59,357 nucleotides of DNA from an uncultured Ignavibacteriaceae bacterium (GTDB taxonomy: Bacteria; Zixibacteria; MSB-5A5; GN15; PGXB01). Location of the stretch: contig CAZMWI010000001.1 of the NCBI GenBank assembly GCA_964569945.1, positions 23,565 to 82,921 on the forward strand. The letters are read 5' to 3'. The notes below the pieces were generated by a model. That model had not been told where the DNA came from. It made no database searches and was given only the letters and a program-made list of their open reading frames with translations. Below are positions 1 to 59,357 of this stretch, piece by piece. A program made the translations under genes and the position numbers. How positions within the stretch are numbered: position 1 is the stretch's first letter; each line of letters starts with the position of its first letter.

Positions 1-417
1 CAGGCGGTTTTGTATATACAGCTCCAGGCTTTGTTTGTCGGGGCGCTGCTGGTGATCGTCTACGCCGGGGCAATTCTGGTGCTGTTTTTGTTTGTCATCA
101 TGCTTTTGAATCTCAGGGGAGAGAAGTTCGGGCACGAACGCAGTAAAGTCAGCCTGGCGACCAAGCTGGTCTTTTCCTTCCTGATGATTGTCGAGCTGGC
201 GGCGATCGCACATTCGGCTTCGAATTCAACGGGCTTGTCGGGTACGACTGAAACGCTAAGCCCCGGTTTCGGGAGTGTCCCGCCGGTGGCGGAACTGCTG
301 TATACAAAGTACCTGTTTCCGTTCGAACTGACTTCAATATTGCTGCTGGTTGCGGTAGTCGGTGCCGTCATGATGGCACGGCGCGATAAAATCGACAGAG
401 AAAAGGACGTGGTATGA
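1..417 (+). CDS. nuoJ: NADH-quinone oxidoreductase subunit J, C-terminal part (5' end lies outside the window)
   Basis: The frame is open from base 1. The hydrophobic VYAGAILVLFLFVIMLLN segment is typical of NuoJ/ND6. The stop overlaps the nuoK start (ATGA), and nuoK-L-M-N follow in order. Confidence 0.85.
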   Translation, partial: QAVLYIQLQALFVGALLVIVYAGAILVLFLFVIMLLNLRGEKFGHERSKVSLATKLVFSFLMIVELAAIAHSASNSTGLSGTTETLSPGFGSVPPVAELLYTKYLFPFELTSILLLVAVVGAVMMARRDKIDREKDVV

Positions 418-716
418 TCCCGGTTACTCATTATCTGATATTGAGCGCGATGCTGTTCGTGATCGGCGTCTCCGGTGTCATCATTTCGCGGAATTTGATT
501 GTGATGTTCATGTCTATCGAACTGATGCTCAACGCAGGCAACCTGGCGATTATAGCTTTTTCGCGGTCATTGAATCTCATGGACGGGCACGTTTTCGTCT
601 TTTTGATTCTGGCCGTGGCGGCGGCCGAAGCCGCGGTCGGGCTGGCCATTATTATTGCACTGTTCAGAAACCGGGAGTCGATCAACGCTGATACGTTCAG
701 CTTGTTGAAAAGGTAA
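414..716 (+). CDS. nuoK: NADH-quinone oxidoreductase subunit K
   Basis: A 100-aa, three-TM protein with the conserved LMLNAGNL and AAAEAAVGLAI motifs of NuoK/ND4L. It sits between nuoJ and nuoL. Confidence 0.93.
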   Translation: MIPVTHYLILSAMLFVIGVSGVIISRNLIVMFMSIELMLNAGNLAIIAFSRSLNLMDGHVFVFLILAVAAAEAAVGLAIIIALFRNRESINADTFSLLKR

Positions 717-721
717 GGCGC

Positions 722-2659
722 ATGGATCATTCGTTATATCTGATCATTTTGTTTCCGTTGGTGGGATTCCTGCTCAACGGGCTTTTGCTCGGTCGCCTTA
801 ACAAGAAATTGATTTCCCTTATAGGTTGCGGATCGGTCGGCCTGTCCTTTCTGTGGGGTCTGAAGACGTTTTTTAATATTCTGGCCGTACCGGAAACAGA
901 GCGGCTTTTCAAGGAAGTGCTTTTCACGTGGATTCCGGCCGGCGTTTTCAATGTTAATTTCGGTTTGATGTTCGACCCGTTGTCGGCGGTGATGGTGCTG
1001 GTGGTCAGCGGCGTCGGATTTTTGATTCATGTCTATTCGATCGGCTATATGCACGATGATCCGGGCTATGGCCGGTATTTCACATATCTTAATCTGTTCG
1101 TGTTTTCCATGCTGACCTTGGTTCTGGCCGATAATTATCTCCTGATGTTTGTCGGTTGGGAGGGGGTCGGGCTTTGCAGCTACCTGCTGATCGGTTTCTG
1201 GTTTGAAAAGAAATCGGCATCCGATGCCGGGAAGAAGGCATTCATCGTCAACCGTATCGGTGATTTCGGATTTATACTGGGCCTGTTCATTATATTCTGG
1301 CAGGTGGGATCCCTCGATTTCACAACCGTATTCGAAAGAGCGCCTCATATATTCGTGGCCGGAGGAAGCCTGATTACGGCGGCGACCCTGCTTCTGTTCC
1401 TCGGTGCGACCGGTAAGTCTGCCCAGATACCACTTTTTGTCTGGCTGCCCGACGCTATGGAAGGCCCGACGCCGGTGTCGGCGCTCATACACGCGGCGAC
1501 AATGGTCACGGCCGGGGTGTATATGATAGTCAGGTCGAACGTGCTGTACTTAATGGCACCGACGACGCTGGCGGTGGTTGCGATAATAGGCACGGCTACG
1601 GCACTTATGGCGGCGACAATCGCCCTGACTCAAAACGATATAAAGAGAGTGCTGGCTTATAGTACGGTCAGTCAACTTGGATATATGTTTGTCGCCTGCG
1701 GCGTAGCGGCGTTCTCGGCGGGGATTTTCCACCTGATGACCCACGCCTTTTTCAAAGCTCTGCTGTTTTTGGGTTCGGGTTCGGTAATACACGCCATGGC
1801 CGGGCAGCAGGATATGCGTTATATGGGCGGGCTCAAAAAGCCGATGAAAACCACTTTCATAACGTTTCTGTTCGCGACGCTGGCCATCTCCGGGATCCCG
1901 GGCTTGTCGGGATTCTTCTCCAAAGACGAAATTTTGTGGAAGTCGTTTTCGTCGGATTACGGCTCGCCGGTAATTTGGGCGATAGGCTTATTCACGGCTC
2001 TGTTAACGGCGTTTTACATGTTCCGGCTGGTGTACCTTACGTTCTACGGCGAACCGCGAATGGACGAGGAAACGAAACACCACCTGCACGAATCCCCTAA
2101 AGTAATGACGGTGCCGCTGTCAATTTTGGCGGTCCTTTCGATTATCGGCGGATGGGTCGGTATACCGCACGTGCTGGGCGGGGACAACCGCTTCGAAAGA
2201 TTCCTGGAGCCCGTGATAGGTTCGATGAATTCCGGTGGCGGTGAACACGCGCTGGCTTCGGCCGGAACCGATACGGGCACGGAAATGGTCTTAATGATCG
2301 GTTCAGTCGTCCTGATTCTTATATCCATATATGCCGCTTATTATCTGTATTTGAAAAACATCGCGGTGGTCGGGAAGATCAGGAAAGCCCTGTCGGGATT
2401 GCATAAAATTTTATTGAATAAGTACTATGTCGATGAAATATACGGCGCAACCGTAGTCCGGCCGCTGGTTAACGGATCGATCTTCCTTTGGAAAATAATC
2501 GACGTTTTGATAATCGATGGTATCGCCAACGGACTGGCGGCGCTAATTGGATTCGTCTCCAGCGACGTGCGGGGGATGCAGACCGGTAATTTGAGAACGT
2601 ACGTTACCGTATTTCTGGGCGGTGCGATTGTGCTTATCGGGTATTTTATTTTGAGATAA
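722..2659 (+). CDS. nuoL: NADH-quinone oxidoreductase subunit L
   Basis: A 645-aa polytopic membrane protein with Mrp-antiporter-like motifs (WEGVGLCSYLLIGFW, GKSAQIPLFVWLPDAMEGPTPVSALIHAATMV). Its length and C-terminal extension are typical of NuoL. Confidence 0.95.
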   Translation: MDHSLYLIILFPLVGFLLNGLLLGRLNKKLISLIGCGSVGLSFLWGLKTFFNILAVPETERLFKEVLFTWIPAGVFNVNFGLMFDPLSAVMVLVVSGVGFLIHVYSIGYMHDDPGYGRYFTYLNLFVFSMLTLVLADNYLLMFVGWEGVGLCSYLLIGFWFEKKSASDAGKKAFIVNRIGDFGFILGLFIIFWQVGSLDFTTVFERAPHIFVAGGSLITAATLLLFLGATGKSAQIPLFVWLPDAMEGPTPVSALIHAATMVTAGVYMIVRSNVLYLMAPTTLAVVAIIGTATALMAATIALTQNDIKRVLAYSTVSQLGYMFVACGVAAFSAGIFHLMTHAFFKALLFLGSGSVIHAMAGQQDMRYMGGLKKPMKTTFITFLFATLAISGIPGLSGFFSKDEILWKSFSSDYGSPVIWAIGLFTALLTAFYMFRLVYLTFYGEPRMDEETKHHLHESPKVMTVPLSILAVLSIIGGWVGIPHVLGGDNRFERFLEPVIGSMNSGGGEHALASAGTDTGTEMVLMIGSVVLILISIYAAYYLYLKNIAVVGKIRKALSGLHKILLNKYYVDEIYGATVVRPLVNGSIFLWKIIDVLIIDGIANGLAALIGFVSSDVRGMQTGNLRTYVTVFLGGAIVLIGYFILR

Positions 2660-2660
2660 T

Positions 2661-4241
2661 ATGGAACAACAGATATTGACATTGGTGACCTTTTTCCCGC
2701 TTGTGGGCGTAATATTGCTACTATTCGTGCCGCGTGAGCGGGCCGACACCGTCAAGGCGGTGGCTCTTATTATAGCATTCATTACGTTTTTATGGTCGCT
2801 GTGGATGTATGCCATGTTCGAGCCGATCGCCAACGGCATGCAGTTCGAGGTCAATGTCCCGTGGATAGCCGCGTTTGGCATACACTACCATCTCGGCATC
2901 GACGGCATCTCTCTGTTGCTGATAATGCTGACGACAATTTTGACCGTCATCGCCCTGATTTCATCGTGGACGTCAGTGCAGACGTCGGTCAAAGGGTACT
3001 ATATATCGCTGCTATTGCTTGAAACCGGCATGATCGGTGTGTTCGTCGCCCTCGATCTGTTCCTGTTTTACGTTTTCTGGGAAGCGATGCTTGTCCCGAT
3101 GTATTTCATTATCGGGGTCTGGGGCGGTCCGAGAAAACTGTATGCCGCGATCAAGTTCGTGCTGTTCACCATGTTCGGTTCCTTGCTGATGCTGGTGGCG
3201 CTTTTATACCTGTTCTTTATGTACCACGGCTATTCCGGTGAGTATTCGTTCGACCTGTTGAAATTGTATCAAATGCCGATTCCGCTCGGCGCTCAAACAT
3301 ATATGTTCCTGGCTTTTGCACTGGCTTTCGCAATCAAAGTGCCGATCTGGCCGTTCCATACCTGGCTGCCGGACGCTCACGTCCAGGCGCCGACCGCCGG
3401 TTCGGTCATACTGGCCGGTGTTTTGCTGAAGATGGGCACGTACGGTTTCGTGCGTATCTGCCTGCCGATGTTTCCGGAAGCGACCCTGCAGTTCGTTCCG
3501 TTCATATCCATACTGGCATTGATAGGCATCATATACGGCGCGCTGGTGGCGATGGTACAAAGAGACGTCAAATCGCTGGTAGCGTTTTCGTCGGTGTCAC
3601 ATTTGGGATTTGTCATGCTCGGGATGATGGCGCTGAACGTGCAGGGACTGGAAGGTTCGGTCATACAAATGATCAACCACGGTATTTCAACCGGTGCGCT
3701 GTTCCTGATAGTCGGCATGATCTATGAGCGCAGGCATACGCGGCTGATCGCCGATTTTGGAGGATTGTCGAAATCTATGCCGGTGTTTTCGACCTATTTC
3801 ATGATCGTGGCGCTGTCGTCGATCGGTCTTCCTCTGACCAACGGCTTTGTGGGCGAATTTCTAATCCTGCTGGGCACGTACAAAGCCAATCCAACCTATG
3901 CCATTATCGGGGCGTCGGGGGTCATACTGGCGGCGTGTTATATGCTCTGGATGTTGCAGCGCGTTATTTTCGGAAAAGTGACCAACCCGGCCAATGAAAA
4001 TGTCAAAGATTTAAATATGCGTGAACGATTGATTCTAATCCCGCTGGTCATACTGATTTTCTGGATCGGTGTTTACCCGAAGCCGTTTTTCGATCGTATA
4101 GAGCCGGCGGTTAAGAATCTCGTAACGATGGTACATAAATCCGACAGTAGTATGAATCTGTCTGAATCACACAAGCCCGACAACGTAGAATGTTCACCCG
4201 ACGGGAAAATTTGTGTGATAAAGAAGAAAGCGAGTAACTGA
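2661..4241 (+). CDS. nuoM: NADH-quinone oxidoreductase subunit M, with an extra Cys-containing C-terminal tail of about 35 aa
   Basis: A 526-aa protein with the NuoM/ND4 motifs FAIKVPIWPFHTWLPDAHVQAPTAGSVILAGVLLKMG. The tail HKSDSS...ECSPDGKICVIKKKASN lies beyond the usual end of the family. Confidence 0.93.
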   Translation: MEQQILTLVTFFPLVGVILLLFVPRERADTVKAVALIIAFITFLWSLWMYAMFEPIANGMQFEVNVPWIAAFGIHYHLGIDGISLLLIMLTTILTVIALISSWTSVQTSVKGYYISLLLLETGMIGVFVALDLFLFYVFWEAMLVPMYFIIGVWGGPRKLYAAIKFVLFTMFGSLLMLVALLYLFFMYHGYSGEYSFDLLKLYQMPIPLGAQTYMFLAFALAFAIKVPIWPFHTWLPDAHVQAPTAGSVILAGVLLKMGTYGFVRICLPMFPEATLQFVPFISILALIGIIYGALVAMVQRDVKSLVAFSSVSHLGFVMLGMMALNVQGLEGSVIQMINHGISTGALFLIVGMIYERRHTRLIADFGGLSKSMPVFSTYFMIVALSSIGLPLTNGFVGEFLILLGTYKANPTYAIIGASGVILAACYMLWMLQRVIFGKVTNPANENVKDLNMRERLILIPLVILIFWIGVYPKPFFDRIEPAVKNLVTMVHKSDSSMNLSESHKPDNVECSPDGKICVIKKKASN

Positions 4242-4453
4242 TGCCCGATGTGACGATTTATACCAAGCCCGGCTGTCCGTACTGCGCGGCGGCCAGGGAG
4301 CATTATCGAGACATCGGAGTGGACTATAAGGAAATCGATGTTTATACCGTCAAAGGCGCCAAAGACGAGGCGATCCGGCTCGCCGGTGGCAAGTCTATCG
4401 TGCCGGTCATTGTCGAAGACGGCAAGGTGCAAATCGGTTTCGGCGGAGGCTGA
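4241..4453 (+). CDS. Glutaredoxin-like thioredoxin-fold protein (CPYC). Possibly a selenoprotein extending to 4462 if TGA 4451-4453 is read as Sec.
   Basis: The 70-aa sequence MPDVTIYTKPGCPYCAAAREHY...VPVIVEDGKVQIGFGGG has a glutaredoxin/NrdH-like layout. The ATG overlaps the nuoM TGA (TGATG). Downstream reads TGA GGG ATT TAA. Confidence 0.85.
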   Translation: MPDVTIYTKPGCPYCAAAREHYRDIGVDYKEIDVYTVKGAKDEAIRLAGGKSIVPVIVEDGKVQIGFGGG

Positions 4454-4464
4454 GGGATTTAATA

Positions 4465-4495
4465 GGTTTGGCGTCAGTTTGACGTCGTAATAACC
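4465..4495 (+). other. Hairpin immediately 3' of the grx-like TGA. Candidate bacterial SECIS element, or alternatively an intercistronic stem-loop.
   Basis: Lower stem GGTT (4465-4468) pairs with AACC (4492-4495). After an asymmetric internal loop, the upper 7-bp stem GGCGTCA (4470-4476) pairs with TGACGTC (4480-4486) with one G.U pair. The apical loop is GTT (4477-4479). The structure starts 11 nt after the TGA. Confidence 0.4.
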
Positions 4496-4505
4496 GGGAA
4501 AAGCT

Positions 4506-5951
4506 ATGGATATCAGATCTGCGGCAATTGATTTTGGTTTACTGACACCCCATTTGATAATCATCATTGCGGGGATGGCTATTCTTCTGCTCGGCAATAT
4601 GATTCGCAGCCGGGGATTGATGGCGGTACTGTCGGTCGGGGCCATGGTGATCGGACTGATTTATGCCGTCATGCAATGGGCCATGCCTCAGTCGGGCTTT
4701 TACGGGATGGTCGTTGTCGATAATTTCTCGGTCTTTTTCAGCATGATATTCATTATGACCGGGATTATCACCATATTGATGTCGCGGGATTACCTGATCG
4801 CCAAAGGTATCGAGAGTCATGAATATTATGTCATGATACTTTTCGCGACGGTCGGCATGATGCTGATGGCATCGAGCACCGATCTGCTGGTGATATTTAT
4901 TGGGCTTGAAATAATGTCGGTACCGCTGTACGTGATGGCCGGTCTGGCGCGGCACAGCAATTTGTCCAACGAATCGGGCGTGAAGTATTTCATCATGGGT
5001 GCTTTCGCCAGCGGATTTCTCGTCTACGGTATCGCGCTGATTTATGGTGCCACCGGGACAACCGATCTGCGGCGTATCCTGGCCGATTTCGCTTTCTTCA
5101 AAACGCAATCGCAAATGCTGCTGTATTCGGGAGCCATAATGGTTCTCGCGGCCTTTTCGTTCAAGGTGGCGGCGGTGCCGTTCCATATGTGGGTTCCGGA
5201 CGTCTATGAGGGTGCACCGACGCCGGTTACGGGATATTTCTCGGTCGGACCGAAGGCGGCCGGTTTCGCGGCTTTGCTGAGAATTTTTATATTCGGATTC
5301 GGTCAGTTTACCGACCTCACCACGGTTTTCTGGATACTGGCCGTACTTACCATGACAATCGGAAACATCCTCGCGATTTTCCAAAATAACATCAAAAGAA
5401 TGCTGGCGTATTCCTCGATCGCTCATGCCGGATATATACTGGTCGCCCTGACGACCGGCGGACAGGGAGCAGTCTCGTCGGCGGTGTACTATCTGGCGGC
5501 GTACATGTTCTTCAACCTCGGCGGCTTCGCCATCATCACATTGATCGATAGCCGGACCGGGGGCAACAATCAGATCGATGATATCAAAGGACTGTCCGGC
5601 AAACATCCGTTTCTGGCGGCGATTCTTACGCTGTTCATGTTCGCACTGGCGGGCTTTCCGCCGACGGCCGGCTTTATGGGCAAGTTCTTTATATTTTCGC
5701 AGGCGGTCAAAAGCGGTTTTATCTGGCTGACTATAATAGCAGTGCTCAACAGTTTGATTTCGGTGTACTATTATTTAAGAGTCGTGGTCGCGGCGTTCTT
5801 CATGAAACCGGACAAGGAGTTCGCGCCGGTATCGTATAAGCCCGGTATTATTCTGGTACTATTGATTACCGTTGCGGGGACTCTGGCGCTGGGTGTTATC
5901 CCGCAGTTCTGGCTTGGGTTGGCCAAGCTTGCTACATTTTCTGTCATTTAA
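4506..5951 (+). CDS. nuoN: NADH-quinone oxidoreductase subunit N
   Basis: A 481-aa polytopic protein with NuoN/ND2 motifs (FKVAAVPFHMWVPDVYEGAPTPVTGYF, KRMLAYSSIAHAGY). It is the last gene of the nuo cluster. Confidence 0.93.
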   Translation: MDIRSAAIDFGLLTPHLIIIIAGMAILLLGNMIRSRGLMAVLSVGAMVIGLIYAVMQWAMPQSGFYGMVVVDNFSVFFSMIFIMTGIITILMSRDYLIAKGIESHEYYVMILFATVGMMLMASSTDLLVIFIGLEIMSVPLYVMAGLARHSNLSNESGVKYFIMGAFASGFLVYGIALIYGATGTTDLRRILADFAFFKTQSQMLLYSGAIMVLAAFSFKVAAVPFHMWVPDVYEGAPTPVTGYFSVGPKAAGFAALLRIFIFGFGQFTDLTTVFWILAVLTMTIGNILAIFQNNIKRMLAYSSIAHAGYILVALTTGGQGAVSSAVYYLAAYMFFNLGGFAIITLIDSRTGGNNQIDDIKGLSGKHPFLAAILTLFMFALAGFPPTAGFMGKFFIFSQAVKSGFIWLTIIAVLNSLISVYYYLRVVVAAFFMKPDKEFAPVSYKPGIILVLLITVAGTLALGVIPQFWLGLAKLATFSVI

Positions 5952-5967
5952 TCCCGCTTAAAAGTAT

Positions 5968-6001
5968 AAAAAAACACCTCGCAGATACGCGGCGTTTTTT
6001 T
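5968..6001. terminator. Probable bidirectional intrinsic terminator between convergent nuoN and the S8 protease gene
   Basis: A7 run (5968-5974), an imperfect GC stem CCTCGC (5977-5982) pairing with GCGGCG (5989-5994), loop AGATAC, then a T7 run (5995-6001). The A/T runs flank the stem on both strands. Confidence 0.45.
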
Positions 6002-6018
6002 GTACTTTGCTGTTGTTA

Positions 6019-8751
6019 TCAGGGGATGAAAAAGCAGGGATCATCACCTTCACCATATATAGTGTCTATCAGGTATAGTATATCAAGCAGGTTGAGAGTA
6101 CCATCGCAGTTGACGTCGCCCATTGCAGGCGGTGTCGGGTCCGGGCCGTCCCCGTATATGGCGTCGATCAGGAACAGAATATCAATCAGGTTAAGCGTGC
6201 CGGAATAATCAACGTCGCCGGACATAATCGGGTTGATCGCATTGTTTCCGAACCGTACCGCCGACCCATCGGTGACTATATGGCCCGACGGTATGCCGGC
6301 CTGTACGAAATCCTCGAACCTGCATGGTCCGCCGCTCAGGCCTATTAATGCGGTCGAGGCCAGGCCGGAGATGCCGACCGATTGGAACTGAGCGTTTATA
6401 TCTCCGTCGCTCGTAAGTATAACCTCGAAGGACGTCAGGGTGTCCAGTGAATTATTGAAGTTGCCCATTTGATACCAGAGAATGATAACGGAATCATTGG
6501 TCGGGCTGTTGTAACGATAGATATCGCCATGCCCGGTGCTGAGTTCCGCCGCTTCGATCACGAGGTCGTTCCAGAATACCGGGATAAAAGTCTGGAATGG
6601 AGTATCATCAAGGGAGAACCCGGAGTAATAACCGTTGGAGTTTACTTCGGCATCGGTGAACGATATGGCCCCGTTGACGCCGATATAAACCTGGTTGTAT
6701 GTCTGACCGTAATAGTTGAAATCAAAGGGCAGGGGGTATGGTCCAGCGGTGCCGTCGTCGAGGCGGGCGGAATAGTCATAGGAATTGTAGTATTGAGTAC
6801 GTGGGATAATACCCCCGATAGTCGTAATGTCTATCCAGTTGTACTGTGGGCCGTCGACGTCATTATTATCGGTTGCAGTATACGTGGTGTCCTCGGTGCA
6901 CGGCACGGTGAAAAATACCGGCAGATATGCGAGCGAATCGAGCGATCCACCCGATGGGCCCCAGGATATTTCGATAATTCCCTTGTGTCTGGCAAAACCT
7001 TCTGGAAATCCAGACGCGTCGATAGTTATACCAAGGTCGACCGAATCCGAAGCCGCGATCTGTCCCGACAGGGGAGACGCGCCCAGCCAGCTTGAGGATT
7101 TGGCCAGGCTGTCCGGAATATTAATCGTGAAATCGAGCGGGTTCGAGCCAGAGCCGTTGTGCAGCCAGGCAGTCAGGTTGTTCACCGATTCGGCCACCAC
7201 CGCCGTATCGAAATAGATCGGCGTTACGGATAGCGACGGGGGAGGAGCGATCGTTGCGAATGCGGCCTGCAAGTCGGGCCGGGGGCCTATGTGCTGGGTT
7301 ATATTGAACTGCTGAGGGGAGCCGGTTGCTATCAGAACGTCGCGTAAGTAATCCGCGCCGGCCGGAACACCGTAGGCGTTTTTATAATATCCCTGAAGGC
7401 AGGTAGCCGCACCCATCACAATCGGCGATGCGCCCGAGGTGCCGGCGAATTCCGCCGTATATTCCTGATTGGGATCGCCGCCGCCGTCGAATAAAGAGCC
7501 GTAACCGGTCGTGTAAATCTCTTCGCCCTGTCCCTGAAGATTGACTCTTTCACCATAATTCGACCAGCTCATGCGAGAGCGATCAATTCCCGACGTGCCC
7601 GTGGGCGGAGCCCCGCCGCCGACCATTATGGCGTGGGAATTGCGATACGTCGTATCGAACAGCTGGCCATAAAGATGCGCGTCAAGGTCTTCGGCGCCGT
7701 TGCCGGCCGGTTCGATAACTATCATTCCGGCCGCCCAGGCGTATTGATAAGCATCGAATACATCCTGCCAGTATTCCATGCAGACATAGCCAAGCTGGTC
7801 TTGTCTTACCTGGAAATTATACCTCGGACCCGGCGCGTGCAGCTCTATCAGCATCAGGTCGCCCGGCTGCATATGGTCGAGGGCCAGAAAGACACCGGCG
7901 GCTATGCTCATCGCCGTAACCGAAATCAAACCAAGGTCGGCACCAGGACAAATTCCGGTCACACCATAGCCGTTGTCTCCGGCGATCATTTCGCCGATGA
8001 CGGCTGTTCCGTGCTGGCCGTAACTTCCCCCTTCGGGCGTTATGACTGCCCCGACGGCCTTGTCGAGGTCTTCATGGTTTTCGGTCCATGCGTATTCAAT
8101 GTCGATTATTTTAACCCCTGTACCGTCACCGCCCGGTTGAGAGTTGGCATACACGGCATCGATTCCGTCGGGAGCAGTATACAGGTAGTATTGGTTCGGT
8201 TCAAAATCGGGCGTCGGCGGAGCGATATCCCCGGCCTCTTCCGGGACTGGCTGAGGGTAAGCGATTTCTACCATATCAAGTTGATTTAAATCATTGACCA
8301 GTTTTTCGGCCTCGGCCGAACCGGAAACATCTATTGTATAATACAAACTGAAATCGGCCAACTCGCGGCCCGATGACGCTTCAAGTGACGCTTTAAGATT
8401 CTTGAGGAACTTATTGGGTCTGTTGATTAACGGTTTCTTGAAATCTTTCGCCGATGAGCCCAAGGCGCTTCTTAATTGCGTCAGATCAGATTTATTCGCC
8501 GCAGAAACGAATTCATTCCCGCTGAGCTGTATGTCAAGACCTTCTTTGAATTTCACTATGACTTTCGATGTATTGGCCTCGGACGAGACGCTTATATTTG
8601 AAGGTTTGTCGGGGACGCGCCGCGCCTTCAGATGATCCGGTGTGATGGGTTTATTGTCCGCATGAAATGTCATGGCCGGGGCGGAAACCGCCGCCATAAA
8701 TATTAAAGACAATATCAAAGATATCAGTCGTGGCAGATTTTTGGCTGTCAA
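6019..8751 (-). CDS. Secreted subtilisin-like (S8) serine protease with a large beta-rich middle region and a C-terminal dockerin
   Basis: The N-terminal signal peptide is LISLILSLIFMAAVSAPA. Catalytic motifs are VKIIDIE (Asp), HGTAVIGEM (His) and GTSGASPIV (Ser). A propeptide-like VIVKFKEG segment is present. The C-terminus carries two dockerin repeats. Confidence 0.9.
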   Translation of the reverse strand: MTAKNLPRLISLILSLIFMAAVSAPAMTFHADNKPITPDHLKARRVPDKPSNISVSSEANTSKVIVKFKEGLDIQLSGNEFVSAANKSDLTQLRSALGSSAKDFKKPLINRPNKFLKNLKASLEASSGRELADFSLYYTIDVSGSAEAEKLVNDLNQLDMVEIAYPQPVPEEAGDIAPPTPDFEPNQYYLYTAPDGIDAVYANSQPGGDGTGVKIIDIEYAWTENHEDLDKAVGAVITPEGGSYGQHGTAVIGEMIAGDNGYGVTGICPGADLGLISVTAMSIAAGVFLALDHMQPGDLMLIELHAPGPRYNFQVRQDQLGYVCMEYWQDVFDAYQYAWAAGMIVIEPAGNGAEDLDAHLYGQLFDTTYRNSHAIMVGGGAPPTGTSGIDRSRMSWSNYGERVNLQGQGEEIYTTGYGSLFDGGGDPNQEYTAEFAGTSGASPIVMGAATCLQGYYKNAYGVPAGADYLRDVLIATGSPQQFNITQHIGPRPDLQAAFATIAPPPSLSVTPIYFDTAVVAESVNNLTAWLHNGSGSNPLDFTINIPDSLAKSSSWLGASPLSGQIAASDSVDLGITIDASGFPEGFARHKGIIEISWGPSGGSLDSLAYLPVFFTVPCTEDTTYTATDNNDVDGPQYNWIDITTIGGIIPRTQYYNSYDYSARLDDGTAGPYPLPFDFNYYGQTYNQVYIGVNGAISFTDAEVNSNGYYSGFSLDDTPFQTFIPVFWNDLVIEAAELSTGHGDIYRYNSPTNDSVIILWYQMGNFNNSLDTLTSFEVILTSDGDINAQFQSVGISGLASTALIGLSGGPCRFEDFVQAGIPSGHIVTDGSAVRFGNNAINPIMSGDVDYSGTLNLIDILFLIDAIYGDGPDPTPPAMGDVNCDGTLNLLDILYLIDTIYGEGDDPCFFIP
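6040..6219 (-). other. Dockerin type-I-like module (two Ca-binding repeats) at the C-terminus of the S8 protease
   Basis: The duplicated EF-hand-like segments GDVDYSGTLNLIDILFLIDAIYG and GDVNCDGTLNLLDILYLIDTIYG are characteristic of dockerins. Confidence 0.8.
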
Positions 8752-8838
8752 AGTTTTGTCCTCCGGGTCTGTAATTATTTACGGCAAGACGGCGGTAATA
8801 CTTAACAGTAATAGAGGGTTAGTAAGTCACTCTGATTA

Positions 8839-8866
8839 AAAATACGATTGTTTTAAATATTGTCAA
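8839..8866 (-). promoter_or_regulatory. Candidate sigma70-type promoter for the S8 protease gene
   Basis: On the minus strand: TTGACA (8866-8861), 16-nt spacer, TATTTT (8844-8839). This is about 90 nt upstream of the ATG at 8751. Pattern match only. Confidence 0.3.
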
Positions 8867-8929
8867 GAAGGCAATATCGGTAGAGTGTTAAGGCGTTGAA
8901 TATTAATGCGGCAGGGCGATTATATGAAG

Positions 8930-10336
8930 CTACACTTTTTCGAGGCGATACTTGTCATTTACCGCCGCGGTCTTCAATGGATAGCGGCCCGAAAAGCAGC
9001 TGACACAGAAACTGCCGTTGGGCAGTGACGGCATGGACAGCATCCCTTCGACCGAGAGATAGCCCAGCGAGTCGACGCCGAGATACTGCTCTATTTTTTT
9101 GATCGATTTGGAGGAGGCGATCAATTCCTCCCGGGTCGGCATATCAATCCCGAAATAGCACGGTGAAATAATCGGCGGCGCCGATATGCGCATATGGATT
9201 TCTTTTGCTCCGGCTGAGCGGATCAGCTTAACCAGCTTAAGCGACGTTGTTCCCCGGACAATGGAATCATCAACGACTACAACGCGCTTGCCGTTGAGGA
9301 CACCTTTGACGGGATTGAATTTTATTTTAACGTCGAGGTCTCGGATTTTTTGTTCAGGATCGATGAAGGTCCTGCCCACATAGTGATTTCGGATCAGGCC
9401 GATTTCGAATTTTATGCCCGACGCTTCGGAATAACCCAGGGCGGCCGTATTGGCCGAGTCGGGTATGCCGATGACGATGTCGGCGTCGGCCGGATGTTCC
9501 TTGGCCAGTTGACGGCCCAGGCGGCGACGGATCTTGTCGACGTTCTCGCCGAAAATTTTCGAATCCGGGCGGGCGAAATATATATATTCAAAAATACAAA
9601 AAGCGTGGGGGCGTTTCCTGACCGGGAAGGCCGAGCGAATACCCTTGCGGCTGATTTCGACCACTTCACCGGGCTCGATCTCGCGAATATACTTGGCGCC
9701 GATGATGTCAAAGGCGCACGTTTCGGAAGCGACAACATAGGCTTTGCGATTGTACTTACCGAGACAAAGCGGCCGGAAGCCCATCGGGTCCCGCATGGCA
9801 TAGATAGCTTCTTCGGTTATAAAGACGTTGGAATACGCGCCTTCAACGTGACTCATCGTATCGCACAAACGGCTGAACCAGGATCGTTTTTTGGACAGGG
9901 CGGCCAGGTGCAGGAATATCTCGGTATCCGACGTCGTCTGGAAAATCGAGCCGCTCCGCTCCAGCTTCTGCCGTAGTTGATATGAATTAGTCAGGTTGCC
10001 GTTATGAGCTATGGCCAGTTTCTGGCTGCGGTTGGTAATCAAAAGGGGCTGGATGTTAGTCAGCGAGGAAGCACCGGTCGTCGAATAGCGGGTATGGCCG
10101 ATGGCGATCGAGCCTTTGAGGCGGTTCAATATATCCCGGTCGGCAAAGACTTCGTTGACCTCACCCATATTCTTATATATATGTACCGATCCGTTACCGG
10201 CCGTAACGATTCCGGCCGATTCCTGTCCGCGATGCTGTAGTGAATAAAGCGCGAAATAAGTCAGTTCGGCGGCCCGGGGAGAGCCGTAGATGGCGAAGAC
10301 GCCGCAATTGTCGTGCATCGAAAAATTGTCTAACAT
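8930..10336 (-). CDS. purF: Amidophosphoribosyltransferase (glutamine PRPP amidotransferase)
   Basis: Contains the N-terminal nucleophile motif NCGVFAIYG, QHRGQESAGIV and the PRTase loop VVVVDDSIVRGTT. The ORF-track start at 10363 is overlapped by a -10-like box, so I prefer the ATG at 10336 (MLDNFSMHDNCGVF). Confidence 0.93.
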   Translation of the reverse strand: MLDNFSMHDNCGVFAIYGSPRAAELTYFALYSLQHRGQESAGIVTAGNGSVHIYKNMGEVNEVFADRDILNRLKGSIAIGHTRYSTTGASSLTNIQPLLITNRSQKLAIAHNGNLTNSYQLRQKLERSGSIFQTTSDTEIFLHLAALSKKRSWFSRLCDTMSHVEGAYSNVFITEEAIYAMRDPMGFRPLCLGKYNRKAYVVASETCAFDIIGAKYIREIEPGEVVEISRKGIRSAFPVRKRPHAFCIFEYIYFARPDSKIFGENVDKIRRRLGRQLAKEHPADADIVIGIPDSANTAALGYSEASGIKFEIGLIRNHYVGRTFIDPEQKIRDLDVKIKFNPVKGVLNGKRVVVVDDSIVRGTTSLKLVKLIRSAGAKEIHMRISAPPIISPCYFGIDMPTREELIASSKSIKKIEQYLGVDSLGYLSVEGMLSMPSLPNGSFCVSCFSGRYPLKTAAVNDKYRLEKV

Positions 10337-10363
10337 GTTTTTACGCCGCCAGTAAAAACCCAT

Positions 10364-10392
10364 ATATTAATAGAGTGTTAGCTCATTGTCAA
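10364..10392 (-). promoter_or_regulatory. Candidate sigma70-type promoter for purF
   Basis: On the minus strand: TTGACA (10392-10387), 17-nt spacer, TAATAT (10369-10364). Confidence 0.4.
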
Positions 10393-10608
10393 GGGCACAA
10401 ATGATATATTGATGCCGCAATTGTGAAATGGGGTGCAGACTTGGACGTAATGGATTGGCGCAATTATACTGCCTTCTGGCGGGTAATCCCCAAGCGCTTC
10501 AGGCCCGCCGACTTACAAAATCAAAATTGCACGGCGATGGAGTATTAGGATTCTACGAGAACTCCATATTAAGGCATACGATTTGCGTGAGATGCGTTCG
10601 AGTAGTTT

Positions 10609-11397
10609 ATGTCTGAAGATACCGCCCATAACAAAGCCATGGCTCAATTTCATATTTTGCGTGAAATTGCGCAATCATGGACATCAGGAAACGAACCGGC
10701 GATTATAGCCGAAGCCGCCCTGAAAAGCTCTGCGCGGCTTTTGGGTATGTCGGCGGCGCGTCTGATTCTGTGGGATGACGACGGCATGACAATCCTGACC
10801 TCGGGTTATTTCGAAACCGATCAGGATAAGAAGCGACTCGACGACATCGAAAACGACCTGTTTTCCAGTCTGCGTAAAAATAACAACCTGATTTCGGCCT
10901 ATCTGTCTTTCGGTGGCGAAATCCCGGTTACCGGGTTTACGCTGCCGCTCAAGACAAAAAATAAAATACTTGGCGCGGTCATCGGCATACAGCCGGGGAC
11001 CGGTTCGCTGGTAAGGGAAGATGTCTTTCTGGAAGCGTTGGGGGCGGCGCTTTCGGTTTCACTGGTGGCGTCCGGGTTGGGCGGGCCGATAGCTGATATG
11101 GATAAGAGGATCAGCAAAGAGCGTATCAAGGCGATCATCGAAACCTCGACCACCCTCAATCATGAGATCAACAATCCTTTGACGGCCGTGCTCGGCAATG
11201 TTCAGTTGCTCCTGATGCGGCGTGATGAACTCGACAAGGATTTGATCAAGAAGCTTGAGACGGTCGAGGAGTCGGCCATGCGAATTCGCACGGTCATGCA
11301 GAAGCTGATGAATTTGACCCGGGACAGCGTTACGGATTACGCCGAGGGTCTCAAAATGATCGACCTCTCGGATGAAGACAACAACAACTCCTCTTAG
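10609..11397 (+). CDS. GAF-like sensor domain fused to a histidine-kinase DHp (HisKA) domain, with no catalytic ATPase domain
   Basis: The N-terminal ~150 aa resemble GAF (ILREIAQS...LLGMSAARLILWDDDG...NKILGAVIGIQ). The H-box LNHEINNPLTAVLGNVQLL is followed by one helical hairpin and then an acidic tail and stop. No N/G1/F/G2 boxes are present. Confidence 0.7.
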   Translation: MSEDTAHNKAMAQFHILREIAQSWTSGNEPAIIAEAALKSSARLLGMSAARLILWDDDGMTILTSGYFETDQDKKRLDDIENDLFSSLRKNNNLISAYLSFGGEIPVTGFTLPLKTKNKILGAVIGIQPGTGSLVREDVFLEALGAALSVSLVASGLGGPIADMDKRISKERIKAIIETSTTLNHEINNPLTAVLGNVQLLLMRRDELDKDLIKKLETVEESAMRIRTVMQKLMNLTRDSVTDYAEGLKMIDLSDEDNNNSS

Positions 11398-11423
11398 TTC
11401 CCTCTTATCCCTACCTCGCCCAG

Positions 11424-11455
11424 TGGCCCCATTGAAAAATGGGGCCATTTTTTTT
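11424..11455 (+). terminator. Rho-independent terminator after the GAF-DHp gene
   Basis: A perfect 9-bp stem, TGGCCCCAT (11424-11432) pairing with ATGGGGCCA (11439-11447), loop TGAAAA, followed by T8 (11448-11455). Confidence 0.9.
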
Positions 11456-11501
11456 GGCTGGAGAGCCAGTCTCATTTAAACCTTGACTTTTTCGCACCAT
11501 A

Positions 11502-11529
11502 TTGATTGCTTTATTTAACCTGTTATATT
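11502..11529 (+). promoter_or_regulatory. Candidate sigma70-type promoter for the acetyl-CoA synthetase gene
   Basis: TTGATT (11502-11507), 16-nt spacer, TATATT (11524-11529). This is about 40 nt upstream of the ATG at 11571. Confidence 0.4.
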
Positions 11530-11570
11530 AAAGCGTATTGAGCCTGTTTTCTTAAGACAAGGATATATTT

Positions 11571-13679
11571 ATGCAAGAACTGGACTATATTTTCCGGCCT
11601 AACTCAGTGGCCGTAATCGGAGCCTCGACCCGCAAAGGTACCATCGGGCGCGAAATACTCCACAACATCATCACCAACGAATTCAACGGCAAAGTATTTC
11701 CCGTCAACCCCAAAGCCTCGGTGATTCATTCAATCAAATGCTATTCAACCATACTCGACGTGCCCGACGCCGTCGATATGGCCATAATCGTCGTCCCTCG
11801 CGATTTCGTCCCCGAGGTCGCCGAACAATGTGGACAGAAAGGCGTACGTGGTTTGGTCGTCATTTCCGCTGGATTCCGCGAGGTCGGCGGTCGGGGGCTG
11901 GAGCTTGAAAATCAGGTGATAGATATTTGCAATAAATACCGCATGCGCATGATCGGCCCCAACTGCTTCGGTGTCGTCAATGCCAACCCGCTGGTCAGCT
12001 TGAACTGTACTTTCGGCAAGACTCATCCGAGTTACGGTAGGGTCGGATTTATATCGCAGTCCGGCGCGCTGGGTGAAGCGATCATGAACCACGCAACTGT
12101 GATCGGGCTGGGATTTTCGATGGTAGCCTCGATCGGCAATAAGGCCGATATTTCGGCCAACGATATACTGGAGTACTGGGCCGACGATCCCGAAACAGAT
12201 ATTATTCTGTTGTACCTCGAAAATTTCGGTAATCCCCGTCGATTTACGAAAATCGCGCGGGAGATATCGCGCACCAAGCCAATCGTGGCGGTGAAATCAG
12301 GTCGGACCAAGCAGGGAGCGCAGGCGGCCTCGTCGCATACCGGGGCGCTGGCTGAATTGGACGTCGGCGTGGATGCTTTGTTCGATCAGTGCGGGGTGCT
12401 GCGGGTGTCGTCGGTGGAAGAGCTTTTCGACGTTGCGGCGGCGCTGTCCAAGCAGCCGATACCCAAAGGCAACCGTGTGGCGATAGTCTCCAATGCCGGG
12501 GGACCGGCCCTGCTGGCGACCGATGCCATGGTCAGCCTGGGCATGAAAGTCTCGCCGTTTAAGCCGGCGACGAAAAACAAACTCAAGAAAGCGCTTTCGG
12601 GCCAGGGGACAATCAACAACCCGCTGGACCTTGTCGCCGGGGCCGGGGGAGAACATTTCGAGACGGCGCTGAAAGTCCTGCGCGACGAGCCTGACTTCGA
12701 CAGCATTGTGTCCATCTTCGTACCTCCTGTGACGGCCAACCAGATGAACGTTGCCGAAGCCATTTTGAAAGGCATTCACGGTACTAAGAAGTCCGTCCTG
12801 GCGTGCTTCATGGGAGCGGGGAAGGATACGCGCGGCGTGCAGCATTTGAAGGAAAACGGCGTTCCTGTATATTTATTCCCCGAAGCTATCGCGAAAACGC
12901 TGTCTCAGATCGATGCTTACCGCCAGTGGCTGGATCGGCCACAGTCGTCATTCAAGAATTTCCGGGTCGACAAAAAGGCGGTGCAGGCGGTTATTGACGA
13001 CGCCATAAAATCGGGGCAGAATTCAATTATCGGAGATAAAGCGGCGAGCATCCTGAGAGCCTACGGTATTCCGACGACTGAGTGCAGGATTGCCGCATCG
13101 GAGAAAGAGGCTGTGACGTTCGCCGATGAAATCGGCTACCCGGTTGTTCTAAAGGTTAATACACCTCAGATTTTGCACAAGACGGAAATGGGCGCGGTCG
13201 TAATTGATTTAAGGACGGCTAAAGAAGTCCGCGCCGCTTTTGCGAGGCTTAAAAAGAAGGTCTCCGCCGCATCCAAAAACAGCGACAAGTTTACAGTCTT
13301 GGTGCAGGAGATGGTTCCGGGCGGGGTGGAGACAGTTATGGGCATGACCACCGACCCGTCGTTCGGTCCCCTGATCATGTTCGGCCTGGGCGGGATTTAT
13401 GTTGAGATTCTCAAAGACGTCGCGTTTCGTATCAATCCGCTGAACGTTAACAACGTCGACGAGATGATCCGCTCGCTGAAATCTTACCCGCTTCTGACCG
13501 GTTTCCGGGGCAGCGAACCGGCCGACATCCCGACCCTGAAAGAATCGCTTTTGCGTTTGTCTCAGCTTGTGACCGATTTCGATCAATTTTCCGAAATAGA
13601 CATCAACCCGTTTATTTCACAATCGGGCAAAGGCAAATCGAAGGCGGTCGACGCGAGATTCATAATCAAAGTCGAGTGA
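11571..13679 (+). CDS. ADP-forming acetyl-CoA synthetase / acetate--CoA ligase family protein (fused alpha-beta)
   Basis: A 702-aa protein. The N-terminal CoA-binding and succinyl-CoA-synthetase-like flavodoxin domains carry SVAVIGAS, GPNCFG, ISQSGALG and SHTGALA (phosphohistidine loop). The C-terminus is an ATP-grasp domain (GYPVVLKV...). Confidence 0.88.
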   Translation: MQELDYIFRPNSVAVIGASTRKGTIGREILHNIITNEFNGKVFPVNPKASVIHSIKCYSTILDVPDAVDMAIIVVPRDFVPEVAEQCGQKGVRGLVVISAGFREVGGRGLELENQVIDICNKYRMRMIGPNCFGVVNANPLVSLNCTFGKTHPSYGRVGFISQSGALGEAIMNHATVIGLGFSMVASIGNKADISANDILEYWADDPETDIILLYLENFGNPRRFTKIAREISRTKPIVAVKSGRTKQGAQAASSHTGALAELDVGVDALFDQCGVLRVSSVEELFDVAAALSKQPIPKGNRVAIVSNAGGPALLATDAMVSLGMKVSPFKPATKNKLKKALSGQGTINNPLDLVAGAGGEHFETALKVLRDEPDFDSIVSIFVPPVTANQMNVAEAILKGIHGTKKSVLACFMGAGKDTRGVQHLKENGVPVYLFPEAIAKTLSQIDAYRQWLDRPQSSFKNFRVDKKAVQAVIDDAIKSGQNSIIGDKAASILRAYGIPTTECRIAASEKEAVTFADEIGYPVVLKVNTPQILHKTEMGAVVIDLRTAKEVRAAFARLKKKVSAASKNSDKFTVLVQEMVPGGVETVMGMTTDPSFGPLIMFGLGGIYVEILKDVAFRINPLNVNNVDEMIRSLKSYPLLTGFRGSEPADIPTLKESLLRLSQLVTDFDQFSEIDINPFISQSGKGKSKAVDARFIIKVE

Positions 13680-13812
13680 TTTCGCAGGATTACACGGATG
13701 TTTTTGATTGAATCAAGACGTCCCGTGTATTAGATAGATATAAATTGATGGAAACGTCCCGAATTTCATAAATTAATAGGCGGACAATGCCTGAAAACTC
13801 AAGAGGTGAGGC

Positions 13813-14352
13813 ATGAAGCTTGAACTTAAATCAATCGGCTACTGGTCGATTATAAAAATCTCCTTCGTGGTAAATCTGGTACTTGGAGCCATTATAGGAT
13901 TCTTTATCGGTGCGTTCATGAGTTTCTTCATGGCACTGGCAACACAGATGGGAGAATTCGGCGGCACTTCAATGCCCTTTTTGAACGAAGGAAGCGGGGC
14001 TGCCGGCGGGATCGTAATGATTATTCTTATGGTCATCCTTTATGGTTTCATGGGCGCCATATTCAACACAATTTTGTGCATAATCGCCACGTTCATTTAC
14101 AATCTGGCCGCCAAGCTTCTCGGCGGAATCGAACTGGAATTTGCTGAAATCCCGGCGAATTTGCCCCCGTATTCGTACGGCGGTCAGCATCAATATCAGC
14201 CACCACCTCCTCAGCCTCAGCCAATGCAGCCCCAGCAGCATCCGGCTCCGCCGCCCCCACCTCCACCACCACCACCGCCCGGACCGCCTCCGCCGCCGCC
14301 TCCGGTGCAGCCGCTGCCGCCCGATATCGAACCGCCCAAAGACGAGAACTGA
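13813..14352 (+). CDS. Small integral membrane protein with a proline-rich C-terminal tail
   Basis: Three or four predicted TM helices in the first ~110 aa. The tail is QYQPPPPQPQPMQPQQHPAPPPPPPPPPPPGPPPPPPPVQPLPPDIEPP. I recognise no catalytic motif. Confidence 0.6.
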   Translation: MKLELKSIGYWSIIKISFVVNLVLGAIIGFFIGAFMSFFMALATQMGEFGGTSMPFLNEGSGAAGGIVMIILMVILYGFMGAIFNTILCIIATFIYNLAAKLLGGIELEFAEIPANLPPYSYGGQHQYQPPPPQPQPMQPQQHPAPPPPPPPPPPPGPPPPPPPVQPLPPDIEPPKDEN

Positions 14353-14409
14353 GTTGGTTGCGGCCTTTGCCGCCGGGTAGAATTATTTAAAATTAGAGAG
14401 TAATAAGTT

Positions 14410-15858
14410 ATGTCCGATAAACCTGTCAAAGTCAGAATTGCACCTTCGCCATCGGGTTATTTGCACGTCGGGACCGCCCGCACCGCCATTTTCAATTGGC
14501 TATATGCCCGTCAGACCGGCGGAACGTTTTTGGTTCGTATCGAAGATACTGACACCGCTCGCTCCGATGCGTCGTTGATAGATCCTATCCTCGACGCCTT
14601 GAAATGGCTGGGGCTTGATTGGAATGAAGAGCCGTATTTCCAGTCCCAGCGGCTGGAAAGATACAACGGGTATGTCGACAAACTCATTTCCATCGGCAGG
14701 GCTTACAGATGTTTTCGCACGCCCGAAGAGATGGACCAGAAAAGAAAAGAATTGGCAGCTGAATCCAAAGACATCCGCATCGACCGAAATTGGCTTAAAA
14801 GCTCCCCGGAAGAAGAACAGAGATTGCTCGATGATAATACACCATTTGCAGTACGACTGGAAATTCCGGAAGGATCGACAACCTATCACGATCTGATTCT
14901 CGGCGATTTGACTCGTGAAAACAGCGAGATCGAGGATTTCGTGATTTGTCGCTCCGATGGCCGGGCGGTGTACAATATGGCGGTCGTCGTCGACGATCAC
15001 GAGATGGGCATAACGCACGTCATCAGGGGCAACGATCACATCACCAATACTTTCAAACAGATCTTATTGTACCGTGCGTTGAATCTCGAAATTCCCGAGT
15101 TTGCTCACGTCCCGCTGATTCTCCGTCCCGACAAGAAAAAAGTATCGAAACGACTGGGCGATAAAGACGTCGCTGAGTACGGCAACGAGGGTATCCTGCC
15201 CCAAGCACTTTTTAATTTCCTGTGTTTGCTGGGATGGTCGCCTAAAGATGACCGGGAATTTATGTCTCGCGAGGAATTAATGGAAGCCTTTGTACTGGAA
15301 AATGTCAACAAGGCCAACCCGATATTCAACGAAGAAAAGCTCCTGGCGTTAAACCAGCAGCATATCATGCACACTCCCGATCACAAGCTGGCCGATATGG
15401 TGGCCCCGATGCTGGTGGCGGCCGGATTCACAACCAAGTACTGGCTGGAGACGCGCTGGCAGTACCTGCTTGAAATTATCGCCATGCTCAAAGAACGATG
15501 CAAACGAATGACGGAGTTTGTCGAAAAGAGCGAGTATTTCTTCACCGATGAATTCGAGTACGATGCCGACGCCGCACAGAAGCAATTCACGGATGAAGGG
15601 CTGGCGCTTTTGAAAAAAATCAAAGTCGGTTTCGAGCGGTTGAAAAGTTTCAAGCATGATGATATCATGGGAGTCATAAATACACTGGCCGAAGAGTTAG
15701 GAATAAAGAAGGGCAAATTGATTCATCCGACCCGGCTGGCGGTTTCCGGAACTTCGGTGGGGCCGGGGCTGTATGAAATGCTGGAAGCCCTCGGACAAAC
15801 GGCAGTAGTGAACCGTCTGCAGAAGGCAATTGATTTTATAAATAAGCGAGGGAATTGA
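14410..15858 (+). CDS. gltX: Glutamate--tRNA ligase
   Basis: Class I synthetase HIGH motif (SGYLHVGTARTA) and KMSKS-type motif (KVSKRL). 482 aa. Confidence 0.95.
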   Translation: MSDKPVKVRIAPSPSGYLHVGTARTAIFNWLYARQTGGTFLVRIEDTDTARSDASLIDPILDALKWLGLDWNEEPYFQSQRLERYNGYVDKLISIGRAYRCFRTPEEMDQKRKELAAESKDIRIDRNWLKSSPEEEQRLLDDNTPFAVRLEIPEGSTTYHDLILGDLTRENSEIEDFVICRSDGRAVYNMAVVVDDHEMGITHVIRGNDHITNTFKQILLYRALNLEIPEFAHVPLILRPDKKKVSKRLGDKDVAEYGNEGILPQALFNFLCLLGWSPKDDREFMSREELMEAFVLENVNKANPIFNEEKLLALNQQHIMHTPDHKLADMVAPMLVAAGFTTKYWLETRWQYLLEIIAMLKERCKRMTEFVEKSEYFFTDEFEYDADAAQKQFTDEGLALLKKIKVGFERLKSFKHDDIMGVINTLAEELGIKKGKLIHPTRLAVSGTSVGPGLYEMLEALGQTAVVNRLQKAIDFINKRGN

Positions 15859-15859
15859 T

Positions 15860-16018
15860 ATGGACGAAATAGAAAAGCTGAAAAAAGAGATCGAAGAGCT
15901 GGAGCGCCAGCTCGAGAAGAACCGCTTCGGCGGGATTTTTGAACGCAACGCGCGGGTGCGTCAGGAGAAAAAGCTCACCAAACTGAGAAAAGCCCTTGAA
16001 AAATTGGAGAAGAAGTGA
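15860..16018 (+). CDS. Small (52 aa) charged coiled-coil protein, below the ORF-track threshold
   Basis: The ATG is 1 nt after the gltX stop, with GAGGG 8 nt upstream. The product is MDEIEKLKKEIEELERQLEKNRFGG...LRKALEKLEKK, and the frame fills the gap. No recognisable family. Confidence 0.4.
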   Translation: MDEIEKLKKEIEELERQLEKNRFGGIFERNARVRQEKKLTKLRKALEKLEKK

Positions 16019-16069
16019 TATTATGCGCGATAATTTAAGGATGGGCAATTGATTACGAGGTAACGACCG

Positions 16070-16573
16070 ATGTATGATGAGCAATTGAAAGACGAAGCGA
16101 CACTGCTAAGATATGCCATAAGGGGAGAGGTGAACGGCCACACTTTTTACGGCCTTCTGGCGGACAAGACCACCAACCCCGATGCCAAAAGACGGCTGCA
16201 GACGCTGCGCGACGATGAAATCCGCCACGAAGCGATTCTGCGGGGCCTGTTCAAGAAATTTATCAACCAACCGATCGGGGAACTTCCCGTTCGCGGGCTC
16301 GACGCCCTGGCTACCGTTTTCGAAAAAGGTAAATTGAAAAACCTGCATTCGGAAGTAGAATATATCAGCCTCGCTATCGAGGCCGAACGCGTGACGACCA
16401 AGTTTTACGAAGCCGCCAAAGAAACCGTCAAGAGCGACGAATTCAGGACCATATTGCAGGACCTGGCCGACGAGGAAAACGGGCATTTCGAAATATTGAT
16501 GGCTGAGAAGGAAGCCTTGGCCGGTAATTATTACTGGTTTTCATCCGACGGCACACAGCCGATGGAGGATTAA
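16070..16573 (+). CDS. Rubrerythrin-type diiron ferritin-like protein (diiron domain only)
   Basis: Two E...ExxH pairs are present: GEVNGH, DDEIRHE, IEAERV and DEENGHFE. The 167-aa product ends at a TAA that is in frame with the following rubredoxin-like mini-ORF. Confidence 0.8.
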   Translation: MYDEQLKDEATLLRYAIRGEVNGHTFYGLLADKTTNPDAKRRLQTLRDDEIRHEAILRGLFKKFINQPIGELPVRGLDALATVFEKGKLKNLHSEVEYISLAIEAERVTTKFYEAAKETVKSDEFRTILQDLADEENGHFEILMAEKEALAGNYYWFSSDGTQPMED

Positions 16574-16579
16574 GGCTTT

Positions 16580-16687
16580 ATGACCTGGGTTTGTAGTGTC
16601 TGCGGTTATCCGCACGAAGGAGAAAAGCCGCCGGTATCGTGTCCGGTTTGCAACGCTCCCGAAGACAAGTTCGAAAAAGCCGGATAA
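16580..16687 (+). CDS. Rubredoxin-like CxxC...CxxC zinc/iron-ribbon mini-protein (35 aa), equivalent to the C-terminal domain of rubrerythrin
   Basis: The product is MTWVCSVCGYPHEGEKPPVSCPVCNAPEDKFEKAG. GGAGGA lies 10 nt upstream of the ATG. It is absent from the ORF track because it is under 60 aa. It is in the same frame as the upstream diiron ORF. Confidence 0.7.
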   Translation: MTWVCSVCGYPHEGEKPPVSCPVCNAPEDKFEKAG

Positions 16688-16697
16688 GGGAAAAGTA

Positions 16698-17186
16698 ATG
16701 ATCATATTCGGCAAGGTGAAAGTCGGGAAAAAGGCGCCCGATTTCAGTCTCCCCACGCATATTGGCGGGCGGATCAAACTTTCTGATTTTGTTGGCAAGA
16801 AGAATGTCCTGATCGCGTTTTATCCTCTCGATTATACCCCTGTTTGCAGCAACCAGATGCCCAGCTATGAGAATCAACTGAAAGATTTCGAGGATCTTAA
16901 TACGGTCATACTCGGTATTTCTTCCGATTCCATCCCAGCCCATCAATCGTGGTCCAAATCTATCGGCGGGATTTCTTTCAACCTGCTTTCCGACTTCTGG
17001 CCGCACGGTGAGGTGGCGCGCAAGTACGGAGTTTTTCTCGATGATAAAGGCATCGCGGACAGGTATATTTTCGTCGTCGATCGCGAAGGAATCGTCCGCT
17101 ACATAGAGCATGTCGGTCTGCTGAATATCCCCGATAATAGTAAAGTGCTGACGTTCCTGAAATCGTTGGAAAATGGGCAGCAGTAA
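16698..17186 (+). CDS. Peroxiredoxin (AhpC/TSA, Bcp-like thiol peroxidase)
   Basis: Contains KAPDFSLP and the peroxidatic Cys motif FYPLDYTPVCSNQ. I prefer the ATG at 16698 (MIIFGKVKVGKK) because the ORF-track start at 16596 overlaps the rubredoxin-like ORF and encodes an Arg/Lys/Ser-rich N-terminal extension that does not look like part of a peroxiredoxin. Confidence 0.88.
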   Translation: MIIFGKVKVGKKAPDFSLPTHIGGRIKLSDFVGKKNVLIAFYPLDYTPVCSNQMPSYENQLKDFEDLNTVILGISSDSIPAHQSWSKSIGGISFNLLSDFWPHGEVARKYGVFLDDKGIADRYIFVVDREGIVRYIEHVGLLNIPDNSKVLTFLKSLENGQQ

Positions 17187-17254
17187 TCCATCTTCGGGAA
17201 CAAAGCGGGGCGTATTTCATTATCACAGGTAGAAAGGGTGTTTGATTAGATAGT

Positions 17255-18334
17255 ATGTACTTTTCATTACCACAGGAATACCGCGAGGCGCCGGTCGCCG
17301 ATCTGAAAGAGCGCGTCCGGGCGGCCAAGAAGAAGCTGGGCGACAAGGCCATTATCCTTGCCCATCACTATCAGCGCATGGAGGTGGTCGAGTTTGGTGA
17401 TGCCGTGGGCGATTCCTATGGTCTTTCCAAGATCGCCGCCTCGCAGAAAAACGTCGAATATATCTTCTTCTGCGGCGTGCATTTCATGGCCGAGTCGGCG
17501 GATATTCTTACGGACGACAGTCAGACGGTCTTTCTACCGAACCCGCTGGCCGGATGCCCCATGGCCGACATGGCCGAGATGGCCGACGTCATGGAAGCGT
17601 GGAAACTTCTTGAAGAGTTCGGCGGCGATGAGAAAATCCTCCCGATTTCATACATGAACAGCGCGGCGGGGCTGAAAGCCTTCACCGGTGAGCACGGTGG
17701 TCTGATTTGCACGTCGTCCAACGCCGACGCCGCCTATAAATGGGGCTTTTCAAAAAGAGAGAAGCTGTTTTTCTTCCCCGACCAGCACCTCGGGTACAAT
17801 ACCGGCCTTAAGTATGGTCTGAAGCCGGAGGAGATGGTTATCTGGGACTTTTCGCGAGATGACGGCGGCCTGACAATGGACCAAATTGCCAAAGCGAGAG
17901 TGATTCTCTGGAAGGGTCACTGCCACGTCCATACCAATTTCAAGGCGCAGCACATCGACGAGACTCGCAAGCAATATCCCGGCGTGAAAATAGTCGTGCA
18001 TCCGGAATGTCCGCCGGAAGTGACTCAAAACGCCGATGCCAACGGCTCGACCAGCTTTATCGTGAAGTACGTCAAGGAACAGCCTGCCGGATCTGTTATA
18101 GCTATCGGAACCGAGATCAATCTGATTCATCGTCTGGCGCACGAATACCCCGACAAAAAGATTTTCGAACTTTCCGGGCAGACGTGTCCGGCCTGTGCCA
18201 ATATGTATCGTACGACGCTTAATGACCTGGCGTACTGCCTCGAGAATTTCAAAGATATCAAGCCTATCCGGGTCAAGCCGGAAATCAAAGCCAAAGCCCT
18301 GCTGGCTCTCGAGCGAATGCTCGAAGTGCACTAA
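17255..18334 (+). CDS. nadA: Quinolinate synthase
   Basis: A 359-aa protein with ILAHHYQ, FCGVHFMAESA and the CPACANMYRTT cluster-ligand region typical of the NadA long form. Confidence 0.92.
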   Translation: MYFSLPQEYREAPVADLKERVRAAKKKLGDKAIILAHHYQRMEVVEFGDAVGDSYGLSKIAASQKNVEYIFFCGVHFMAESADILTDDSQTVFLPNPLAGCPMADMAEMADVMEAWKLLEEFGGDEKILPISYMNSAAGLKAFTGEHGGLICTSSNADAAYKWGFSKREKLFFFPDQHLGYNTGLKYGLKPEEMVIWDFSRDDGGLTMDQIAKARVILWKGHCHVHTNFKAQHIDETRKQYPGVKIVVHPECPPEVTQNADANGSTSFIVKYVKEQPAGSVIAIGTEINLIHRLAHEYPDKKIFELSGQTCPACANMYRTTLNDLAYCLENFKDIKPIRVKPEIKAKALLALERMLEVH

Positions 18335-18359
18335 GATTAAAAATAAGTTTTACTCTATT

Positions 18360-19253
18360 TTATAAGACGCGCTGCTTGCGCAATGTGACTCGCTCTGAGA
18401 ATTTGACGATCAGTACTCCGGAAATAATCAAAATACCACCCAGCCATTCGATTGGTGTCGGTAGTGAACGCAAAAACATCAGGGCGAAGACTGCGGTGAA
18501 CAGGGGAGTGGACTGCGTAAAGAGCGCGGCGCGCGATATGTTGATTCTTTTTAAAGCTTCGATATAGGTCACCCGACCAAGAACGGGAAGCAGCAGCGCC
18601 CCGACAAATGCCCATAGCAGAGTCATACTGTCGGGAACAGTCAAAGACTGTCCGGCAATTTTAAGAATTATATAAAAAATCCCGACCGCGAAGATATTCC
18701 TGAAAAAGACAAAGCGCATGGTGCCGATGATGCGGATGAATTTCTTGACCATAATCTCCGCTATAGCAAAGAAAAAGGCCGAGAGGATCATTAACGATGC
18801 GGCCTTCGATACTTCCAGCGTAGTCCTATATTTTAAAATAAAAACACCGGCTACGGCGATCAGTCCACCGAGCAGTTCGTATTTCGTGAGGCGTTCCTTT
18901 AGAAAGAAGTACGCCAGGATTATTGTCAGAATTATTTCGAAGCGGGATAAAAACGATACCGTCGCCGGGTCGATGATTTTTATGGCGTGGAAGAAGGTGT
19001 ATATGCCAAAGGAGAAAAACAGGGTAAGAAAGGCGATAAGTCCGAACGCTTTCAAATCAGTGGTCAGGACTTCGCGGCGGATGTTTCCATTGGCTAAAGA
19101 CAGTACGGAAATAATAACGGCGGCGACAAAGAACCAGAAATTAAAAAGCTCCGTGGAGACGTCGACAAGGCCGACCTTGACTACGATATTGCCCAGACCA
19201 CAGACGACGGCGCAGGCGATCGCGCTGAAATCTCCCACACGTTCAGGTTTCAC
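18360..19253 (-). CDS. DMT-superfamily (EamA-like) transporter
   Basis: A 297-aa protein with about 10 TM helices in two EamA-like halves. Confidence 0.8.
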   Translation of the reverse strand: MKPERVGDFSAIACAVVCGLGNIVVKVGLVDVSTELFNFWFFVAAVIISVLSLANGNIRREVLTTDLKAFGLIAFLTLFFSFGIYTFFHAIKIIDPATVSFLSRFEIILTIILAYFFLKERLTKYELLGGLIAVAGVFILKYRTTLEVSKAASLMILSAFFFAIAEIMVKKFIRIIGTMRFVFFRNIFAVGIFYIILKIAGQSLTVPDSMTLLWAFVGALLLPVLGRVTYIEALKRINISRAALFTQSTPLFTAVFALMFLRSLPTPIEWLGGILIISGVLIVKFSERVTLRKQRVL

Positions 19254-20061
19254 TCGAATTCCTCGATGACAGGTGACGAGATCGTTGCACTACGTACAAT
19301 ACTATTCCGCCGATAATCATAAATATCGCCATGATCTGATTCCAGGTGGCTTCTATGCCGAAAATGTTGACCATCATATCGGGTTCGTAATAGCGAACGT
19401 ATTCGATCGCAAAGCGAAAACACGCTTCGAGAATCAGCAGCCACGCGATGATTTCACCATCGAAGCGTTTGCGCTTTAGTTTCCAGTGCAGGAATGCAAA
19501 TAAGATCAGGCCGTAAAACGAGCTGTAAAGCTGTGCCGGGTGTATCGGTATGCTGCCGAAAACAAACCAGGGTGTCGATCCCGGCGGAAAAGTGACGCCG
19601 AGGAAGCTGTCGGTCGGCGTTCCGAAACAGCACCCATTCAGAAAACAACCGATTCGAGTAAAAATCAAACCGAGTCCGATGGTCGGGGCGAAAAAGTCAA
19701 GAGTTCGGAGAGTTTTCAGGCCGGTTCGCTTCATATAGTACAGCGCGAGAAGCAGGCCGGTGATGACGCCGCCGTACATATTGAGCCCGGCGATACCGAA
19801 CTGATCGCTCTGAAACGGATTGATAGTGTCCAACCAGTGACCGGTAAATTCCTCAAGATGAAACAGGACATAAAACAACCTCGCCCCGAACACGCCGCCG
19901 AGGATCATGATGTACGACAGAATCAGAATCCGCGAGAAATTCAGCTCAGTGCCTTTCGCCACGGCATAAACGTACCAGACGCCGAATATAAAAGACAACG
20001 CCAAGAGCGCACCATAGCTGCGAATTGTCACGGAACCGATATGGAATATTTCAGGATGCAT
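19243..20061 (-). CDS. lgt: Prolipoprotein diacylglyceryl transferase
   Basis: Shows the Lgt pattern IFHIGSVTIRSYGALLALSF, GARLFYV and IHPAQLY. I prefer the start at the second ATG (MHPEIF), although the ORF-track maximum start is 20085. Confidence 0.9.
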   Translation of the reverse strand: MHPEIFHIGSVTIRSYGALLALSFIFGVWYVYAVAKGTELNFSRILILSYIMILGGVFGARLFYVLFHLEEFTGHWLDTINPFQSDQFGIAGLNMYGGVITGLLLALYYMKRTGLKTLRTLDFFAPTIGLGLIFTRIGCFLNGCCFGTPTDSFLGVTFPPGSTPWFVFGSIPIHPAQLYSSFYGLILFAFLHWKLKRKRFDGEIIAWLLILEACFRFAIEYVRYYEPDMMVNIFGIEATWNQIMAIFMIIGGIVLYVVQRSRHLSSRNSSET

Positions 20062-20755
20062 CGCGCGATTTGCTCTTGGAGGCACCTTGTATGATTAAGA
20101 CAATTTCACCCTTGAGGTTGCGAGTGCGCGCCGTTTCGAGAAGTTGTTCGAGCGGGCCCCGAATGAACTCCTCATGTATCTTGGATAACTCGCGCGCAAT
20201 GCAGCCGTCGCGATAACCCAGCACTTCAAGGCAATCGGCAATGGTTTTCTCGATGCGGTGAGGGGATTCATAGAAAATTAGCGTATGCTCCAAATTGGCC
20301 AGCTTTTTAAGGCGATTCTTTCGGGTGCCGGATTTGGGCGGTAGAAAACCCTCAAAGAAGAACCGGTCCGGCGGCAGGCCCGACCCGGTCAAGGCTGGTA
20401 TCAGGGCGTTGGCACCGGGCAAAGGCGATACCGTTATGTCATTTTCAATGGCGGCGCGAATGATGCGATAGGCGGGGTCGGATATGCCGGGGGCACCGGC
20501 ATCGGTTATAACCGATATATTACCCCCGCCGTTCAGGACTTCAAGGAGTTTCGGCAGGCGTTTTTGTTCGTTGAAATCGTGATAGCTTATGGTCCGGGCA
20601 TTAATGCCGAAATGCTTGAGCAGGCGGCCCGACGTGCGCGTGTCTTCGCAGGCTATCAGTTCAGAACCTTGCAGCGTCTCGATCGCCCGGGTTGTCATGT
20701 CCCCCAGATTACCGATGGGCGTCGGTACGAGGTATAGCGTGCCTTTTCTATTCAT
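20051..20755 (-). CDS. rsmI: 16S rRNA (cytidine1402-2'-O)-methyltransferase
   Basis: A tetrapyrrole-methylase-fold protein with the GTLYLVPTPIGNLGDMT N-terminus and ISDPAYR motif. Confidence 0.9.
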   Translation of the reverse strand: MNRKGTLYLVPTPIGNLGDMTTRAIETLQGSELIACEDTRTSGRLLKHFGINARTISYHDFNEQKRLPKLLEVLNGGGNISVITDAGAPGISDPAYRIIRAAIENDITVSPLPGANALIPALTGSGLPPDRFFFEGFLPPKSGTRKNRLKKLANLEHTLIFYESPHRIEKTIADCLEVLGYRDGCIARELSKIHEEFIRGPLEQLLETARTRNLKGEIVLIIQGASKSKSRDAS

Positions 20756-20838
20756 GAGATAACTCCCGCCGTTATTTCAAGGCAAAATACCGACTTAATT
20801 TTTGCAGGCAAGCAAAATCCAATCCGTCAATAAGATGA

Positions 20839-20867
20839 TTGACAGCCGAGGCGCCTCGGCTTATATT
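20839..20867 (+). promoter_or_regulatory. Near-consensus sigma70-type promoter for ssb with a perfect 16-bp palindrome filling the spacer
   Basis: TTGACA (20839-20844), 17-nt spacer, TATATT (20862-20867). Spacer positions 20845-20860 read GCCGAGGCGCCTCGGC, which is its own reverse complement. Confidence 0.55.
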
Positions 20868-20905
20868 TGACCATCAAAACTCAAGCCTAACATGAGGAAG
20901 TAAAT

Positions 20906-21331
20906 ATGGCAGGCATCAATAAAGTTATCCTGATAGGAAACCTCGGCAAAGACCCGGAACTCCGCTATACGCCGAGCGGGACGGCCGTGGCGTCGTTTTC
21001 ACTGGCGACGTCGGAAAAATGGAAAGACCGCGACGGCAACATGCAGGACAAAACGGAATGGCATAACATAGTGGTTTGGGGCCGCCAGGCCGAAATCGCC
21101 AAGGAATATCTGGCCAAAGGCCGTCAGGTTTATATCGAGGGCCGCATTCAGACGCGCAGCTGGGACGACAAAGACGGCAACAAACGGTATACGACCGAAA
21201 TTATCGCTCAAAGATTGAATTTCCTCGGCAGCCGGGGAGACCAGGGCGGTGGTGGATCGAGTTCAGATACGCCTCCGGAAGCGCCGCCTCCGGGCGATCT
21301 TGGTGCCGAAGATGACGATCTTCCGTTCTAA
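20906..21331 (+). CDS. ssb: Single-stranded DNA-binding protein
   Basis: The OB-fold N-terminus is [21 protein letters not shown]. It is followed by a Gly-rich linker and the canonical acidic tip DDDLPF-stop. Confidence 0.96.
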
Positions 21332-21358
21332 ATTCCAATAAGAATAAAAGAAGATATA

Positions 21359-21388
21359 AGAGGAGCCTTAGAGCTCCTCTAATTTTTT
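21359..21388. terminator. Intrinsic terminator for ssb, overlapping the 3' end of convergent lpxD
   Basis: An 8-bp stem, AGAGGAGC (21359-21366) pairing with GCTCCTCT (21373-21380), loop CTTAGA, then AATTTTTT. Confidence 0.6.
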
Positions 21389-22315
21389 GACCCGTTTGAA
21401 AAGCTCCGGAAGGCGGCTCAGACACGCCTCTATTTTCATGGCCTTTGTAGCTTCCCGCGCAGGAGAGCCGAAGAAAACCTTTCCGCTTGGAACGGACTTG
21501 GCAACACCTGACTGTGCGCCGACTTGAACGCCGTCGCCGATTTCAATATGTCCCACCAATCCCACTTGTCCCGCCAGAATGACCCCACTGCCCAGCTTAG
21601 TGGATCCGGATATGCCGACCTGCGAGACGATAATGCAATTCTGACCGATTTCGACGTTATGAGCGATCTGGACGAGATTGTCGATTTTGGTCCCACGTCC
21701 GATTTTGTTCGGCCAGAGAGCGCCGCGATCCACGGTCGTATTGGCCCCGATTTCGACGTCGGAATCGATTTCAACCCAGCCGACCTGCTTGACCTTTTTA
21801 AGGCCCCTTTCGTACGGTGCAAAACCGAATCCGTCGGCCCCGATAACGACGCCGCTGTGGAGGATGACATTGTCGCCGATTTTGGAGCCGTCGAGGATAG
21901 TGACCCGGGGATGAATTTTGCAGTTGGCGCCGATAGATACGTTATTTCCAACGTAGCAAAGTGCACCGATAGATGTTCCTGATCCCATGATAGCGGACTT
22001 TTCAATCACCGCAGTACTGTGTACATTATGGGTCTGCTGAGCGTCAGGGTAAAGGTGATCGAGGATCAGGGCGAAAGCATAGTATGGGTTTTTATGCCGG
22101 ATTATCGGGCGGCGGGTCGTTTCGGTTTCGTCAGACAAAACGACCGCCGATGCGGCGGTCGTCTCAAGAAACTGACTGTATTTTTTGTTGGCAACGAATG
22201 TAATGTCGCCTTTTCTGGCGGTCGCTATAGGCGCGGCGGTTTCTATGATTGTTTCAGCATCACCTTCGAGTTTTCCGCCGACCAGATCGGCCAATTCTTT
22301 GAGTGTTGTCCCCAA
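21368..22315 (-). CDS. lpxD: UDP-3-O-acylglucosamine N-acyltransferase
   Basis: The N-terminal [15 protein letters not shown] matches LpxD. The body is a long left-handed beta-helix of hexapeptide repeats. It lies downstream of skp and bamA, as in many diderms. Confidence 0.9.
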
Positions 22316-22326
22316 AGAGCACCCGT

Positions 22327-22854
22327 CTATTCTTCCAGCGCTTCGAGGATTTTATCGGTGATGTCGTAATCCTGACGCGCATACGCCAGACCGCTGGAGT
22401 TGAAAACGAAATCGTAATTGTTTTCAGTCGCCACACGTTCGATGGCATTGTTTATTTTTTCTAGTAATGGCCGCACCAGTTCGGCATTACGAGTCTCGGC
22501 CTTGCCGCTGGGACCGAAAATCTGTTTGGTAAAAGCATCGAGCGCCTGTTTTTTGGCGTCAATGGCAGCTTCGCGCTCTTTTTTCTTTTCCGGAGAAAGA
22601 ATCAGCTTTTGTTTTTCGTATTCAGTCTGAAGGTCTTCCAGTTCCTGCTGCATCTGCTGGCCCTGGTCATCCCAGGCTTTGTATTCGGCGTTATAGTCGT
22701 CTTGTGCCTTCTGCCATTCTTTATAACTGCTGAATATTTTGTCCGAATCGACATAGCCGAATTTACCAACCTGTGCTCCGGCCGACGCGGCAAAAACCAA
22801 TAACAAAGCCAATGCCCCCAGCCCCATTAAAAGCCCGTGTTTTCCCTTCATCAT
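22327..22854 (-). CDS. skp: OmpH/Skp-family periplasmic chaperone
   Basis: A 175-aa protein with a signal peptide and a Lys/Glu/Gln-rich coiled-coil body. It lies between bamA and lpxD. Confidence 0.85.
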
Positions 22855-22896
22855 TATGACTCCTTTTATTGAATTTATACCGTTTACAATTTAAAA

Positions 22897-25410
22897 CTAT
22901 CTGATTGTTGTTCCAATCTGGAAATGCGGTTTCCAACCTCTGTCTTGTCCTTCCCGGCTATCGAGGGGGTACCCGAAATCGAATCCAAGCGTGCCTATGC
23001 CGGGCACGACCAGCCGGAATCCGAAGCCATAGCTGCGGTAAACCCGGTTCGGCTTATAGTCGGACAATTCCAAAAATGAATTTCCGGCGTCCGTAAATAA
23101 TAAACCGTAAAGCTGTTGCTTAATCAATGGAATCTGCAGTTCGAGATTTCCGACCAGCATATATTTGCCTCGCACACGCGCCCGGGAAGTTGTTGTGTAA
23201 GTATCTTCGAGTCTGATGGTCGAATCCGGATTGTGGTGAATTTCATTTACGACAATAGTCTGAGTCGTGTCGGGCGTTAACGATCCGCTTTCATATCCAC
23301 GAATGACGCCGTCATAGTCGGTTCCTCCGGGTGAGAACCGGTCGAATTCCAGGATTCGGTGATCACCTTCGGGTGAAGTGATGCCCCCCATAGTCAATTT
23401 TCCGGCCAACGCGATGTCACCCCAAACGGGAATGAATTTGGCCAGGGATAAAGTATGTTTCTGATATTCCCAGTACCCGCCCATGATTCCGCCAACGAGT
23501 TCGAAGGAATAGGATATCTTTGAGCCCGACGTCGCGAATTCCGGCAAGTTCCGGCTATCCCGGGTAACGGTAAACTGAAGACTCGATGAGGTCTTCCAAC
23601 GCTCGTTAAATTCGAGAAGGGAACCGGGATATGGGGCTCCGGTTAAAAATGTTGTATTCGCGTCAGCGATTACCTCGCCGGTCGGATTTCCCTGATCATC
23701 CACGACCAAAGAATCATATATCAGTTTGGTTAGATGAGAATTGGCGTATCTGTATGCGTCGCTGAAATTATAAAATCGATCGTCCTCAAGTCTGTATTGC
23801 ACATAGGCGCGGGTATAATTGTCCGGCCAGCGCAAACGTCGCCCGACCTGAATCGCCACGCCCCGGCGACCTTCCGTATAGTCGGTGAAATAATCCCGGT
23901 TGGAAAGATACAGGTCAGTCCCCAGCGAGGTCGGTCGCCCGAACAGCCACGGCTCAGTAAATGATATCGAATATGAATTGGTCGATGCACCGGCATCGAT
24001 ATTGAAGTTCAACGTCTGTCCCATACCCCGGAAATTAGGAATCCCCATGCCGAACGTCCCGACGAATTTATCGCGGCCGTTGTATCCGGCCCCGGCGGAA
24101 ATCGAACCCGTTTGCTTTTCCTTGACTTTCATGATGACGTCGATGTCACCGTTGGGCAGGTCGATAAAATCAGGCAGGACTTCTTCAAAATAATTCAAAG
24201 CCATAACTTCGCGAACCGAACGGAGCAGGTACGACCGGTGAAAGACCTGTCCGGGACGGGTCGGCATCTCGCGGCGGATGACGAAATCCTTGGTCTTGGT
24301 ATTACCGATGATATTGACCAGGTTGACTTTCGAGGGAAGCCCTTCTACAATATCGTAGTTTATGTCGATAATACTGTCGCGGGTTTTGAAATCATCCGTC
24401 ACACGGGTGTGCAAATAACCTTTTTCCTGATATGCGAAATAGACTTCCATAGTCGACTTATCGAACTTATCGCGGTCAAAAATGTCGCCTTCTTTGTACT
24501 TTACGAGCTTATCCAATAAATCCGATGATAAAACTTCATTACCAGCCCAGTGCGTTTCACCGAAGTAATATCGCGGACCTTCATAAACGTCGAGATATAT
24601 GGTCATGCGATTTCTGGTCGAATCGATTGTCATGGAATCGGATTTTAAATAAGCGTCAACAAATCCATTGTCGTGCAGATAGGCGATTACTTTGTCGAGG
24701 TCCTCGGGGTATTTTTCTTTATCAAAATTGGAGGACTTCAAGAAGCCGCGCTTGCGGTTGCGCATTTTGCCTATAATCTTTTTGGCCGGAGTTATGACGG
24801 CTCCGGTAAGAACCACCTTTTCCACTTTAACCTTGGAGCCTTCGTGGATTTTGTACACCAGCGTGGCCGAAGTGGAATCATCGTTGTAATCCAGCTCATA
24901 GTTGACTCTGGCGAGAAAATACCCTTTTTCACCGTACAGGTCCAAAATCTTATTGCGGTTTTCAAAAATCAGATTCGGAGATAAATAGCGCCCGACCGAC
25001 AGATCGAGTTTTTCCTTAAGATCATCCTTGCTTATTTTATCATTGCCTTTAAACTCGAGGTTCTGCAGACGGGGCAGTTCGACCACTTTGAATATGAGCT
25101 TGACACCACCGGGGACCTCTTCGGCGTCTACCTGAATGTCTTTAAAAAATCCCAGCTTATACAGGCGTCGTACGGCCGCGGGAATGACATTGGATTTTAA
25201 TTCATCGCCCGGTTTCAGGTTTATGACAGATTGAAGCATATCGGTCGTGGCAGCGTGGTTGCCTTCGATCTGAATGTCGACGATATTATATGACTGTTGT
25301 GCCGAAACGCCGGGGCAAAACAGAGCCGCCAAAACGGCAATCAAGATAAAAGACCGGAATATAGGCAATCCCGGTCCGGCGATTTTTATGCGCAAATGCA
25401 ACTGACTCAA
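22897..25410 (-). CDS. bamA: Outer membrane protein assembly factor BamA (Omp85)
   Basis: An 837-aa protein with a signal peptide, POTRA-like repeats (IVDIQIEGN..., LQNLEFKGN...) and a C-terminal Omp85 beta-barrel ending in an aromatic-rich strand. The proposed TTG start overlaps the rplU stop, so the exact start is uncertain. Confidence 0.9.
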   Translation of the reverse strand: MSQLHLRIKIAGPGLPIFRSFILIAVLAALFCPGVSAQQSYNIVDIQIEGNHAATTDMLQSVINLKPGDELKSNVIPAAVRRLYKLGFFKDIQVDAEEVPGGVKLIFKVVELPRLQNLEFKGNDKISKDDLKEKLDLSVGRYLSPNLIFENRNKILDLYGEKGYFLARVNYELDYNDDSTSATLVYKIHEGSKVKVEKVVLTGAVITPAKKIIGKMRNRKRGFLKSSNFDKEKYPEDLDKVIAYLHDNGFVDAYLKSDSMTIDSTRNRMTIYLDVYEGPRYYFGETHWAGNEVLSSDLLDKLVKYKEGDIFDRDKFDKSTMEVYFAYQEKGYLHTRVTDDFKTRDSIIDINYDIVEGLPSKVNLVNIIGNTKTKDFVIRREMPTRPGQVFHRSYLLRSVREVMALNYFEEVLPDFIDLPNGDIDVIMKVKEKQTGSISAGAGYNGRDKFVGTFGMGIPNFRGMGQTLNFNIDAGASTNSYSISFTEPWLFGRPTSLGTDLYLSNRDYFTDYTEGRRGVAIQVGRRLRWPDNYTRAYVQYRLEDDRFYNFSDAYRYANSHLTKLIYDSLVVDDQGNPTGEVIADANTTFLTGAPYPGSLLEFNERWKTSSSLQFTVTRDSRNLPEFATSGSKISYSFELVGGIMGGYWEYQKHTLSLAKFIPVWGDIALAGKLTMGGITSPEGDHRILEFDRFSPGGTDYDGVIRGYESGSLTPDTTQTIVVNEIHHNPDSTIRLEDTYTTTSRARVRGKYMLVGNLELQIPLIKQQLYGLLFTDAGNSFLELSDYKPNRVYRSYGFGFRLVVPGIGTLGFDFGYPLDSREGQDRGWKPHFQIGTTIR

Positions 25411-25727
25411 TTTTCCGGCGATACTATCTTCTTGATTTTCAATTCCGTGTATTTTTGACGATGCCCCCGGGTGCGGCGGTATTTAGTCCGCCGGCGAAAT
25501 TTGTAAACGGTTACTTTTTCGGCCAGACCCTGCGCGATGACTTCGGCTTCGATTTTAGCCGAATCGAGGTAGGGAAAACCGGCCAGGGCGTTTTCACCGT
25601 CTTTAATGAGCAGTACCCGGTCGAGGGAAACGGTGGCTCCCGGATCGGCAGAAATAAACGGGACTTTCACAGTAGCACCTTCTACGGCGTTGAACTGGAG
25701 CCCCCCTGCTTCAAAGACTGCATACAT
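25407..25727 (-). CDS. rplU: 50S ribosomal protein L21
   Basis: The 106-aa sequence MYAVFEAGGLQFNAVEGATVKV...VYKFRRRTKYRRTRGHRQKYTELKI is typical of bL21. Confidence 0.93.
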   Translation of the reverse strand: MYAVFEAGGLQFNAVEGATVKVPFISADPGATVSLDRVLLIKDGENALAGFPYLDSAKIEAEVIAQGLAEKVTVYKFRRRTKYRRTRGHRQKYTELKIKKIVSPEN

Positions 25728-25960
25728 TCTATGTCCTCCAAATCTTGCTATCTATAGCCTGACAGTAAAGCCGTAAACTTAACCATTTTACGGCGTTAGT
25801 CAAGCTAAAAGTGTCGTGCTTTCGTGAGTGTTTATTGTCTCCCATCAGTCTGCATTTTAAACGTTTGATTGGTTTCTTCGTCCCATAATTATATGTTTGA
25901 ACCGGGTGCGTGGTTCGATTGTTTTATAAAGTGATTGAAATAAAGGGACTTTGATATATA

Positions 25961-28030
25961 TTGAGAGCTTGCGTGGACAAACCAGAAACCCAAATAAAAC
26001 AGGGAAGCGGGACGGCTTTGAGCCGCGAGGATAAAACTGCATTCAAGCTGGTTTCATCTTATGAGCCGCGCGGCGACCAACCGGCCGCGATCGACCAACT
26101 TGTGGCCGGTCTGAATCGCGGCGACCGACACCAGACTTTGCTGGGAGTAACCGGGTCAGGGAAGACTTTCGCCATCGCCAATGTTATCGCTCGCTATGGT
26201 CGTCCGACCCTGGTGATTTCGCACAATAAAACTCTGGCGGCCCAGCTTTACGGCGAGCTGAAATCTTTCTTCCCTCACAATGCCGTCGAATTTTTTATCA
26301 GCTATTACGATTATTATCAGCCGGAGGCATATCTACCGACTACGGATACTTATATAGAGAAAGACACATCGATGAACGAGGATATCGACCGTCTCCGCCT
26401 GCGAGCGACAGCCTCGCTTCTGGAGCGCGATGATGTCATAATCGTGTCGTCGGTTTCCTGCATATACAGCCTGGGGTCGCCCAGGGAATACGCCGAACAA
26501 TTGTTATTTATGGAACTGGGCCAGGAATTTGAGCGTGACCGCATTATCAGGGCTCTGATAGACATTCATTATAACCGCAACGATATCGACTTTTCGAGAG
26601 GGAATTTCCGTGTCCGGGGAGACGTTATCGAGTTGATCCCGGCTTATCAGGAGACGGCTATACGAATAGAATTGTTTGGCGATACGATCGAACGCCTGAC
26701 CGAATTCCAACCGCTGACAGGTGAAATTATCTCCGAGCGCAATAAGATAGCCATTTATCCGGCCAAGCACTTCATTACGAGTCGTCCGCAGATGGAACAA
26801 GCGGTGATTACCGTAAGAGCCGAACTGGAAGAGAGGCTGGCGAATTTCCGAGCGGCGGGAAAATTGCTGGAAGCCCAAAGGCTCGAATCGCGGACCAATT
26901 ACGATCTCGAAATGATGCAGGAGATAGGGTATTGCAGCGGTGTCGAGAACTATTCGCGGCATTTGACAGGACGCAAACCGGGTGAGAGGCCGTACACTCT
27001 GATCGACTTTTTCCCCGATGATTTCGTCACCATAATCGATGAATCCCATCAGACCATTCCGCAGATAAGGGGTATGTTTGCCGGAGATCATTCCCGCAAA
27101 GAAGTCCTGGTCGAACACGGTTTCCGGTTGCCGTCGGCTCTGGACAACCGGCCGCTCTTTTTCGATGAATTCGAAAGCCTGACGCAAAAGACAATATATG
27201 TCTCGGCGACTCCGGCCGACTTCGAGCTGGAGCAATCGGGCGGGGTGATTGTCGAGCAGGTCATTCGTCCGACCGGTTTGTGCGATCCGGAAATATCCAT
27301 AAGGCCGCTGGCGACACAGGTCGATGATTTGATCGATGAAATTCGCCGTCGAGCAGAAAAGAAAGAGCGCATTCTCGTCACGACCCTCACCAAGCGTATG
27401 GCCGAGGATTTGGCCAATTACCTGAGCAAAATAAATATCCGGGTTCGCTACCTTCACAGCGAAATCGACGCCATTGACCGGACCGAAATCATTCGAGATT
27501 TAAGGCTGGCCGAATTCGACGTCCTGGTTGGAATAAACTTGTTGCGCGAAGGATTAGATTTGCCGGAAGTGTCTCTCGTAGCTATATTGGATGCGGACAA
27601 AGAAGGATTTTTGAGATCGGAGAGATCGTTGATACAGACGGCCGGACGGGCTGCCCGCAATAAGAACGGACAGGTGATTTTTTATGCCGACAAAATTACC
27701 GATTCGATGAAGAAAGCTATCGACGAAACTGAACGCCGCCGCACCCGGCAGATGGCTTATAATAAAGAACACAATATTGATCCGGAGACGATTTTTAAAA
27801 CGCGGGACGAGATTCTTCAGGCGACAAGATTCGCCGATTCCAAAACGCCGGAAACCGAGGAATTCGATAAACCGGATCATTTCGTGCACATGACGGCCGA
27901 AGACCAGATTGCATTTTTGATGAAAGCGATGAACAAGGCCGCGCGCAACCTCGAATTCGAAACGGCGGCCGCGATACGCGATGAAATAAAAAAGATCAAA
28001 TCCGATTTGAAAAACAGGCGCAAAAGGTGA
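25961..28030 (+). CDS. uvrB: Excinuclease ABC subunit B
   Basis: Contains [17 protein letters not shown], Walker [10 protein letters not shown], helicase motifs and a C-terminal UVR domain ([15 protein letters not shown]). The start codon is uncertain: TTG at 25961 or GTG at 25973. Confidence 0.95.
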
Positions 28031-28902
28031 TGTTAATGAATAAGCATAAAATGTATGTTATTTTATTTTCGGCATTAATCGCAGTATTTGTTTTGGCGAA
28101 TTCATGCTCTAATCCGACGGTTTATAACTCATCATATTACGACCAAATTAAGCTTTTTCTGAGTGATCCCGGTGAAGGAAGCGAATTGTTCACGACAGAC
28201 CTGTATACCGATAAGCCGTTTGAACGCGACGGTTCATCGAATAAATATTATTACGCATTCGATTCCGTCATTTCGCGTACAGACATAACAATTGACAGTG
28301 GTACGCACGAAGTCCCTCCGTATTCCGGTGTTCATACAGCCTGGGCCGAAATAAAAAATGCGTATTTCGGGCAAATAATGCGAATTGATATCGGCGGAGA
28401 AACGACCCATGCTTATGATTATCAGTCTATCGTCACGCGAAAAGCGTTTTTTATTAAAATATTCAACGACGGTTATCAGTATCATGGATGGAGATTCTGG
28501 GGATTTAACAGCCCCGGCAATAATTTCGGCGCAGCCAGGACATTAAATGACGGTCACTATCAAACATCGCTTGATGGTCAAGGTATGAATCGAGAATATC
28601 TGCTTTATGATACTCTGGGAATATATGATATAGGGGACAGCCTGACGTATGCCAGCAATGATGACGACGTTATTTTTGTCCGAATAGATTCATCCACGAT
28701 ACGCGGTTTGAGAACGAAATCTTCCGCCGGACGATATAAAACCGGCTGGAGAATCGGCAATACGGCGGATCCCTTCAATCGCCTCATTTTTATCGAAACG
28801 CCGGTTGATTATGACGTCGATACCACAAGCGAGGACCCGTTAATCGTGGATACGACGAAAATTTACTCGTATGGTTACGTTGCCTTTTATAAAGCCAAAT
28901 AA
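28030..28902 (+). CDS. Hypothetical lipoprotein
   Basis: Has a lipobox-type signal (VFVLANSC). The ATG shares one base with the uvrB TGA. I recognise no family. Confidence 0.6.
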   Translation: MLMNKHKMYVILFSALIAVFVLANSCSNPTVYNSSYYDQIKLFLSDPGEGSELFTTDLYTDKPFERDGSSNKYYYAFDSVISRTDITIDSGTHEVPPYSGVHTAWAEIKNAYFGQIMRIDIGGETTHAYDYQSIVTRKAFFIKIFNDGYQYHGWRFWGFNSPGNNFGAARTLNDGHYQTSLDGQGMNREYLLYDTLGIYDIGDSLTYASNDDDVIFVRIDSSTIRGLRTKSSAGRYKTGWRIGNTADPFNRLIFIETPVDYDVDTTSEDPLIVDTTKIYSYGYVAFYKAK

Positions 28903-28996
28903 ATTGTTTGAATTTTCTTCTTGAATTCGAAGTAATCCGGTCATAACATACTTCTATTAAAACGGAAGTTAATTTAATCTTAGACAAGGAGGAGTT

Positions 28997-29812
28997 ATGT
29001 CCGCGAATCATCGCAAATTCCTGTTGGCATTTTTATTGGTTGTGATCGCCTCCGGGCTGGTCGGGTGCGGGACTCAGATACCGTCGGGTTATCGCGGGGT
29101 CTTTTATTCGAAATTTGGAGACGGCACCCAAATGGGTAAGATCTACCCCGAGGGTTTCAACTGGCATATGCCGTGGAATTCCATGTTCGTCTATAAGATT
29201 CAGCTCGAGGAGGGGAAGGAAAATCTCGTCGTCCTTTCTTCCGACGGAGCCACGATCGGACTGGATGTATCAGTTTGGTATCGACCGGATCCAGCCAAGC
29301 TCGATTCTTTGCAGATAACGCTGGGCCCGAATTATTTCAACATTGCTGTCGCTCCGGCTTTGAGAGGAGTGGCGCGAACAGTGGTTGGGAAGTTCAAACC
29401 TGAAGAAATATATTCTACCAAACGGGAAGTTATCAATGACGAAGTATTGACAGCCATGCAGGATCTGTTATCGAAGAAATTTATTATTTGCGAAAATATC
29501 ATAATCCGGGATATAAATCTCCCATCAAAAATCTCTGACGCCATCAACGCCAAACTGTCGGCGGACCAGGATGCCCAGAAAATGGTATTCGTTTTGCAAA
29601 AAGAAAAACAGGAGGCCGAACGAAAAAGGATTGAGGCCCAGGGTATCGCCGACTTCCAGAAAATCGTGGCATCCGGCGTTACCAAATCATTATTGACCTG
29701 GAAGGGTATAGAGGCAACCGAAAAGCTTGCCGAATCGCCCAATACGAAAATCGTCGTTATCGGAAATTCCAAAGATGGGTTACCCATCATTCTCGGTGGA
29801 AGTGAGCAATAA
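28997..29812 (+). CDS. SPFH/band-7 (prohibitin-like) domain lipoprotein
   Basis: Has a signal sequence with LVGCG. The SPFH core reads GYRGVFYSKFGDG...VLSSDGATIGLDVSVWYRP...REVINDEV and is followed by a coiled-coil QKEKQEAERKRIEAQGIADFQ. Confidence 0.82.
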   Translation: MSANHRKFLLAFLLVVIASGLVGCGTQIPSGYRGVFYSKFGDGTQMGKIYPEGFNWHMPWNSMFVYKIQLEEGKENLVVLSSDGATIGLDVSVWYRPDPAKLDSLQITLGPNYFNIAVAPALRGVARTVVGKFKPEEIYSTKREVINDEVLTAMQDLLSKKFIICENIIIRDINLPSKISDAINAKLSADQDAQKMVFVLQKEKQEAERKRIEAQGIADFQKIVASGVTKSLLTWKGIEATEKLAESPNTKIVVIGNSKDGLPIILGGSEQ

Positions 29813-29829
29813 GATTATTTGAATTCACA

Positions 29830-29853
29830 GGGCCGCTCTTTCAAAGGCGGCCC
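29830..29853. terminator. Possible hairpin terminator between convergent genes
   Basis: A 7-bp GC stem, GGGCCGC (29830-29836) pairing with GCGGCCC (29847-29853), with a 10-nt loop. There is no clear T-tract. Confidence 0.3.
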
Positions 29854-29867
29854 GGTACTTTCAGATA

Positions 29868-32800
29868 TTATTTTAGCAGAAGCATTTTTCTGCTTCGCAC
29901 TTTGTCACCGGCGGATATCCGGTAGAAATATATGCCCGAGGCCGCTTCATTTCCGTGATTATCGCGGCCGTTCCATTGGATCGAATGATTTCCCGCCTTT
30001 TGGAATTCATCGACAAGTTTTATAACGCGTCGACCGAGTATGTTGTAAATATCGATTTGCACGTCGGCCGAACGCGGGAGCGAATATGTGATAGTTGTAG
30101 TCGGGTTAAATGGGTTGGGATAGTTCTGGTGCAGCACGAATCGGTCGGGAATTATTTTCGAAGGATCATCGACGCCGGTTGGATGATCGTCCATTATGGC
30201 GGAAAATAGAGCGGCGCTCTGGGAGCGGGGAAGGTACCACGGATGAAAACCAAAAGCGTAAATCGGGCGACCGTAGGCATTGAACCTGATGCCGCAGGGA
30301 AATCCCTCGAACAATGAAGTCTGCGGCGATACGGCCTCGTACGTGTATATAGCTTCCGCTCCGCCGCGCGGGTACATGACCGCCGTTTGCGGGGGAGTGG
30401 CATAGGGCCAGAAAGTCGTCTGCTGAGCAGGGAAATTCCACCAATCGTAAGTCGTGTCAACCTGCAGGTTATCGAAGGCCGTTGTTAGCGCCGTCGTACC
30501 GACAAAGCCGCCGATAGTATCGACGCCATTGCCGATCATATGATTGAAATACAGTCCAACGCCGTTAGTGAACACCGAATCCAGCCCGAAAAGGTCGTAT
30601 TCTTTCGAGCCCGGGCTGAAGCGCCGTGTTAACGTATCAAGACCGTATGGAACAACGGCGTTCGCGAAATTTCCGAAATAGATAACTGTCCCGCCGGAGC
30701 GGATATAATCCCGGAGTATTTTATTAAACGGCACTATGAAATTGTACCGGTCGATAATCGGCTTCAGGAGATTTTCGTCGATAACGACGAATCTGTACGG
30801 CGCCATCGCCGACCATGAAAAACATTCTTTGTTGAGACATACGTCGTGACATCCGTCATTATCGCAAATGTACCCCTGAGCAGAGTCGGCCATAATGAAA
30901 TAGTCAACGGTAAAATCGGATAGAACGTCGTTGTAATAGTTTATCACCGTATCGATCGATTCTAAATTCCGGTCGTCACCGGTATTTTCGAGCAGAATTA
31001 AAATATCGTTGGGCATGTAGCTGGTGGCATATATCGGAATCGATCTCGACGTGTCCGACTCCTGCCCGGCGTCGTCGACGGCCGTCACCAGGTAGTACAA
31101 TTCGGCGTCGGTAATCGGGTCGGTTAAAATTGTATCCGGCGCAGAAACCTGTGCGTACGGTGCCACGCCGTAAAAATAATATCGGGCAGTGTCATCCCCG
31201 TTAACTATCACGTGCAGACTGTCGTACGGACGCCCGTCGATGGGTCGGGTCGTAATGCGGGGTTTGTATCTTAACGAATAATCGTAGGCGCCTATATATC
31301 GATAGATATTGTAATGATCGATGTCGTCCAGCGGGGGCGGGGTCCAGTGTATAGTAACCTCATCGACATTGCCGATATAGGTCGGGCCGGGTTGAGTCAC
31401 CGGGGCCTCGGGAGTGCCGGGTGTGAAATATCGGGGCCGCGACCGGGGCGATTCCGAAAAGAAATTGACGGCCGTAACCGAGACGAAATAAGTCTGACCG
31501 TCTGTCAGCCCGTCTAAAGCATATGAGGTGTCCGTAACCGGACCGTTGGTGTTGGCCAGTGTCATGCCGGCTGTGTCGACGTCGTAGCGATAGACGGTAT
31601 CCCTGAATATAACCTGGCTGTCCGGTACCGGTTTGATATAGACATTGTATCCTTCGATATCGACGTTGTTTTTGGGCAGCCACGAAATTTCGGCCGACGT
31701 CTGTCCGGTTTCGGTGATTTGCAGCCCCTGGATTTCGCCGGGCCGCAGGGCCAGGGCGTAATCTGATTCATAAAGCAGCCGGGCCGCCCGGAAATTTTCG
31801 ATCAGGTCGCTGAAATCGAGCGTGCCGTAAAAATTGGCCGGATTTTGGTAGTCAAAGCGGTTATGATAATCCCAGGGATTCTGGTGAACATCCCGCCCGG
31901 CTGTAAAAGCCACAACGACATGGACCGAGTCGCCGGGTGCAATCTGGTAGGGGCCGTACCCGATTACGAATCTGGTATCAATGCCTATGGCCAAAGTTGG
32001 GCCGCTTGTTCCTGCAGGAAGCCAGCCCGAATCGGAATTAATAACGGCCGCAAACATCTGATCATAGTCGATTTCATCGTTAGACATTAAATAATATCTG
32101 TCGTTGGCGTTGATAGGATTGCCCAGTTCGCCGTCGGCCATATAACGCGGCTCCTGAGGAGGGTTCCCAAGATACTGGGGGCCGTAATTGGGCGAGATTC
32201 GATCCCACCAATTGAACGATGTGTCGGCCGCGGGCGGGTCGGAATAAACCAGACCGGCTCCGATGGCGCCGCGGATACTGTTGTCATCCCACGAAACATT
32301 GTTATGCGGGTCGCCGTCGTTATCCATAATATACGCTATCCCCTCAGAACGGATGTACCCGGCCAAATCATCAGAATATCCAAGAGGAGTGTTGCTGTCC
32401 ATTACATCCGCATCGACATACAGCCCCACATATGCATCCTGGATCGGAGCCTCACCGATATTGGTTATTTCCAGTTCCACAAGTATGAAATTATCATTTG
32501 GGGAATATGTCCAGCTTCTGGATGTTTCCGTAACGTGGATGCTGTTTAACTTGCGGAAATCCGGCTCCTGCCAGACCGGCGGGGGGAAGTTGTCATCGTA
32601 TTCGGCCTTAAACTGCTTGTCTCCCGGTCCACTGACCAATGTTACCGATCCACCGCTGTCGACCGGCAGATAATGACTACCGCTGTAATATGCATCGGAC
32701 ATACCCATCGAGACAAGGGTGTCACCATTGATAACCCCACCTACCCAGAGCCCGGCCCCCCAAAGGTATGAATGCCTGCTGCCTCTCGGGAAAGTGAAGG

Positions 32801-33089
32801 TTCTCAGTGCCCGGCCGGTTTCAGGATCAATGCTTATTGACATATTCGATCCGCCGAAATTCCCGACACTCGTAACCGTCATCTCGACCCCACCGATGGA
32901 ATGAAATCCGACCGGTTGCGGCCAATGTGTATCGTTTTGATTGGCCGAAAGCGACGTCTGTGGCATGCCGCGGTTTTCGGCTTCTTCATAAGGGCCAACA
33001 TTGCCGCTTATGGCTTCAACCCGTGCTGCAAACACCAACAAAACGATGCATATTATACCAACAAAAGGAAGATAGCGAATAACCTTCAA
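29868..33089 (-). CDS. Large secreted protein with fibronectin-III-like modules and a T9SS type-A C-terminal sorting domain; function unknown
   Basis: A 1073-aa protein with signal peptide VGIICIVLLVFAARVEA. FN3-like segments include GLQITETGQTSAEISWLPKNNVDIEGYNVYIKP and VTIHWTPPPLDDIDHYNIYRY. The C-terminal tail is LHQNYPNPFNPTTTITYSL...SGIYFYRISAGDKVRSRKMLLLK. Confidence 0.85.
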   Translation of the reverse strand: MKVIRYLPFVGIICIVLLVFAARVEAISGNVGPYEEAENRGMPQTSLSANQNDTHWPQPVGFHSIGGVEMTVTSVGNFGGSNMSISIDPETGRALRTFTFPRGSRHSYLWGAGLWVGGVINGDTLVSMGMSDAYYSGSHYLPVDSGGSVTLVSGPGDKQFKAEYDDNFPPPVWQEPDFRKLNSIHVTETSRSWTYSPNDNFILVELEITNIGEAPIQDAYVGLYVDADVMDSNTPLGYSDDLAGYIRSEGIAYIMDNDGDPHNNVSWDDNSIRGAIGAGLVYSDPPAADTSFNWWDRISPNYGPQYLGNPPQEPRYMADGELGNPINANDRYYLMSNDEIDYDQMFAAVINSDSGWLPAGTSGPTLAIGIDTRFVIGYGPYQIAPGDSVHVVVAFTAGRDVHQNPWDYHNRFDYQNPANFYGTLDFSDLIENFRAARLLYESDYALALRPGEIQGLQITETGQTSAEISWLPKNNVDIEGYNVYIKPVPDSQVIFRDTVYRYDVDTAGMTLANTNGPVTDTSYALDGLTDGQTYFVSVTAVNFFSESPRSRPRYFTPGTPEAPVTQPGPTYIGNVDEVTIHWTPPPLDDIDHYNIYRYIGAYDYSLRYKPRITTRPIDGRPYDSLHVIVNGDDTARYYFYGVAPYAQVSAPDTILTDPITDAELYYLVTAVDDAGQESDTSRSIPIYATSYMPNDILILLENTGDDRNLESIDTVINYYNDVLSDFTVDYFIMADSAQGYICDNDGCHDVCLNKECFSWSAMAPYRFVVIDENLLKPIIDRYNFIVPFNKILRDYIRSGGTVIYFGNFANAVVPYGLDTLTRRFSPGSKEYDLFGLDSVFTNGVGLYFNHMIGNGVDTIGGFVGTTALTTAFDNLQVDTTYDWWNFPAQQTTFWPYATPPQTAVMYPRGGAEAIYTYEAVSPQTSLFEGFPCGIRFNAYGRPIYAFGFHPWYLPRSQSAALFSAIMDDHPTGVDDPSKIIPDRFVLHQNYPNPFNPTTTITYSLPRSADVQIDIYNILGRRVIKLVDEFQKAGNHSIQWNGRDNHGNEAASGIYFYRISAGDKVRSRKMLLLK
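29871..30140 (-). other. T9SS type-A (Por secretion) C-terminal sorting domain
   Basis: The NYPNPFNP...G.Y.YR......K(M/L)..(L)K pattern covers the last ~90 aa. Confidence 0.8.
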
Positions 33090-33610
33090 TGGCCGCCCTC
33101 CTGCTTCGGGTTTGGGCTGTCAGCATTTAACCGAGTAACTTTAAGATAAATGCAACCAGTCTATTTTCAAAGGGTCTTCTGGTAGGACGATTTAACCATA
33201 GAAATCGTTTAAATTGCACCATGTTGAAAAGCTTTGCATAAAAGCAGAATTGGCGTTTTGCGGAAATCCTGTATGAAAAAATACTTTCTTAACTATATTA
33301 TAGAAGCTGGTACACCCTTATTGTATGTTTATTGTAGTTATATTATTGCGGCATAGCCACATACGATGCATGCTTAAAGTGTGCGTTGATGTGATGCGCA
33401 TGCTATTGGCTGGTATTCAGGCAGTTACAAATATACAAAATCCAAATTTTGTGGGGGGCAAGGAAATTGCAGCATAGCTAAGCGAGCAATTTTTGAAAGC
33501 GAGTAGGGCATTTGATCAACAGCTTTAGCAATAGAATATGAGAAAGGTTTGCGGTTGCCTAATTGGTTGAGTGCTAACGTATTGCTAATAATTGTAAGCG
33601 CAATTATGGC

Positions 33611-33638
33611 TTGACAATAACCGTTTTGAGGATATATT
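33611..33638 (+). promoter_or_regulatory. Candidate sigma70-type promoter for the giant adhesin-like gene
   Basis: TTGACA (33611-33616), 16-nt spacer, TATATT (33633-33638). This implies a 5' leader of about 190 nt before the ATG at 33832. Confidence 0.4.
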
Positions 33639-33831
33639 AAAGTGACTTTCTTTAGTTTACTACGTACTGGTACTTGCGAGTTAAATGCCTCATCGAGATT
33701 TAGAATCGGGCAAGTGAGAACACATTTGCAAAGACATGGTTTTCTACCCGAGAGAGGAACGTCAATGTTACGATATAATGGCGCGAAACTCTGTACCGGC
33801 ACTTTTCCACAAATATGTTTCTGGAGGAAAA

Positions 33832-36800
33832 ATGCGTTTGAATAGGCATTTGCATTCTATAGCACTCATTTTCGCCATATCCTTATTCGCCTTACCCTCA
33901 CTAACCTTAGCGGAAACGCCCCCCGTCGGGCCCATTTTTGAACCAATTGTCACGCCGGATACGATACTGATTTGCAGCGGGGGGACTATATTCGACACGG
34001 TGCGTGTAACCGATGCCAACCTGACCCAGACGATTACCATCACCAAGGAATCCGGGCCGGGGACATTCAACTCCACGCCGTCGGTGTCTCCTGCGGAAGG
34101 GTACTTTGAATATACTCCGGAGACGACCGGCAGCTTCGACGTCGTATACAAAGCCGTTACGACCGACGGGAGCTTCGTCGAAGTAACCAAGACCTATGTT
34201 GTGATGGAAAACGTCCCGCCTCAGATTTTATCGGGCGATGCGACATTCTACAAGTGCTGGACCGGTACCGTAGTTTTGTTCCCTCTGGAGATGTACGATC
34301 CGGACAGCGACAGCCTTACGGTTAACGTATTGGAAGGCGGGGCATGGTATGATTATCAGCGTAAGGGCCTGGCCTTTTACGTCCAGAATGCCGGCGTTTA
34401 TTGTTTCAAGATTGAAGTCGCCGATGAATGCAGCGCTGATACGGCCGATATATGCCTGACGCTCGAAGACAACGATCCTCCTTATATCAACGGATTTACG
34501 CAAAAATATTATGTCTGCTCAGGTGAAGAGATCTGCTTTGACGTGAACGCGATCGACCCCGAAAATGACAGCCTGGTAATAACGCAGATTCAGGGACCGG
34601 GTACGTTTACCCAGATTGATAATAATACAGGGCGGAGCTGTTTTTATCCTGACGCGGCCGACTCGGCCGATTATGTGTTCGTTTATGAGTCCGCCGACTC
34701 CTGCCGGGGCGCTTTCGCTGACGGTAAGACGGCCTGGCCGCCGGGTCCACAGGACACGGTTATCATTACGGTCATTCAAACTCAGGGTTTGACTCTGGAC
34801 TGCCCCAATGATACGACTATAAATCTGTGCGAGCCACAGACGGTCTGTATCCCCATTGGTGATGTGCCGTCCAATGCCACGATAACTCTGACCCCCGAAA
34901 ATGTCACTTTCGACGACGTCAACGATGCCGTCTGTTTTGACGCAACCACGACTGAGTCGATTTCCATAAAATTTGTTGCTGAGAACAGCTGCGGGAAAGA
35001 CAGCTGCGAATTCAACGTCGATGTCAACATGAACTCGGCGCCGTACGTAACTTTCGGCGACGATTTCCAGGTTACGCAGTGTACTCCTGAAGAGATTTGT
35101 GTCCCGGTGGATTTTGGTGACGCCGATGGCAACGCCACCATAACTCAAATTCTTCCCGATGGTGCGTATTATAACGAACAGGATAACACGGTTTGCTTTA
35201 CGCCCACCGAATCCGGAGATTACACTGTCTCGATGACAGTAACCGATGATTGCCAGATTTCCGCTTCTGACGAAATAGTCGTAACGATTGACCTGGGACA
35301 CGCGCCGGTTGTTATATCGTCGCCCGACAGTTCTGTATTTCTGTGTGATCCGGTTCAGGTCTGTTTCCCGGTTTCGGTAACCGATCTCGATAATAACATC
35401 GCCAAAATCGATGTCATCGGTGCCGGCACTTACAGTAATGGGTACGTATGCTTTGCGGCGAATTTGCCCGGTATATATCAATTTTTTATAAAAGCAACCG
35501 ATGCATGCGGCGCAACTGATATTGATTCGACCACTATAACGGTTACACTTAATAGACCGCCTTCCATAACGGCTCCCGAAGATTACACCGTATTTCAGTG
35601 CCAGTATGAGGAAATTTGCTTCGACGTTGGATTTAGCGATCCGGATAATAATATAAAAATGGCGTCGGTTAGCGCCGGCACGTATGATGCGAACGCCGGT
35701 ACGGTCTGCTTTACGCCGACTCACGACGGTGATTATGCTTTCGATCTGGTCGTGACCGATTCTTGCTACGAGACGGCCTCGAAGACCGTCACCGTAACGG
35801 TACAGTCGGGCGATACGGCCGCGATAACTTGTCCGGACGGGGAGATATATAAGAACCTGTGCGGAGCCGGCACGATTTGTTACGATCTGCCGATAATGCC
35901 GTCCAACGCAACGGTCACCGTAGACGGCAGCGGTGCGGAATATGTCGATGGGCAAATTTGTTTCGATGTCACCGAATCAGGGACGTACGTGGTTGATGTA
36001 ACCGCCGAATCAGATTGCGGTACTGATCAATGCCAGTTGACTTTCGTGGTCGATGTCGGCACGCCTCCCGGGGTTGTTTGTCCCGACGACCAGACGGTAT
36101 CGATTTGCGAACCGGGTCTGGTTTGCCTTCCGTTGACCGTAGAACCGGCCGGAGCCCAGGTGACAGTTACACCGTCGGGTTATTACGAAAACGGCCAGAT
36201 TTGTTTTACGGCCGATCAATCCGGTGATTATCAGTTCAATGTAACAGCGACCACGGATTGCGGAGAGGCTTCGTGCTCTTTCACGGCCACGGTTAATATT
36301 AATTCCGCCCCCGAGATAACGACCACGGGTGGTGAATTTTTCGACTGCAATCCGGGACAGGAACATACAGTGACGATAGCCGCGTCCGATGCGGATAATG
36401 ATGATATTACATACAGCCTGCTTTCAGGCGATGGTACTCTTGACCCTGTCTCCGGGCAGTTAACCTTTACGCCTCAAATTGCGGGTGAATATTGTTTTAC
36501 GATAGAAGCCGCCGACCAGTGCGGTGCCGATACTGCCGAAGTTTGTTACACTATCGGTCTGAATTCTCTGCCGACGGTTTCCGCACCGGCCGATACGTCG
36601 GTTATCGCGTGTTCCGTGAGTGAAATTTGCATTCCGGTCGAAGTCGCCGACGTCGACGATAACATCTCATCGATAGACGTTTCCGCCGGCATTTACAATA
36701 ACGGTGAAATCTGTTTCTCGCCGCCGGGATCTGGTATTTATGATATCACGATTACGGTAACTGACGATTGCGGCGAACAGGCGACGTCCACGACGGTCGT

Positions 36801-39800
36801 GACGGTCGATGTCAGCGAAGTGATGAATCTGGAATGCCCGGGCAATGATATAGCTTTTATTTGTGAGCCCGATACTTTCTGTTATCCGATCGGCGGCATC
36901 CCGACCGGCGCCACGGTAACGGTTTCGCCGTCGTCGGCCTGGTTCGATTATGAAACCAGTTCGGTTTGCTTCTACACAAACTGTACCGTGGTAAAAAACT
37001 TGAAAGTCGTAGTTCAGGGAGAATGCAGTACCGACAGCTGCATGTTTACTTCTATGGTCGGCTTGAACCGCGCGCCGTTGGTTATCAGTGCTCCCGATAC
37101 AACCGTGCGGTTATGCCTGCCTCAGGAAATTTGTGTCTCGGTCGGCGTCATGGATTTTGACGGCAACGGTGATACGGTCGTAGTATCGGATGGGGCCGCG
37201 TATAATTCAATAACCGGCAAGGTTTGTTTCACTCCGACAGAATCGGGAGTATATCCAATAATTACCCGCGCCATTGACCAGTGCGGTTTGTATGACGACG
37301 ACACGACGATCGTGACCGTTATTATGAATGAACCTCCCGTCGTCAATGCCGGTGACGATTTCAGCGTCTTCCAGTGTGATTTCGAGCAGGTATGCTTCCC
37401 CGTGGATATCACCGACGACAATAACGCCATCACGAGCGTTACGGTATCGTCGGGCGGGCATTATGATGAGCAAACCGGTGAGGTTTGTTTCACGCCCGAT
37501 CATGAAGGGGTCTACACTATTACGATTACGGCTTACGACGCCTGCGGCGAAGTCGCCAGTGACGCGATTAACGTGACCGTAACGAAGAACGCGCCGCCGG
37601 TTGTAGTTTCGGCTCCTGACAGCAGCTTGCTTGTCTGCGCCCTGCAGGAAATATGTTTCGCCGTGGACGTTTCCGATATTAACGGGAATATCGATACTGT
37701 CACCGTAAACAATGGCGGCGTTTATGCCGACGGTTTGGTGTGCTTCACCCCGGCGACAGCCGGAACCTATTATATGATTATTACCGCCACAGATGAATGT
37801 GGTGCCGTTGATAAAGATACTACGAAGATCGTGGTCAAACTGAATTCCGCTCCGGAGATACAATCAGCGGCGGACTTCGAAGAATTCCAGTGCGATTTCG
37901 ATCAAATTTGTTTTGCCGTATCGGCTTCAGACATGGACGGCAACCTGGCTTCGATTACGACCGATGTCGGTATTTATGACTCGCAGTCAGGACTTATTTG
38001 TTTCACTCCCGACAGCGCGGGTGTGTATATCATCACCGCCACCGCGACCGATGAATGCGGCTTGATGGCGACGTCGACGACTACCGTCACCGTGACGACC
38101 GGGCCGAGCGCTTCCATAACCTGCCCGACCGAACCGTTCGACCGTTTCATTTGTCAGGAACAGGAAGTCTGTGTCCCGCTAGAAATCACTCCGCCCGACG
38201 CCGAGGTAACGGTATCGCAGGGAACATTTGCCGACGGGCAATTGTGTCTTACGGTATCGGAACAAAAGGTCTACACTGTCCGGGTTATTGCCGACGCCGT
38301 TTGCGGCAGCGATACCTGTTTTGTCGATATAAATGTCACCCTTGGCGCTCCGGCCCAGCTGACCTGCCCGGCCGATACTTCGGTCTTCCTTTGTGAACCG
38401 TCGCAGATTTGTCGTACGGTTGGCGTCATGCCTCCCGAAGCGAGCGTCACGGTTTCGCCGATCGGCACATATGAAAACGGAACGGTCTGCTTCGACGCCG
38501 ATACCGCCGGTCATTATGAAATTACCGTCTCGGCCGATATGGAATGCGGGTCAGATGAATGCACCTTTGCGGTCGACGTGGCGTTCAACTCGGCTCCCAC
38601 GGTCGATGCGGGGCAGGATAATTCTTACTTCCAATGTACTTTTGAAGAAATTTGTCAACCGGTTACGATTGCGGATATAGACGACAATATCGAACAGGTG
38701 CTCGTTTCGCCGACCGGTTATTATAATTCGGAAACCGGCAACGTATGCTTCACGCCTGAAGACGTCGGTGAGTACTGCCTTGAAATCAAAGCTATCGACG
38801 AGTGCGGACTCAGCGCGACCGATACGATTTGCATTGAAGTCACAACCGGCGATACCGCATTAATAGATTGCCCGGCGCAGCCGTACGAAGTCCATCTTTG
38901 CGAGCCGGGGGACATTTGTATACCGTTCAATTTCACTCCCGAGACGGCCGTGATTTCTGTCTCAATGGGTACATATTCCAACGGCCAGATATGCTTCAAT
39001 GCGCAAGCCGAGGGTGAATACAATATCCGGGCGATAGCCGCCGGTACCTGCGCGTCGGATACCTGTGACATAACGGTCAACGTGGTTTTCGATGACTATG
39101 CCGAGATTACCTGTCCGACCCTACCGATATCGTCCACCCTTTGTGGACCGGACTCCGTCTATGTGCCTCTGTTTATCAATCCCCCGGGAGTGCAGGTGGT
39201 TATAACTCCGGACGCCGTATACAACGGAACCAATCATACCCTGGCTTTTAAGGCCAATGAGAGCGGTACATTCAATTTCAAAGTGATCGCGACGGCCCCG
39301 TGCAGCGCCGATACCTGCAATATCCAGGTTAACGTCCTGATCAACAGCATCCCCGAGTTAACCTGTCCGGGTGACATCGATACGCTGGTTTGCCTGCAAG
39401 ACGTCGATGAGATTTGTTTCCCGGTTACGGCTACCGGTTCGGGATTGACGTTTAAGATTCTGCCCGAGGGGACTTACAGCGGGGGACAGGTTTGCGTACC
39501 GATCACACAGGGAGGAAGTTTCGATTTCAAGATCATCGCGACCAACACGTGCGGCGCCGATACGTGCAACATGAACATTAACGTAGCCGCCAATCAGGCT
39601 CCCGATTTCACGGTTCCGGAAGAGGTACTCATACCCTGGTGCGAGGATGACCAGGGCACTATTTGTGTCGACGGCATTTTTGCGAGCGATCCTGAAAATG
39701 ACGATATAACCATCACTCAAACCTGCGGCCTTGGCCTGCTGGATCTCATTCGGCCCGACAGTGGTCAACTCTGTTTCGATCCGACCACGTTTGATACGAC

Positions 39801-41382
39801 CTATTCGTTCTGTTTCACCGCCGACGATGGCTGCAATACCATTGAAAAATCATTTGACGTCGTACTTTATCCTTCGGCCCAGTGCTCCGTCTGCGTCGTG
39901 ACGTCGATTGAAACCGATTCCTGCTATATTGTCGGATCTCGCGTCCCGGTGCATATAACCGCTCAAAGTCGAGGCGAAATTGGCGGCTTCGATATACTTC
40001 TGGCTTTCGATAATTCGGTTATGAGTTTCGCCGGTGCCAACAAAGGCTCGGATATTTCCGGTTGGGAATACTTTACATATGCATCCGGCGCTGACGGTCC
40101 TTGTATAGGATGTCCCGCCGGACTACTTCGATTGGTTGGGATAGCTGATGTCAACAACGGTCCGAATCATCCGCCCGAAGATCAGTATATGGTTGATGGT
40201 GAGATCGCCAGGGTAATTATGCAGGTTTCTGCGGATCAAAATATTGGTGGTCAATACCTGCCGATATCGTACTTCTGGTACGATTGCGGCGACAATGGAT
40301 TTTCCGATCGCGACGGAAATGAATTTTACACGGATTTGAGAATATATAACAGCTCCGGTCACTTGAAATGGGACGAATACGACGAAATACACTTCCCGGA
40401 GACTAACCGCATATTCGGTACCGGAGTCCCTGATACGTGTTTGACCGGTGATAAGATTATTCCTTCAAGATGCATTGAATTTTATGACGGCGGCATCTGC
40501 GTCAAGAGCCCCGATGAGATAGACGATCGTGGTGATCTGAATCTCAACGGAATTGCCTATGAAATCGCGGACGCCGTGGTCTTTACCAACTACTTCATCT
40601 ATGGTTTTGCGGCCTTCACCGTCAATGTTGACGGCCAGATCGCAGCTTCCGACGTTAATGCCGACGGACGCGCCCTTTCGGTTGCCGACCTTGTGTACCT
40701 GATACGAGTGATTGTCGGCGACGCCAATCCGTTCCCGAAACCGGTGCCGTGCGGCGAAAGTGTTATGGTGCAGACCGACAATGAAGACAACGTCCTGTCG
40801 GTCAATCTCGACACCCGTTACGACCTCGGTGCGGGCCTGTTCGTGTTCGAATACGACGGGGTCAATCCCAATGTTCCCGAACTGATTGACGTTCCGGCCG
40901 GAATGGAAATGCAATATGATATAAAGCAGTCTGAGGTCAGGGTGCTCGTCTACAGCATGCAAAAAGGCGTTATGATCGACGCTGGAAACAGCACTTTACT
41001 TCGGGTTCCGTACATGGGCAGCGGATCTCTCAAACTCAAGGAGGCCGAATTCGCTACGTATGAAGGCCAGTCTATTGCGAGCAGTTTCGGCAAGACGCAG
41101 GTCCCGCAGGAGTTCGAGGTTTCCCAGAACTACCCGAACCCGTTCAACCCGATGACGCAGATTAATATGAATTTGCCGTCCTACGGAGCCTGGAAACTGA
41201 CCGTCATCAACATCGCCGGCCAGGTTGTTAAGAGTTTCGAGGGCGAATCCCCGGCAGGTATTGTGTCGGTGCAGTGGAACGGTAACAATGATGCCGGACA
41301 ACCCGTTGCTTCAGGCGTATATTTCTACCGCGCCGAATTCGCCGACCAAAAACAAACGAAGAAGATGATTATGCTAAAATAA
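33832..41382 (+). CDS. Giant (~2516 aa) secreted modular surface protein: ~23 Cys-rich Ig-like modules, a cohesin-like domain, a dockerin and a T9SS type-A sorting domain
   Basis: I prefer the ATG at 33832 because GGAGG lies 5-9 nt upstream and it gives the signal peptide MRLNRHLHSIALIFAISLFALPSLTLA. The ORF-track start at 33736 adds a sequence that does not resemble a signal peptide. The frame is continuously open, with repeated C...ICxPV...VCFTP..GxY...A.D.CG modules. Confidence 0.9.
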   Translation: MRLNRHLHSIALIFAISLFALPSLTLAETPPVGPIFEPIVTPDTILICSGGTIFDTVRVTDANLTQTITITKESGPGTFNSTPSVSPAEGYFEYTPETTGSFDVVYKAVTTDGSFVEVTKTYVVMENVPPQILSGDATFYKCWTGTVVLFPLEMYDPDSDSLTVNVLEGGAWYDYQRKGLAFYVQNAGVYCFKIEVADECSADTADICLTLEDNDPPYINGFTQKYYVCSGEEICFDVNAIDPENDSLVITQIQGPGTFTQIDNNTGRSCFYPDAADSADYVFVYESADSCRGAFADGKTAWPPGPQDTVIITVIQTQGLTLDCPNDTTINLCEPQTVCIPIGDVPSNATITLTPENVTFDDVNDAVCFDATTTESISIKFVAENSCGKDSCEFNVDVNMNSAPYVTFGDDFQVTQCTPEEICVPVDFGDADGNATITQILPDGAYYNEQDNTVCFTPTESGDYTVSMTVTDDCQISASDEIVVTIDLGHAPVVISSPDSSVFLCDPVQVCFPVSVTDLDNNIAKIDVIGAGTYSNGYVCFAANLPGIYQFFIKATDACGATDIDSTTITVTLNRPPSITAPEDYTVFQCQYEEICFDVGFSDPDNNIKMASVSAGTYDANAGTVCFTPTHDGDYAFDLVVTDSCYETASKTVTVTVQSGDTAAITCPDGEIYKNLCGAGTICYDLPIMPSNATVTVDGSGAEYVDGQICFDVTESGTYVVDVTAESDCGTDQCQLTFVVDVGTPPGVVCPDDQTVSICEPGLVCLPLTVEPAGAQVTVTPSGYYENGQICFTADQSGDYQFNVTATTDCGEASCSFTATVNINSAPEITTTGGEFFDCNPGQEHTVTIAASDADNDDITYSLLSGDGTLDPVSGQLTFTPQIAGEYCFTIEAADQCGADTAEVCYTIGLNSLPTVSAPADTSVIACSVSEICIPVEVADVDDNISSIDVSAGIYNNGEICFSPPGSGIYDITITVTDDCGEQATSTTVVTVDVSEVMNLECPGNDIAFICEPDTFCYPIGGIPTGATVTVSPSSAWFDYETSSVCFYTNCTVVKNLKVVVQGECSTDSCMFTSMVGLNRAPLVISAPDTTVRLCLPQEICVSVGVMDFDGNGDTVVVSDGAAYNSITGKVCFTPTESGVYPIITRAIDQCGLYDDDTTIVTVIMNEPPVVNAGDDFSVFQCDFEQVCFPVDITDDNNAITSVTVSSGGHYDEQTGEVCFTPDHEGVYTITITAYDACGEVASDAINVTVTKNAPPVVVSAPDSSLLVCALQEICFAVDVSDINGNIDTVTVNNGGVYADGLVCFTPATAGTYYMIITATDECGAVDKDTTKIVVKLNSAPEIQSAADFEEFQCDFDQICFAVSASDMDGNLASITTDVGIYDSQSGLICFTPDSAGVYIITATATDECGLMATSTTTVTVTTGPSASITCPTEPFDRFICQEQEVCVPLEITPPDAEVTVSQGTFADGQLCLTVSEQKVYTVRVIADAVCGSDTCFVDINVTLGAPAQLTCPADTSVFLCEPSQICRTVGVMPPEASVTVSPIGTYENGTVCFDADTAGHYEITVSADMECGSDECTFAVDVAFNSAPTVDAGQDNSYFQCTFEEICQPVTIADIDDNIEQVLVSPTGYYNSETGNVCFTPEDVGEYCLEIKAIDECGLSATDTICIEVTTGDTALIDCPAQPYEVHLCEPGDICIPFNFTPETAVISVSMGTYSNGQICFNAQAEGEYNIRAIAAGTCASDTCDITVNVVFDDYAEITCPTLPISSTLCGPDSVYVPLFINPPGVQVVITPDAVYNGTNHTLAFKANESGTFNFKVIATAPCSADTCNIQVNVLINSIPELTCPGDIDTLVCLQDVDEICFPVTATGSGLTFKILPEGTYSGGQVCVPITQGGSFDFKIIATNTCGADTCNMNINVAANQAPDFTVPEEVLIPWCEDDQGTICVDGIFASDPENDDITITQTCGLGLLDLIRPDSGQLCFDPTTFDTTYSFCFTADDGCNTIEKSFDVVLYPSAQCSVCVVTSIETDSCYIVGSRVPVHITAQSRGEIGGFDILLAFDNSVMSFAGANKGSDISGWEYFTYASGADGPCIGCPAGLLRLVGIADVNNGPNHPPEDQYMVDGEIARVIMQVSADQNIGGQYLPISYFWYDCGDNGFSDRDGNEFYTDLRIYNSSGHLKWDEYDEIHFPETNRIFGTGVPDTCLTGDKIIPSRCIEFYDGGICVKSPDEIDDRGDLNLNGIAYEIADAVVFTNYFIYGFAAFTVNVDGQIAASDVNADGRALSVADLVYLIRVIVGDANPFPKPVPCGESVMVQTDNEDNVLSVNLDTRYDLGAGLFVFEYDGVNPNVPELIDVPAGMEMQYDIKQSEVRVLVYSMQKGVMIDAGNSTLLRVPYMGSGSLKLKEAEFATYEGQSIASSFGKTQVPQEFEVSQNYPNPFNPMTQINMNLPSYGAWKLTVINIAGQVVKSFEGESPAGIVSVQWNGNNDAGQPVASGVYFYRAEFADQKQTKKMIMLK
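33913..39870 (+). repeat. Array of about 23 tandem, divergent protein modules of ~80-100 aa (protein-level repeats, not identical DNA repeats)
   Basis: The signature (V/I)CF(T/D)P..(S/A)G.Y recurs about 23 times, for example VCFTPTESGDYTV, VCFTPTHDGDYAF, ICFTADQSGDYQF, VCFTPDHEGVYTI and ICFTPDSAGVYII. Two module flavours are interspersed: one with D.D.NI, one with P..A.VTVSP.G.Y.NG. Confidence 0.8.
39883..40350 (+). other. Cohesin-like beta-sandwich module
   Basis: The segment VGSRVPVHITAQSRGEIGGFDILLAFDNSVMSFAGANKGSDISGWEYFTY...LLRLVGIADVNNG...IARVIMQVSADQ matches the ...V.V.V.....I.GFD.L..YD.S.(L/M).F....G... pattern of cohesin domains. This is by-eye recognition only. Confidence 0.5.
40531..40725 (+). 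other. Dockerin module (two Ca-binding repeats)
   Basis: GDLNLNGIAYEIADAVVFTNYFIYG is followed by a linker and then SDVNADGRALSVADLVYLIRVIVGD. Confidence 0.75.
41104..41379 (+). other. T9SS type-A C-terminal sorting domain
   Basis: The sequence is FEVSQNYPNPFNPMTQINMNLP...VSVQWNGNNDAGQPVASGVYFYRAEFADQKQTKKMIMLK. Confidence 0.8.
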
Positions 41383-41418
41383 AATAGTGGTAGTCCTGCA
41401 GACTTACACTATCATTCC

Positions 41419-41449
41419 AAAAACCGACCGATTTTCGGCCGGTTTTTTT
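41419..41449. terminator. Bidirectional intrinsic terminator between the giant gene and convergent rlmH
   Basis: A-run, then stem ACCGACCG (41422-41429) pairing with CGGCCGGT (41435-41442) with one mismatch, loop ATTTT, then T7 (41443-41449). Confidence 0.7.
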
Positions 41450-41915
41450 ATTTGTGGTATTTGCCCCCGGATAATATGGATAGCGCCCGATACAGCTGTT
41501 CGAGCAGTACCGGCCTGATAAGCTGATGCGACATGGTCATGGGGGAGAGGGACAGACGATCATCGCACCGGCTCATGAAATTTTTATCGAGCCCGTACGC
41601 CCCTCCGATGATAAAAGTACATTGGCCGTGTCGCTGCATTATTTTCTGAAGATAGGCCGCAAAAGACTCTGAATTGAATTTACGACCGCCGTCGTGCAGA
41701 GCAATTGTGTATCCAGGATCGAGTTTCCTGGAGATGAAACCGGCCTCGATTTTCATCACTTCGGTTTCGGGAACTGACGCGGACTTCTTTCTTTCGGACG
41801 TATAGATCATTTCCACTCGGCAGTACTTCTTTAAAAAAGTGAGATAATGATCAACAGACCGCTCCACCCAGTCCTCTTTGTTTTTTCCCACGGCTATAAT
41901 GCGAATCCTGAACAT
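41448..41915 (-). CDS. rlmH: 23S rRNA (pseudouridine1915-N3)-methyltransferase
   Basis: A 155-aa SPOUT-fold protein with IRIIAVGK and IIGGAYGL...SLSPMTMSHQL motifs. Confidence 0.9.
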   Translation of the reverse strand: MFRIRIIAVGKNKEDWVERSVDHYLTFLKKYCRVEMIYTSERKKSASVPETEVMKIEAGFISRKLDPGYTIALHDGGRKFNSESFAAYLQKIMQRHGQCTFIIGGAYGLDKNFMSRCDDRLSLSPMTMSHQLIRPVLLEQLYRALSILSGGKYHK

Positions 41916-42313
41916 CAGCCGGAAATAGCTTTTAAAATGACTTTGCGCTGACGGGGGCCATCGAATTCACAGAAATAGATTCCCTGCCAGGTTCCCAGCG
42001 CCAGATTACCGCGATCGACCACGATTTGCACCGACGATCCCATTAGCGAGGCTTTGATGTGCGCGTCAGAATTGCCTTCACCGTGATGATAACCGTCCTG
42101 TCTCGGTATTTCTCGGCGGAGTTTGTCGAGAATGTCTCGGGTCACATCAGGATCGGCGTTTTCGTTAATCGTTACGCCCGCGGTCGTGTGCGGAACATAG
42201 ACTATAACCAGGCCGTCATTGACGGAGTTGTCCGAGACGAACTTCCGAACAATATATGTAATGTCGACGAATTCCTCGCGGGACGACGTTTTAACCCCAA
42301 TGGTCTCAAGCAT
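41915..42313 (-). CDS. YjbQ/UPF0047-family protein (secondary thiamine-phosphate synthase family)
   Basis: Contains HTTAGVTINENADPDV and GNSDAHIKASLMGSS motifs. I prefer the start at MLETIGV (ATG 42313), which overlaps the ftsY stop by 8 nt. The stop overlaps the rlmH ATG (TGATG). Confidence 0.85.
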   Translation of the reverse strand: MLETIGVKTSSREEFVDITYIVRKFVSDNSVNDGLVIVYVPHTTAGVTINENADPDVTRDILDKLRREIPRQDGYHHGEGNSDAHIKASLMGSSVQIVVDRGNLALGTWQGIYFCEFDGPRQRKVILKAISG

Positions 42314-43223
42314 TGAACAGTGCCTCTGCGTAAGCCGAAGCATCGAATTTCTGAATATCGTCGATGCCTTCGCCGATGCCGACAAATTCCACCGGGACCG
42401 CCAGTTCTTTGGCTATCGCGACCATCACGCCGCCTTTGGCGGTGCCGTCGAGTTTGGAAATGATGAGGCCGTCACACCCGACAGCTTCACGAAAAACCTT
42501 GACCTGTGACAGAGCATTTTGCCCGGTGTTGCCGTCGATGACCAGAATAGATTTGATCTGCTCCGATGGTACGACCTTTTCCGCAACGCGCCGAATTTTT
42601 TTGAGCTCTTCCATAAGGTTGGATTTTGTGTGTAAACGTCCGGCCGTATCGACCAGAAGAATGTCCATGTTTTTGGTTTTGGCCGACGTGGCGGCATCGA
42701 AAGCTATCGAAGCCGGATCGGCCCCGGTGTGAGCGCGGATGATATCGACCCCCGAACGCTGGGACCAGATTTCCAGCTGCTCGACAGCGGCGGCGCGGAA
42801 AGTATCGCAGGCGGCAATCATAACCTTCTTACCGTCCTTGCGAAAATAATTAGCCAGTTTACCGACCGTGGTCGTCTTGCCGCTGCCGTTGACTCCGGTG
42901 ATCAGCCAGACCACAGGTTGTGCACTACTATCCGGAGCTATTTCCTGTTTATTATAAGAAAGGATTTCGGAAATATCCTTTTGAAGCAGTGCAATAACGT
43001 CATCGCTTTCGGTCACTTTTTCGCGACCGGCCGATTCCCGCAGCTTTTCTATAATACTCTCCGTCGCGGCCAAACCGATGTCAGACTTCAAAAGGACCTC
43101 TTCGAGATCGTCTAGCAGTTCGTCGTCGAGCCGTCGGCCGGTTACGACCGAGGCAATCTTGCCGAACAGGTTATCTCGCGTTTTGGAGAGCGAGTCTTTA
43201 AGTTTTTTCAGTTTTGAAAGCAT
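42306..43223 (-). CDS. ftsY: Signal recognition particle receptor FtsY
   Basis: The NG domain carries GVNGSGKTTTVGKLA, DTAGRLH and the GIGEGIDD motif. 305 aa. Confidence 0.95.
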   Translation of the reverse strand: MLSKLKKLKDSLSKTRDNLFGKIASVVTGRRLDDELLDDLEEVLLKSDIGLAATESIIEKLRESAGREKVTESDDVIALLQKDISEILSYNKQEIAPDSSAQPVVWLITGVNGSGKTTTVGKLANYFRKDGKKVMIAACDTFRAAAVEQLEIWSQRSGVDIIRAHTGADPASIAFDAATSAKTKNMDILLVDTAGRLHTKSNLMEELKKIRRVAEKVVPSEQIKSILVIDGNTGQNALSQVKVFREAVGCDGLIISKLDGTAKGGVMVAIAKELAVPVEFVGIGEGIDDIQKFDASAYAEALFNA

Positions 43224-43231
43224 GGATTGTA

Positions 43232-46200
43232 CTATTCTGATTCCACGTTGCTGGGTTCATCGATTTTAATCTGCGGTTCCATGCGCTGGCGGACGGCTTC
43301 GGGAATATCGACGTCTTCTTCGTAGTCACTGTGGGCCATAGACGTGTCGATCAGATCGCCGTTTTGCGGTTCCTCCTGGAAACGGACCGAAACAACCTTG
43401 GAGATTCCAGGCTGTTCCATCGTTATACCGTACATGTTGTCCGATGCTTCCATCGTGATCTTGTTGTGAGTGATGATGATAAACTGGGTCTGATCCGAGA
43501 ACGTCTTGATCAGTTTCAGAAAGCGATGGATGTTGGCGTCGTCGAGCGGAGCATCGATTTCATCGAGAATGCAGAATGGCGACGGCTTTACCAGATAGAT
43601 CGCGAAAAGCAGCGAAATAGCCGTCAGGGCCCGTTCACCTCCGGACATTTGCGTAATCGATAACAACTTTTTGCCGCGAGGCCGCGCGATGATTTCAATC
43701 GGTGATTCGAGGGGATCGTCCTCGTTAACCAGGCGTATATCCGACTGCCCGCCGGTGAACAGCTCTTCGAAAACCTTCTGGAAGTTTTCACGGACCTGTT
43801 CGAAGGTCTCCATGAAGAGCCTTTTCGCGGTCGTGTTGATTTTGGTGATGGTGGATTGCAGCGTGTTCTTGGCGTTGAGCAGGTCGTCGATCTGGCCACT
43901 CAGGAATTCCTGACGTTCCTGTGCGGTACGGAATTCTTCGAGGGCGAGAAGATTGACGGCTCCCATCGCTTTCATCTTTTCCTTAAGGTCCTGCATGTGC
44001 GAGCGACGTTCTTCCGCCGGTATCGCATCGCTGGGGAGACTGACCTCGACTTCCCTGATGTCCAGCTCGTACTCCTCCGTTATTTTTTGCACGATGTTTC
44101 TGGTTTCCGAATCGATTTCGGTCAGCCTCAGCTCGATGTCGTGCAGGTCGCGGGAGGAGTCCTCGCGCTGGACACGGCTGGACTTGATTTCCTTTTCTCT
44201 CTGAGACAGAACTTCCTGCAGTTCGGCATGACTGCCGCGAAGTTGAACCTGTTTTTCGTTGAGGCCGGTACGCTCTTCGAATATTTCTTTCAACTGGGCT
44301 TCAAGCACGACCATGTTTTCTTTGGATCGGTTGATCTCGACTTCGGCCGCGACATTCTCTTCAGTCTTGGTTGTCGTATTACGGTCGATTTCGTATATCA
44401 GTTCGCGAGTGTGGCGCGTCTGGCTTTCCACCTGCTCTTTTTTGCTTTTTAATTCGACCTGTTCGATCTGTTTTTTGGAAACATCATCGGCGGCCGTTTC
44501 GGATTCATTTTCGAGTTCGGCGATAATCGTCTGCTGCTGCTCCAGTTTTTGGATCAGTTCTTCTTTTTCGTGTAATTGCTGATCGTGGCTGAGGTTCAGG
44601 GAGTACTGACGAGTTTTGATCGCTTCAAGCTTCTCCGATGCCAGCCGGTTTTCGTTTTCAATACGGCTGATGTCATTAGTGCAGGTTTGAAGTTCGAAGT
44701 CGTTGGTGGACCTGTTACTGTTGGCCTCGGCAAGTTCCTCGACCAAAGATTCCAGCTGCTCGTTAATTTCGGAACGCTCCGATTGAAGAGACCCCAGCTT
44801 TGCCGTCAGCTGGTTTTTCTGAATGCGAATCTGCTCCAATTCGGATTTCAGGCGCACTATTTCCTGTGCCTGTTGATCGACCTTTTCTTTACGACCGAAT
44901 AAAGAGATGCCCTCGGTCGAACCGCCGGAGACGATGGCCTGGCTTCGGTACAGGCGGCCATCGGTGCCGACGACTTCGAAATAGGAGGGAAGACGGTCGG
45001 CCATGGCGGCCGCGGCTTCGGGTTTGGCCAGAGCTACTCGCGAAAGCAGGAGAGACACGAGCGGACGTGCCGTGTCGTCGGTTTCGACGAAATCATCGGC
45101 CCATCCCAAAAATCCTTCTTCGTTCATTTCCGGCCGCGAGACATCAGTATTGTTTTGGGCCGTATTGAGAATGATAAACCCCGCCTTGCCCTTGTTTTCG
45201 GAGCGAAGGTATTCTATCGCTTCGTTGGCGGTATTCCTGTCTTTACAAATGATGAATCCTGCAATCTCACCCAGGGCTGCCTCGATAGCTTTATCATATC
45301 CCTCACGCGGCTTGAAATTGTCGGCTACCGTACCGACTATACCCGGCCAGCGTTCGGTGTTTTCGAGGACCGACACCGCGCCACCGCTATAACCTTCATA
45401 ATGCGTGATCATTTCGCTTAGAAGCTGACGGCGCGCCTCGGTGGCTTCGATCGAAGCGGACAGGTTGTACGATCTATCCGAAACCTCTTCGATTTGCTCG
45501 TTGCACGATGCAATTTGTCGGTCAAGCTCGAACTTCTTATTATTAAAGGCTCTATGGCTTTCGTCAAGGCGACTGATGTTGCCGCGAAATACATTCTGCT
45601 TGGCCTGTAAGTCCTGACGGCGGGCGTTAAGAGCATCAAGATTCGCAGAGTATTCCGAGAGTTTGGCGGTGAGTTCTGAATCCTGGTATCGTCACTTTTA
45701 CCCGCGGAGAGCAAACCCTCAAGTTCCAACAGGCGACGGTTCAGTCGTTCGTGCTCTTTTCTGGCGGCAAGGACCTTTTCATCGATTTCGGCCAGGACGG
45801 TCTCGCTGGCATTTATTTCACCCTGCGAACCTTCAAGCAGTCCCTCGAATTTTCGCAGTTCCTCATCGAGCCCGCCAATTTGTTCTTCGAGCAGTTCTTT
45901 GCGTTTCGCGAAGGCATCGAGGTCAAGCAGGTTCTTTTCGAGCAGCCGTTTGGCGTTTTCTTTCTTCTCCTGCGTCAACGATATTTCCGTCTCTATCCTG
46001 TGCGCCGCTTCGGTCTTTTCATAAATACCGTTGGAAATTTCCGTCAGACTGCGGTCGAGATCTATAAGCTTGTTGCGGTCTTCTTCCTGTATCGAAGACA
46101 GTTTGTCAATTTCGGTGTCGAATTTTGTCTTGGCATCGAGAAGGGTGTCACGACTGGTCTGAAGTTCGCGTCGTTCGTTCTTGAGATTGTCGACGGCAGT

Positions 46201-46893
46201 GCGGTTGATGTACAACTCCCAGCCGCGAAGCTCGGTCGAAAGCTCCTGATAGCGCTCGGCTTTCTTCATCTGTCTGCGCAGCGAATTAACCTGCGTGGTG
46301 ACTTCGGATACGATATCCTGCAGACGAAGCAGATCCTGCTCGGTCGATTCGAGTTTTCTCAGTGCCGCTTTTTTGCGGCTTTTATATTTAGATATGCCGG
46401 CGGCTTCTTCGAACAGGAAGCGGCGGTCATCGGTACGATCCGACAGTATGGCATCGACCATGTCCTGCTGGATCATCGAATATATATGTGCCCCGATACC
46501 GGTATCCATCAGAAGCTCGGTGATGTCTTTCAGGCGACAGGGGACTTTGTTCAGAAGATATTCTGATTCGCCCGATCGGAACAGCCGTCGGGTGATCTGG
46601 ACTTCGCCGTACTCGGTCGGCAGAATCCCACGGTTGTTTTGTATGACCAGCGTAATCTCGGCCATCCCGAGCGGTTTCAGGTCGCGTGTGCCGTTGAATA
46701 TGATCTCTTCCATTTTCGTGCCACGCAACAGCGATACCCGCTGTTCACCCAGCACCCAGCGTATGGCATCGAGTATGTTGCTTTTGCCGCATCCGTTCGG
46801 CCCGACCACGGCCGTCACGCCCGGAGTCAGTTTGATAACCGTCTTTTCGGGAAAAGATTTAAAACCGAGCAATTCCAGTCTTTTTAAATACAC
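43232..46893 (-). pseudogene. smc: Chromosome segregation protein SMC, interrupted by a reading-frame change near 45670-45691 (frameshift mutation or assembly error)
   Basis: The N-terminal head (GPNGCGKSN) and coiled coil read in one frame down to ...LEGLLSAGKSD. A plausible coiled coil (RYQDSELTAKLSEYSANLDALNARRQDLQAKQ...), the hinge and the C-terminal head (LSGGERALTA, ILDEIDAPLD) continue in the -1 frame, which is open from 45691 to 43232. The original frame degenerates into an Arg/Ser/Thr/Pro-rich tail and stops at 45418. Confidence 0.85.
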
Positions 46894-46914
46894 ATTACCT
46901 CCGATGTATTTATC

Positions 46915-47481
46915 TTATCCGGCCTCAATCGCAGCCGGATTCTTGATTCTATCAATGGTAGTAATAATCGATTTGTATATGTTCTTTTCATCCCGGATAT
47001 AACGGGATTTGATCTCAAGGTTATAATAAGGCGTTCCCAGATGATTGCCCCGGCCGATTTTCAATGCTTTACCGAAAGAAAGCAAAATTGCCTGGGAGAA
47101 ATAGTTGACGCCCAGATTCAGGTCGATTATGACATCAAAATCCGTTTCTTCAAGCGTCTTAATATAACTTCGTTTGGGAAGACCGGACCAGTCCAGATGT
47201 TGCGAGGTCGGGGTCATGATCCGATATCCCTTGCGCGGGAAAATATTGTAAACGGTCGAGCCCGGTGACGCCAGGATGTATATTTCCGACCCGGAAAAAA
47301 CGCGCGTGATATCGGGCAGCAGGCCTTTAATCAAGGTCAGTTCGCGCTGACCGGGGGGGAGCAGCACCAGAACGTGGCGGGCGTTGACTATATCATCAGG
47401 AATTGTGATTGCCCCCTGCTCCTGCCGTTTGCACAGGACGGTCAATCTGAAGCGGGCCAGTATTTTTTTAAGGCGTTTCAC
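46915..47481 (-). CDS. Hypothetical protein (188 aa)
   Basis: The ORF fills the gap between the rodZ-like gene and smc, with an overlapping upstream stop (operon-like). I recognise no motif. Confidence 0.55.
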   Translation of the reverse strand: MKRLKKILARFRLTVLCKRQEQGAITIPDDIVNARHVLVLLPPGQRELTLIKGLLPDITRVFSGSEIYILASPGSTVYNIFPRKGYRIMTPTSQHLDWSGLPKRSYIKTLEETDFDVIIDLNLGVNYFSQAILLSFGKALKIGRGNHLGTPYYNLEIKSRYIRDEKNIYKSIITTIDRIKNPAAIEAG

Positions 47482-48334
47482 TTTCGCTTCCTTCCGGCTC
47501 CGCCAGATAGTTTTTCTTGTTCATCTGATTGATTTCCCGGTCCCGGTATGGCCGTCCGCTTTCGGAAAGCGGCCTTAGCAATTCGCCGTCAAGCTTCAAA
47601 TTAAGAACGCTGGGATTGCCCGCGGAAATCAGGAAACGGTAATCGGCCGACAAATTGCGTACAGCCCCGCCGGGCAGGTTGCGGTTGAGCACCGTGTCAC
47701 CATCGGCAAGAACCATCACCCAGCAGGAATCACTGGTAGCAACCTGCAGGTTCATCTTCTTAACCGGCTCGTACTCCGGCATTTCTATTTTAACTTCCTG
47801 CAGCGTCGAATCCTCGACGGCCGCCGATGGCTCCTGAGAGGCAAGGGCTGCACCGTGCTCGTTGTCTGTCGTCGTGTTTTCCGACGACTGCACCGTCGAA
47901 GGTTCCTGTGATTTGTTTCCCATAACCGACCAGACGACAATCGCTATAAATATTACGATGATTATCCCACCCAGCCAGGCCGATAGTTTAACAAAGGAAA
48001 AGCCCCCTCCCTTTTTCTTGTCCTCTTTTTTGTCTTCCTTTTTGGGCTGTTTTTGCGATGACTTGGCCGATGGTTCAATTTCCGTTTCCGCCTCTTCGGC
48101 CATTTTCAATTCTTCGAAAAGTTCATCGGGATTCAATTCCATTTCCTTGGCGTACGAATGAGCGAACATATCGTAGTACACGTTCGACGGAAAAGAAGCG
48201 ATGTTACCGTCTTCAATAGCCTGAAGATATTCGATCGAGGTTTTTGTATCTTCGGAAATATCTTCCAGTGACAGGCCCAGCTTTTCGCGGCGGGCCTTTA
48301 ATTTTTCTCCGATTTTTTTATGCGCTTCGGACAT
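47468..48334 (-). CDS. RodZ-like cytoskeleton protein (XRE-type HTH, TM helix, C-terminal DUF4115-like domain)
   Basis: The N-terminal HTH is IGEKLKARREKLGLSLEDISEDTKTSIEYLQAIEDGN. It is followed by an acidic/basic linker, one TM helix (LSAWLGGIIIVIFIAIVVWSV) and a C-terminal beta-rich domain. Confidence 0.75.
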   Translation of the reverse strand: MSEAHKKIGEKLKARREKLGLSLEDISEDTKTSIEYLQAIEDGNIASFPSNVYYDMFAHSYAKEMELNPDELFEELKMAEEAETEIEPSAKSSQKQPKKEDKKEDKKKGGGFSFVKLSAWLGGIIIVIFIAIVVWSVMGNKSQEPSTVQSSENTTTDNEHGAALASQEPSAAVEDSTLQEVKIEMPEYEPVKKMNLQVATSDSCWVMVLADGDTVLNRNLPGGAVRNLSADYRFLISAGNPSVLNLKLDGELLRPLSESGRPYRDREINQMNKKNYLAEPEGSESETP

Positions 48335-48338
48335 ATTA

Positions 48339-48950
48339 TTATTTTCCTGCTAATAATTTGCCCGCCAGGTCGTTAACAAGCGTCATAGGCAGGCCGATTA
48401 TATTATCTACGTTGCCTTTGTAAGTGTCAACTAAAAAAGCTCCGAAACCCTGTATTCCGTAGGCTCCGGCCTTGTCGAGCGGTTCCCCGGTTTCAATATA
48501 TTGCCTGATTTCATCGTCTGTTACTTTATTAAAAAATACGTCGGTTTGCTCGTAACCCGATACCGCCCGGCCGTCCGGTTGCACCAAAGCGACCGCCGAG
48601 CAGACAGTGTGTTTCTGGCCGGATAATTGTGACAGAATCTCAAAGGCGTGGTCTTTGGATTCCGGCTTGCCCAGTATGGCAGTATTGAGAACGACAATCG
48701 TGTCGGACCCAAGGATTACTTCGCGCCCGGTCGTTTCTTTTAAAAACGCTTTTGCCTTTTTTCGGGCGAGATTTTAGGCCAGTTGTTACCGTGGAACTTC
48801 CGAATCGCCGTTTTCGTCGATATCGGGAATAATCTGACGAAAGGCGATTCCGTTCTCCGTAAGAATTCTGACTCGTCGCGGCGATCCTGAAGCCAGCACG
48901 AGATCGTATCGTTCAAGCAGAGCGGCGAGGTTGCTGTAGTTCTTTGTCAT
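48339..48950 (-). pseudogene. maf: Maf-family nucleoside-triphosphate pyrophosphatase interrupted by two in-frame TAA codons
   Basis: A single frame reads MTKNYSNLAALLERYDLVLASGSPRRVRIL...DSEVPR-TAA-QLA-TAA-NLARKKAKAFL...ILGSDTIVVL...LSGQKHTV...DKAGAYGIQG...IIGLPM. The stops are at 48788-48786 and 48776-48774. Maf motifs lie on both sides of the stops. Confidence 0.85.
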
Positions 48951-49380
48951 CAAGCCATATCGTAACCGGACCGTCATTGACCAGCGACACTTCCATTTTG
49001 GCGGCGAAAATGCCCCCGGCCACTTTTAGCCCGGATTTGTTTAATTCCGTTTTCAATAATTCATACAATTGTTCGGCCTTTTCCGGCGGCATACTTTTTT
49101 CGAAAGCCGGACGCCGACCCTTGCGGCAGTTAGCATAAAGCGTAAATTGAGAGACAACCAGCAGTTCTCCGTGTATGTCTTCAACCGACAGATTCATCTT
49201 GCCTTCGTCGTCCTCGAAAATCCTCATACCCAGGCATTTTTCAGCCATCCGCGAGACCCATTCCTCGCTGTCGCCTTTGCCGAAACCGCAGAAAATCAAT
49301 AGCCCCCGACCAATTTCGCCGACCGTCTTATTGTCGACCTTTACAGAGGCCCGGGACACTCTTTGCAATAAAATCCTCAT
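48913..49380 (-). CDS. dtd: D-aminoacyl-tRNA deacylase
   Basis: Contains MRILLQRVSRASVKV, SQFTLYA and NDGPVTI motifs. I prefer the start at ATG 49380 rather than the ORF-track 49425. Confidence 0.9.
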   Translation of the reverse strand: MRILLQRVSRASVKVDNKTVGEIGRGLLIFCGFGKGDSEEWVSRMAEKCLGMRIFEDDEGKMNLSVEDIHGELLVVSQFTLYANCRKGRRPAFEKSMPPEKAEQLYELLKTELNKSGLKVAGGIFAAKMEVSLVNDGPVTIWLDDKELQQPRRSA

Positions 49381-49483
49381 AATAACAAAGCCAAATATAG
49401 CAATGCTTCGTATAATCTCAAACAATTATAATTGCGCCTAAAAATCTCAACTGTTATTATCAAAACACGCGTTACGCCAAGGG

Positions 49484-52400
49484 GTGGAAATGGACATCAG
49501 TAATTTGACATTAGGGATTGATATCGGCTCAGTTTCGGTCAAGCTGGCCGTGGTGAATGAATCCGGCGAAGTGGTTCGGACGTTGTACCGCCGTTTTCAT
49601 GGAAGGCCCTTTCAGACGTTAAGATCTGTCCTGCTGAGCGACTTCAAGGATTTTACCCGCCGACCGATTAAAATCGGCTTCACCGGAATCGGCGGCCGGA
49701 CCGGCAGCACTATTCTGGGCGGCAAGTTTTTTGGCGAGATTCCGTCGCTGGCCGCCGGTAACTATCTGACGGCGCCCGTGGTTAAAACTGTTATCGAAAT
49801 GGGGGGAGAGGACTCGAAGTTTCTCTCTCTCGATATCGAGCAAAAAACGGTTCTCGATTTCGGCATGAACAACCTGTGTGCCGCCGGAACCGGTTCTTTT
49901 CTCGATCAACAGGCGGGAAGACTGAAAATATCCATCGACGATGAATTCGGCAAGATGGCCCTCAAATCACCCAATCCGCCACGTATCGCCGGGCGTTGTT
50001 CGGTATTCGCCAAATCAGACATGATTCACCTTCAGCAGATAGCTACTCCGGATTATGATATAGTAGCCGGGCTGTGTTATGCCGTTGCTCGTAATTTCAA
50101 AAGCGCTATTGCCCGTGGGAAGAAATTTATCAAGCCAATTGCTTTTGAGGGCGGCGTGGCGGCCAATCCCGGAGTCGTTAGAGCTTTCACCGATATTCTG
50201 GAACTCAATCCCGGCGAGCTGATTATCCCGCAGCATTATAATGTCATGGGAGCCATCGGAGCCGCCCAACTGGCTTTCTCTCAGCCCGACGAAGAAGCCG
50301 TCAAAATCGACCCTGAGAAAATCACCGGTTATCTCAGATATCGCGGGGTCCCCAAGGGATCGCGCGAGGCGCTCAGTTTCGATTATCCCGATTCCAAATA
50401 TTATTATATAACCCGCCAGCGCTACCGCGACAGCCTCGAAAATCTCGAGGTTTATCTCGGCATAGACGTCGGGTCACTTTCAACCAATGTCGTTTTGATC
50501 GACCGCGGGAAAAATGTCGTGGCCCGCCGCTACCTGATGACCGAGGGTCGGCCAATTGAGGCCATTCGCCGGGGACTGACTGAAATCGGGGCGGAAGTTG
50601 GCCAGAAAGTCAAAGTGGTCGGGGTCGGGACCACCGGGTCGGGGCGTTACCTGACCGGAGATTTTGTCGGGGCAGATATCATCAAGAACGAAATTACCGC
50701 CCAGGCGACGGCGGCAATAAATATTGACCCAACCGTCGATACCATTTTCGAGATCGGCGGGCAGGATTCCAAGTATGTGGCGCTTCACAATAAAACCGTA
50801 ATCGACTTTGAGATGAATAAAGCCTGTGCCGCCGGAACCGGATCGTTCTTGCAGGAGCAGGCCGAGAAACTGGAAATAAACATCGAGCGCGAATTCGGCG
50901 ACCGGGCCCTTTCGGCCAAATGTCCGGTCGGTTGCGGCGAACGGTGTACCGTCTTTATGGAGTCTGACCTGGTCGGGCATCAAAGAGCCGGAGCCGGGAC
51001 CGATGACTTAATCGCCGGGCTGGCCTATTCGATTGCTTCGAACTATTTGACACGCGTGGTCGGCGACCGGAAAATCGGCGACAATATCTTTTTCCAGGGC
51101 GGTGTCGCCTGGAATAAAGGCGTCGTAGCCGCCTTTGAGAGGTTGACCGGCAAAAGGATTACCGTCCCGCCGCATCACGATATCACCGGGGCCATCGGGG
51201 CCGCGATTCTGGCTATGGAGCAAGACACGGGTGGTGGCAGCAAATTCAAGGGCTTCGATATCTCGAAGCGCAAATACAATATATCGACTTTTCCGTGCAC
51301 GGACTGCTCCAATATGTGTGATATCCGCAAAGTCGAAGTGGAAGGCGAGGAGCCGCTTTATTACGGCAGCCGGTGCGAAAAATACGATGTCCGACAGGAC
51401 AAGACCAAAATCAAAATGCCGGACCATTTTAATTTCCGAATGCGCCAGCTTATGCGCCGCTATATTGATGTCAACGTCGACGTGGAACCGCGCGGGCGGG
51501 TAGGCATCCCGAGGGTATTGCACTTCTACGAATTTTTCCCGTACTGGAAGGCCTTTTTCGAGTCGCTCGGTTTTGAGGTCATAACCAGTGATATGTCCAA
51601 CCACGAGATAGTCGAAAGCTCACTGGAAAAATTCGAGGCGGAAACCTGCTTCCCGATTAAGATAGCCTTCGGCCATGTGGATAATCTGATATGCAAAAAA
51701 GTTGATTATATATTCCTTCCGGGCATTATTAAATACACGCAGAGTCGTCAGGATGAGCAGGGCAGCTATATCTGTCCCTATGTTCAATCGATTTCGAATA
51801 CGGTCTCGACGAAGTTCGATTTCGATGCGGCGGGTATAAAATTTCTCGGCAAACCACTCAGAATCGATTCCAATAAAGCGTTGATGATTAATCAATTACA
51901 CGGCATTATTAAAACTATGGGTTTAAGTGAACGGGAAGTGGGGAAAGCCCTGTCGAAGGCCAGCCGGGCTTATTCACTTTACCGCCAGAGCCTGATCGAG
52001 GAAGGTCAGAGAATACTGGATGATTTACGACCCGACGAAAAGTGCATTGTCATCATAAGCCGACCGTACAATGGCTTCGACCGTCGCCTGTCGCTGGAGA
52101 TACCATCGAAAATTCGGAGCATGAATCTGAGAGTCATCCCGATGGATTTCCTGCCTCTGGAGCTTCAGGCCGAAGAGCTTGATACGATGTATTGGCTGTA
52201 TGGCCGAAAAATTCTGGCCGCCGCCAAATTTATCCGGGAGCATCCCAACCTGTTTGCGGTCTATCTATCGTCGTTCGGCTGCGGTCCGGATTCGTTCATA
52301 ACACACTTCTTTCGCAGGCAGATGTCCGGCAAGCCGTATCTGCAATTGGAACTTGATGAACATTCGGCCGACGCCGGAATGATTACCAGAGTTGAGGCGT

Positions 52401-53701
52401 TTCTTGATTCGTTGCGGTTTTATCGGTTCAAACCGCCGGTGACAGAGTACAAGCCCAAATTGAGGCGGTTTTCTCCGTCGAAAAAGACTATATACATCCC
52501 CAACATGTGTGACCACGCTTATGCCGTCGCGGCGGCGTTCCGGAAGTCCGGGGTGATGGCCGAGGTTATGGACGAGCCGGATGAACTCAGCCTGCAGTAT
52601 GGCAAAAAATTCACGTCGGGTAAAGAATGTTTCCCGTGCGTCGTCACTACCGGCGATATGATAAAGAAACTCCACAGCGACAATTTTGATCCGGGCAAAG
52701 CCGTCTTTTTCATGCCGGGGGCGAACGGGCCGTGCCGGTTCGGGCAGTACAGTCAATATCACCGTATCATACTCGATGAATTGGGATATAAAGAGATCCC
52801 GATCTATTCGCCCAATTCGGATACATCATATTCGGACTTCGACCTCGACGACACCACTTTCCGTAAAATCGGTTGGGCCGGCATAGTTTTTGTCGACTGC
52901 CTTCAGAAAATGCTTTTCCGCTGCCGTCCCCACGAAATAAAGAGCGGCCAGACGGAGCGCATCTATTATAAATACCTGAACCTGATGCAGGATTACATAA
53001 TCAAGGATCAGGACCTGTACGACCTGGCCCGCAAGGCAGGTGCGGAATTTGCCCGGATACCCCTCGATCATATCGACCGGCCGGTTATCGGTGTGGTCGG
53101 TGAGATTTACCTCCGCAATAACAGATTTTCAAACAACCACCTGATAACCAAGCTGGAATCGCTGGGGGCGGAGGTGCGCCTGGCATCATTCGCCGAATGG
53201 GTTAATTATACGTCGTATACTTATCGTCTCGACGCCAAATACAACCGTGAATGGAAGAGCTGGGTGTCCGGATTTTTGCAGGGATCATACCAGAATCGCA
53301 TCGAACAGAAGATAGAGAAGTTGTTCAGCCGAGAGTTTGCGATCCCCCACGAAACACCGGTCACCAAGATAATCGGCCTGGCGGAACCATACCTTCCGGT
53401 CTCGGTCCGGGGAGAGGCGGTGCTGTCTATTGGCAAGGCTATCGACCTCGTGAACGAAGGCGCCGGGGGAATAGTTAACAGCATGCCGTTTAACTGCATG
53501 CCGGGGACAATCGTATCATCGCTGTCGAGAAAGGTCTCCTCCGACCTCGATAACCTGCCCTGGCTGAATATAAGCTATGAGGGTCTTCAGGACAGCGGTG
53601 AAGAAACCCGCATCGAAGCCTTTGTCGATCAAGTGCGCGGAAAGTGCCGCAATCTGGCGGACGGTCATAGTGCAGCCAAGGGAACAAAAAAAGTAACATG
53701 A
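49484..53701 (+). CDS. Fused 2-hydroxyacyl-CoA-dehydratase-activase-like protein: two BcrAD/BadFG ATPase domains plus a large C-terminal DUF2229-type region
   Basis: A 1405-aa protein with two acetate/sugar-kinase-fold ATPase units. Each has GIDIGS/GIDVGS phosphate-1 loops, the cluster-bridging Cys motifs CAAGTGSF (twice) and RCSVF/RCTVF. The long C-terminal part resembles dehydratase-component-like proteins of unknown substrate. The start is GTG 49484 or ATG 49490. Confidence 0.85.
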   Translation: MEMDISNLTLGIDIGSVSVKLAVVNESGEVVRTLYRRFHGRPFQTLRSVLLSDFKDFTRRPIKIGFTGIGGRTGSTILGGKFFGEIPSLAAGNYLTAPVVKTVIEMGGEDSKFLSLDIEQKTVLDFGMNNLCAAGTGSFLDQQAGRLKISIDDEFGKMALKSPNPPRIAGRCSVFAKSDMIHLQQIATPDYDIVAGLCYAVARNFKSAIARGKKFIKPIAFEGGVAANPGVVRAFTDILELNPGELIIPQHYNVMGAIGAAQLAFSQPDEEAVKIDPEKITGYLRYRGVPKGSREALSFDYPDSKYYYITRQRYRDSLENLEVYLGIDVGSLSTNVVLIDRGKNVVARRYLMTEGRPIEAIRRGLTEIGAEVGQKVKVVGVGTTGSGRYLTGDFVGADIIKNEITAQATAAINIDPTVDTIFEIGGQDSKYVALHNKTVIDFEMNKACAAGTGSFLQEQAEKLEINIEREFGDRALSAKCPVGCGERCTVFMESDLVGHQRAGAGTDDLIAGLAYSIASNYLTRVVGDRKIGDNIFFQGGVAWNKGVVAAFERLTGKRITVPPHHDITGAIGAAILAMEQDTGGGSKFKGFDISKRKYNISTFPCTDCSNMCDIRKVEVEGEEPLYYGSRCEKYDVRQDKTKIKMPDHFNFRMRQLMRRYIDVNVDVEPRGRVGIPRVLHFYEFFPYWKAFFESLGFEVITSDMSNHEIVESSLEKFEAETCFPIKIAFGHVDNLICKKVDYIFLPGIIKYTQSRQDEQGSYICPYVQSISNTVSTKFDFDAAGIKFLGKPLRIDSNKALMINQLHGIIKTMGLSEREVGKALSKASRAYSLYRQSLIEEGQRILDDLRPDEKCIVIISRPYNGFDRRLSLEIPSKIRSMNLRVIPMDFLPLELQAEELDTMYWLYGRKILAAAKFIREHPNLFAVYLSSFGCGPDSFITHFFRRQMSGKPYLQLELDEHSADAGMITRVEAFLDSLRFYRFKPPVTEYKPKLRRFSPSKKTIYIPNMCDHAYAVAAAFRKSGVMAEVMDEPDELSLQYGKKFTSGKECFPCVVTTGDMIKKLHSDNFDPGKAVFFMPGANGPCRFGQYSQYHRIILDELGYKEIPIYSPNSDTSYSDFDLDDTTFRKIGWAGIVFVDCLQKMLFRCRPHEIKSGQTERIYYKYLNLMQDYIIKDQDLYDLARKAGAEFARIPLDHIDRPVIGVVGEIYLRNNRFSNNHLITKLESLGAEVRLASFAEWVNYTSYTYRLDAKYNREWKSWVSGFLQGSYQNRIEQKIEKLFSREFAIPHETPVTKIIGLAEPYLPVSVRGEAVLSIGKAIDLVNEGAGGIVNSMPFNCMPGTIVSSLSRKVSSDLDNLPWLNISYEGLQDSGEETRIEAFVDQVRGKCRNLADGHSAAKGTKKVT

Positions 53702-53743
53702 CGTTTAATCATACGATGAACTTTAACATGCAGGAGAAAACTG

Positions 53744-54070
53744 ATGAGTAAGCCTGTTGCAGTAACGGACGACACCTTTGAAAGCGAAGTAGTTAAAGCT
53801 GATATACCAGTCGTAGTAGATTTCTGGGCCACTTGGTGCGGCCCGTGCAAAATGATAGCACCCATATTGGAAGAAGTCGCCACTGAATATGACGGCAAAC
53901 TTAAGGTCGCCAAAGTGGATGTTGATAATAACCAGAGAATAGCGGCTCAGTTCGGGATCATGTCGATCCCGTCTTTGCTGTTTTTCAAGCAGGGCAAGCT
54001 GGTGGACCAGGTAATAGGAGCCATACCGAAAGCTCAACTGCTTGACCGGTTGTCTAAAGTTTTGGGTTAA
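53744..54070 (+). CDS. trxA: Thioredoxin
   Basis: A 108-aa protein with the WCGPC active site in VVVDFWATWCGPCKMIAP. Confidence 0.95.
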   Translation: MSKPVAVTDDTFESEVVKADIPVVVDFWATWCGPCKMIAPILEEVATEYDGKLKVAKVDVDNNQRIAAQFGIMSIPSLLFFKQGKLVDQVIGAIPKAQLLDRLSKVLG

Positions 54071-54072
54071 AT

Positions 54073-54513
54073 ATGCCGGTTTATGATGGCGTCGGGGGAG
54101 GGTGGAAAAATCCCGATGACGGGGTTATAAAAAAGCTATTGGATGCATCCCGTACCATAGCCGTCGTGGGGATGTCCTCCAATCCCGACCGTCCATCGCA
54201 CGGCGTATCAGAGTTTTTGATCTCCGCCGGGTATAATGTCATCCCGGTCAATCCCAAAGAAAAAGAAATCATGGGCAAAAAGGCCTACCCTGATCTTAAG
54301 TCTATTCCCGAAAAAATCGATATTGTCGACGTCTTCCGCAAACCGGAGGCCGCCCCGGAGATTGTCAGGGAAGCGGTGGAAATTGGGGTACCGGCGGTTT
54401 GGCTTCAGGAATCGGTAATATCGTTTGACGCCTTCGCGACTGGAGAGAAGGCCGGATTAACCATGGTAATGGACCGCTGTATTTTTAAAGAGCACCGCCG
54501 GCTGTTCGGCTAA
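54073..54513 (+). CDS. CoA-binding domain protein (YccU/YneT-like)
   Basis: Contains TIAVVGMSSNPDRPSHGV, VIPVNPK and IDIVDVFR motifs of the CoA_binding_2 family. Confidence 0.8.
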   Translation: MPVYDGVGGGWKNPDDGVIKKLLDASRTIAVVGMSSNPDRPSHGVSEFLISAGYNVIPVNPKEKEIMGKKAYPDLKSIPEKIDIVDVFRKPEAAPEIVREAVEIGVPAVWLQESVISFDAFATGEKAGLTMVMDRCIFKEHRRLFG

Positions 54514-54525
54514 AGGACGAATGCT

Positions 54526-54621
54526 ATGGACTTCTATGACATATTATTCCTGATTATTTTCCTCGTTATCTGGTACGCCTTATTGCGTTTCGTATTGCCG
54601 AAGCTCGGGGTTAAGACGTGA
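54526..54621 (+). CDS. Possible 31-aa single-TM micro-protein (below the ORF-track threshold)
   Basis: The product is MDFYDILFLIIFLVIWYALLRFVLPKLGVKT. AAGGA lies about 8 nt upstream. No family is recognised, so this could be spurious. Confidence 0.25.
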   Translation: MDFYDILFLIIFLVIWYALLRFVLPKLGVKT

Positions 54622-54712
54622 GTGAGCGAGTCTTGTGGCGTCCAGTTGGATCCCGACGAAAAAAAGTCTTCCGAAGATACTACTTAGGGCATTTTTTATG
54701 CCTTTCCGCGGG

Positions 54713-54740
54713 TTGACATGCCGTCATCCGCGTATAAATT
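54713..54740 (+). promoter_or_regulatory. Candidate sigma70-type promoter for the rhomboid gene
   Basis: TTGACA (54713-54718), 16-nt spacer, TAAATT (54735-54740). Confidence 0.3.
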
Positions 54741-54784
54741 ATATGCCATAAAGACGTTCTCAAAATGTGCCGATAGGTTGAAAA

Positions 54785-55603
54785 ATGAGGTTTAATAACG
54801 GATTTTCAGGCGGGATGGGTTCGGTAAGAATCGGCCCGGGGGCGATAAGCCCGGTTATCAAGTATTTGATAATCATCAATTCCGTGGTACTGCTCGGCCA
54901 GCTTTATGGATCGAATACCATAACCGCTTTGTTCGGCCTTAATCCCTATCTGTTCTACAAAGACTTCCCGAACTACCTGTTCCAGCCTCTGACCTATATG
55001 TTCCTCCATGGCGGCTTTATGCACCTGATTATCAATATGTTTGTCCTGTGGATGTTCGGTACCGAAATAGAATTTCAATGGGGCTCGAAAAGTTTCCTTA
55101 AATATTATATTATGTGTGGACTGGGTGGAGCGCTGTTCTCGCTTATCTTCAACTATAGCTCGGCCAATACGATAGTCGGGGCGTCGGGCGCGATTTATGG
55201 CGTCCTGGCGGCCTACTGGCTGATGTTTCCCGAGCGGTATTTGCTTGTCTTCTTTATGATTCCGATGAAAGTCCGTTATGCCATCCCGTTTTTTGCCGTG
55301 TTGATGTTCCTCATTTCCGGACCCCATGTGGCCCATCTGGCTCACCTGGGCGGGGCCGTGATAGGTCTGGCGTATCTTAAGCTCGACTGGCGGCTTACGT
55401 CATTTCCCCGGTGGATTAAATCCTTGCGGTTCAGAAGAAAATCCGCTAAACTGGAGAAACGGCGCCAAAAAGCCGAAGATATAATGAAAAGGGTCGATGC
55501 TATCCTGGATAAGATAAACGAGGTTGGTATCGAGAATATTTCAAAGGAAGATCGTAAATTTCTCGAAAGTGCCAGCCAGATTTTATCCGGGGAAGATAAA
55601 TAG
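54785..55603 (+). CDS. Rhomboid-family intramembrane serine protease
   Basis: Six TM helices with FLHGGFMHLIINM, catalytic GASGAIYGV and AHLAHLGGA motifs. The C-terminal cytoplasmic tail is basic. Confidence 0.9.
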   Translation: MRFNNGFSGGMGSVRIGPGAISPVIKYLIIINSVVLLGQLYGSNTITALFGLNPYLFYKDFPNYLFQPLTYMFLHGGFMHLIINMFVLWMFGTEIEFQWGSKSFLKYYIMCGLGGALFSLIFNYSSANTIVGASGAIYGVLAAYWLMFPERYLLVFFMIPMKVRYAIPFFAVLMFLISGPHVAHLAHLGGAVIGLAYLKLDWRLTSFPRWIKSLRFRRKSAKLEKRRQKAEDIMKRVDAILDKINEVGIENISKEDRKFLESASQILSGEDK

Positions 55604-55617
55604 CCGGAAGGTACGTA

Positions 55618-56919
55618 ATGCGGAAAAAAGTCCTGATCGCTGAACAATCAGATGCTATTCGTAATATTGCCGAATCTATTCTGCACCAGAACGGCTTCGA
55701 TGTTATAAGCTGCTCGGCCGGTGACAAGGCCAAAGCTCTGATTATCTCCGAGCAACCCAATCTTGTTATCATCGGAGCGGATATACGCGACAACGAAAAT
55801 AACTACCTGTACGATTCTCTTGGGGATAATAAGGCCACGTCGAGCATACCCTTACTGTTAATCGAGGACCCCAACGGCAATCAGGTGCCGTACCCTCCGG
55901 AAGTCGTGCTTTCACGTCCCTTCGACCCGAACGATTTTCTGGACAAGGTATCGACTTTTGTTGGTGCCGGTGACGCCCAACCGGTTGAGAAAATCACGGA
56001 ATCGAGTCCGTTCGGTGAAGGAGCTGTTAACGATGAAATTCTGGATGCCGCTCTCGGTATCGACGAAATTGAGGTCGAAGATTCCGAAGTTATGGACCAG
56101 ACCTGGACTTCGCGAAGCCTGACCAAAGCCGCCAAGGCGGCTGGTAAGGACGCTTTCGATATAGTTCAACACACCAATGGTGACGCAGAAAAAGTATCGA
56201 AAAGTGGCAAAGTTGAATCCCTGTTGATTCGGGATGAACAACAGGAACAAGCCAAGACTGGTTCTGTGGCCGAATCGACCAAGATACAAATCGAAAGTGA
56301 TCAGTACGGCATGACGGCGCCGAACGAAGAACCGGGACCTGTTGCGGAAGAGCCTCAAAATGATGATCATGATTATGACTGGTTCTTAAACGAGATGAAA
56401 AATGATGGGTCGGAAAACAAGACTCCCGCAAAAAAGCCCGTAAACGATACTGACCCTAATCTGAAAGTCACGCAACCGAGCGATACGATGGAACCGATTA
56501 AGACCGGTAAACCAACTAAAGGGCGGTCTGAATCCACACCCGGCGGGGTGGACCAGTTTATCTCCGATTTCAAGAAGGAAATGCAACAAATTACTACCGA
56601 CAGTGACAAACAGTCGGCTAGGGCGGCTGAAGGCCAAATAAAGAAGCAGTTCGAATCGGAACTGGAAAATATAAGCTCTGAACCGGTTCGCGCCACCCGC
56701 GCCAAGGAAGCCGGGTCGGCGTCCGGGGACAAAACTGCGACGGCGGTAGCCGATACCAATGCCGCCATTGACCCCGAAGAAATACGCCGGATGAGTACAT
56801 ATCTGGTGGAACTTCTGGCGGAACGGCTGGCCAAAAATATCGTCGACAAAATAGATCGCGAAGAAATCTGCCAGATTCTCAGGGAAGAGCTGCCGCATAT
56901 TCTCGAAGCCAAAAAATAA
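55618..56919 (+). CDS. Atypical receiver (REC-like) domain protein with a ~300-aa acidic low-complexity region
   Basis: The N-terminal ~115 aa have the CheY-like pattern KKVLIAEQSDAIRN...NLVIIGADI...IPLLLIED...LSRPFDP. The usual DD acidic pair is EQSD and the conserved Lys is Arg. The remainder is Glu/Asp/Lys/Pro-rich and ends in a short helical segment. Confidence 0.6.
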   Translation: MRKKVLIAEQSDAIRNIAESILHQNGFDVISCSAGDKAKALIISEQPNLVIIGADIRDNENNYLYDSLGDNKATSSIPLLLIEDPNGNQVPYPPEVVLSRPFDPNDFLDKVSTFVGAGDAQPVEKITESSPFGEGAVNDEILDAALGIDEIEVEDSEVMDQTWTSRSLTKAAKAAGKDAFDIVQHTNGDAEKVSKSGKVESLLIRDEQQEQAKTGSVAESTKIQIESDQYGMTAPNEEPGPVAEEPQNDDHDYDWFLNEMKNDGSENKTPAKKPVNDTDPNLKVTQPSDTMEPIKTGKPTKGRSESTPGGVDQFISDFKKEMQQITTDSDKQSARAAEGQIKKQFESELENISSEPVRATRAKEAGSASGDKTATAVADTNAAIDPEEIRRMSTYLVELLAERLAKNIVDKIDREEICQILREELPHILEAKK

Positions 56920-56983
56920 TACTTGCCTTAGGGCCCATTCCTGTTTTATTCCGGTATAATAAAAGAATCAATAAAGGACCGTC

Positions 56984-57724
56984 ATGTTTGAAGCAAGCGT
57001 CGGATATTTCAGTGCCTTTTTGGCCGGAGCCCTGTCTTTCGTATCACCGTGTGTTCTTCCGTTAATTCCGGGTTATATATCGTTCATCTCCGGAGTTTCT
57101 CTCGAAGAGTTGACCGATAAACAAAAGGCCTCGGCCCATCTCGCCCGAGTGGCAATCAACACGATCTTTTTCGTAGTCGGCTTTTCTCTGGTGTTTATTG
57201 CCCTGGGTGCGTCGGCATCGTTTATCGGGGGATGGCTTCGCGACAATATAATCCTGTTCAACAAAATCGGCGGGGTGCTGATCTTTCTGTTTGGCCTGCA
57301 TGTGGCCGGTGTTTTTAAAATCCGGGCGTTGAATTATGAAAAGCGTATTCATGCCGGACAAAAGAAATTCGGCGTGGTCGGCTCGGTCCTGATCGGCATG
57401 GCCTTCGCCTTCGGCTGGACGCCCTGTATCGGACCGATTCTGGGCTCAATCCTGACCGTCGCGGCCAGTCAGGGGACGGTCGGCAAAGGGATAATTCTTT
57501 TAACATTTTACTCCGCAGGTCTGGGAATACCGTTCATCCTGACAGCCCTGCTCTTCAATTACCTGATTGGTTTCTTCGGATTCATCAAAAGACATTTCCG
57601 CGCCGTGGAGATTATCTCCGGCGTATTGTTGATGATTATCGGTGTGCTGATCTTTTTTAATCTTCTGAATATCATCGCCAACAAGCTGCTGGAAATGTTT
57701 CCCGGCCTTGAATCGGTCGGCTGA
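56984..57724 (+). CDS. ccdA: Cytochrome c biogenesis / thiol-disulfide transfer protein CcdA (DsbD family)
   Basis: Six TM helices with SPCVLPLIPGY and GWTPCIGPILG Cys motifs. Confidence 0.9.
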   Translation: MFEASVGYFSAFLAGALSFVSPCVLPLIPGYISFISGVSLEELTDKQKASAHLARVAINTIFFVVGFSLVFIALGASASFIGGWLRDNIILFNKIGGVLIFLFGLHVAGVFKIRALNYEKRIHAGQKKFGVVGSVLIGMAFAFGWTPCIGPILGSILTVAASQGTVGKGIILLTFYSAGLGIPFILTALLFNYLIGFFGFIKRHFRAVEIISGVLLMIIGVLIFFNLLNIIANKLLEMFPGLESVG

Positions 57725-57756
57725 TATTAATTTTATCAAAAATTCTTGTCGCATAG

Positions 57757-57785
57757 TTGACGGCTGTCCCGGCCTGTTTTATATT
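57757..57785 (+). promoter_or_regulatory. Candidate sigma70-type promoter for the DUF2064-like/creatininase pair
   Basis: TTGACG (57757-57762), 17-nt spacer, TATATT (57780-57785). This is about 36 nt upstream of the ATG at 57822. Confidence 0.4.
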
Positions 57786-57821
57786 GGGGCAAATAAACAG
57801 CTATACTTTATGGAAAAGTAA

Positions 57822-58571
57822 ATGCCGACCAAAAAGAAAAATGATACGGCGCTGGCGATTTGTATCCAGGAGATTACCGAAGACGGCTCGGAACTGAGTC
57901 TGGGCGACGAATTTTCACTTGAAGCTTTGTCGTTTCTGCATCAGGCTTTCATCGCCGATACCATCAATAATGTCCTCGATATTCCCGGCCCGGATATTTA
58001 TATGTACTATGCCGATTATCCCCACACTCGCAAATCGGTCGAGACCATCATGCACTATCTGTCGGGACGGTTTTCCGGCAAAAAGGCGAAGGCACTGGAA
58101 GACCGGCTCAAAGTGCGGAAACTGGAGCCGGAACGCTGGGGTCTGAAAATGGACGTCGTTTTCCGCGAGTGCTTCGACGACGGATACAAACATGTTATTT
58201 TCATCGGTTCGCGGACGCCTACGTTAAACGGAAAGATGCTCAAGCTGGCCCTTAAGCTCTTGAAAAAATCGGACGCCGTATTCGGACCGACGGTCGAGGG
58301 CCGGTATTACCTGATCGGGATGTCCGGTCAGTATCATGTCAACCTGGCCGATTTCGACTGGCGTTCGCCCCGAATTTACTCCGAAGTGGCGGAGAAATTC
58401 AATGAAAAAGGACTGTCCTGGTCCGAGATGGAGATGTGGTACGCGGTCGAGCATCCGGAAGACCTCGAATTCCTCGTCAGGGATATAAATCAATACCGCC
58501 TGGAAGGTGACGAAGATAAGGCCCGCGAAACGGAAAAAGTCCTTGAACGAATTTTAAACAGGCATATTTAA
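57822..58571 (+). CDS. DUF2064-like (glycosyltransferase-fold) protein
   Basis: The segment VIFIGSRTPTL...LLKKSDAVFGPTVEGRYYLIGMSG resembles the IGSDCP...D.V.GPA.DGGYYLIG core of DUF2064/TIGR04282-type proteins, but with SRT in place of SDC. Confidence 0.55.
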   Translation: MPTKKKNDTALAICIQEITEDGSELSLGDEFSLEALSFLHQAFIADTINNVLDIPGPDIYMYYADYPHTRKSVETIMHYLSGRFSGKKAKALEDRLKVRKLEPERWGLKMDVVFRECFDDGYKHVIFIGSRTPTLNGKMLKLALKLLKKSDAVFGPTVEGRYYLIGMSGQYHVNLADFDWRSPRIYSEVAEKFNEKGLSWSEMEMWYAVEHPEDLEFLVRDINQYRLEGDEDKARETEKVLERILNRHI

Positions 58572-58573
58572 TC

Positions 58574-59302
58574 ATGAGTAAAAAATTACAGGAATTGACA
58601 TGGATGCAGGTGCGGGCCGCGCTGGAAGGCGGCACCCGGACCGTAATCCTTCCCATTGGTACGGTCGAAGCCCACGGAGCGGCGGCCATCGGAACCGACA
58701 ATTTAATCCCGGAATCGATCGCAGATTATGTCGTTGACAAAATCGACGCCCTTATCGCACCGACGGTTAATTATGGTGTGACCAAATCTCTCTATGGCTA
58801 CCCCGGATCGCTAACGGTTACTCCGGAATCATTCGGGCAGTACGTGCGCGATATACTCGACAGCCTGGCCGATGTCGGCTTTGAACGAATCATCGTCCTC
58901 AATGGCCACGGCGGCAATGACTCGGTTTTGAAAGACGTCGCCTATGGATTTTTCTACGACAGCGGCGTCAAGATTGCCGTGATACAGTGGTGGGACCTCT
59001 GCGGGGATGTCACCCGCGAAGTTTACGGCGAAGAAGGCGGTCATGCCGGAAATAACGAAACGGCTATGGTGCAGGCCATCGACGAAAAACTGGTCGACAA
59101 AGCCCAATTCAGCGATGATCTCGTGTACGCCTTCAATCCGGCGGCGTTCGTTTATCCGGTACCCGGCAGTATCCTGCTTTATAAAGAAGGCGAAGGCGTC
59201 CCGGATTTCGATCCTATAAAAGCCAAGGAATTCCAGGAGAAAGCGTTCAAGAAAGTCGCGGATTTCGTAAAATTTATCCTGAGTCGCTGGGATCTGATTT
59301 AG
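58574..59302 (+). CDS. Creatininase-family amidohydrolase
   Basis: Contains LPIGTVEAHG, VLNGHGGN and GGHAGNNET metal-ligand motifs of the creatinine amidohydrolase / MftE-like family. Confidence 0.85.
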   Translation: MSKKLQELTWMQVRAALEGGTRTVILPIGTVEAHGAAAIGTDNLIPESIADYVVDKIDALIAPTVNYGVTKSLYGYPGSLTVTPESFGQYVRDILDSLADVGFERIIVLNGHGGNDSVLKDVAYGFFYDSGVKIAVIQWWDLCGDVTREVYGEEGGHAGNNETAMVQAIDEKLVDKAQFSDDLVYAFNPAAFVYPVPGSILLYKEGEGVPDFDPIKAKEFQEKAFKKVADFVKFILSRWDLI

Positions 59303-59331
59303 CATTTTTTAAATCAACGGGGGAGCAACTA

Positions 59332-59357
59332 TGTGCAAGGTGGCGATTGTCCTTTTT
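59332..59357 (+). CDS. Start of an unidentified ORF running off the window
   Basis: ATG with GGGGGAG 7 nt upstream. Only MCKVAIVLF is visible. Confidence 0.2.

What the first reader, a model, noticed from the sequence alone, without database searches (positions are those of the whole stretch)
4128..4505. Candidate selenoprotein (U-x-x-stop glutaredoxin-like) embedded between nuoM and nuoN
**Seen in the sequence**
- A 70-aa CPYC thioredoxin-fold ORF has its ATG overlapping the nuoM stop (TGATG at 4239-4243), so it is translationally coupled inside a complex I operon where nuoM normally runs straight into nuoN.
- The ORF ends ...QIGFGGG, then TGA (4451-4453) GGG ATT TAA (4460-4462). Reading TGA as selenocysteine gives a C-terminus GGG-U-G-I-stop.
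- Eleven nt after the TGA a hairpin begins: lower stem 4465-4468/4492-4495, internal loop, 7-bp upper stem 4470-4476/4480-4486, apical loop GUU.

**Established knowledge**
- Bacterial Sec insertion needs a stem-loop shortly 3' of the UGA with G/U in the apical loop.
- Sec very near a C-terminus next to Gly residues is a known redox-centre design, as in the GCUG motif of thioredoxin reductase.
- I recall a curated protein-family name for glutaredoxin-like (seleno)proteins with Sec or Cys as the third-from-last residue (Uxx-star). I cannot verify that here.

**Inference**
This could be a Sec-containing redox partner dedicated to complex I. NuoM here also has an unusual ~35-aa tail with two Cys (ECSPDGKIC, 4128-4238) directly upstream.
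Basis: partly seen in the sequence, partly recalled or inferred. Interest (0 to 1): 0.8.

Follow-up and report, generated by a model that had tools for sequence, protein, structure and literature searches.

The report
Selenocysteine glutaredoxin inside complex I operon
A tiny glutaredoxin-like gene between two respiratory complex I genes almost certainly reads its apparent stop codon as selenocysteine; the protein family is already catalogued, but its fixed place inside the complex I operon of Zixibacteria and relatives appears not to have been discussed.

Summary
ORF 4241-4450 is a 70-aa CPYC glutaredoxin fold whose ATG overlaps the nuoM stop. It is followed by TGA-GGG-ATT-TAA and a hairpin that starts 11 nt after the TGA.

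NCBIfam NF041212 (Uxx-star glutaredoxin-like (seleno)protein) scores 105.8 bits against a cutoff of 66, and 112.7 bits over the whole 70-position profile when C-G-I is appended.

In 80 related genome loci plus the window:
- The first stop is TGA in 81/81.
- It is followed by Gly (70/81, all four Gly codons) and a hydrophobic residue.
- A real stop follows in 79/81 (TAA, TGA and TAG all used).
- 79 of 82 distinct downstream sequences carry a 5-10 bp hairpin with G-U in the loop, 19-28 nt from the UGA, against 2-3% in controls. The stem shows compensatory changes at every pair.

The nuoM-grx-nuoN order is kept in 58 of the 80 loci (Zixibacteria, Ignavibacteria, Calditrichota). The other 22 loci (Actinomycetota, Chloroflexota, Firmicutes and others) lack it.

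Sec machinery could not be checked in this genome. selB sits beside the gene in two Anaerolineae loci. The NuoM Cys pair is not conserved.

Verdict: a real selenoprotein and a member of a known family. The complex I link rests on synteny only.

The parts
1..2659 (+). nuoJ (partial, 1-417), nuoK (414-716) and nuoL (722-2659): upstream genes of the complex I operon
   Evidence: NCBIfam hits to NuoJ, NuoK (115.5 bits) and NuoL (TIGR01974, 789.6 bits)
2661..4241 (+). nuoM, stop TGA at 4239-4241
   Evidence: TIGR01972, 636.6 bits, residues 6-489
4128..4238 (+). NuoM C-terminal extension (residues 490-526) with ECSPDGKIC
   Evidence: Lies beyond the end of the NuoM profile. A tail of similar length is common in relatives, but the Cys pair is seen only in the window, L003, L008, L042 and L062.
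4239..4243 (+). TGATG stop/start overlap of nuoM and the glutaredoxin-like gene
   Evidence: Overlapping or near-abutting stop/start junctions (ATGA, TAATG, TGATG) recur in most nuo-linked loci.
4241..4462 (+). Uxx-star glutaredoxin-like selenoprotein gene: 73 codons if UGA is read as Sec, with the real stop TAA at 4460-4462
   Evidence: NF041212 at 105.8/112.7 bits against cutoff 66. PF00462 at 52 bits. AF2 model pLDDT 91.9 with order beta-alpha-beta-alpha-beta-beta. TM 0.82 to solved glutaredoxins.
4274..4285 (+). CPYC active-site codons (Cys12, Cys15)
   Evidence: Translation. C12, P13, Y14 and C15 are invariant in 28 homologues.
4451..4453 (+). UGA read as selenocysteine (residue 71)
   Evidence: TGA in 81/81 loci. 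It is followed by Gly, then Phe/Ile/Tyr/Val, then a stop, with synonymous codon variation.
4465..4495 (+). SECIS-like hairpin, apical loop G4477-U4478-U4479, filling most of the spacer before nuoN
   Evidence: Fold. An equivalent hairpin is present in 79/82 relatives against 1.8-2.6% in controls. There are compensatory changes at all 7 stem pairs. No terminator-like T run.
4506..5951 (+). nuoN, last gene of the operon
   Evidence: TIGR01770, 450.6 bits

Best explanation
The gene at 4241-4462 encodes a 73-residue glutaredoxin-fold selenoprotein of the Uxx-star family. It has a CPYC site at residues 12-15 and ends in a glycine-rich tail, GGG-Sec-Gly-Ile.

Decoding (inferred from the E. coli paradigm). 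When UGA 4451-4453 reaches the ribosomal A site, the hairpin that begins 11 nt downstream (4465-4495, G-U in the apical loop) recruits SelB carrying Sec-tRNA(Sec). Sec is inserted, two more codons are read, and translation ends at UAA 4460. Release factor 2 competes at the UGA, so a 70-residue form lacking selenium is probably made as well.

Expression (shown by sequence). The gene is translationally coupled to nuoM through the TGATG overlap and is transcribed inside the complex I operon.

Function (inferred). The Sec on the flexible tail works with the CPYC cysteines as a selenol/thiol redox centre. It probably swings between the active site and a substrate, much as the GCUG tail of mammalian thioredoxin reductase does. 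Because of the conserved gene order, the substrate or client is most likely complex I itself or something complex I produces, such as oxidised or thiol-modified cysteines or peroxide.
For: - Family: NF041212 above its curated cutoff. The three extra residues extend the match to the full profile and add 7 bits.
- Recoding signature in 80 loci plus the window: first stop TGA 81/81; +1 Gly in 70/81 using GGA 30, GGC 21, GGT 10, GGG 9; +2 Phe 42, Ile 24, Val 7, Tyr 6; +3 a stop in 79/81 using TAA 35, TGA 29, TAG 15.
- TGA is an ordinary stop for 15 other genes in the window, so the genetic code is not reassigned.
- SECIS: 79/82 distinct sequences have a 5-10 bp hairpin with the loop starting 19-28 nt from the UGA and GU in the loop. 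GGUC is the commonest loop (28 cases). Controls give 1.8% for shuffles and 2.6% downstream of other long ORFs in the same loci.
- Covariation: all 7 stem pairs show double-sided changes, 91% of cells are paired, 0/500 shuffles reach the observed values, and slid controls are much lower.
- Geometry matches the E. coli rule of a stem-loop 11 nt from the UGA with G23/U24 in the loop (PMC8659212).
- The signature also holds in the 22 loci that have no nuo genes, so it belongs to the gene, not to the operon.
- selB lies immediately upstream of the family member in L069 and L077.
- Cys aligns with the Sec position in a distant homologue (P0231 ...GFPGT-C-GV).
- The AF2 model shows a minimal Grx fold with a lower-confidence C-terminal tail.
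- Synteny: nuoM-grx-nuoN in 58 of 80 loci, and a full nuoE..N operon in L003.
Against: - No selA, selB, selD or tRNA-Sec in the 59-kb window or within 10 kb of any nuo-linked locus. The rest of the genome could not be read.
- No Cys form was found among close relatives: none of 120 best proteins and none of 80 loci. An exact GFGGGCG[FI]-stop DNA pattern in metagenome contigs gave 26 hits, none of them a glutaredoxin.
- The window's hairpin alone is not more stable than shuffles.
- No Rfam family matches.
- The hairpins used for the covariation count were selected for forming a hairpin, so that count is partly circular. The independent control is.
- The complex I link is gene order only. Family members in other phyla sit next to unrelated genes: a histidine kinase, a protein with a CopZ-like metal-binding domain, a ResA-like oxidoreductase.
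Confidence: 0.85

Rival explanations
1. TGA 4451 is simply the stop codon. The product is a 70-residue ordinary glutaredoxin, and the downstream hairpin is an mRNA stability, processing or translational-coupling element between the gene and nuoN.
For: Public annotations give 70-residue proteins. The window hairpin is not unusually stable. No Sec machinery was seen in the sequence available.
Against: - The first stop is TGA in 81/81 loci, while the second stop uses all three codons.
- The two codons between them are conserved at the amino-acid level with synonymous variation.
- The hairpin with a GU loop at fixed distance is equally present in 22 loci without nuoN downstream.
- The curated profile extends three positions beyond GGG.
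- There is no T run typical of a terminator.
Confidence: 0.04
2. It is a genuine selenoprotein, but a general cytoplasmic thiol/selenol oxidoreductase. Its position in the nuo operon is a lineage-specific insertion that gives convenient co-expression, with no specific action on complex I.
For: The same family occurs in 22 of 80 loci in quite different neighbourhoods. The NuoM Cys pair that might have been a target is not conserved. No interaction data exist.
Against: The exact position between nuoM and nuoN, usually with overlapping stop/start, is kept across loci labelled Zixibacteria (27), Ignavibacteria (16), Calditrichota, GN15 and the FCB group. This holds even though protein identity falls to about 46-60%. 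That argues for selection on the linkage.
Confidence: 0.35
3. The C-terminal Sec, together with the two Cys, is mainly a metal or metalloid ligand (chaperone, sensor or detoxification role) rather than a redox relay.
For: [quoted passage not shown] In Thermoleophilia locus L057 the adjacent upstream protein carries a CopZ-like metal-binding domain.
Against: Nothing metal-related flanks the gene in the nuo-linked loci. The canonical CPYC dithiol motif and Grx fold point to thiol-disulfide chemistry.
Confidence: 0.12

Closest known systems
Uxx-star family glutaredoxin-like (seleno)protein, NCBIfam NF041212 (umbrella of the UXX-star families of Haft and Tolstoy 2025, as listed in PMC13188914)
   Same: Score well above the curated cutoff. 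About 70-residue Grx fold. Sec at the third-from-last residue. NCBI already gives this name to Zixibacteria homologues that are 77-79% identical (P0017, P0019).
   Different: It passes none of the narrower family models convincingly. Family 1 scores 72.2 against 72 only with Cys substituted, and 65.7 otherwise. Family 2 scores 75.5 against 100. Family 3 scores 67.7 against 97. The nuoM/nuoN position is not mentioned in any text I could read. The primary paper is not held.
UXX-star selenoprotein family 1 ('distant Grx-like protein 1', NF041114)
   Same: Small Grx-like protein with a C-terminal U-x-x end.
   Different: The review lists it with a UxxT motif and two Sec residues. The window protein has CPYC and a single Sec.
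C-terminal GCUG redox centre of mammalian thioredoxin reductase (own knowledge)
   Same: Sec two or three residues from the C-terminus, flanked by Gly, on a flexible tail next to a dithiol centre. This suggests a swinging-arm electron relay.
   Different: No sequence or fold relation. Here there is no adjacent Cys-Sec pair, the partner thiols are in a Grx CxxC motif on the same small domain, and there is no flavin.
E. coli fdhF-type bacterial SECIS
   Same: Stem-loop starting 11 nt after the UGA with G-U in the apical loop (PMC8659212). GGUC is the commonest loop in the family.
   Different: It lies almost entirely in the 3' untranslated spacer rather than in coding sequence, because only two codons follow the UGA. 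In the window the loop G is at +27 rather than +23. No bulged U was evaluated.
Sec-containing glutaredoxin of Clostridium oremlandii (the cGrx structures 4tr0, 4tr1 and 7c10 are its nearest solved relatives)
   Same: Glutaredoxin fold with TM 0.79-0.82. A glutaredoxin that uses selenium.
   Different: According to the review, Sec in that protein is in the N-terminal U/CxxC/S active site. Here the active site is all-Cys and Sec is at the C-terminus. The window protein also lacks the C-terminal helix.
Mitochondrial Grx2 acting on complex I (own knowledge)
   Same: A glutaredoxin functionally tied to complex I thiol redox state. This is a possible functional analogue.
   Different: That link is biochemical, not genetic, and Grx2 has no Sec.

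Membership tests
Uxx-star glutaredoxin-like (seleno)protein (NF041212) | Profile score at or above the curated cutoff (66 bits) | tested here: met
   105.8 bits for the 70-aa form. 112.7 bits with profile positions 1-70/70 covered when C-G-I is appended.
Uxx-star glutaredoxin-like (seleno)protein (NF041212) | Glutaredoxin/thioredoxin fold with an N-terminal CxxC/S/T site | tested here: met
   PF00462 at 52.2 bits. CPYC invariant. AF2 pLDDT 91.9. TM 0.82 to solved Grx structures.
Uxx-star glutaredoxin-like (seleno)protein (NF041212) | Sec (UGA) or Cys as the third-from-last residue, followed by two residues and a stop | tested here: met
   TGA-GGG-ATT-TAA. The same layout occurs in 79 of 81 loci.
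Bacterial selenoprotein (general criteria) | SECIS stem-loop shortly 3' of the UGA with G/U in the apical loop | tested here: met
   Hairpin at +15 to +45, loop GUU. Conserved in 79/82 sequences against 2-3% in controls. Covariation at 7/7 pairs.
Bacterial selenoprotein (general criteria) | Homologues with Cys aligned to the UGA position | tested here: inconclusive
   None among 120 close proteins, 80 loci or an exact-motif metagenome scan. Distant homologue P0231 has Cys aligned at the Sec position. P0191 and P0166 have Cys at their own third-from-last residue but are offset by an indel in the alignment. P0257 and P0230 have Trp there.
Bacterial selenoprotein (general criteria) | selA, selB, selD and tRNA-Sec present in the same genome | not testable with these tools
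   Absent from the window, and the rest of the genome is not available. selB is adjacent to family members in L069 and L077 only.
[quoted passage not shown] | Score at or above 72 bits; UxxT motif and two Sec residues (per PMC13188914) | tested here: not met
   65.7 bits as encoded, and 72.2 bits only with Cys substituted. The active site is CPYC with one Sec.
UXX-star (seleno)protein family 2 (NF041211) | Score at or above 100 bits; GxGU motif | tested here: not met
   74.3-75.5 bits. The GxGU motif itself (G-G-G-U) is present.
UXX-star (seleno)protein family 3 (NF047338) | Score at or above 97 bits | tested here: not met
   65.2-67.7 bits.
Classical glutaredoxin 3 / NrdH | Equivalog profile scores (TIGR02181 at or above 90; TIGR02194 at or above 85.75) | tested here: not met
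   44.1 and 32.6 bits. The model lacks the C-terminal helix of classical Grx.
Complex I accessory subunit or dedicated factor | Physical association with, or specific action on, Nuo subunits | not testable with these tools
   Only gene order is available: nuoM-grx-nuoN in 58 of 80 loci.

The most novel reading that the evidence does not exclude
In Zixibacteria, Ignavibacteria and Calditrichota, this Sec-tailed glutaredoxin would be a dedicated, selenium-dependent accessory component of respiratory complex I. It would be made in step with NuoM and NuoN and would keep the enzyme's cysteines reduced, remove oxidants formed at the enzyme, or assist its assembly. That would be the first selenoprotein wired into a complex I operon. 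Selenium supply, by setting the ratio of the 73-residue Sec form to the 70-residue truncated form, would then tune respiration.
Probability: 0.3. Interest if true: 0.7.

Novelty: new member of a known kind. Interest (0 to 1): 0.45.

Why it matters
- Annotation. Public records list these proteins as 70-residue 'glutaredoxin', so the selenocysteine and the last three residues are missing from the databases. The same correction applies to hundreds of Zixibacteria and Ignavibacteria genomes.
- Biology. A selenoprotein gene held between nuoM and nuoN across several phyla is a clear, testable hint that complex I in these largely uncultured bacteria has a selenium-dependent redox helper. Nothing comparable is described for bacterial complex I in the literature I could search.
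- SECIS diversity. The 80-locus set is a clean natural example of a bacterial SECIS placed in untranslated RNA, because only two codons follow the UGA.

Tried and rejected
- Rfam scan of 4200-4600 at E up to 10: only two chance snoRNA hits and no SECIS family.
- ARAGORN on the window and on 60 loci: no tRNA-Sec.
tblastn with SelB from L069 found only L069, L077 and an EF-Tu in L054.
- NCBIfam scan of 20 window proteins: no sel genes.
- Scan for other TGA-interrupted genes in the window: the only candidate with a long extension (48913-48915, minus strand) is the normal end of a D-aminoacyl-tRNA deacylase-like gene followed by non-coding sequence. One weak SECIS-like hit after uvrB is at the chance rate.
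- Cys-form search by DNA pattern GGNTTYGGNGGNGGNTGYGGNWTYTRR in metagenome contigs: 26 hits, none a glutaredoxin.
- MAFFT alignment of the raw 48-nt downstream regions misaligned several clades, so I used loop-anchored analysis instead.
- The primary paper on UXX-star families (Haft and Tolstoy 2025) is not in the library. Whether it mentions the nuo context is unknown.
- Rejected: the idea that the NuoM tail Cys pair is the conserved partner, because it is not conserved.
- Rejected: an intrinsic terminator, because there is no T run and no scan hit.
Full report
**Observation**

The window begins inside a complex I operon: nuoJ (partial, 1-417), nuoK (414-716), nuoL (722-2659), nuoM (2661-4241) and nuoN (4506-5951). 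All are identified by NCBIfam profiles far above their cutoffs.

Between nuoM and nuoN lies a 70-codon ORF (4241-4450). Its ATG shares two bases with the nuoM TGA stop (aacTGATGccc). It translates to MPDVTIYTKPGCPYCAAAREHYRDIGVDYKEIDVYTVKGAKDEAIRLAGGKSIVPVIVEDGKVQIGFGGG. This is followed by TGA (4451-4453), GGG, ATT and TAA (4460-4462).

RNAfold places a hairpin at 4465-4495:
- an 8-bp upper stem, 4469-4476/4480-4487
- apical loop GUU, 4477-4479
- a 4-nt bulge on the 3' side
- a 4-bp lower stem, 4465-4468/4492-4495

The hairpin starts 11 nt after the TGA. By itself it is no more stable than shuffled sequence (z = -0.62).

**Family**

The ORF matches Pfam Glutaredoxin (52 bits). More specifically it matches NCBIfam NF041212, 'Uxx-star family glutaredoxin-like (seleno)protein', at 105.8 bits against a curated cutoff of 66. 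Appending Cys-Gly-Ile for the three codons after GGG extends the match to all 70 profile positions and raises the score to 112.7 bits.

The narrower models are not passed. UXX-star family 1 scores 65.7 bits, or 72.2 against 72 with Cys substituted. Family 2 scores 75.5 against 100, and family 3 scores 67.7 against 97. Classical Grx3 and NrdH models are far below threshold.

A 2026 review lists the UXX-star families among predicted bacterial selenoproteins. It credits them to Zhang and Gladyshev 2008 and to Haft and Tolstoy 2025, and says their Sec may bind metals or unknown substrates (PMC13188914). The Haft and Tolstoy paper is not in the library.

An AlphaFold2 model (pLDDT 91.9) shows beta1-alpha1-beta2-alpha2-beta3-beta4 and then a lower-confidence tail. 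This is a minimal glutaredoxin fold without the usual C-terminal helix. It superposes on solved glutaredoxins at TM 0.82.

**Is the UGA decoded?**

The 120 closest database proteins all end ...GFGGG or a near variant. That is what gene callers produce if they stop at a recoded UGA. I fetched 80 loci from one-genome-per-species contigs and read the DNA. Counting the window, there are 81 sequences.

| Position | Result |
|---|---|
| First stop | TGA in 81/81 |
| Codon +1 | Gly in 70/81 (GGA 30, GGC 21, GGT 10, GGG 9) |
| Codon +2 | Phe 42, Ile 24, Val 7, Tyr 6 |
| Codon +3 | A stop in 79/81 (TAA 35, TGA 29, TAG 15) |

An invariant TGA, followed by two codons conserved at the amino-acid level with free synonymous change, followed by an unconstrained real stop, is the signature of a coding extension. 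It is not what a terminator codon looks like. TGA is a normal stop elsewhere in the window: 15 other genes end in TGA, against 23 in TAA and 7 in TAG.

**SECIS**

Each of the 82 distinct downstream sequences folds into a local hairpin. I used a fixed criterion: at least 5 bp, loop starting 19-28 nt from the U of UGA, and GU in the loop.
- 79 of 82 sequences qualify.
- Only 75 of 4100 shuffles qualify (1.8%).
- Only 54 of 2078 regions downstream of other long ORFs in the same loci qualify (2.6%).

Loops are GGUC (28), AGUU (9), CGUGA (8), GUU (7), CGUGU (7) and similar.

Stem sequences differ widely. On the 40 tetraloop members:
- All seven pairs show changes on both sides.
- 91% of cells are paired.
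- No shuffle out of 500 reaches the observed values.
- Slid registers collapse.

This count is partly circular, because those sequences were picked for forming a hairpin. The controls are the independent test.

The layout agrees with the E. coli rule: a stem-loop 11 nt from the UGA, with G23 and U24 in the apical loop contacting SelB (PMC8659212).

There is no T run and no terminator-scan hit at the hairpin. No Rfam model matches it.

**Cys homologues and Sec machinery**

No Cys form exists among close relatives. An exact-motif DNA scan of metagenome contigs for GFGGG-Cys-G-[FI]-stop gave 26 hits, none of them a glutaredoxin.

An exhaustive profile-free search of 1.84 billion representatives found more distant family members with other residues at or near this position:
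- P0231 has Cys aligned exactly at the Sec position (...GFPGT-C-GV).
- P0191 and P0166 carry Cys at their own third-from-last residue (...GVG-C-AF, ...GQG-C-FV), although an indel offsets them in the alignment.
- P0257 and P0230 have Trp there (...GFGGT-W-GV).

The window has no tRNA genes at all. None of the 20 window proteins scanned against NCBIfam is a sel gene. tblastn with SelD, SelA and SelB queries found nothing in the window or near any nuo-linked locus. The rest of this genome is not available, so the machinery test remains open.

In two Anaerolineae loci (L069, L077) the family member lies directly downstream of selB (TIGR00475, 340.7 bits).

**Context**

Of the 80 loci, 58 have the gene exactly between nuoM and nuoN. 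By record title these are:
- 27 Zixibacteria
- 16 Ignavibacteria
- one each of Calditrichota, GN15, 'FCB group' and Deferrimicrobium
- 11 unclassified

The start usually overlaps or abuts the nuoM stop (ATGA, TAATG, TGATG). The SECIS fills most of the roughly 50-nt spacer before nuoN.

The closest relative is L003, a Zixibacteria MAG with NuoM 87% identical. It has nuoE-F-G-H-I-J-K-L-M-grx-N, a full NADH-oxidising complex I.

The other 22 loci are Thermoleophilia and other Actinomycetota, Chloroflexota, Thermincola, Syntrophomonas, Acidobacteriota and Oligoflexia. They have no nuo genes nearby. The neighbours I scanned were varied: a PAS histidine kinase, a protein with a CopZ-like domain, a ResA-like oxidoreductase and selB. 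L054 is itself a HUGP/GUXX-star fusion selenoprotein rather than a free-standing member.

The recoding signature therefore belongs to the gene family, while the complex I linkage is specific to an FCB-group clade.

NuoM in these operons commonly carries a 35-45 residue hydrophilic tail.

**Mechanism**

Shown:
- a Grx fold with an invariant CPYC
- an in-frame UGA with a conserved two-residue extension
- a conserved, covarying GU-loop hairpin at SECIS distance
- translational coupling to nuoM
- conserved operon position

Inferred from the bacterial paradigm:
- SelB with Sec-tRNA(Sec) binds the hairpin and inserts Sec71.
- Release factor 2 competes, so a 70-residue selenium-free form is also made. 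Recoding efficiency in E. coli is reported as 30-40% (abstract of PMC4513850).

Inferred from anatomy: Sec on a Gly-rich flexible tail cooperates with Cys12 and Cys15 as a selenol/thiol relay, comparable in principle to the GCUG tail of thioredoxin reductase (own knowledge). One point supports a Cys...Sec pair as the functional core. More distant members have only one active-site Cys (CxYT/S) yet keep a Cys at the C-terminal position (P0231) or end just before it as the Sec forms do (P0236, P0228).

Inferred from synteny only: the client is complex I or a product of it.

**Rivals**

- A plain stop plus a structural RNA element is very unlikely, given the codon statistics and the persistence of the signature outside nuo operons.
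- A general redox role with merely convenient operon placement remains a serious alternative for function.
- A metal-ligand role, as suggested in the review, cannot be excluded.

**Novelty**

The selenoprotein family is curated. NCBI already names Zixibacteria homologues with the Uxx-star name (P0017, P0019), although the deposited proteins are still the 70-residue truncated forms.

This is therefore a new member of a known kind. The conserved embedding in the complex I operon was not found in any paper I could search and is the part worth following up.

Noticed in passing
window 43232-46893 (minus strand), junction near 45410-45420: The SMC chromosome-segregation gene is split into two ORFs in different frames. 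The N-terminal part, 45418-46893, matches TIGR02168 positions 1-393. The C-terminal part, 43232-45412, matches positions 501-1180. This is a frameshift: either an assembly error or a pseudogene.
   Followed up: partly
L069:1351-3315 and L077:7681-9597: In two Anaerolineae MAGs the Uxx-star gene lies directly downstream of selB, the Sec-specific elongation factor, with a conserved coiled-coil-like ORF upstream of selB.
   Followed up: partly
P0257 and P0230 (protein hits): Some distant family members have Trp (...GFGGT-W-GV) where others have Sec or Cys. This could be a TGA-to-TGG change or a gene-calling or genetic-code artefact.
   Followed up: no
L063:10214-10232, and proteins P0142, P0147-P0159: A separate glutaredoxin-like group ends ...SGWGDP[PL]RG at the called stop. 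In L063 that stop is TGA, followed by five codons (TITLD), TAA and a GUU-loop hairpin. This suggests another C-terminal Sec family with a longer tail.
   Followed up: no
L054:9596-10213: The Chloroflexia locus carries the HUGP/GUXX-star fusion selenoprotein (NF045501, 366 bits), next to a cluster of nine tRNA genes.
   Followed up: no
window 4128-4238 and the NuoM C-termini of the nuo-linked loci: NuoM proteins encoded next to the selenoprotein gene usually carry a 35-45 residue hydrophilic, poorly conserved C-terminal tail beyond the end of the NuoM profile. I did not test whether this tail correlates with presence of the selenoprotein gene.
   Followed up: partly
window 29868-33089 (minus) and 33736-41382 (plus): Two very large surface-type proteins. 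One is 1073 aa with fn3, FlgD_ig and a Por_Secre_tail (type IX secretion) sorting domain. The other is 2548 aa of PKD/Ig repeats ending in FlgD_ig. Both are consistent with an FCB-group organism.
   Followed up: no
window 6019-8751 (minus) and L003:11778-14513: A roughly 910-aa subtilase with a C-terminal dockerin domain lies convergent to nuoN. An ORF of matching size, position and strand is present in the closest relative.
   Followed up: no
window 49484-53701: A 1405-aa fusion of BadF/BcrA-type ATPase domains with a DUF2229 'CoA enzyme activase' domain.
   Followed up: no
window 28028-28087 (downstream of the uvrB stop at 28028-28030): The only other gene end in the window that meets the SECIS-like hairpin criterion. 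The score is weak, only one codon follows before the next stop, and the region overlaps the next gene's start, so this is probably chance.
   Followed up: partly

What the first reader, a model, noticed from the sequence alone, without database searches (positions are those of the whole stretch)
39883..40725. Cohesin-like and dockerin modules on the same T9SS-anchored polypeptide: a possible non-cellulosomal assembly system
**Seen in the sequence**
Directly after the repeat stalk comes a ~155-aa segment with the cohesin-like pattern (...VPVHITAQSRGEIGGFDILLAFDNSVMSFAGANKG...). A two-repeat dockerin follows (40531-40725), then a ~120-aa beta-rich spacer and the T9SS sorting domain. A second dockerin lies 25 kb away on the S8 protease.

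**Established knowledge**
Cohesin-dockerin pairs mediate high-affinity protein assembly. T9SS type-A CTDs lead to covalent attachment of cargo to the cell surface in Bacteroidota.

**Inference**
The giant protein could polymerise head-to-tail, with the dockerin of one copy binding the cohesin of another. It could also act as a scaffold displaying the dockerin-tagged protease. A T9SS-anchored cohesin scaffold of this kind has not, to my knowledge, been characterised.
Basis: partly seen in the sequence, partly recalled or inferred. Interest (0 to 1): 0.7.

Follow-up and report, generated by a model that had tools for sequence, protein, structure and literature searches.

The report
Cohesin–dockerin–cohesin surface cassette in Zixibacteria
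The tail of a giant surface protein from a Zixibacteria genome carries a real cohesin fold, a divergent dockerin, a previously unnoticed second cohesin fold and a type IX secretion anchor; this four-part cassette is shared by well over a thousand unannotated proteins and looks like a cellulosome-style protein-assembly kit in a Gram-negative candidate phylum.

Summary
The 2548-aa ORF (33736-41382, +) ends in four modules.

- **CohA (39895-40503):** a cohesin fold. AF2 pLDDT is 90.5, and the top 42 Foldseek PDB hits are all cohesins.
- **Doc\* (40519-40725):** a divergent dockerin. Pfam scores it below threshold, but hhalign gives 94% probability against canonical dockerins. Both Ca loops are 13 residues, not 12.
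- **CohB (40759-41088):** The best hit is the A. fulgidus non-cellulosomal cohesin 2xdh.
- **CTD (41131-41379):** a T9SS type A sorting domain (TIGR04183, 44.9 bits).

The cassette is not a one-off. It defines a family of at least 1300 clusters at 50% identity, almost all from Zixibacteria. Forms include stand-alone proteins, tails of Ig-repeat giants, tandem (CohA-Doc\*-CohB)n arrays, scaffoldin-like runs of four free CohA, and variants ending in a canonical dockerin instead of the CTD.

Coevolution analysis and AF2 (pTM 0.83) suggest Doc\* touches both flanking cohesins. Whether that contact is in cis or between copies is unresolved. Binding of the S8 protease dockerin is plausible but untested.

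This is a new variant of a known kind. A T9SS-anchored cohesin scaffold was already proposed in silico for Cloacimonadota.

The parts
33736..41382 (+). Giant surface protein gene, 2548 aa. The likely true start is M33 at 33832, which precedes a Sec signal peptide (MRLNRHLHSIALIFAISLFALPSLTLA).
   Evidence: A 2546-aa orthologue with conserved synteny lies in Zixibacteria chromosome OY969724.1 (L001; cassette region 94% identical).
34500..39880 (+). Stalk of Ig-like repeats (PKD, Big_9, K319L-like PKD, cadherin-like). Boundaries are approximate.
   Evidence: Pfam hits.
39895..40503 (+). CohA: cohesin-fold beta-sandwich, aa 2054-2256. It carries Cys-rich insertions (GPCIGCPAG, YDCGDNGFSDRDG).
   Evidence: AF2 pLDDT 90.5. 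Foldseek top 42 PDB hits are all cohesins. Weak Pfam and PDB-profile cohesin hits. Family HMM scores 207 bits.
40519..40725 (+). Doc*: divergent dockerin, aa 2262-2330. Its two 13-residue EF-hand-like loops are D2267-D2279 (40534-40572) and D2306-D2318 (40651-40689). It has three predicted helices.
40726..40758 (+). Pro-rich linker (NPFPKPVPCGE). Its length varies across the family.
40759..41088 (+). CohB: second, compact cohesin-fold domain, aa 2342-2451.
   Evidence: AF2 pLDDT 89.5, pTM 0.77. Foldseek best hit is 2xdh, the A. fulgidus cohesin (E 3.8e-6); 38 of the top 40 hits are cohesins.
41131..41379 (+). T9SS type A C-terminal sorting domain, aa 2466-2548.
   Evidence: TIGR04183 44.9 bits against cutoff 23. 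FlgD_ig 37 bits; Por_Secre_tail 25-26 bits. PDB profile hit to 8glj_D.
6019..8751 (-). Secreted S8 subtilase, 910 aa, with a C-terminal canonical dockerin (aa 845-897, about 6061-6219). Its loops are 12 residues: DVDYSGTLNLID and DVNCDGTLNLLD.
29868..33089 (-). Divergently transcribed second T9SS cargo, 1073 aa, fn3 plus type A CTD. The same neighbour is conserved beside the giant gene in several Zixibacteria loci. It is not PorU.

Best explanation
The region is the cell-proximal end of a T9SS-secreted, Ig-repeat surface fibril. It consists of a conserved four-module cassette: CohA (cohesin fold), Doc* (divergent dockerin with 13-residue Ca loops), CohB (second cohesin fold) and a T9SS type A CTD.

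Shown:
- the folds, as predictions;
- the homology of Doc* to dockerins;
- the validity of the CTD;
- that the cassette is the building block of a large, combinatorial, mostly Zixibacterial protein family. Its members include stand-alone anchors, tails of giants, tandem arrays, runs of free CohA, and adaptor-like forms ending in a canonical dockerin.

Inferred:
- After Sec export and T9SS transit the CTD is removed and the protein is linked to the outer-membrane surface. The cassette then sits next to the membrane with the stalk pointing outward.
- Doc* is held between the two cohesin folds. Its first repeat and helix 1 lie against CohA. Its second repeat and helix 3 lie against the third strand of CohB.
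- The result is either a closed intramolecular Coh-Doc-Coh unit or the same contacts exchanged between neighbouring copies.
- The family as a whole works as a Ca-dependent cohesin-dockerin assembly kit. It ties surface proteins together and probably recruits proteins carrying canonical dockerins, such as the S8 protease here and an M1 peptidase in a related genome.
For: Folds:
- CohA plus Doc* model: pLDDT 90.5, pTM 0.83. Cohesins fill the top 42 PDB hits.
- CohB model: pLDDT 89.5. 38 of the top 40 hits are cohesins.
- A PDB profile search gives many concordant weak cohesin hits and one dockerin hit.

Dockerin homology:
- hhalign probability 94.4%.
- Positions D1, N3, N/D5 and D13 are invariant in both loops in 356-358 of 358 units.

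CTD: TIGR04183, 44.9 bits.

Family size and spread:
- 464 hits in the word-indexed search.
- 1611, 1300 and 671 representatives at E<=1e-3, 1e-10 and 1e-30 in the exhaustive search.
- At least 569 stretches in GTDB species genomes. The best 80 are all giant ORFs ending CohA-Doc*-CohB-CTD, from MAGs mostly labelled Zixibacteria/Zixiibacteriota (the rest Ignavibacteria-type, FCB group or unclassified).

Architectures:
- CohA-Doc*-CohB-CTD in 201 of 268 proteins, plus tandem units, four-fold CohA runs and Doc*-CohB repeats.
- Members with a signal peptide and no payload, and members ending in a canonical dockerin.
- P0187, the four-CohA adaptor form, and a giant CohA-Doc*-CohB-CTD protein occur in the same MAG.

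Contacts:
- CohA-to-Doc* spacing is 14 residues in 332 of 358 units.
- Mean-field DCA on 346 units (Meff 319): 45 of the top 50 pairs are intradomain.
- The best Doc*-CohB patch (A2313/V2316/V2320 with G2365/A2366/F2369/V2370) has z=8.0 against the CohA-CohB background.
- The best CohA-Doc* patch has z=5.7.
- Four block-permutation nulls gave no inter-domain pair in the top 100.

Canonical dockerins on peptidases: S8 here and M1 in L040.
Against:
- Model coordinates and PAE were not available. CohA-Doc* packing rests on pTM and coevolution only.
- DCA used a shallow alignment (Meff about 319 for 385 columns). CohA-CohB pairs also exceed the permutation null, so some of the signal is phylogenetic.
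- Coevolution cannot tell cis contacts from homotypic trans contacts.
- CohB has no detectable sequence similarity to CohA or to Pfam Cohesin. Its fold also resembles CBM2, though less well.
- Pfam thresholds for Cohesin and Dockerin_1 are not reached by the window sequence.
- T9SS machinery was not seen in the window.
Confidence: 0.55

Rival explanations
1. Doc* is free, and it binds the cohesin of another copy to give head-to-tail polymers. Alternatively or additionally, the cohesin is a free receptor that displays the dockerin-tagged S8 protease on the cell surface.
For: - Real cohesin and dockerin modules.
- The coevolution signal is equally compatible with homotypic trans contacts.
- Runs of four CohA without matching Doc* show that CohA can exist unoccupied in cis.
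- Payload-free anchored members resemble single-cohesin anchoring scaffoldins.
- Canonical dockerins of one subtype sit on the S8 protease, an M1 peptidase and adaptor-like family members.
- There is precedent: the R. bromii Amy4 dockerin recognises its own cohesin (PMC4611034).
Against: - AF2 places Doc* rigidly on its own CohA in the monomer (pTM 0.83).
- The 14-residue CohA-to-Doc* spacing is almost invariant, as expected for a fixed intramolecular pair.
- Doc* and the S8 dockerin are different subtypes.
- No interaction was tested.
Confidence: 0.3
2. The cassette is only a rigid, Ca-stabilised pedestal between the stalk and the membrane anchor. Its cohesin-like and dockerin-like folds were co-opted as structural elements and have no external partners.
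For: - Payloads are Ig-like repeats, not enzymes, in the 10 sampled members.
- The cassette always sits next to the CTD.
- A rigid CohA-Doc* unit is predicted.
- The Cys pattern is conserved, suggesting disulfide stabilisation.
Against: - Stand-alone signal peptide-cassette-CTD proteins have nothing to hold up.
- Free CohA arrays and members ending in canonical dockerins make sense only if modules bind in trans.
Confidence: 0.12
3. One or both beta-sandwiches are carbohydrate-binding modules that bind a glycan, such as the cell's own LPS or a substrate, rather than a dockerin.
For: CohB also matches CBM2 and chitin-binding domains at E 2e-4 to 3e-3.
Against: - Cohesins outrank every CBM hit for both domains, with higher TM scores.
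- The domains flank and coevolve with a dockerin.
- No CBM family hit appears in Pfam.
Confidence: 0.03

Closest known systems
Scaffoldin-like T9SS-CTD protein of Cloacimonadota 'Ca. Stygibacter' (in silico proposal, PMC8542988)
   Same: An FCB-group Gram-negative organism. A large non-catalytic protein carries cohesin domains and a T9SS C-terminal domain. Secreted enzymes with C-terminal dockerins include an S8/S53 peptidase.
   Different: That protein has tandem cohesins with CBM2/CBM3 and no internal dockerin. Here a dockerin sits between two unlike cohesin folds, payloads are Ig repeats, no CBM or CAZyme was seen, and the phylum differs. Neither system has been tested experimentally.
Clostridial and ruminococcal cellulosome scaffoldins (CipA, ScaA/ScaB; anchoring OlpA, OlpC, SdbA)
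   Same: Cohesin fold, as these are the top Foldseek hits. Cohesins and a dockerin share one polypeptide. There are hierarchies of anchor, adaptor and dockerin-tagged enzyme. The 13-residue Ca loop has precedent in R. flavefaciens group 1 dockerins (PMC2930009).
   Different: Those systems are Gram-positive and anchored by SLH domains or sortase. Their scaffoldin dockerins do not bind their own cohesins. Here the anchor is a T9SS CTD, the dockerin is internal and flanked by cohesins, both loops have 13 residues, and sequences fall below Pfam thresholds.
Ruminococcus bromii Amy4 (amylosome)
   Same: Cohesin and dockerin on the same protein, with the dockerin recognising its own cohesin, which allows self-aggregation (PMC4611034).
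   Different: Amy4 is an amylase of a Gram-positive organism with one cohesin. There is no second cohesin, no T9SS, and the arrangement is not a repeated unit.
Archaeoglobus fulgidus non-cellulosomal cohesin (PDB 2xdh)
   Same: It is the best structural match to CohB (E 3.8e-6, TM 0.61-0.63). It is non-cellulosomal. From my own knowledge, not checked here, its parent protein also carries a dockerin.
   Different: It is archaeal, shares only 11% identity, and is not T9SS-linked.
Type II X-dockerin modules
   Same: A beta-sandwich module packed rigidly against a dockerin and inherited with it as a unit. This matches the Doc*-CohB repeats and the fixed CohA-to-Doc* spacing.
   Different: The X module is Ig-like, not a cohesin fold, and it precedes the dockerin. 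This analogy rests on my own knowledge and was not tested.

Membership tests
Cohesin (PF00963; nine-stranded jelly-roll beta-sandwich): CohA | Cohesin three-dimensional fold | tested here: met
   AF2 pLDDT 90.5. The top 42 Foldseek PDB hits are all cohesins, probability 1.0, target TM up to 0.78. This is a predicted structure, not an experimental one.
Cohesin (PF00963; nine-stranded jelly-roll beta-sandwich): CohA | Sequence match above the Pfam gathering score | tested here: not met
   15.5 bits against 24.1, and only model positions 7-56 of 139. Relatives reach 21-22 bits. One relative (P0118) has a precomputed PF00963 hit.
Cohesin fold: CohB | Cohesin three-dimensional fold | tested here: met
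   AF2 pLDDT 89.5. Best hit is 2xdh; 38 of the top 40 hits are cohesins, TM about 0.5-0.64. There is no sequence-level support, so this is fold resemblance only.
Cohesin (functional definition) | Ca-dependent high-affinity binding of a dockerin | not testable with these tools
   Only indirect evidence: coevolution patches between Doc* and both sandwiches.
Dockerin type I (PF00404) | Duplicated segment of an EF-hand-like Ca loop plus a helix | tested here: met
   Two repeats with invariant D1, N3, N/D5 and terminal D. Three helices are predicted. hhalign to canonical dockerins gives 94.4%.
Dockerin type I (PF00404) | 12-residue Ca-binding loops and a Pfam score above the gathering threshold | tested here: not met
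   Both loops have 13 residues in 356-358 of 358 family units. Pfam scores 13.6 bits against 22.9.
T9SS type A cargo | C-terminal type A sorting domain | tested here: met
   TIGR04183 44.9 bits against cutoff 23. The type B model TIGR04131 scores 13 against 35.
T9SS type A cargo | N-terminal Sec signal peptide | tested here: met
   Read directly from the sequence: MRLNRHLHSIALIFAISLFALPSLTLA from M33. No predictor was run.
T9SS type A cargo | T9SS machinery (SprA/Sov, PorU, PorV, GldKLMN) encoded in the genome | not tested
   None lies in the 59-kb window. The 1073-aa neighbour matches PorU only in its CTD. Presence is inferred from two CTD cargos in the window, hundreds in the family, and the reported FCB-wide distribution of T9SS (PMC11205867).
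Cellulosome | Dockerin-bearing carbohydrate-active enzymes assembled on a cohesin scaffold | tested here: not met
   No CAZyme or CBM was found in the window or in the sampled family members. The dockerin-tagged proteins seen were S8 and M1 peptidases and an FG-GAP protein. The system is therefore cellulosome-like in logic, not a cellulosome.

The most novel reading that the evidence does not exclude
Zixibacteria possess a previously undescribed, T9SS-anchored cohesin-dockerin assembly system. Its basic unit is a single dockerin clamped between two unrelated cohesin folds, with each of the dockerin's two symmetric faces dedicated to a different cohesin. Combinatorial use of these modules would build a protein lattice at the outer-membrane surface. 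The modules are free CohA arrays, Doc*-CohB pairs, canonical-dockerin adaptors and dockerin-tagged peptidases. The lattice would carry long Ig-repeat fibrils and proteases.
Probability: 0.3. Interest if true: 0.8.

Novelty: new variant of a known kind. Interest (0 to 1): 0.62.

Why it matters
Cohesin-dockerin assembly has been studied almost entirely in Gram-positive cellulosome and amylosome producers.

A large, conserved and wholly unannotated family would extend the paradigm. It shows the same modules anchored through type IX secretion in an uncultured Gram-negative phylum, attached to adhesin-like fibrils and peptidases rather than cellulases.

It would also give a concrete hypothesis for how Zixibacteria organise their cell surface. 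Divergent Coh/Doc pairs with 13-residue loops and Cys-stabilised cohesins could serve as orthogonal parts for designer scaffolds.

If the Coh-Doc-Coh triad is real as a structural unit, it would be a new way of using the two-fold symmetry of dockerins.

Tried and rejected
- **Single-sequence phmmer against PDB:** only a spurious adenylate cyclase hit. A profile and a structure model were needed.
- **Alignment A2:** aligning the spacer alone against full-length homologues misplaced its N-terminus. I rebuilt it from trimmed segments as A3.
- **CohA versus CohB profile comparison:** no similarity, so the idea that CohB is a recent duplicate of CohA is rejected.
- **Is the 1073-aa divergent neighbour the T9SS sortase PorU?:** only its CTD matches, so the idea is rejected.
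- **Other cohesin-like domains in the window:** none found.
- **Enzymatic payloads in the family:** none in the 10 sampled members, only Ig-like repeats.
- **Literature:** no paper in the library combines Zixibacteria with dockerin or type IX secretion. Peer et al. 2009 on non-cellulosomal cohesins is not held.
- **Complex prediction of S8 dockerin or Doc* with each cohesin:** not possible, because there were only two structure jobs, no multimer mode, and no coordinates or PAE were returned.


Full report
**1. The observation**

The finding lies in a single 2548-aa ORF, 33736-41382 on the + strand. A Sec-type signal peptide begins at M33. About 1700 aa of Ig-like repeats follow (PKD, Big_9, K319L-like PKD, cadherin-like).

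Sequence-library support for the two key modules is weak:
- Pfam Cohesin scores 15.5 bits (E 0.02, model 7-56 of 139; gathering score 24.1).
- Pfam Dockerin_1 scores 13.6 bits (E 0.08; gathering score 22.9).
- Single-sequence phmmer against PDB sequences finds nothing relevant.

On sequence libraries alone, the observation would be only a hint.

**2. Structure-level test**

A search with aa 2040-2345 found 464 homologues. An AF2 model built on a 112-sequence alignment (A1) has mean pLDDT 90.5 and pTM 0.83.

Foldseek against the PDB returns cohesins in all of the top 42 places:
- They include type I, type II and C. perfringens cohesins.
- The best E-value is 9e-8 and the probability is 1.0.
- Target-normalised TM reaches 0.78.

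A profile of A1 against PDB sequences also gives a concordant set of weak cohesin hits (4dh2, 5lxv, 3ul4_A, 2jh2, 4ums) and one dockerin hit (3ul4_B).

The cohesin fold runs from aa 2054 to 2256 (39895-40503).

**3. The dockerin**

After a short linker, the model shows the three-helix pattern of a dockerin. The two repeats, DLNLNGIAYEIAD and DVNADGRALSVAD, have 13-residue loops. The S8 protease dockerin has the canonical 12 (DVDYSGTLNLID, DVNCDGTLNLLD).

- Across 358 family units, both loops have 13 residues in 356-358 cases. Positions 1, 3, 5 and 13 are essentially invariant D, N, N/D and D.
- hhalign of the family Doc* profile against canonical dockerins gives 94.4% probability, E 8.9e-8. 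The canonical set was the S8 dockerin plus C-terminal dockerins of family members.
- 13-residue loops have precedent in functional R. flavefaciens group 1 dockerins (PMC2930009).

**4. The 'spacer' is a second cohesin fold**

I modelled aa 2331-2472 on a trimmed 50-sequence alignment (A3). The result was pLDDT 89.5 and pTM 0.77, all beta.

- The best PDB match is the non-cellulosomal cohesin of Archaeoglobus fulgidus (2xdh, E 3.8e-6, TM 0.61-0.63).
- 38 of the top 40 matches are cohesins. CBM2-type domains follow with lower TM.
- CohB has no profile similarity to CohA. This assignment is therefore by fold only.

**5. The anchor**

The last 83 aa match the T9SS type A sorting domain: TIGR04183, 44.9 bits against a cutoff of 23. 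The full cassette is therefore CohA, Doc*, Pro-rich linker, CohB, CTD.

**6. It is a family, not a curiosity**

Size:
- The exhaustive search of 1.84 billion representatives found 1611, 1300 and 671 clusters at E<=1e-3, 1e-10 and 1e-30.

Architectures, from domain HMMs for CohA (A), Doc* (d), CohB (B) and CTD (T) applied to 268 members:
- AdBT occurs 201 times.
- Tandem (AdB)n-T occurs.
- Doc*-CohB repeats occur.
- Runs of full-length CohA without Doc* occur. Examples:
  - P0187: signal peptide, four CohA, Doc*, CohB, then a canonical dockerin.
  - P0122: Ig repeats, four CohA, then d-A-d-B-d-B-T.
- Some members are just signal peptide plus cassette plus CTD (P0082).
- Others replace the CTD with a canonical dockerin (P0078, P0088, P0118).

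Payloads in ten sampled members are Ig-like repeats or nothing.

Distribution:
- At least 569 stretches match in GTDB species genomes.
- The best 80 are all giant ORFs (about 880 to more than 3840 aa) ending AdBT.
- They come from MAGs mostly labelled Zixibacteria/Zixiibacteriota; many others are labelled Ignavibacteria-type and a few FCB group or unclassified.
- The closest is 94% identical over the cassette. It is a syntenic 2546-aa gene in chromosome OY969724.1.

Co-occurrence and neighbours:
- The four-CohA adaptor P0187 and a giant AdBT protein come from the same MAG.
- Canonical dockerins occur on peptidases: S8 here and M1 next to the giant gene in L040.
- The divergent fn3 plus CTD neighbour of the giant gene is conserved in several loci.

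**7. How the modules relate**

Three lines of evidence bear on this.

- **Fixed spacing.** CohA-to-Doc* spacing is 14 residues in 332 of 358 units. Doc*-to-CohB spacing varies from 26 to 51.
- **AF2 confidence.** A pTM of 0.83 for a 306-aa construct whose termini are disordered implies a confidently fixed CohA-Doc* orientation. This is an inference, because coordinates and PAE were not returned.
- **Coevolution.** I ran mean-field DCA on 346 non-redundant units (Meff 319).
  - 45 of the top 50 pairs are intradomain, which serves as a positive control.
  - The strongest inter-domain cluster links one face of Doc* helix 3 (A2313, V2316, V2320, that is i, i+3, i+7) to the third strand of CohB (G2365, A2366, F2369, V2370) and M2390. 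The patch z is 8.0 against the CohA-CohB background.
  - A second cluster links CohA loops (G2135, F2189, D2191, N2169) to Doc* repeat 1 and helix 1 (I2273, Y2275, V2282), with z 5.7.
  - Four block-permutation nulls gave no inter-domain pair in the top 100.

Caveats:
- The alignment is shallow.
- CohA-CohB pairs also exceed the permutation null, which indicates phylogenetic signal.
- Coevolution cannot separate cis contacts from homotypic trans contacts.

**8. Interpretation**

The best-supported reading is a cell-proximal protein-assembly cassette in which Doc* is engaged by both flanking cohesin folds.

The existence of free CohA arrays, payload-free anchors and canonical-dockerin adaptors argues that the family also makes trans connections, in the manner of anchor, adaptor and enzyme tiers in cellulosomes.

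Whether the S8 dockerin binds this protein is open. It belongs to the same subtype as the adaptors' C-terminal dockerins (GDVNCDG...PC), but it is barely recognised by the Doc* HMM.

**9. Relation to what is known**

- Cohesin plus dockerin on one polypeptide is normal for scaffoldins.
- Self-recognition is documented for R. bromii Amy4 (PMC4611034).
- A T9SS-CTD cohesin scaffold with dockerin-tagged enzymes was proposed in silico for Cloacimonadota (PMC8542988).
- No paper in the searchable library links Zixibacteria with dockerins.

The apparently new features are:
- the conserved Coh-Doc-Coh triad;
- the double 13-residue loops;
- the size and modular variety of the family;
- its restriction to Zixibacteria and close relatives.

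I therefore rate it a new variant of a known kind.

**10. Limits**

- T9SS machinery genes are not in the window and could not be sought genome-wide.
- No interaction was modelled or measured.

Noticed in passing
window 43232-46893 (-): The SMC gene is split into two ORFs in different frames: 45418-46893 (N-terminal head, 491 aa) and 43232-45412 (hinge plus C-terminal head, 726 aa). The orthologue in L001 is one intact 1224-aa ORF (13380-17054). This is a probable frameshift, either an assembly error or a pseudogene.
   Followed up: partly
window 29868-33089 (-); L002-L004, L043, L053, L059, L070, L072: A protein of about 1100 aa with fn3 and a T9SS type A CTD, otherwise unannotated, is transcribed divergently from the giant gene. 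It keeps that position in many Zixibacteria loci, which suggests a functional pair. It is not PorU.
   Followed up: partly
window 6019-8751 (-), aa ~620-840: Between the catalytic domain and the dockerin, the S8 protease has about 220 aa with no family hit. How a dockerin-tagged protein without a T9SS CTD crosses the outer membrane is unexplained.
   Followed up: no
window 33736-33831: The longest ORF starts 32 codons upstream of the Met that precedes the signal peptide (M33 at 33832). The annotated start is probably too early.
   Followed up: no
family members P0078, P0086, P0088, P0105, P0109, P0118, P0126, P0187, P0199, P0248; window S8 C-terminus: Canonical C-terminal dockerins in this lineage share a GDVNCDG second loop and end in a Pro-x-Pro-Cys or Cys-Pro motif, often with a Cys just before the first loop. 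This suggests a disulfide clasp across the dockerin.
   Followed up: no
window 49484-53701 (+): A 1405-aa fusion protein with two BcrAD/BadFG-type ATPase domains, DUF2229 and a 2-hydroxyglutaryl-CoA dehydratase D-like segment. It looks like an activator-type fusion.
   Followed up: no
L040 401-2662 (+); L056 52-2427 (-): In related Zixibacteria loci, the genes next to the giant gene encode an M1 peptidase with Dockerin_1 (39.6 bits) and an FG-GAP/Big_5 protein that matched my canonical-dockerin HMM.
   Followed up: partly
locus titles (e.g. L002, L003, L005): Many MAGs carrying close orthologues, up to 79% identical in the cassette, are labelled Ignavibacteriaceae or Ignavibacteriales in ENA. 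The closest hit and most others are Zixibacteria, so the labels are probably taxonomic mislabelling.
   Followed up: no
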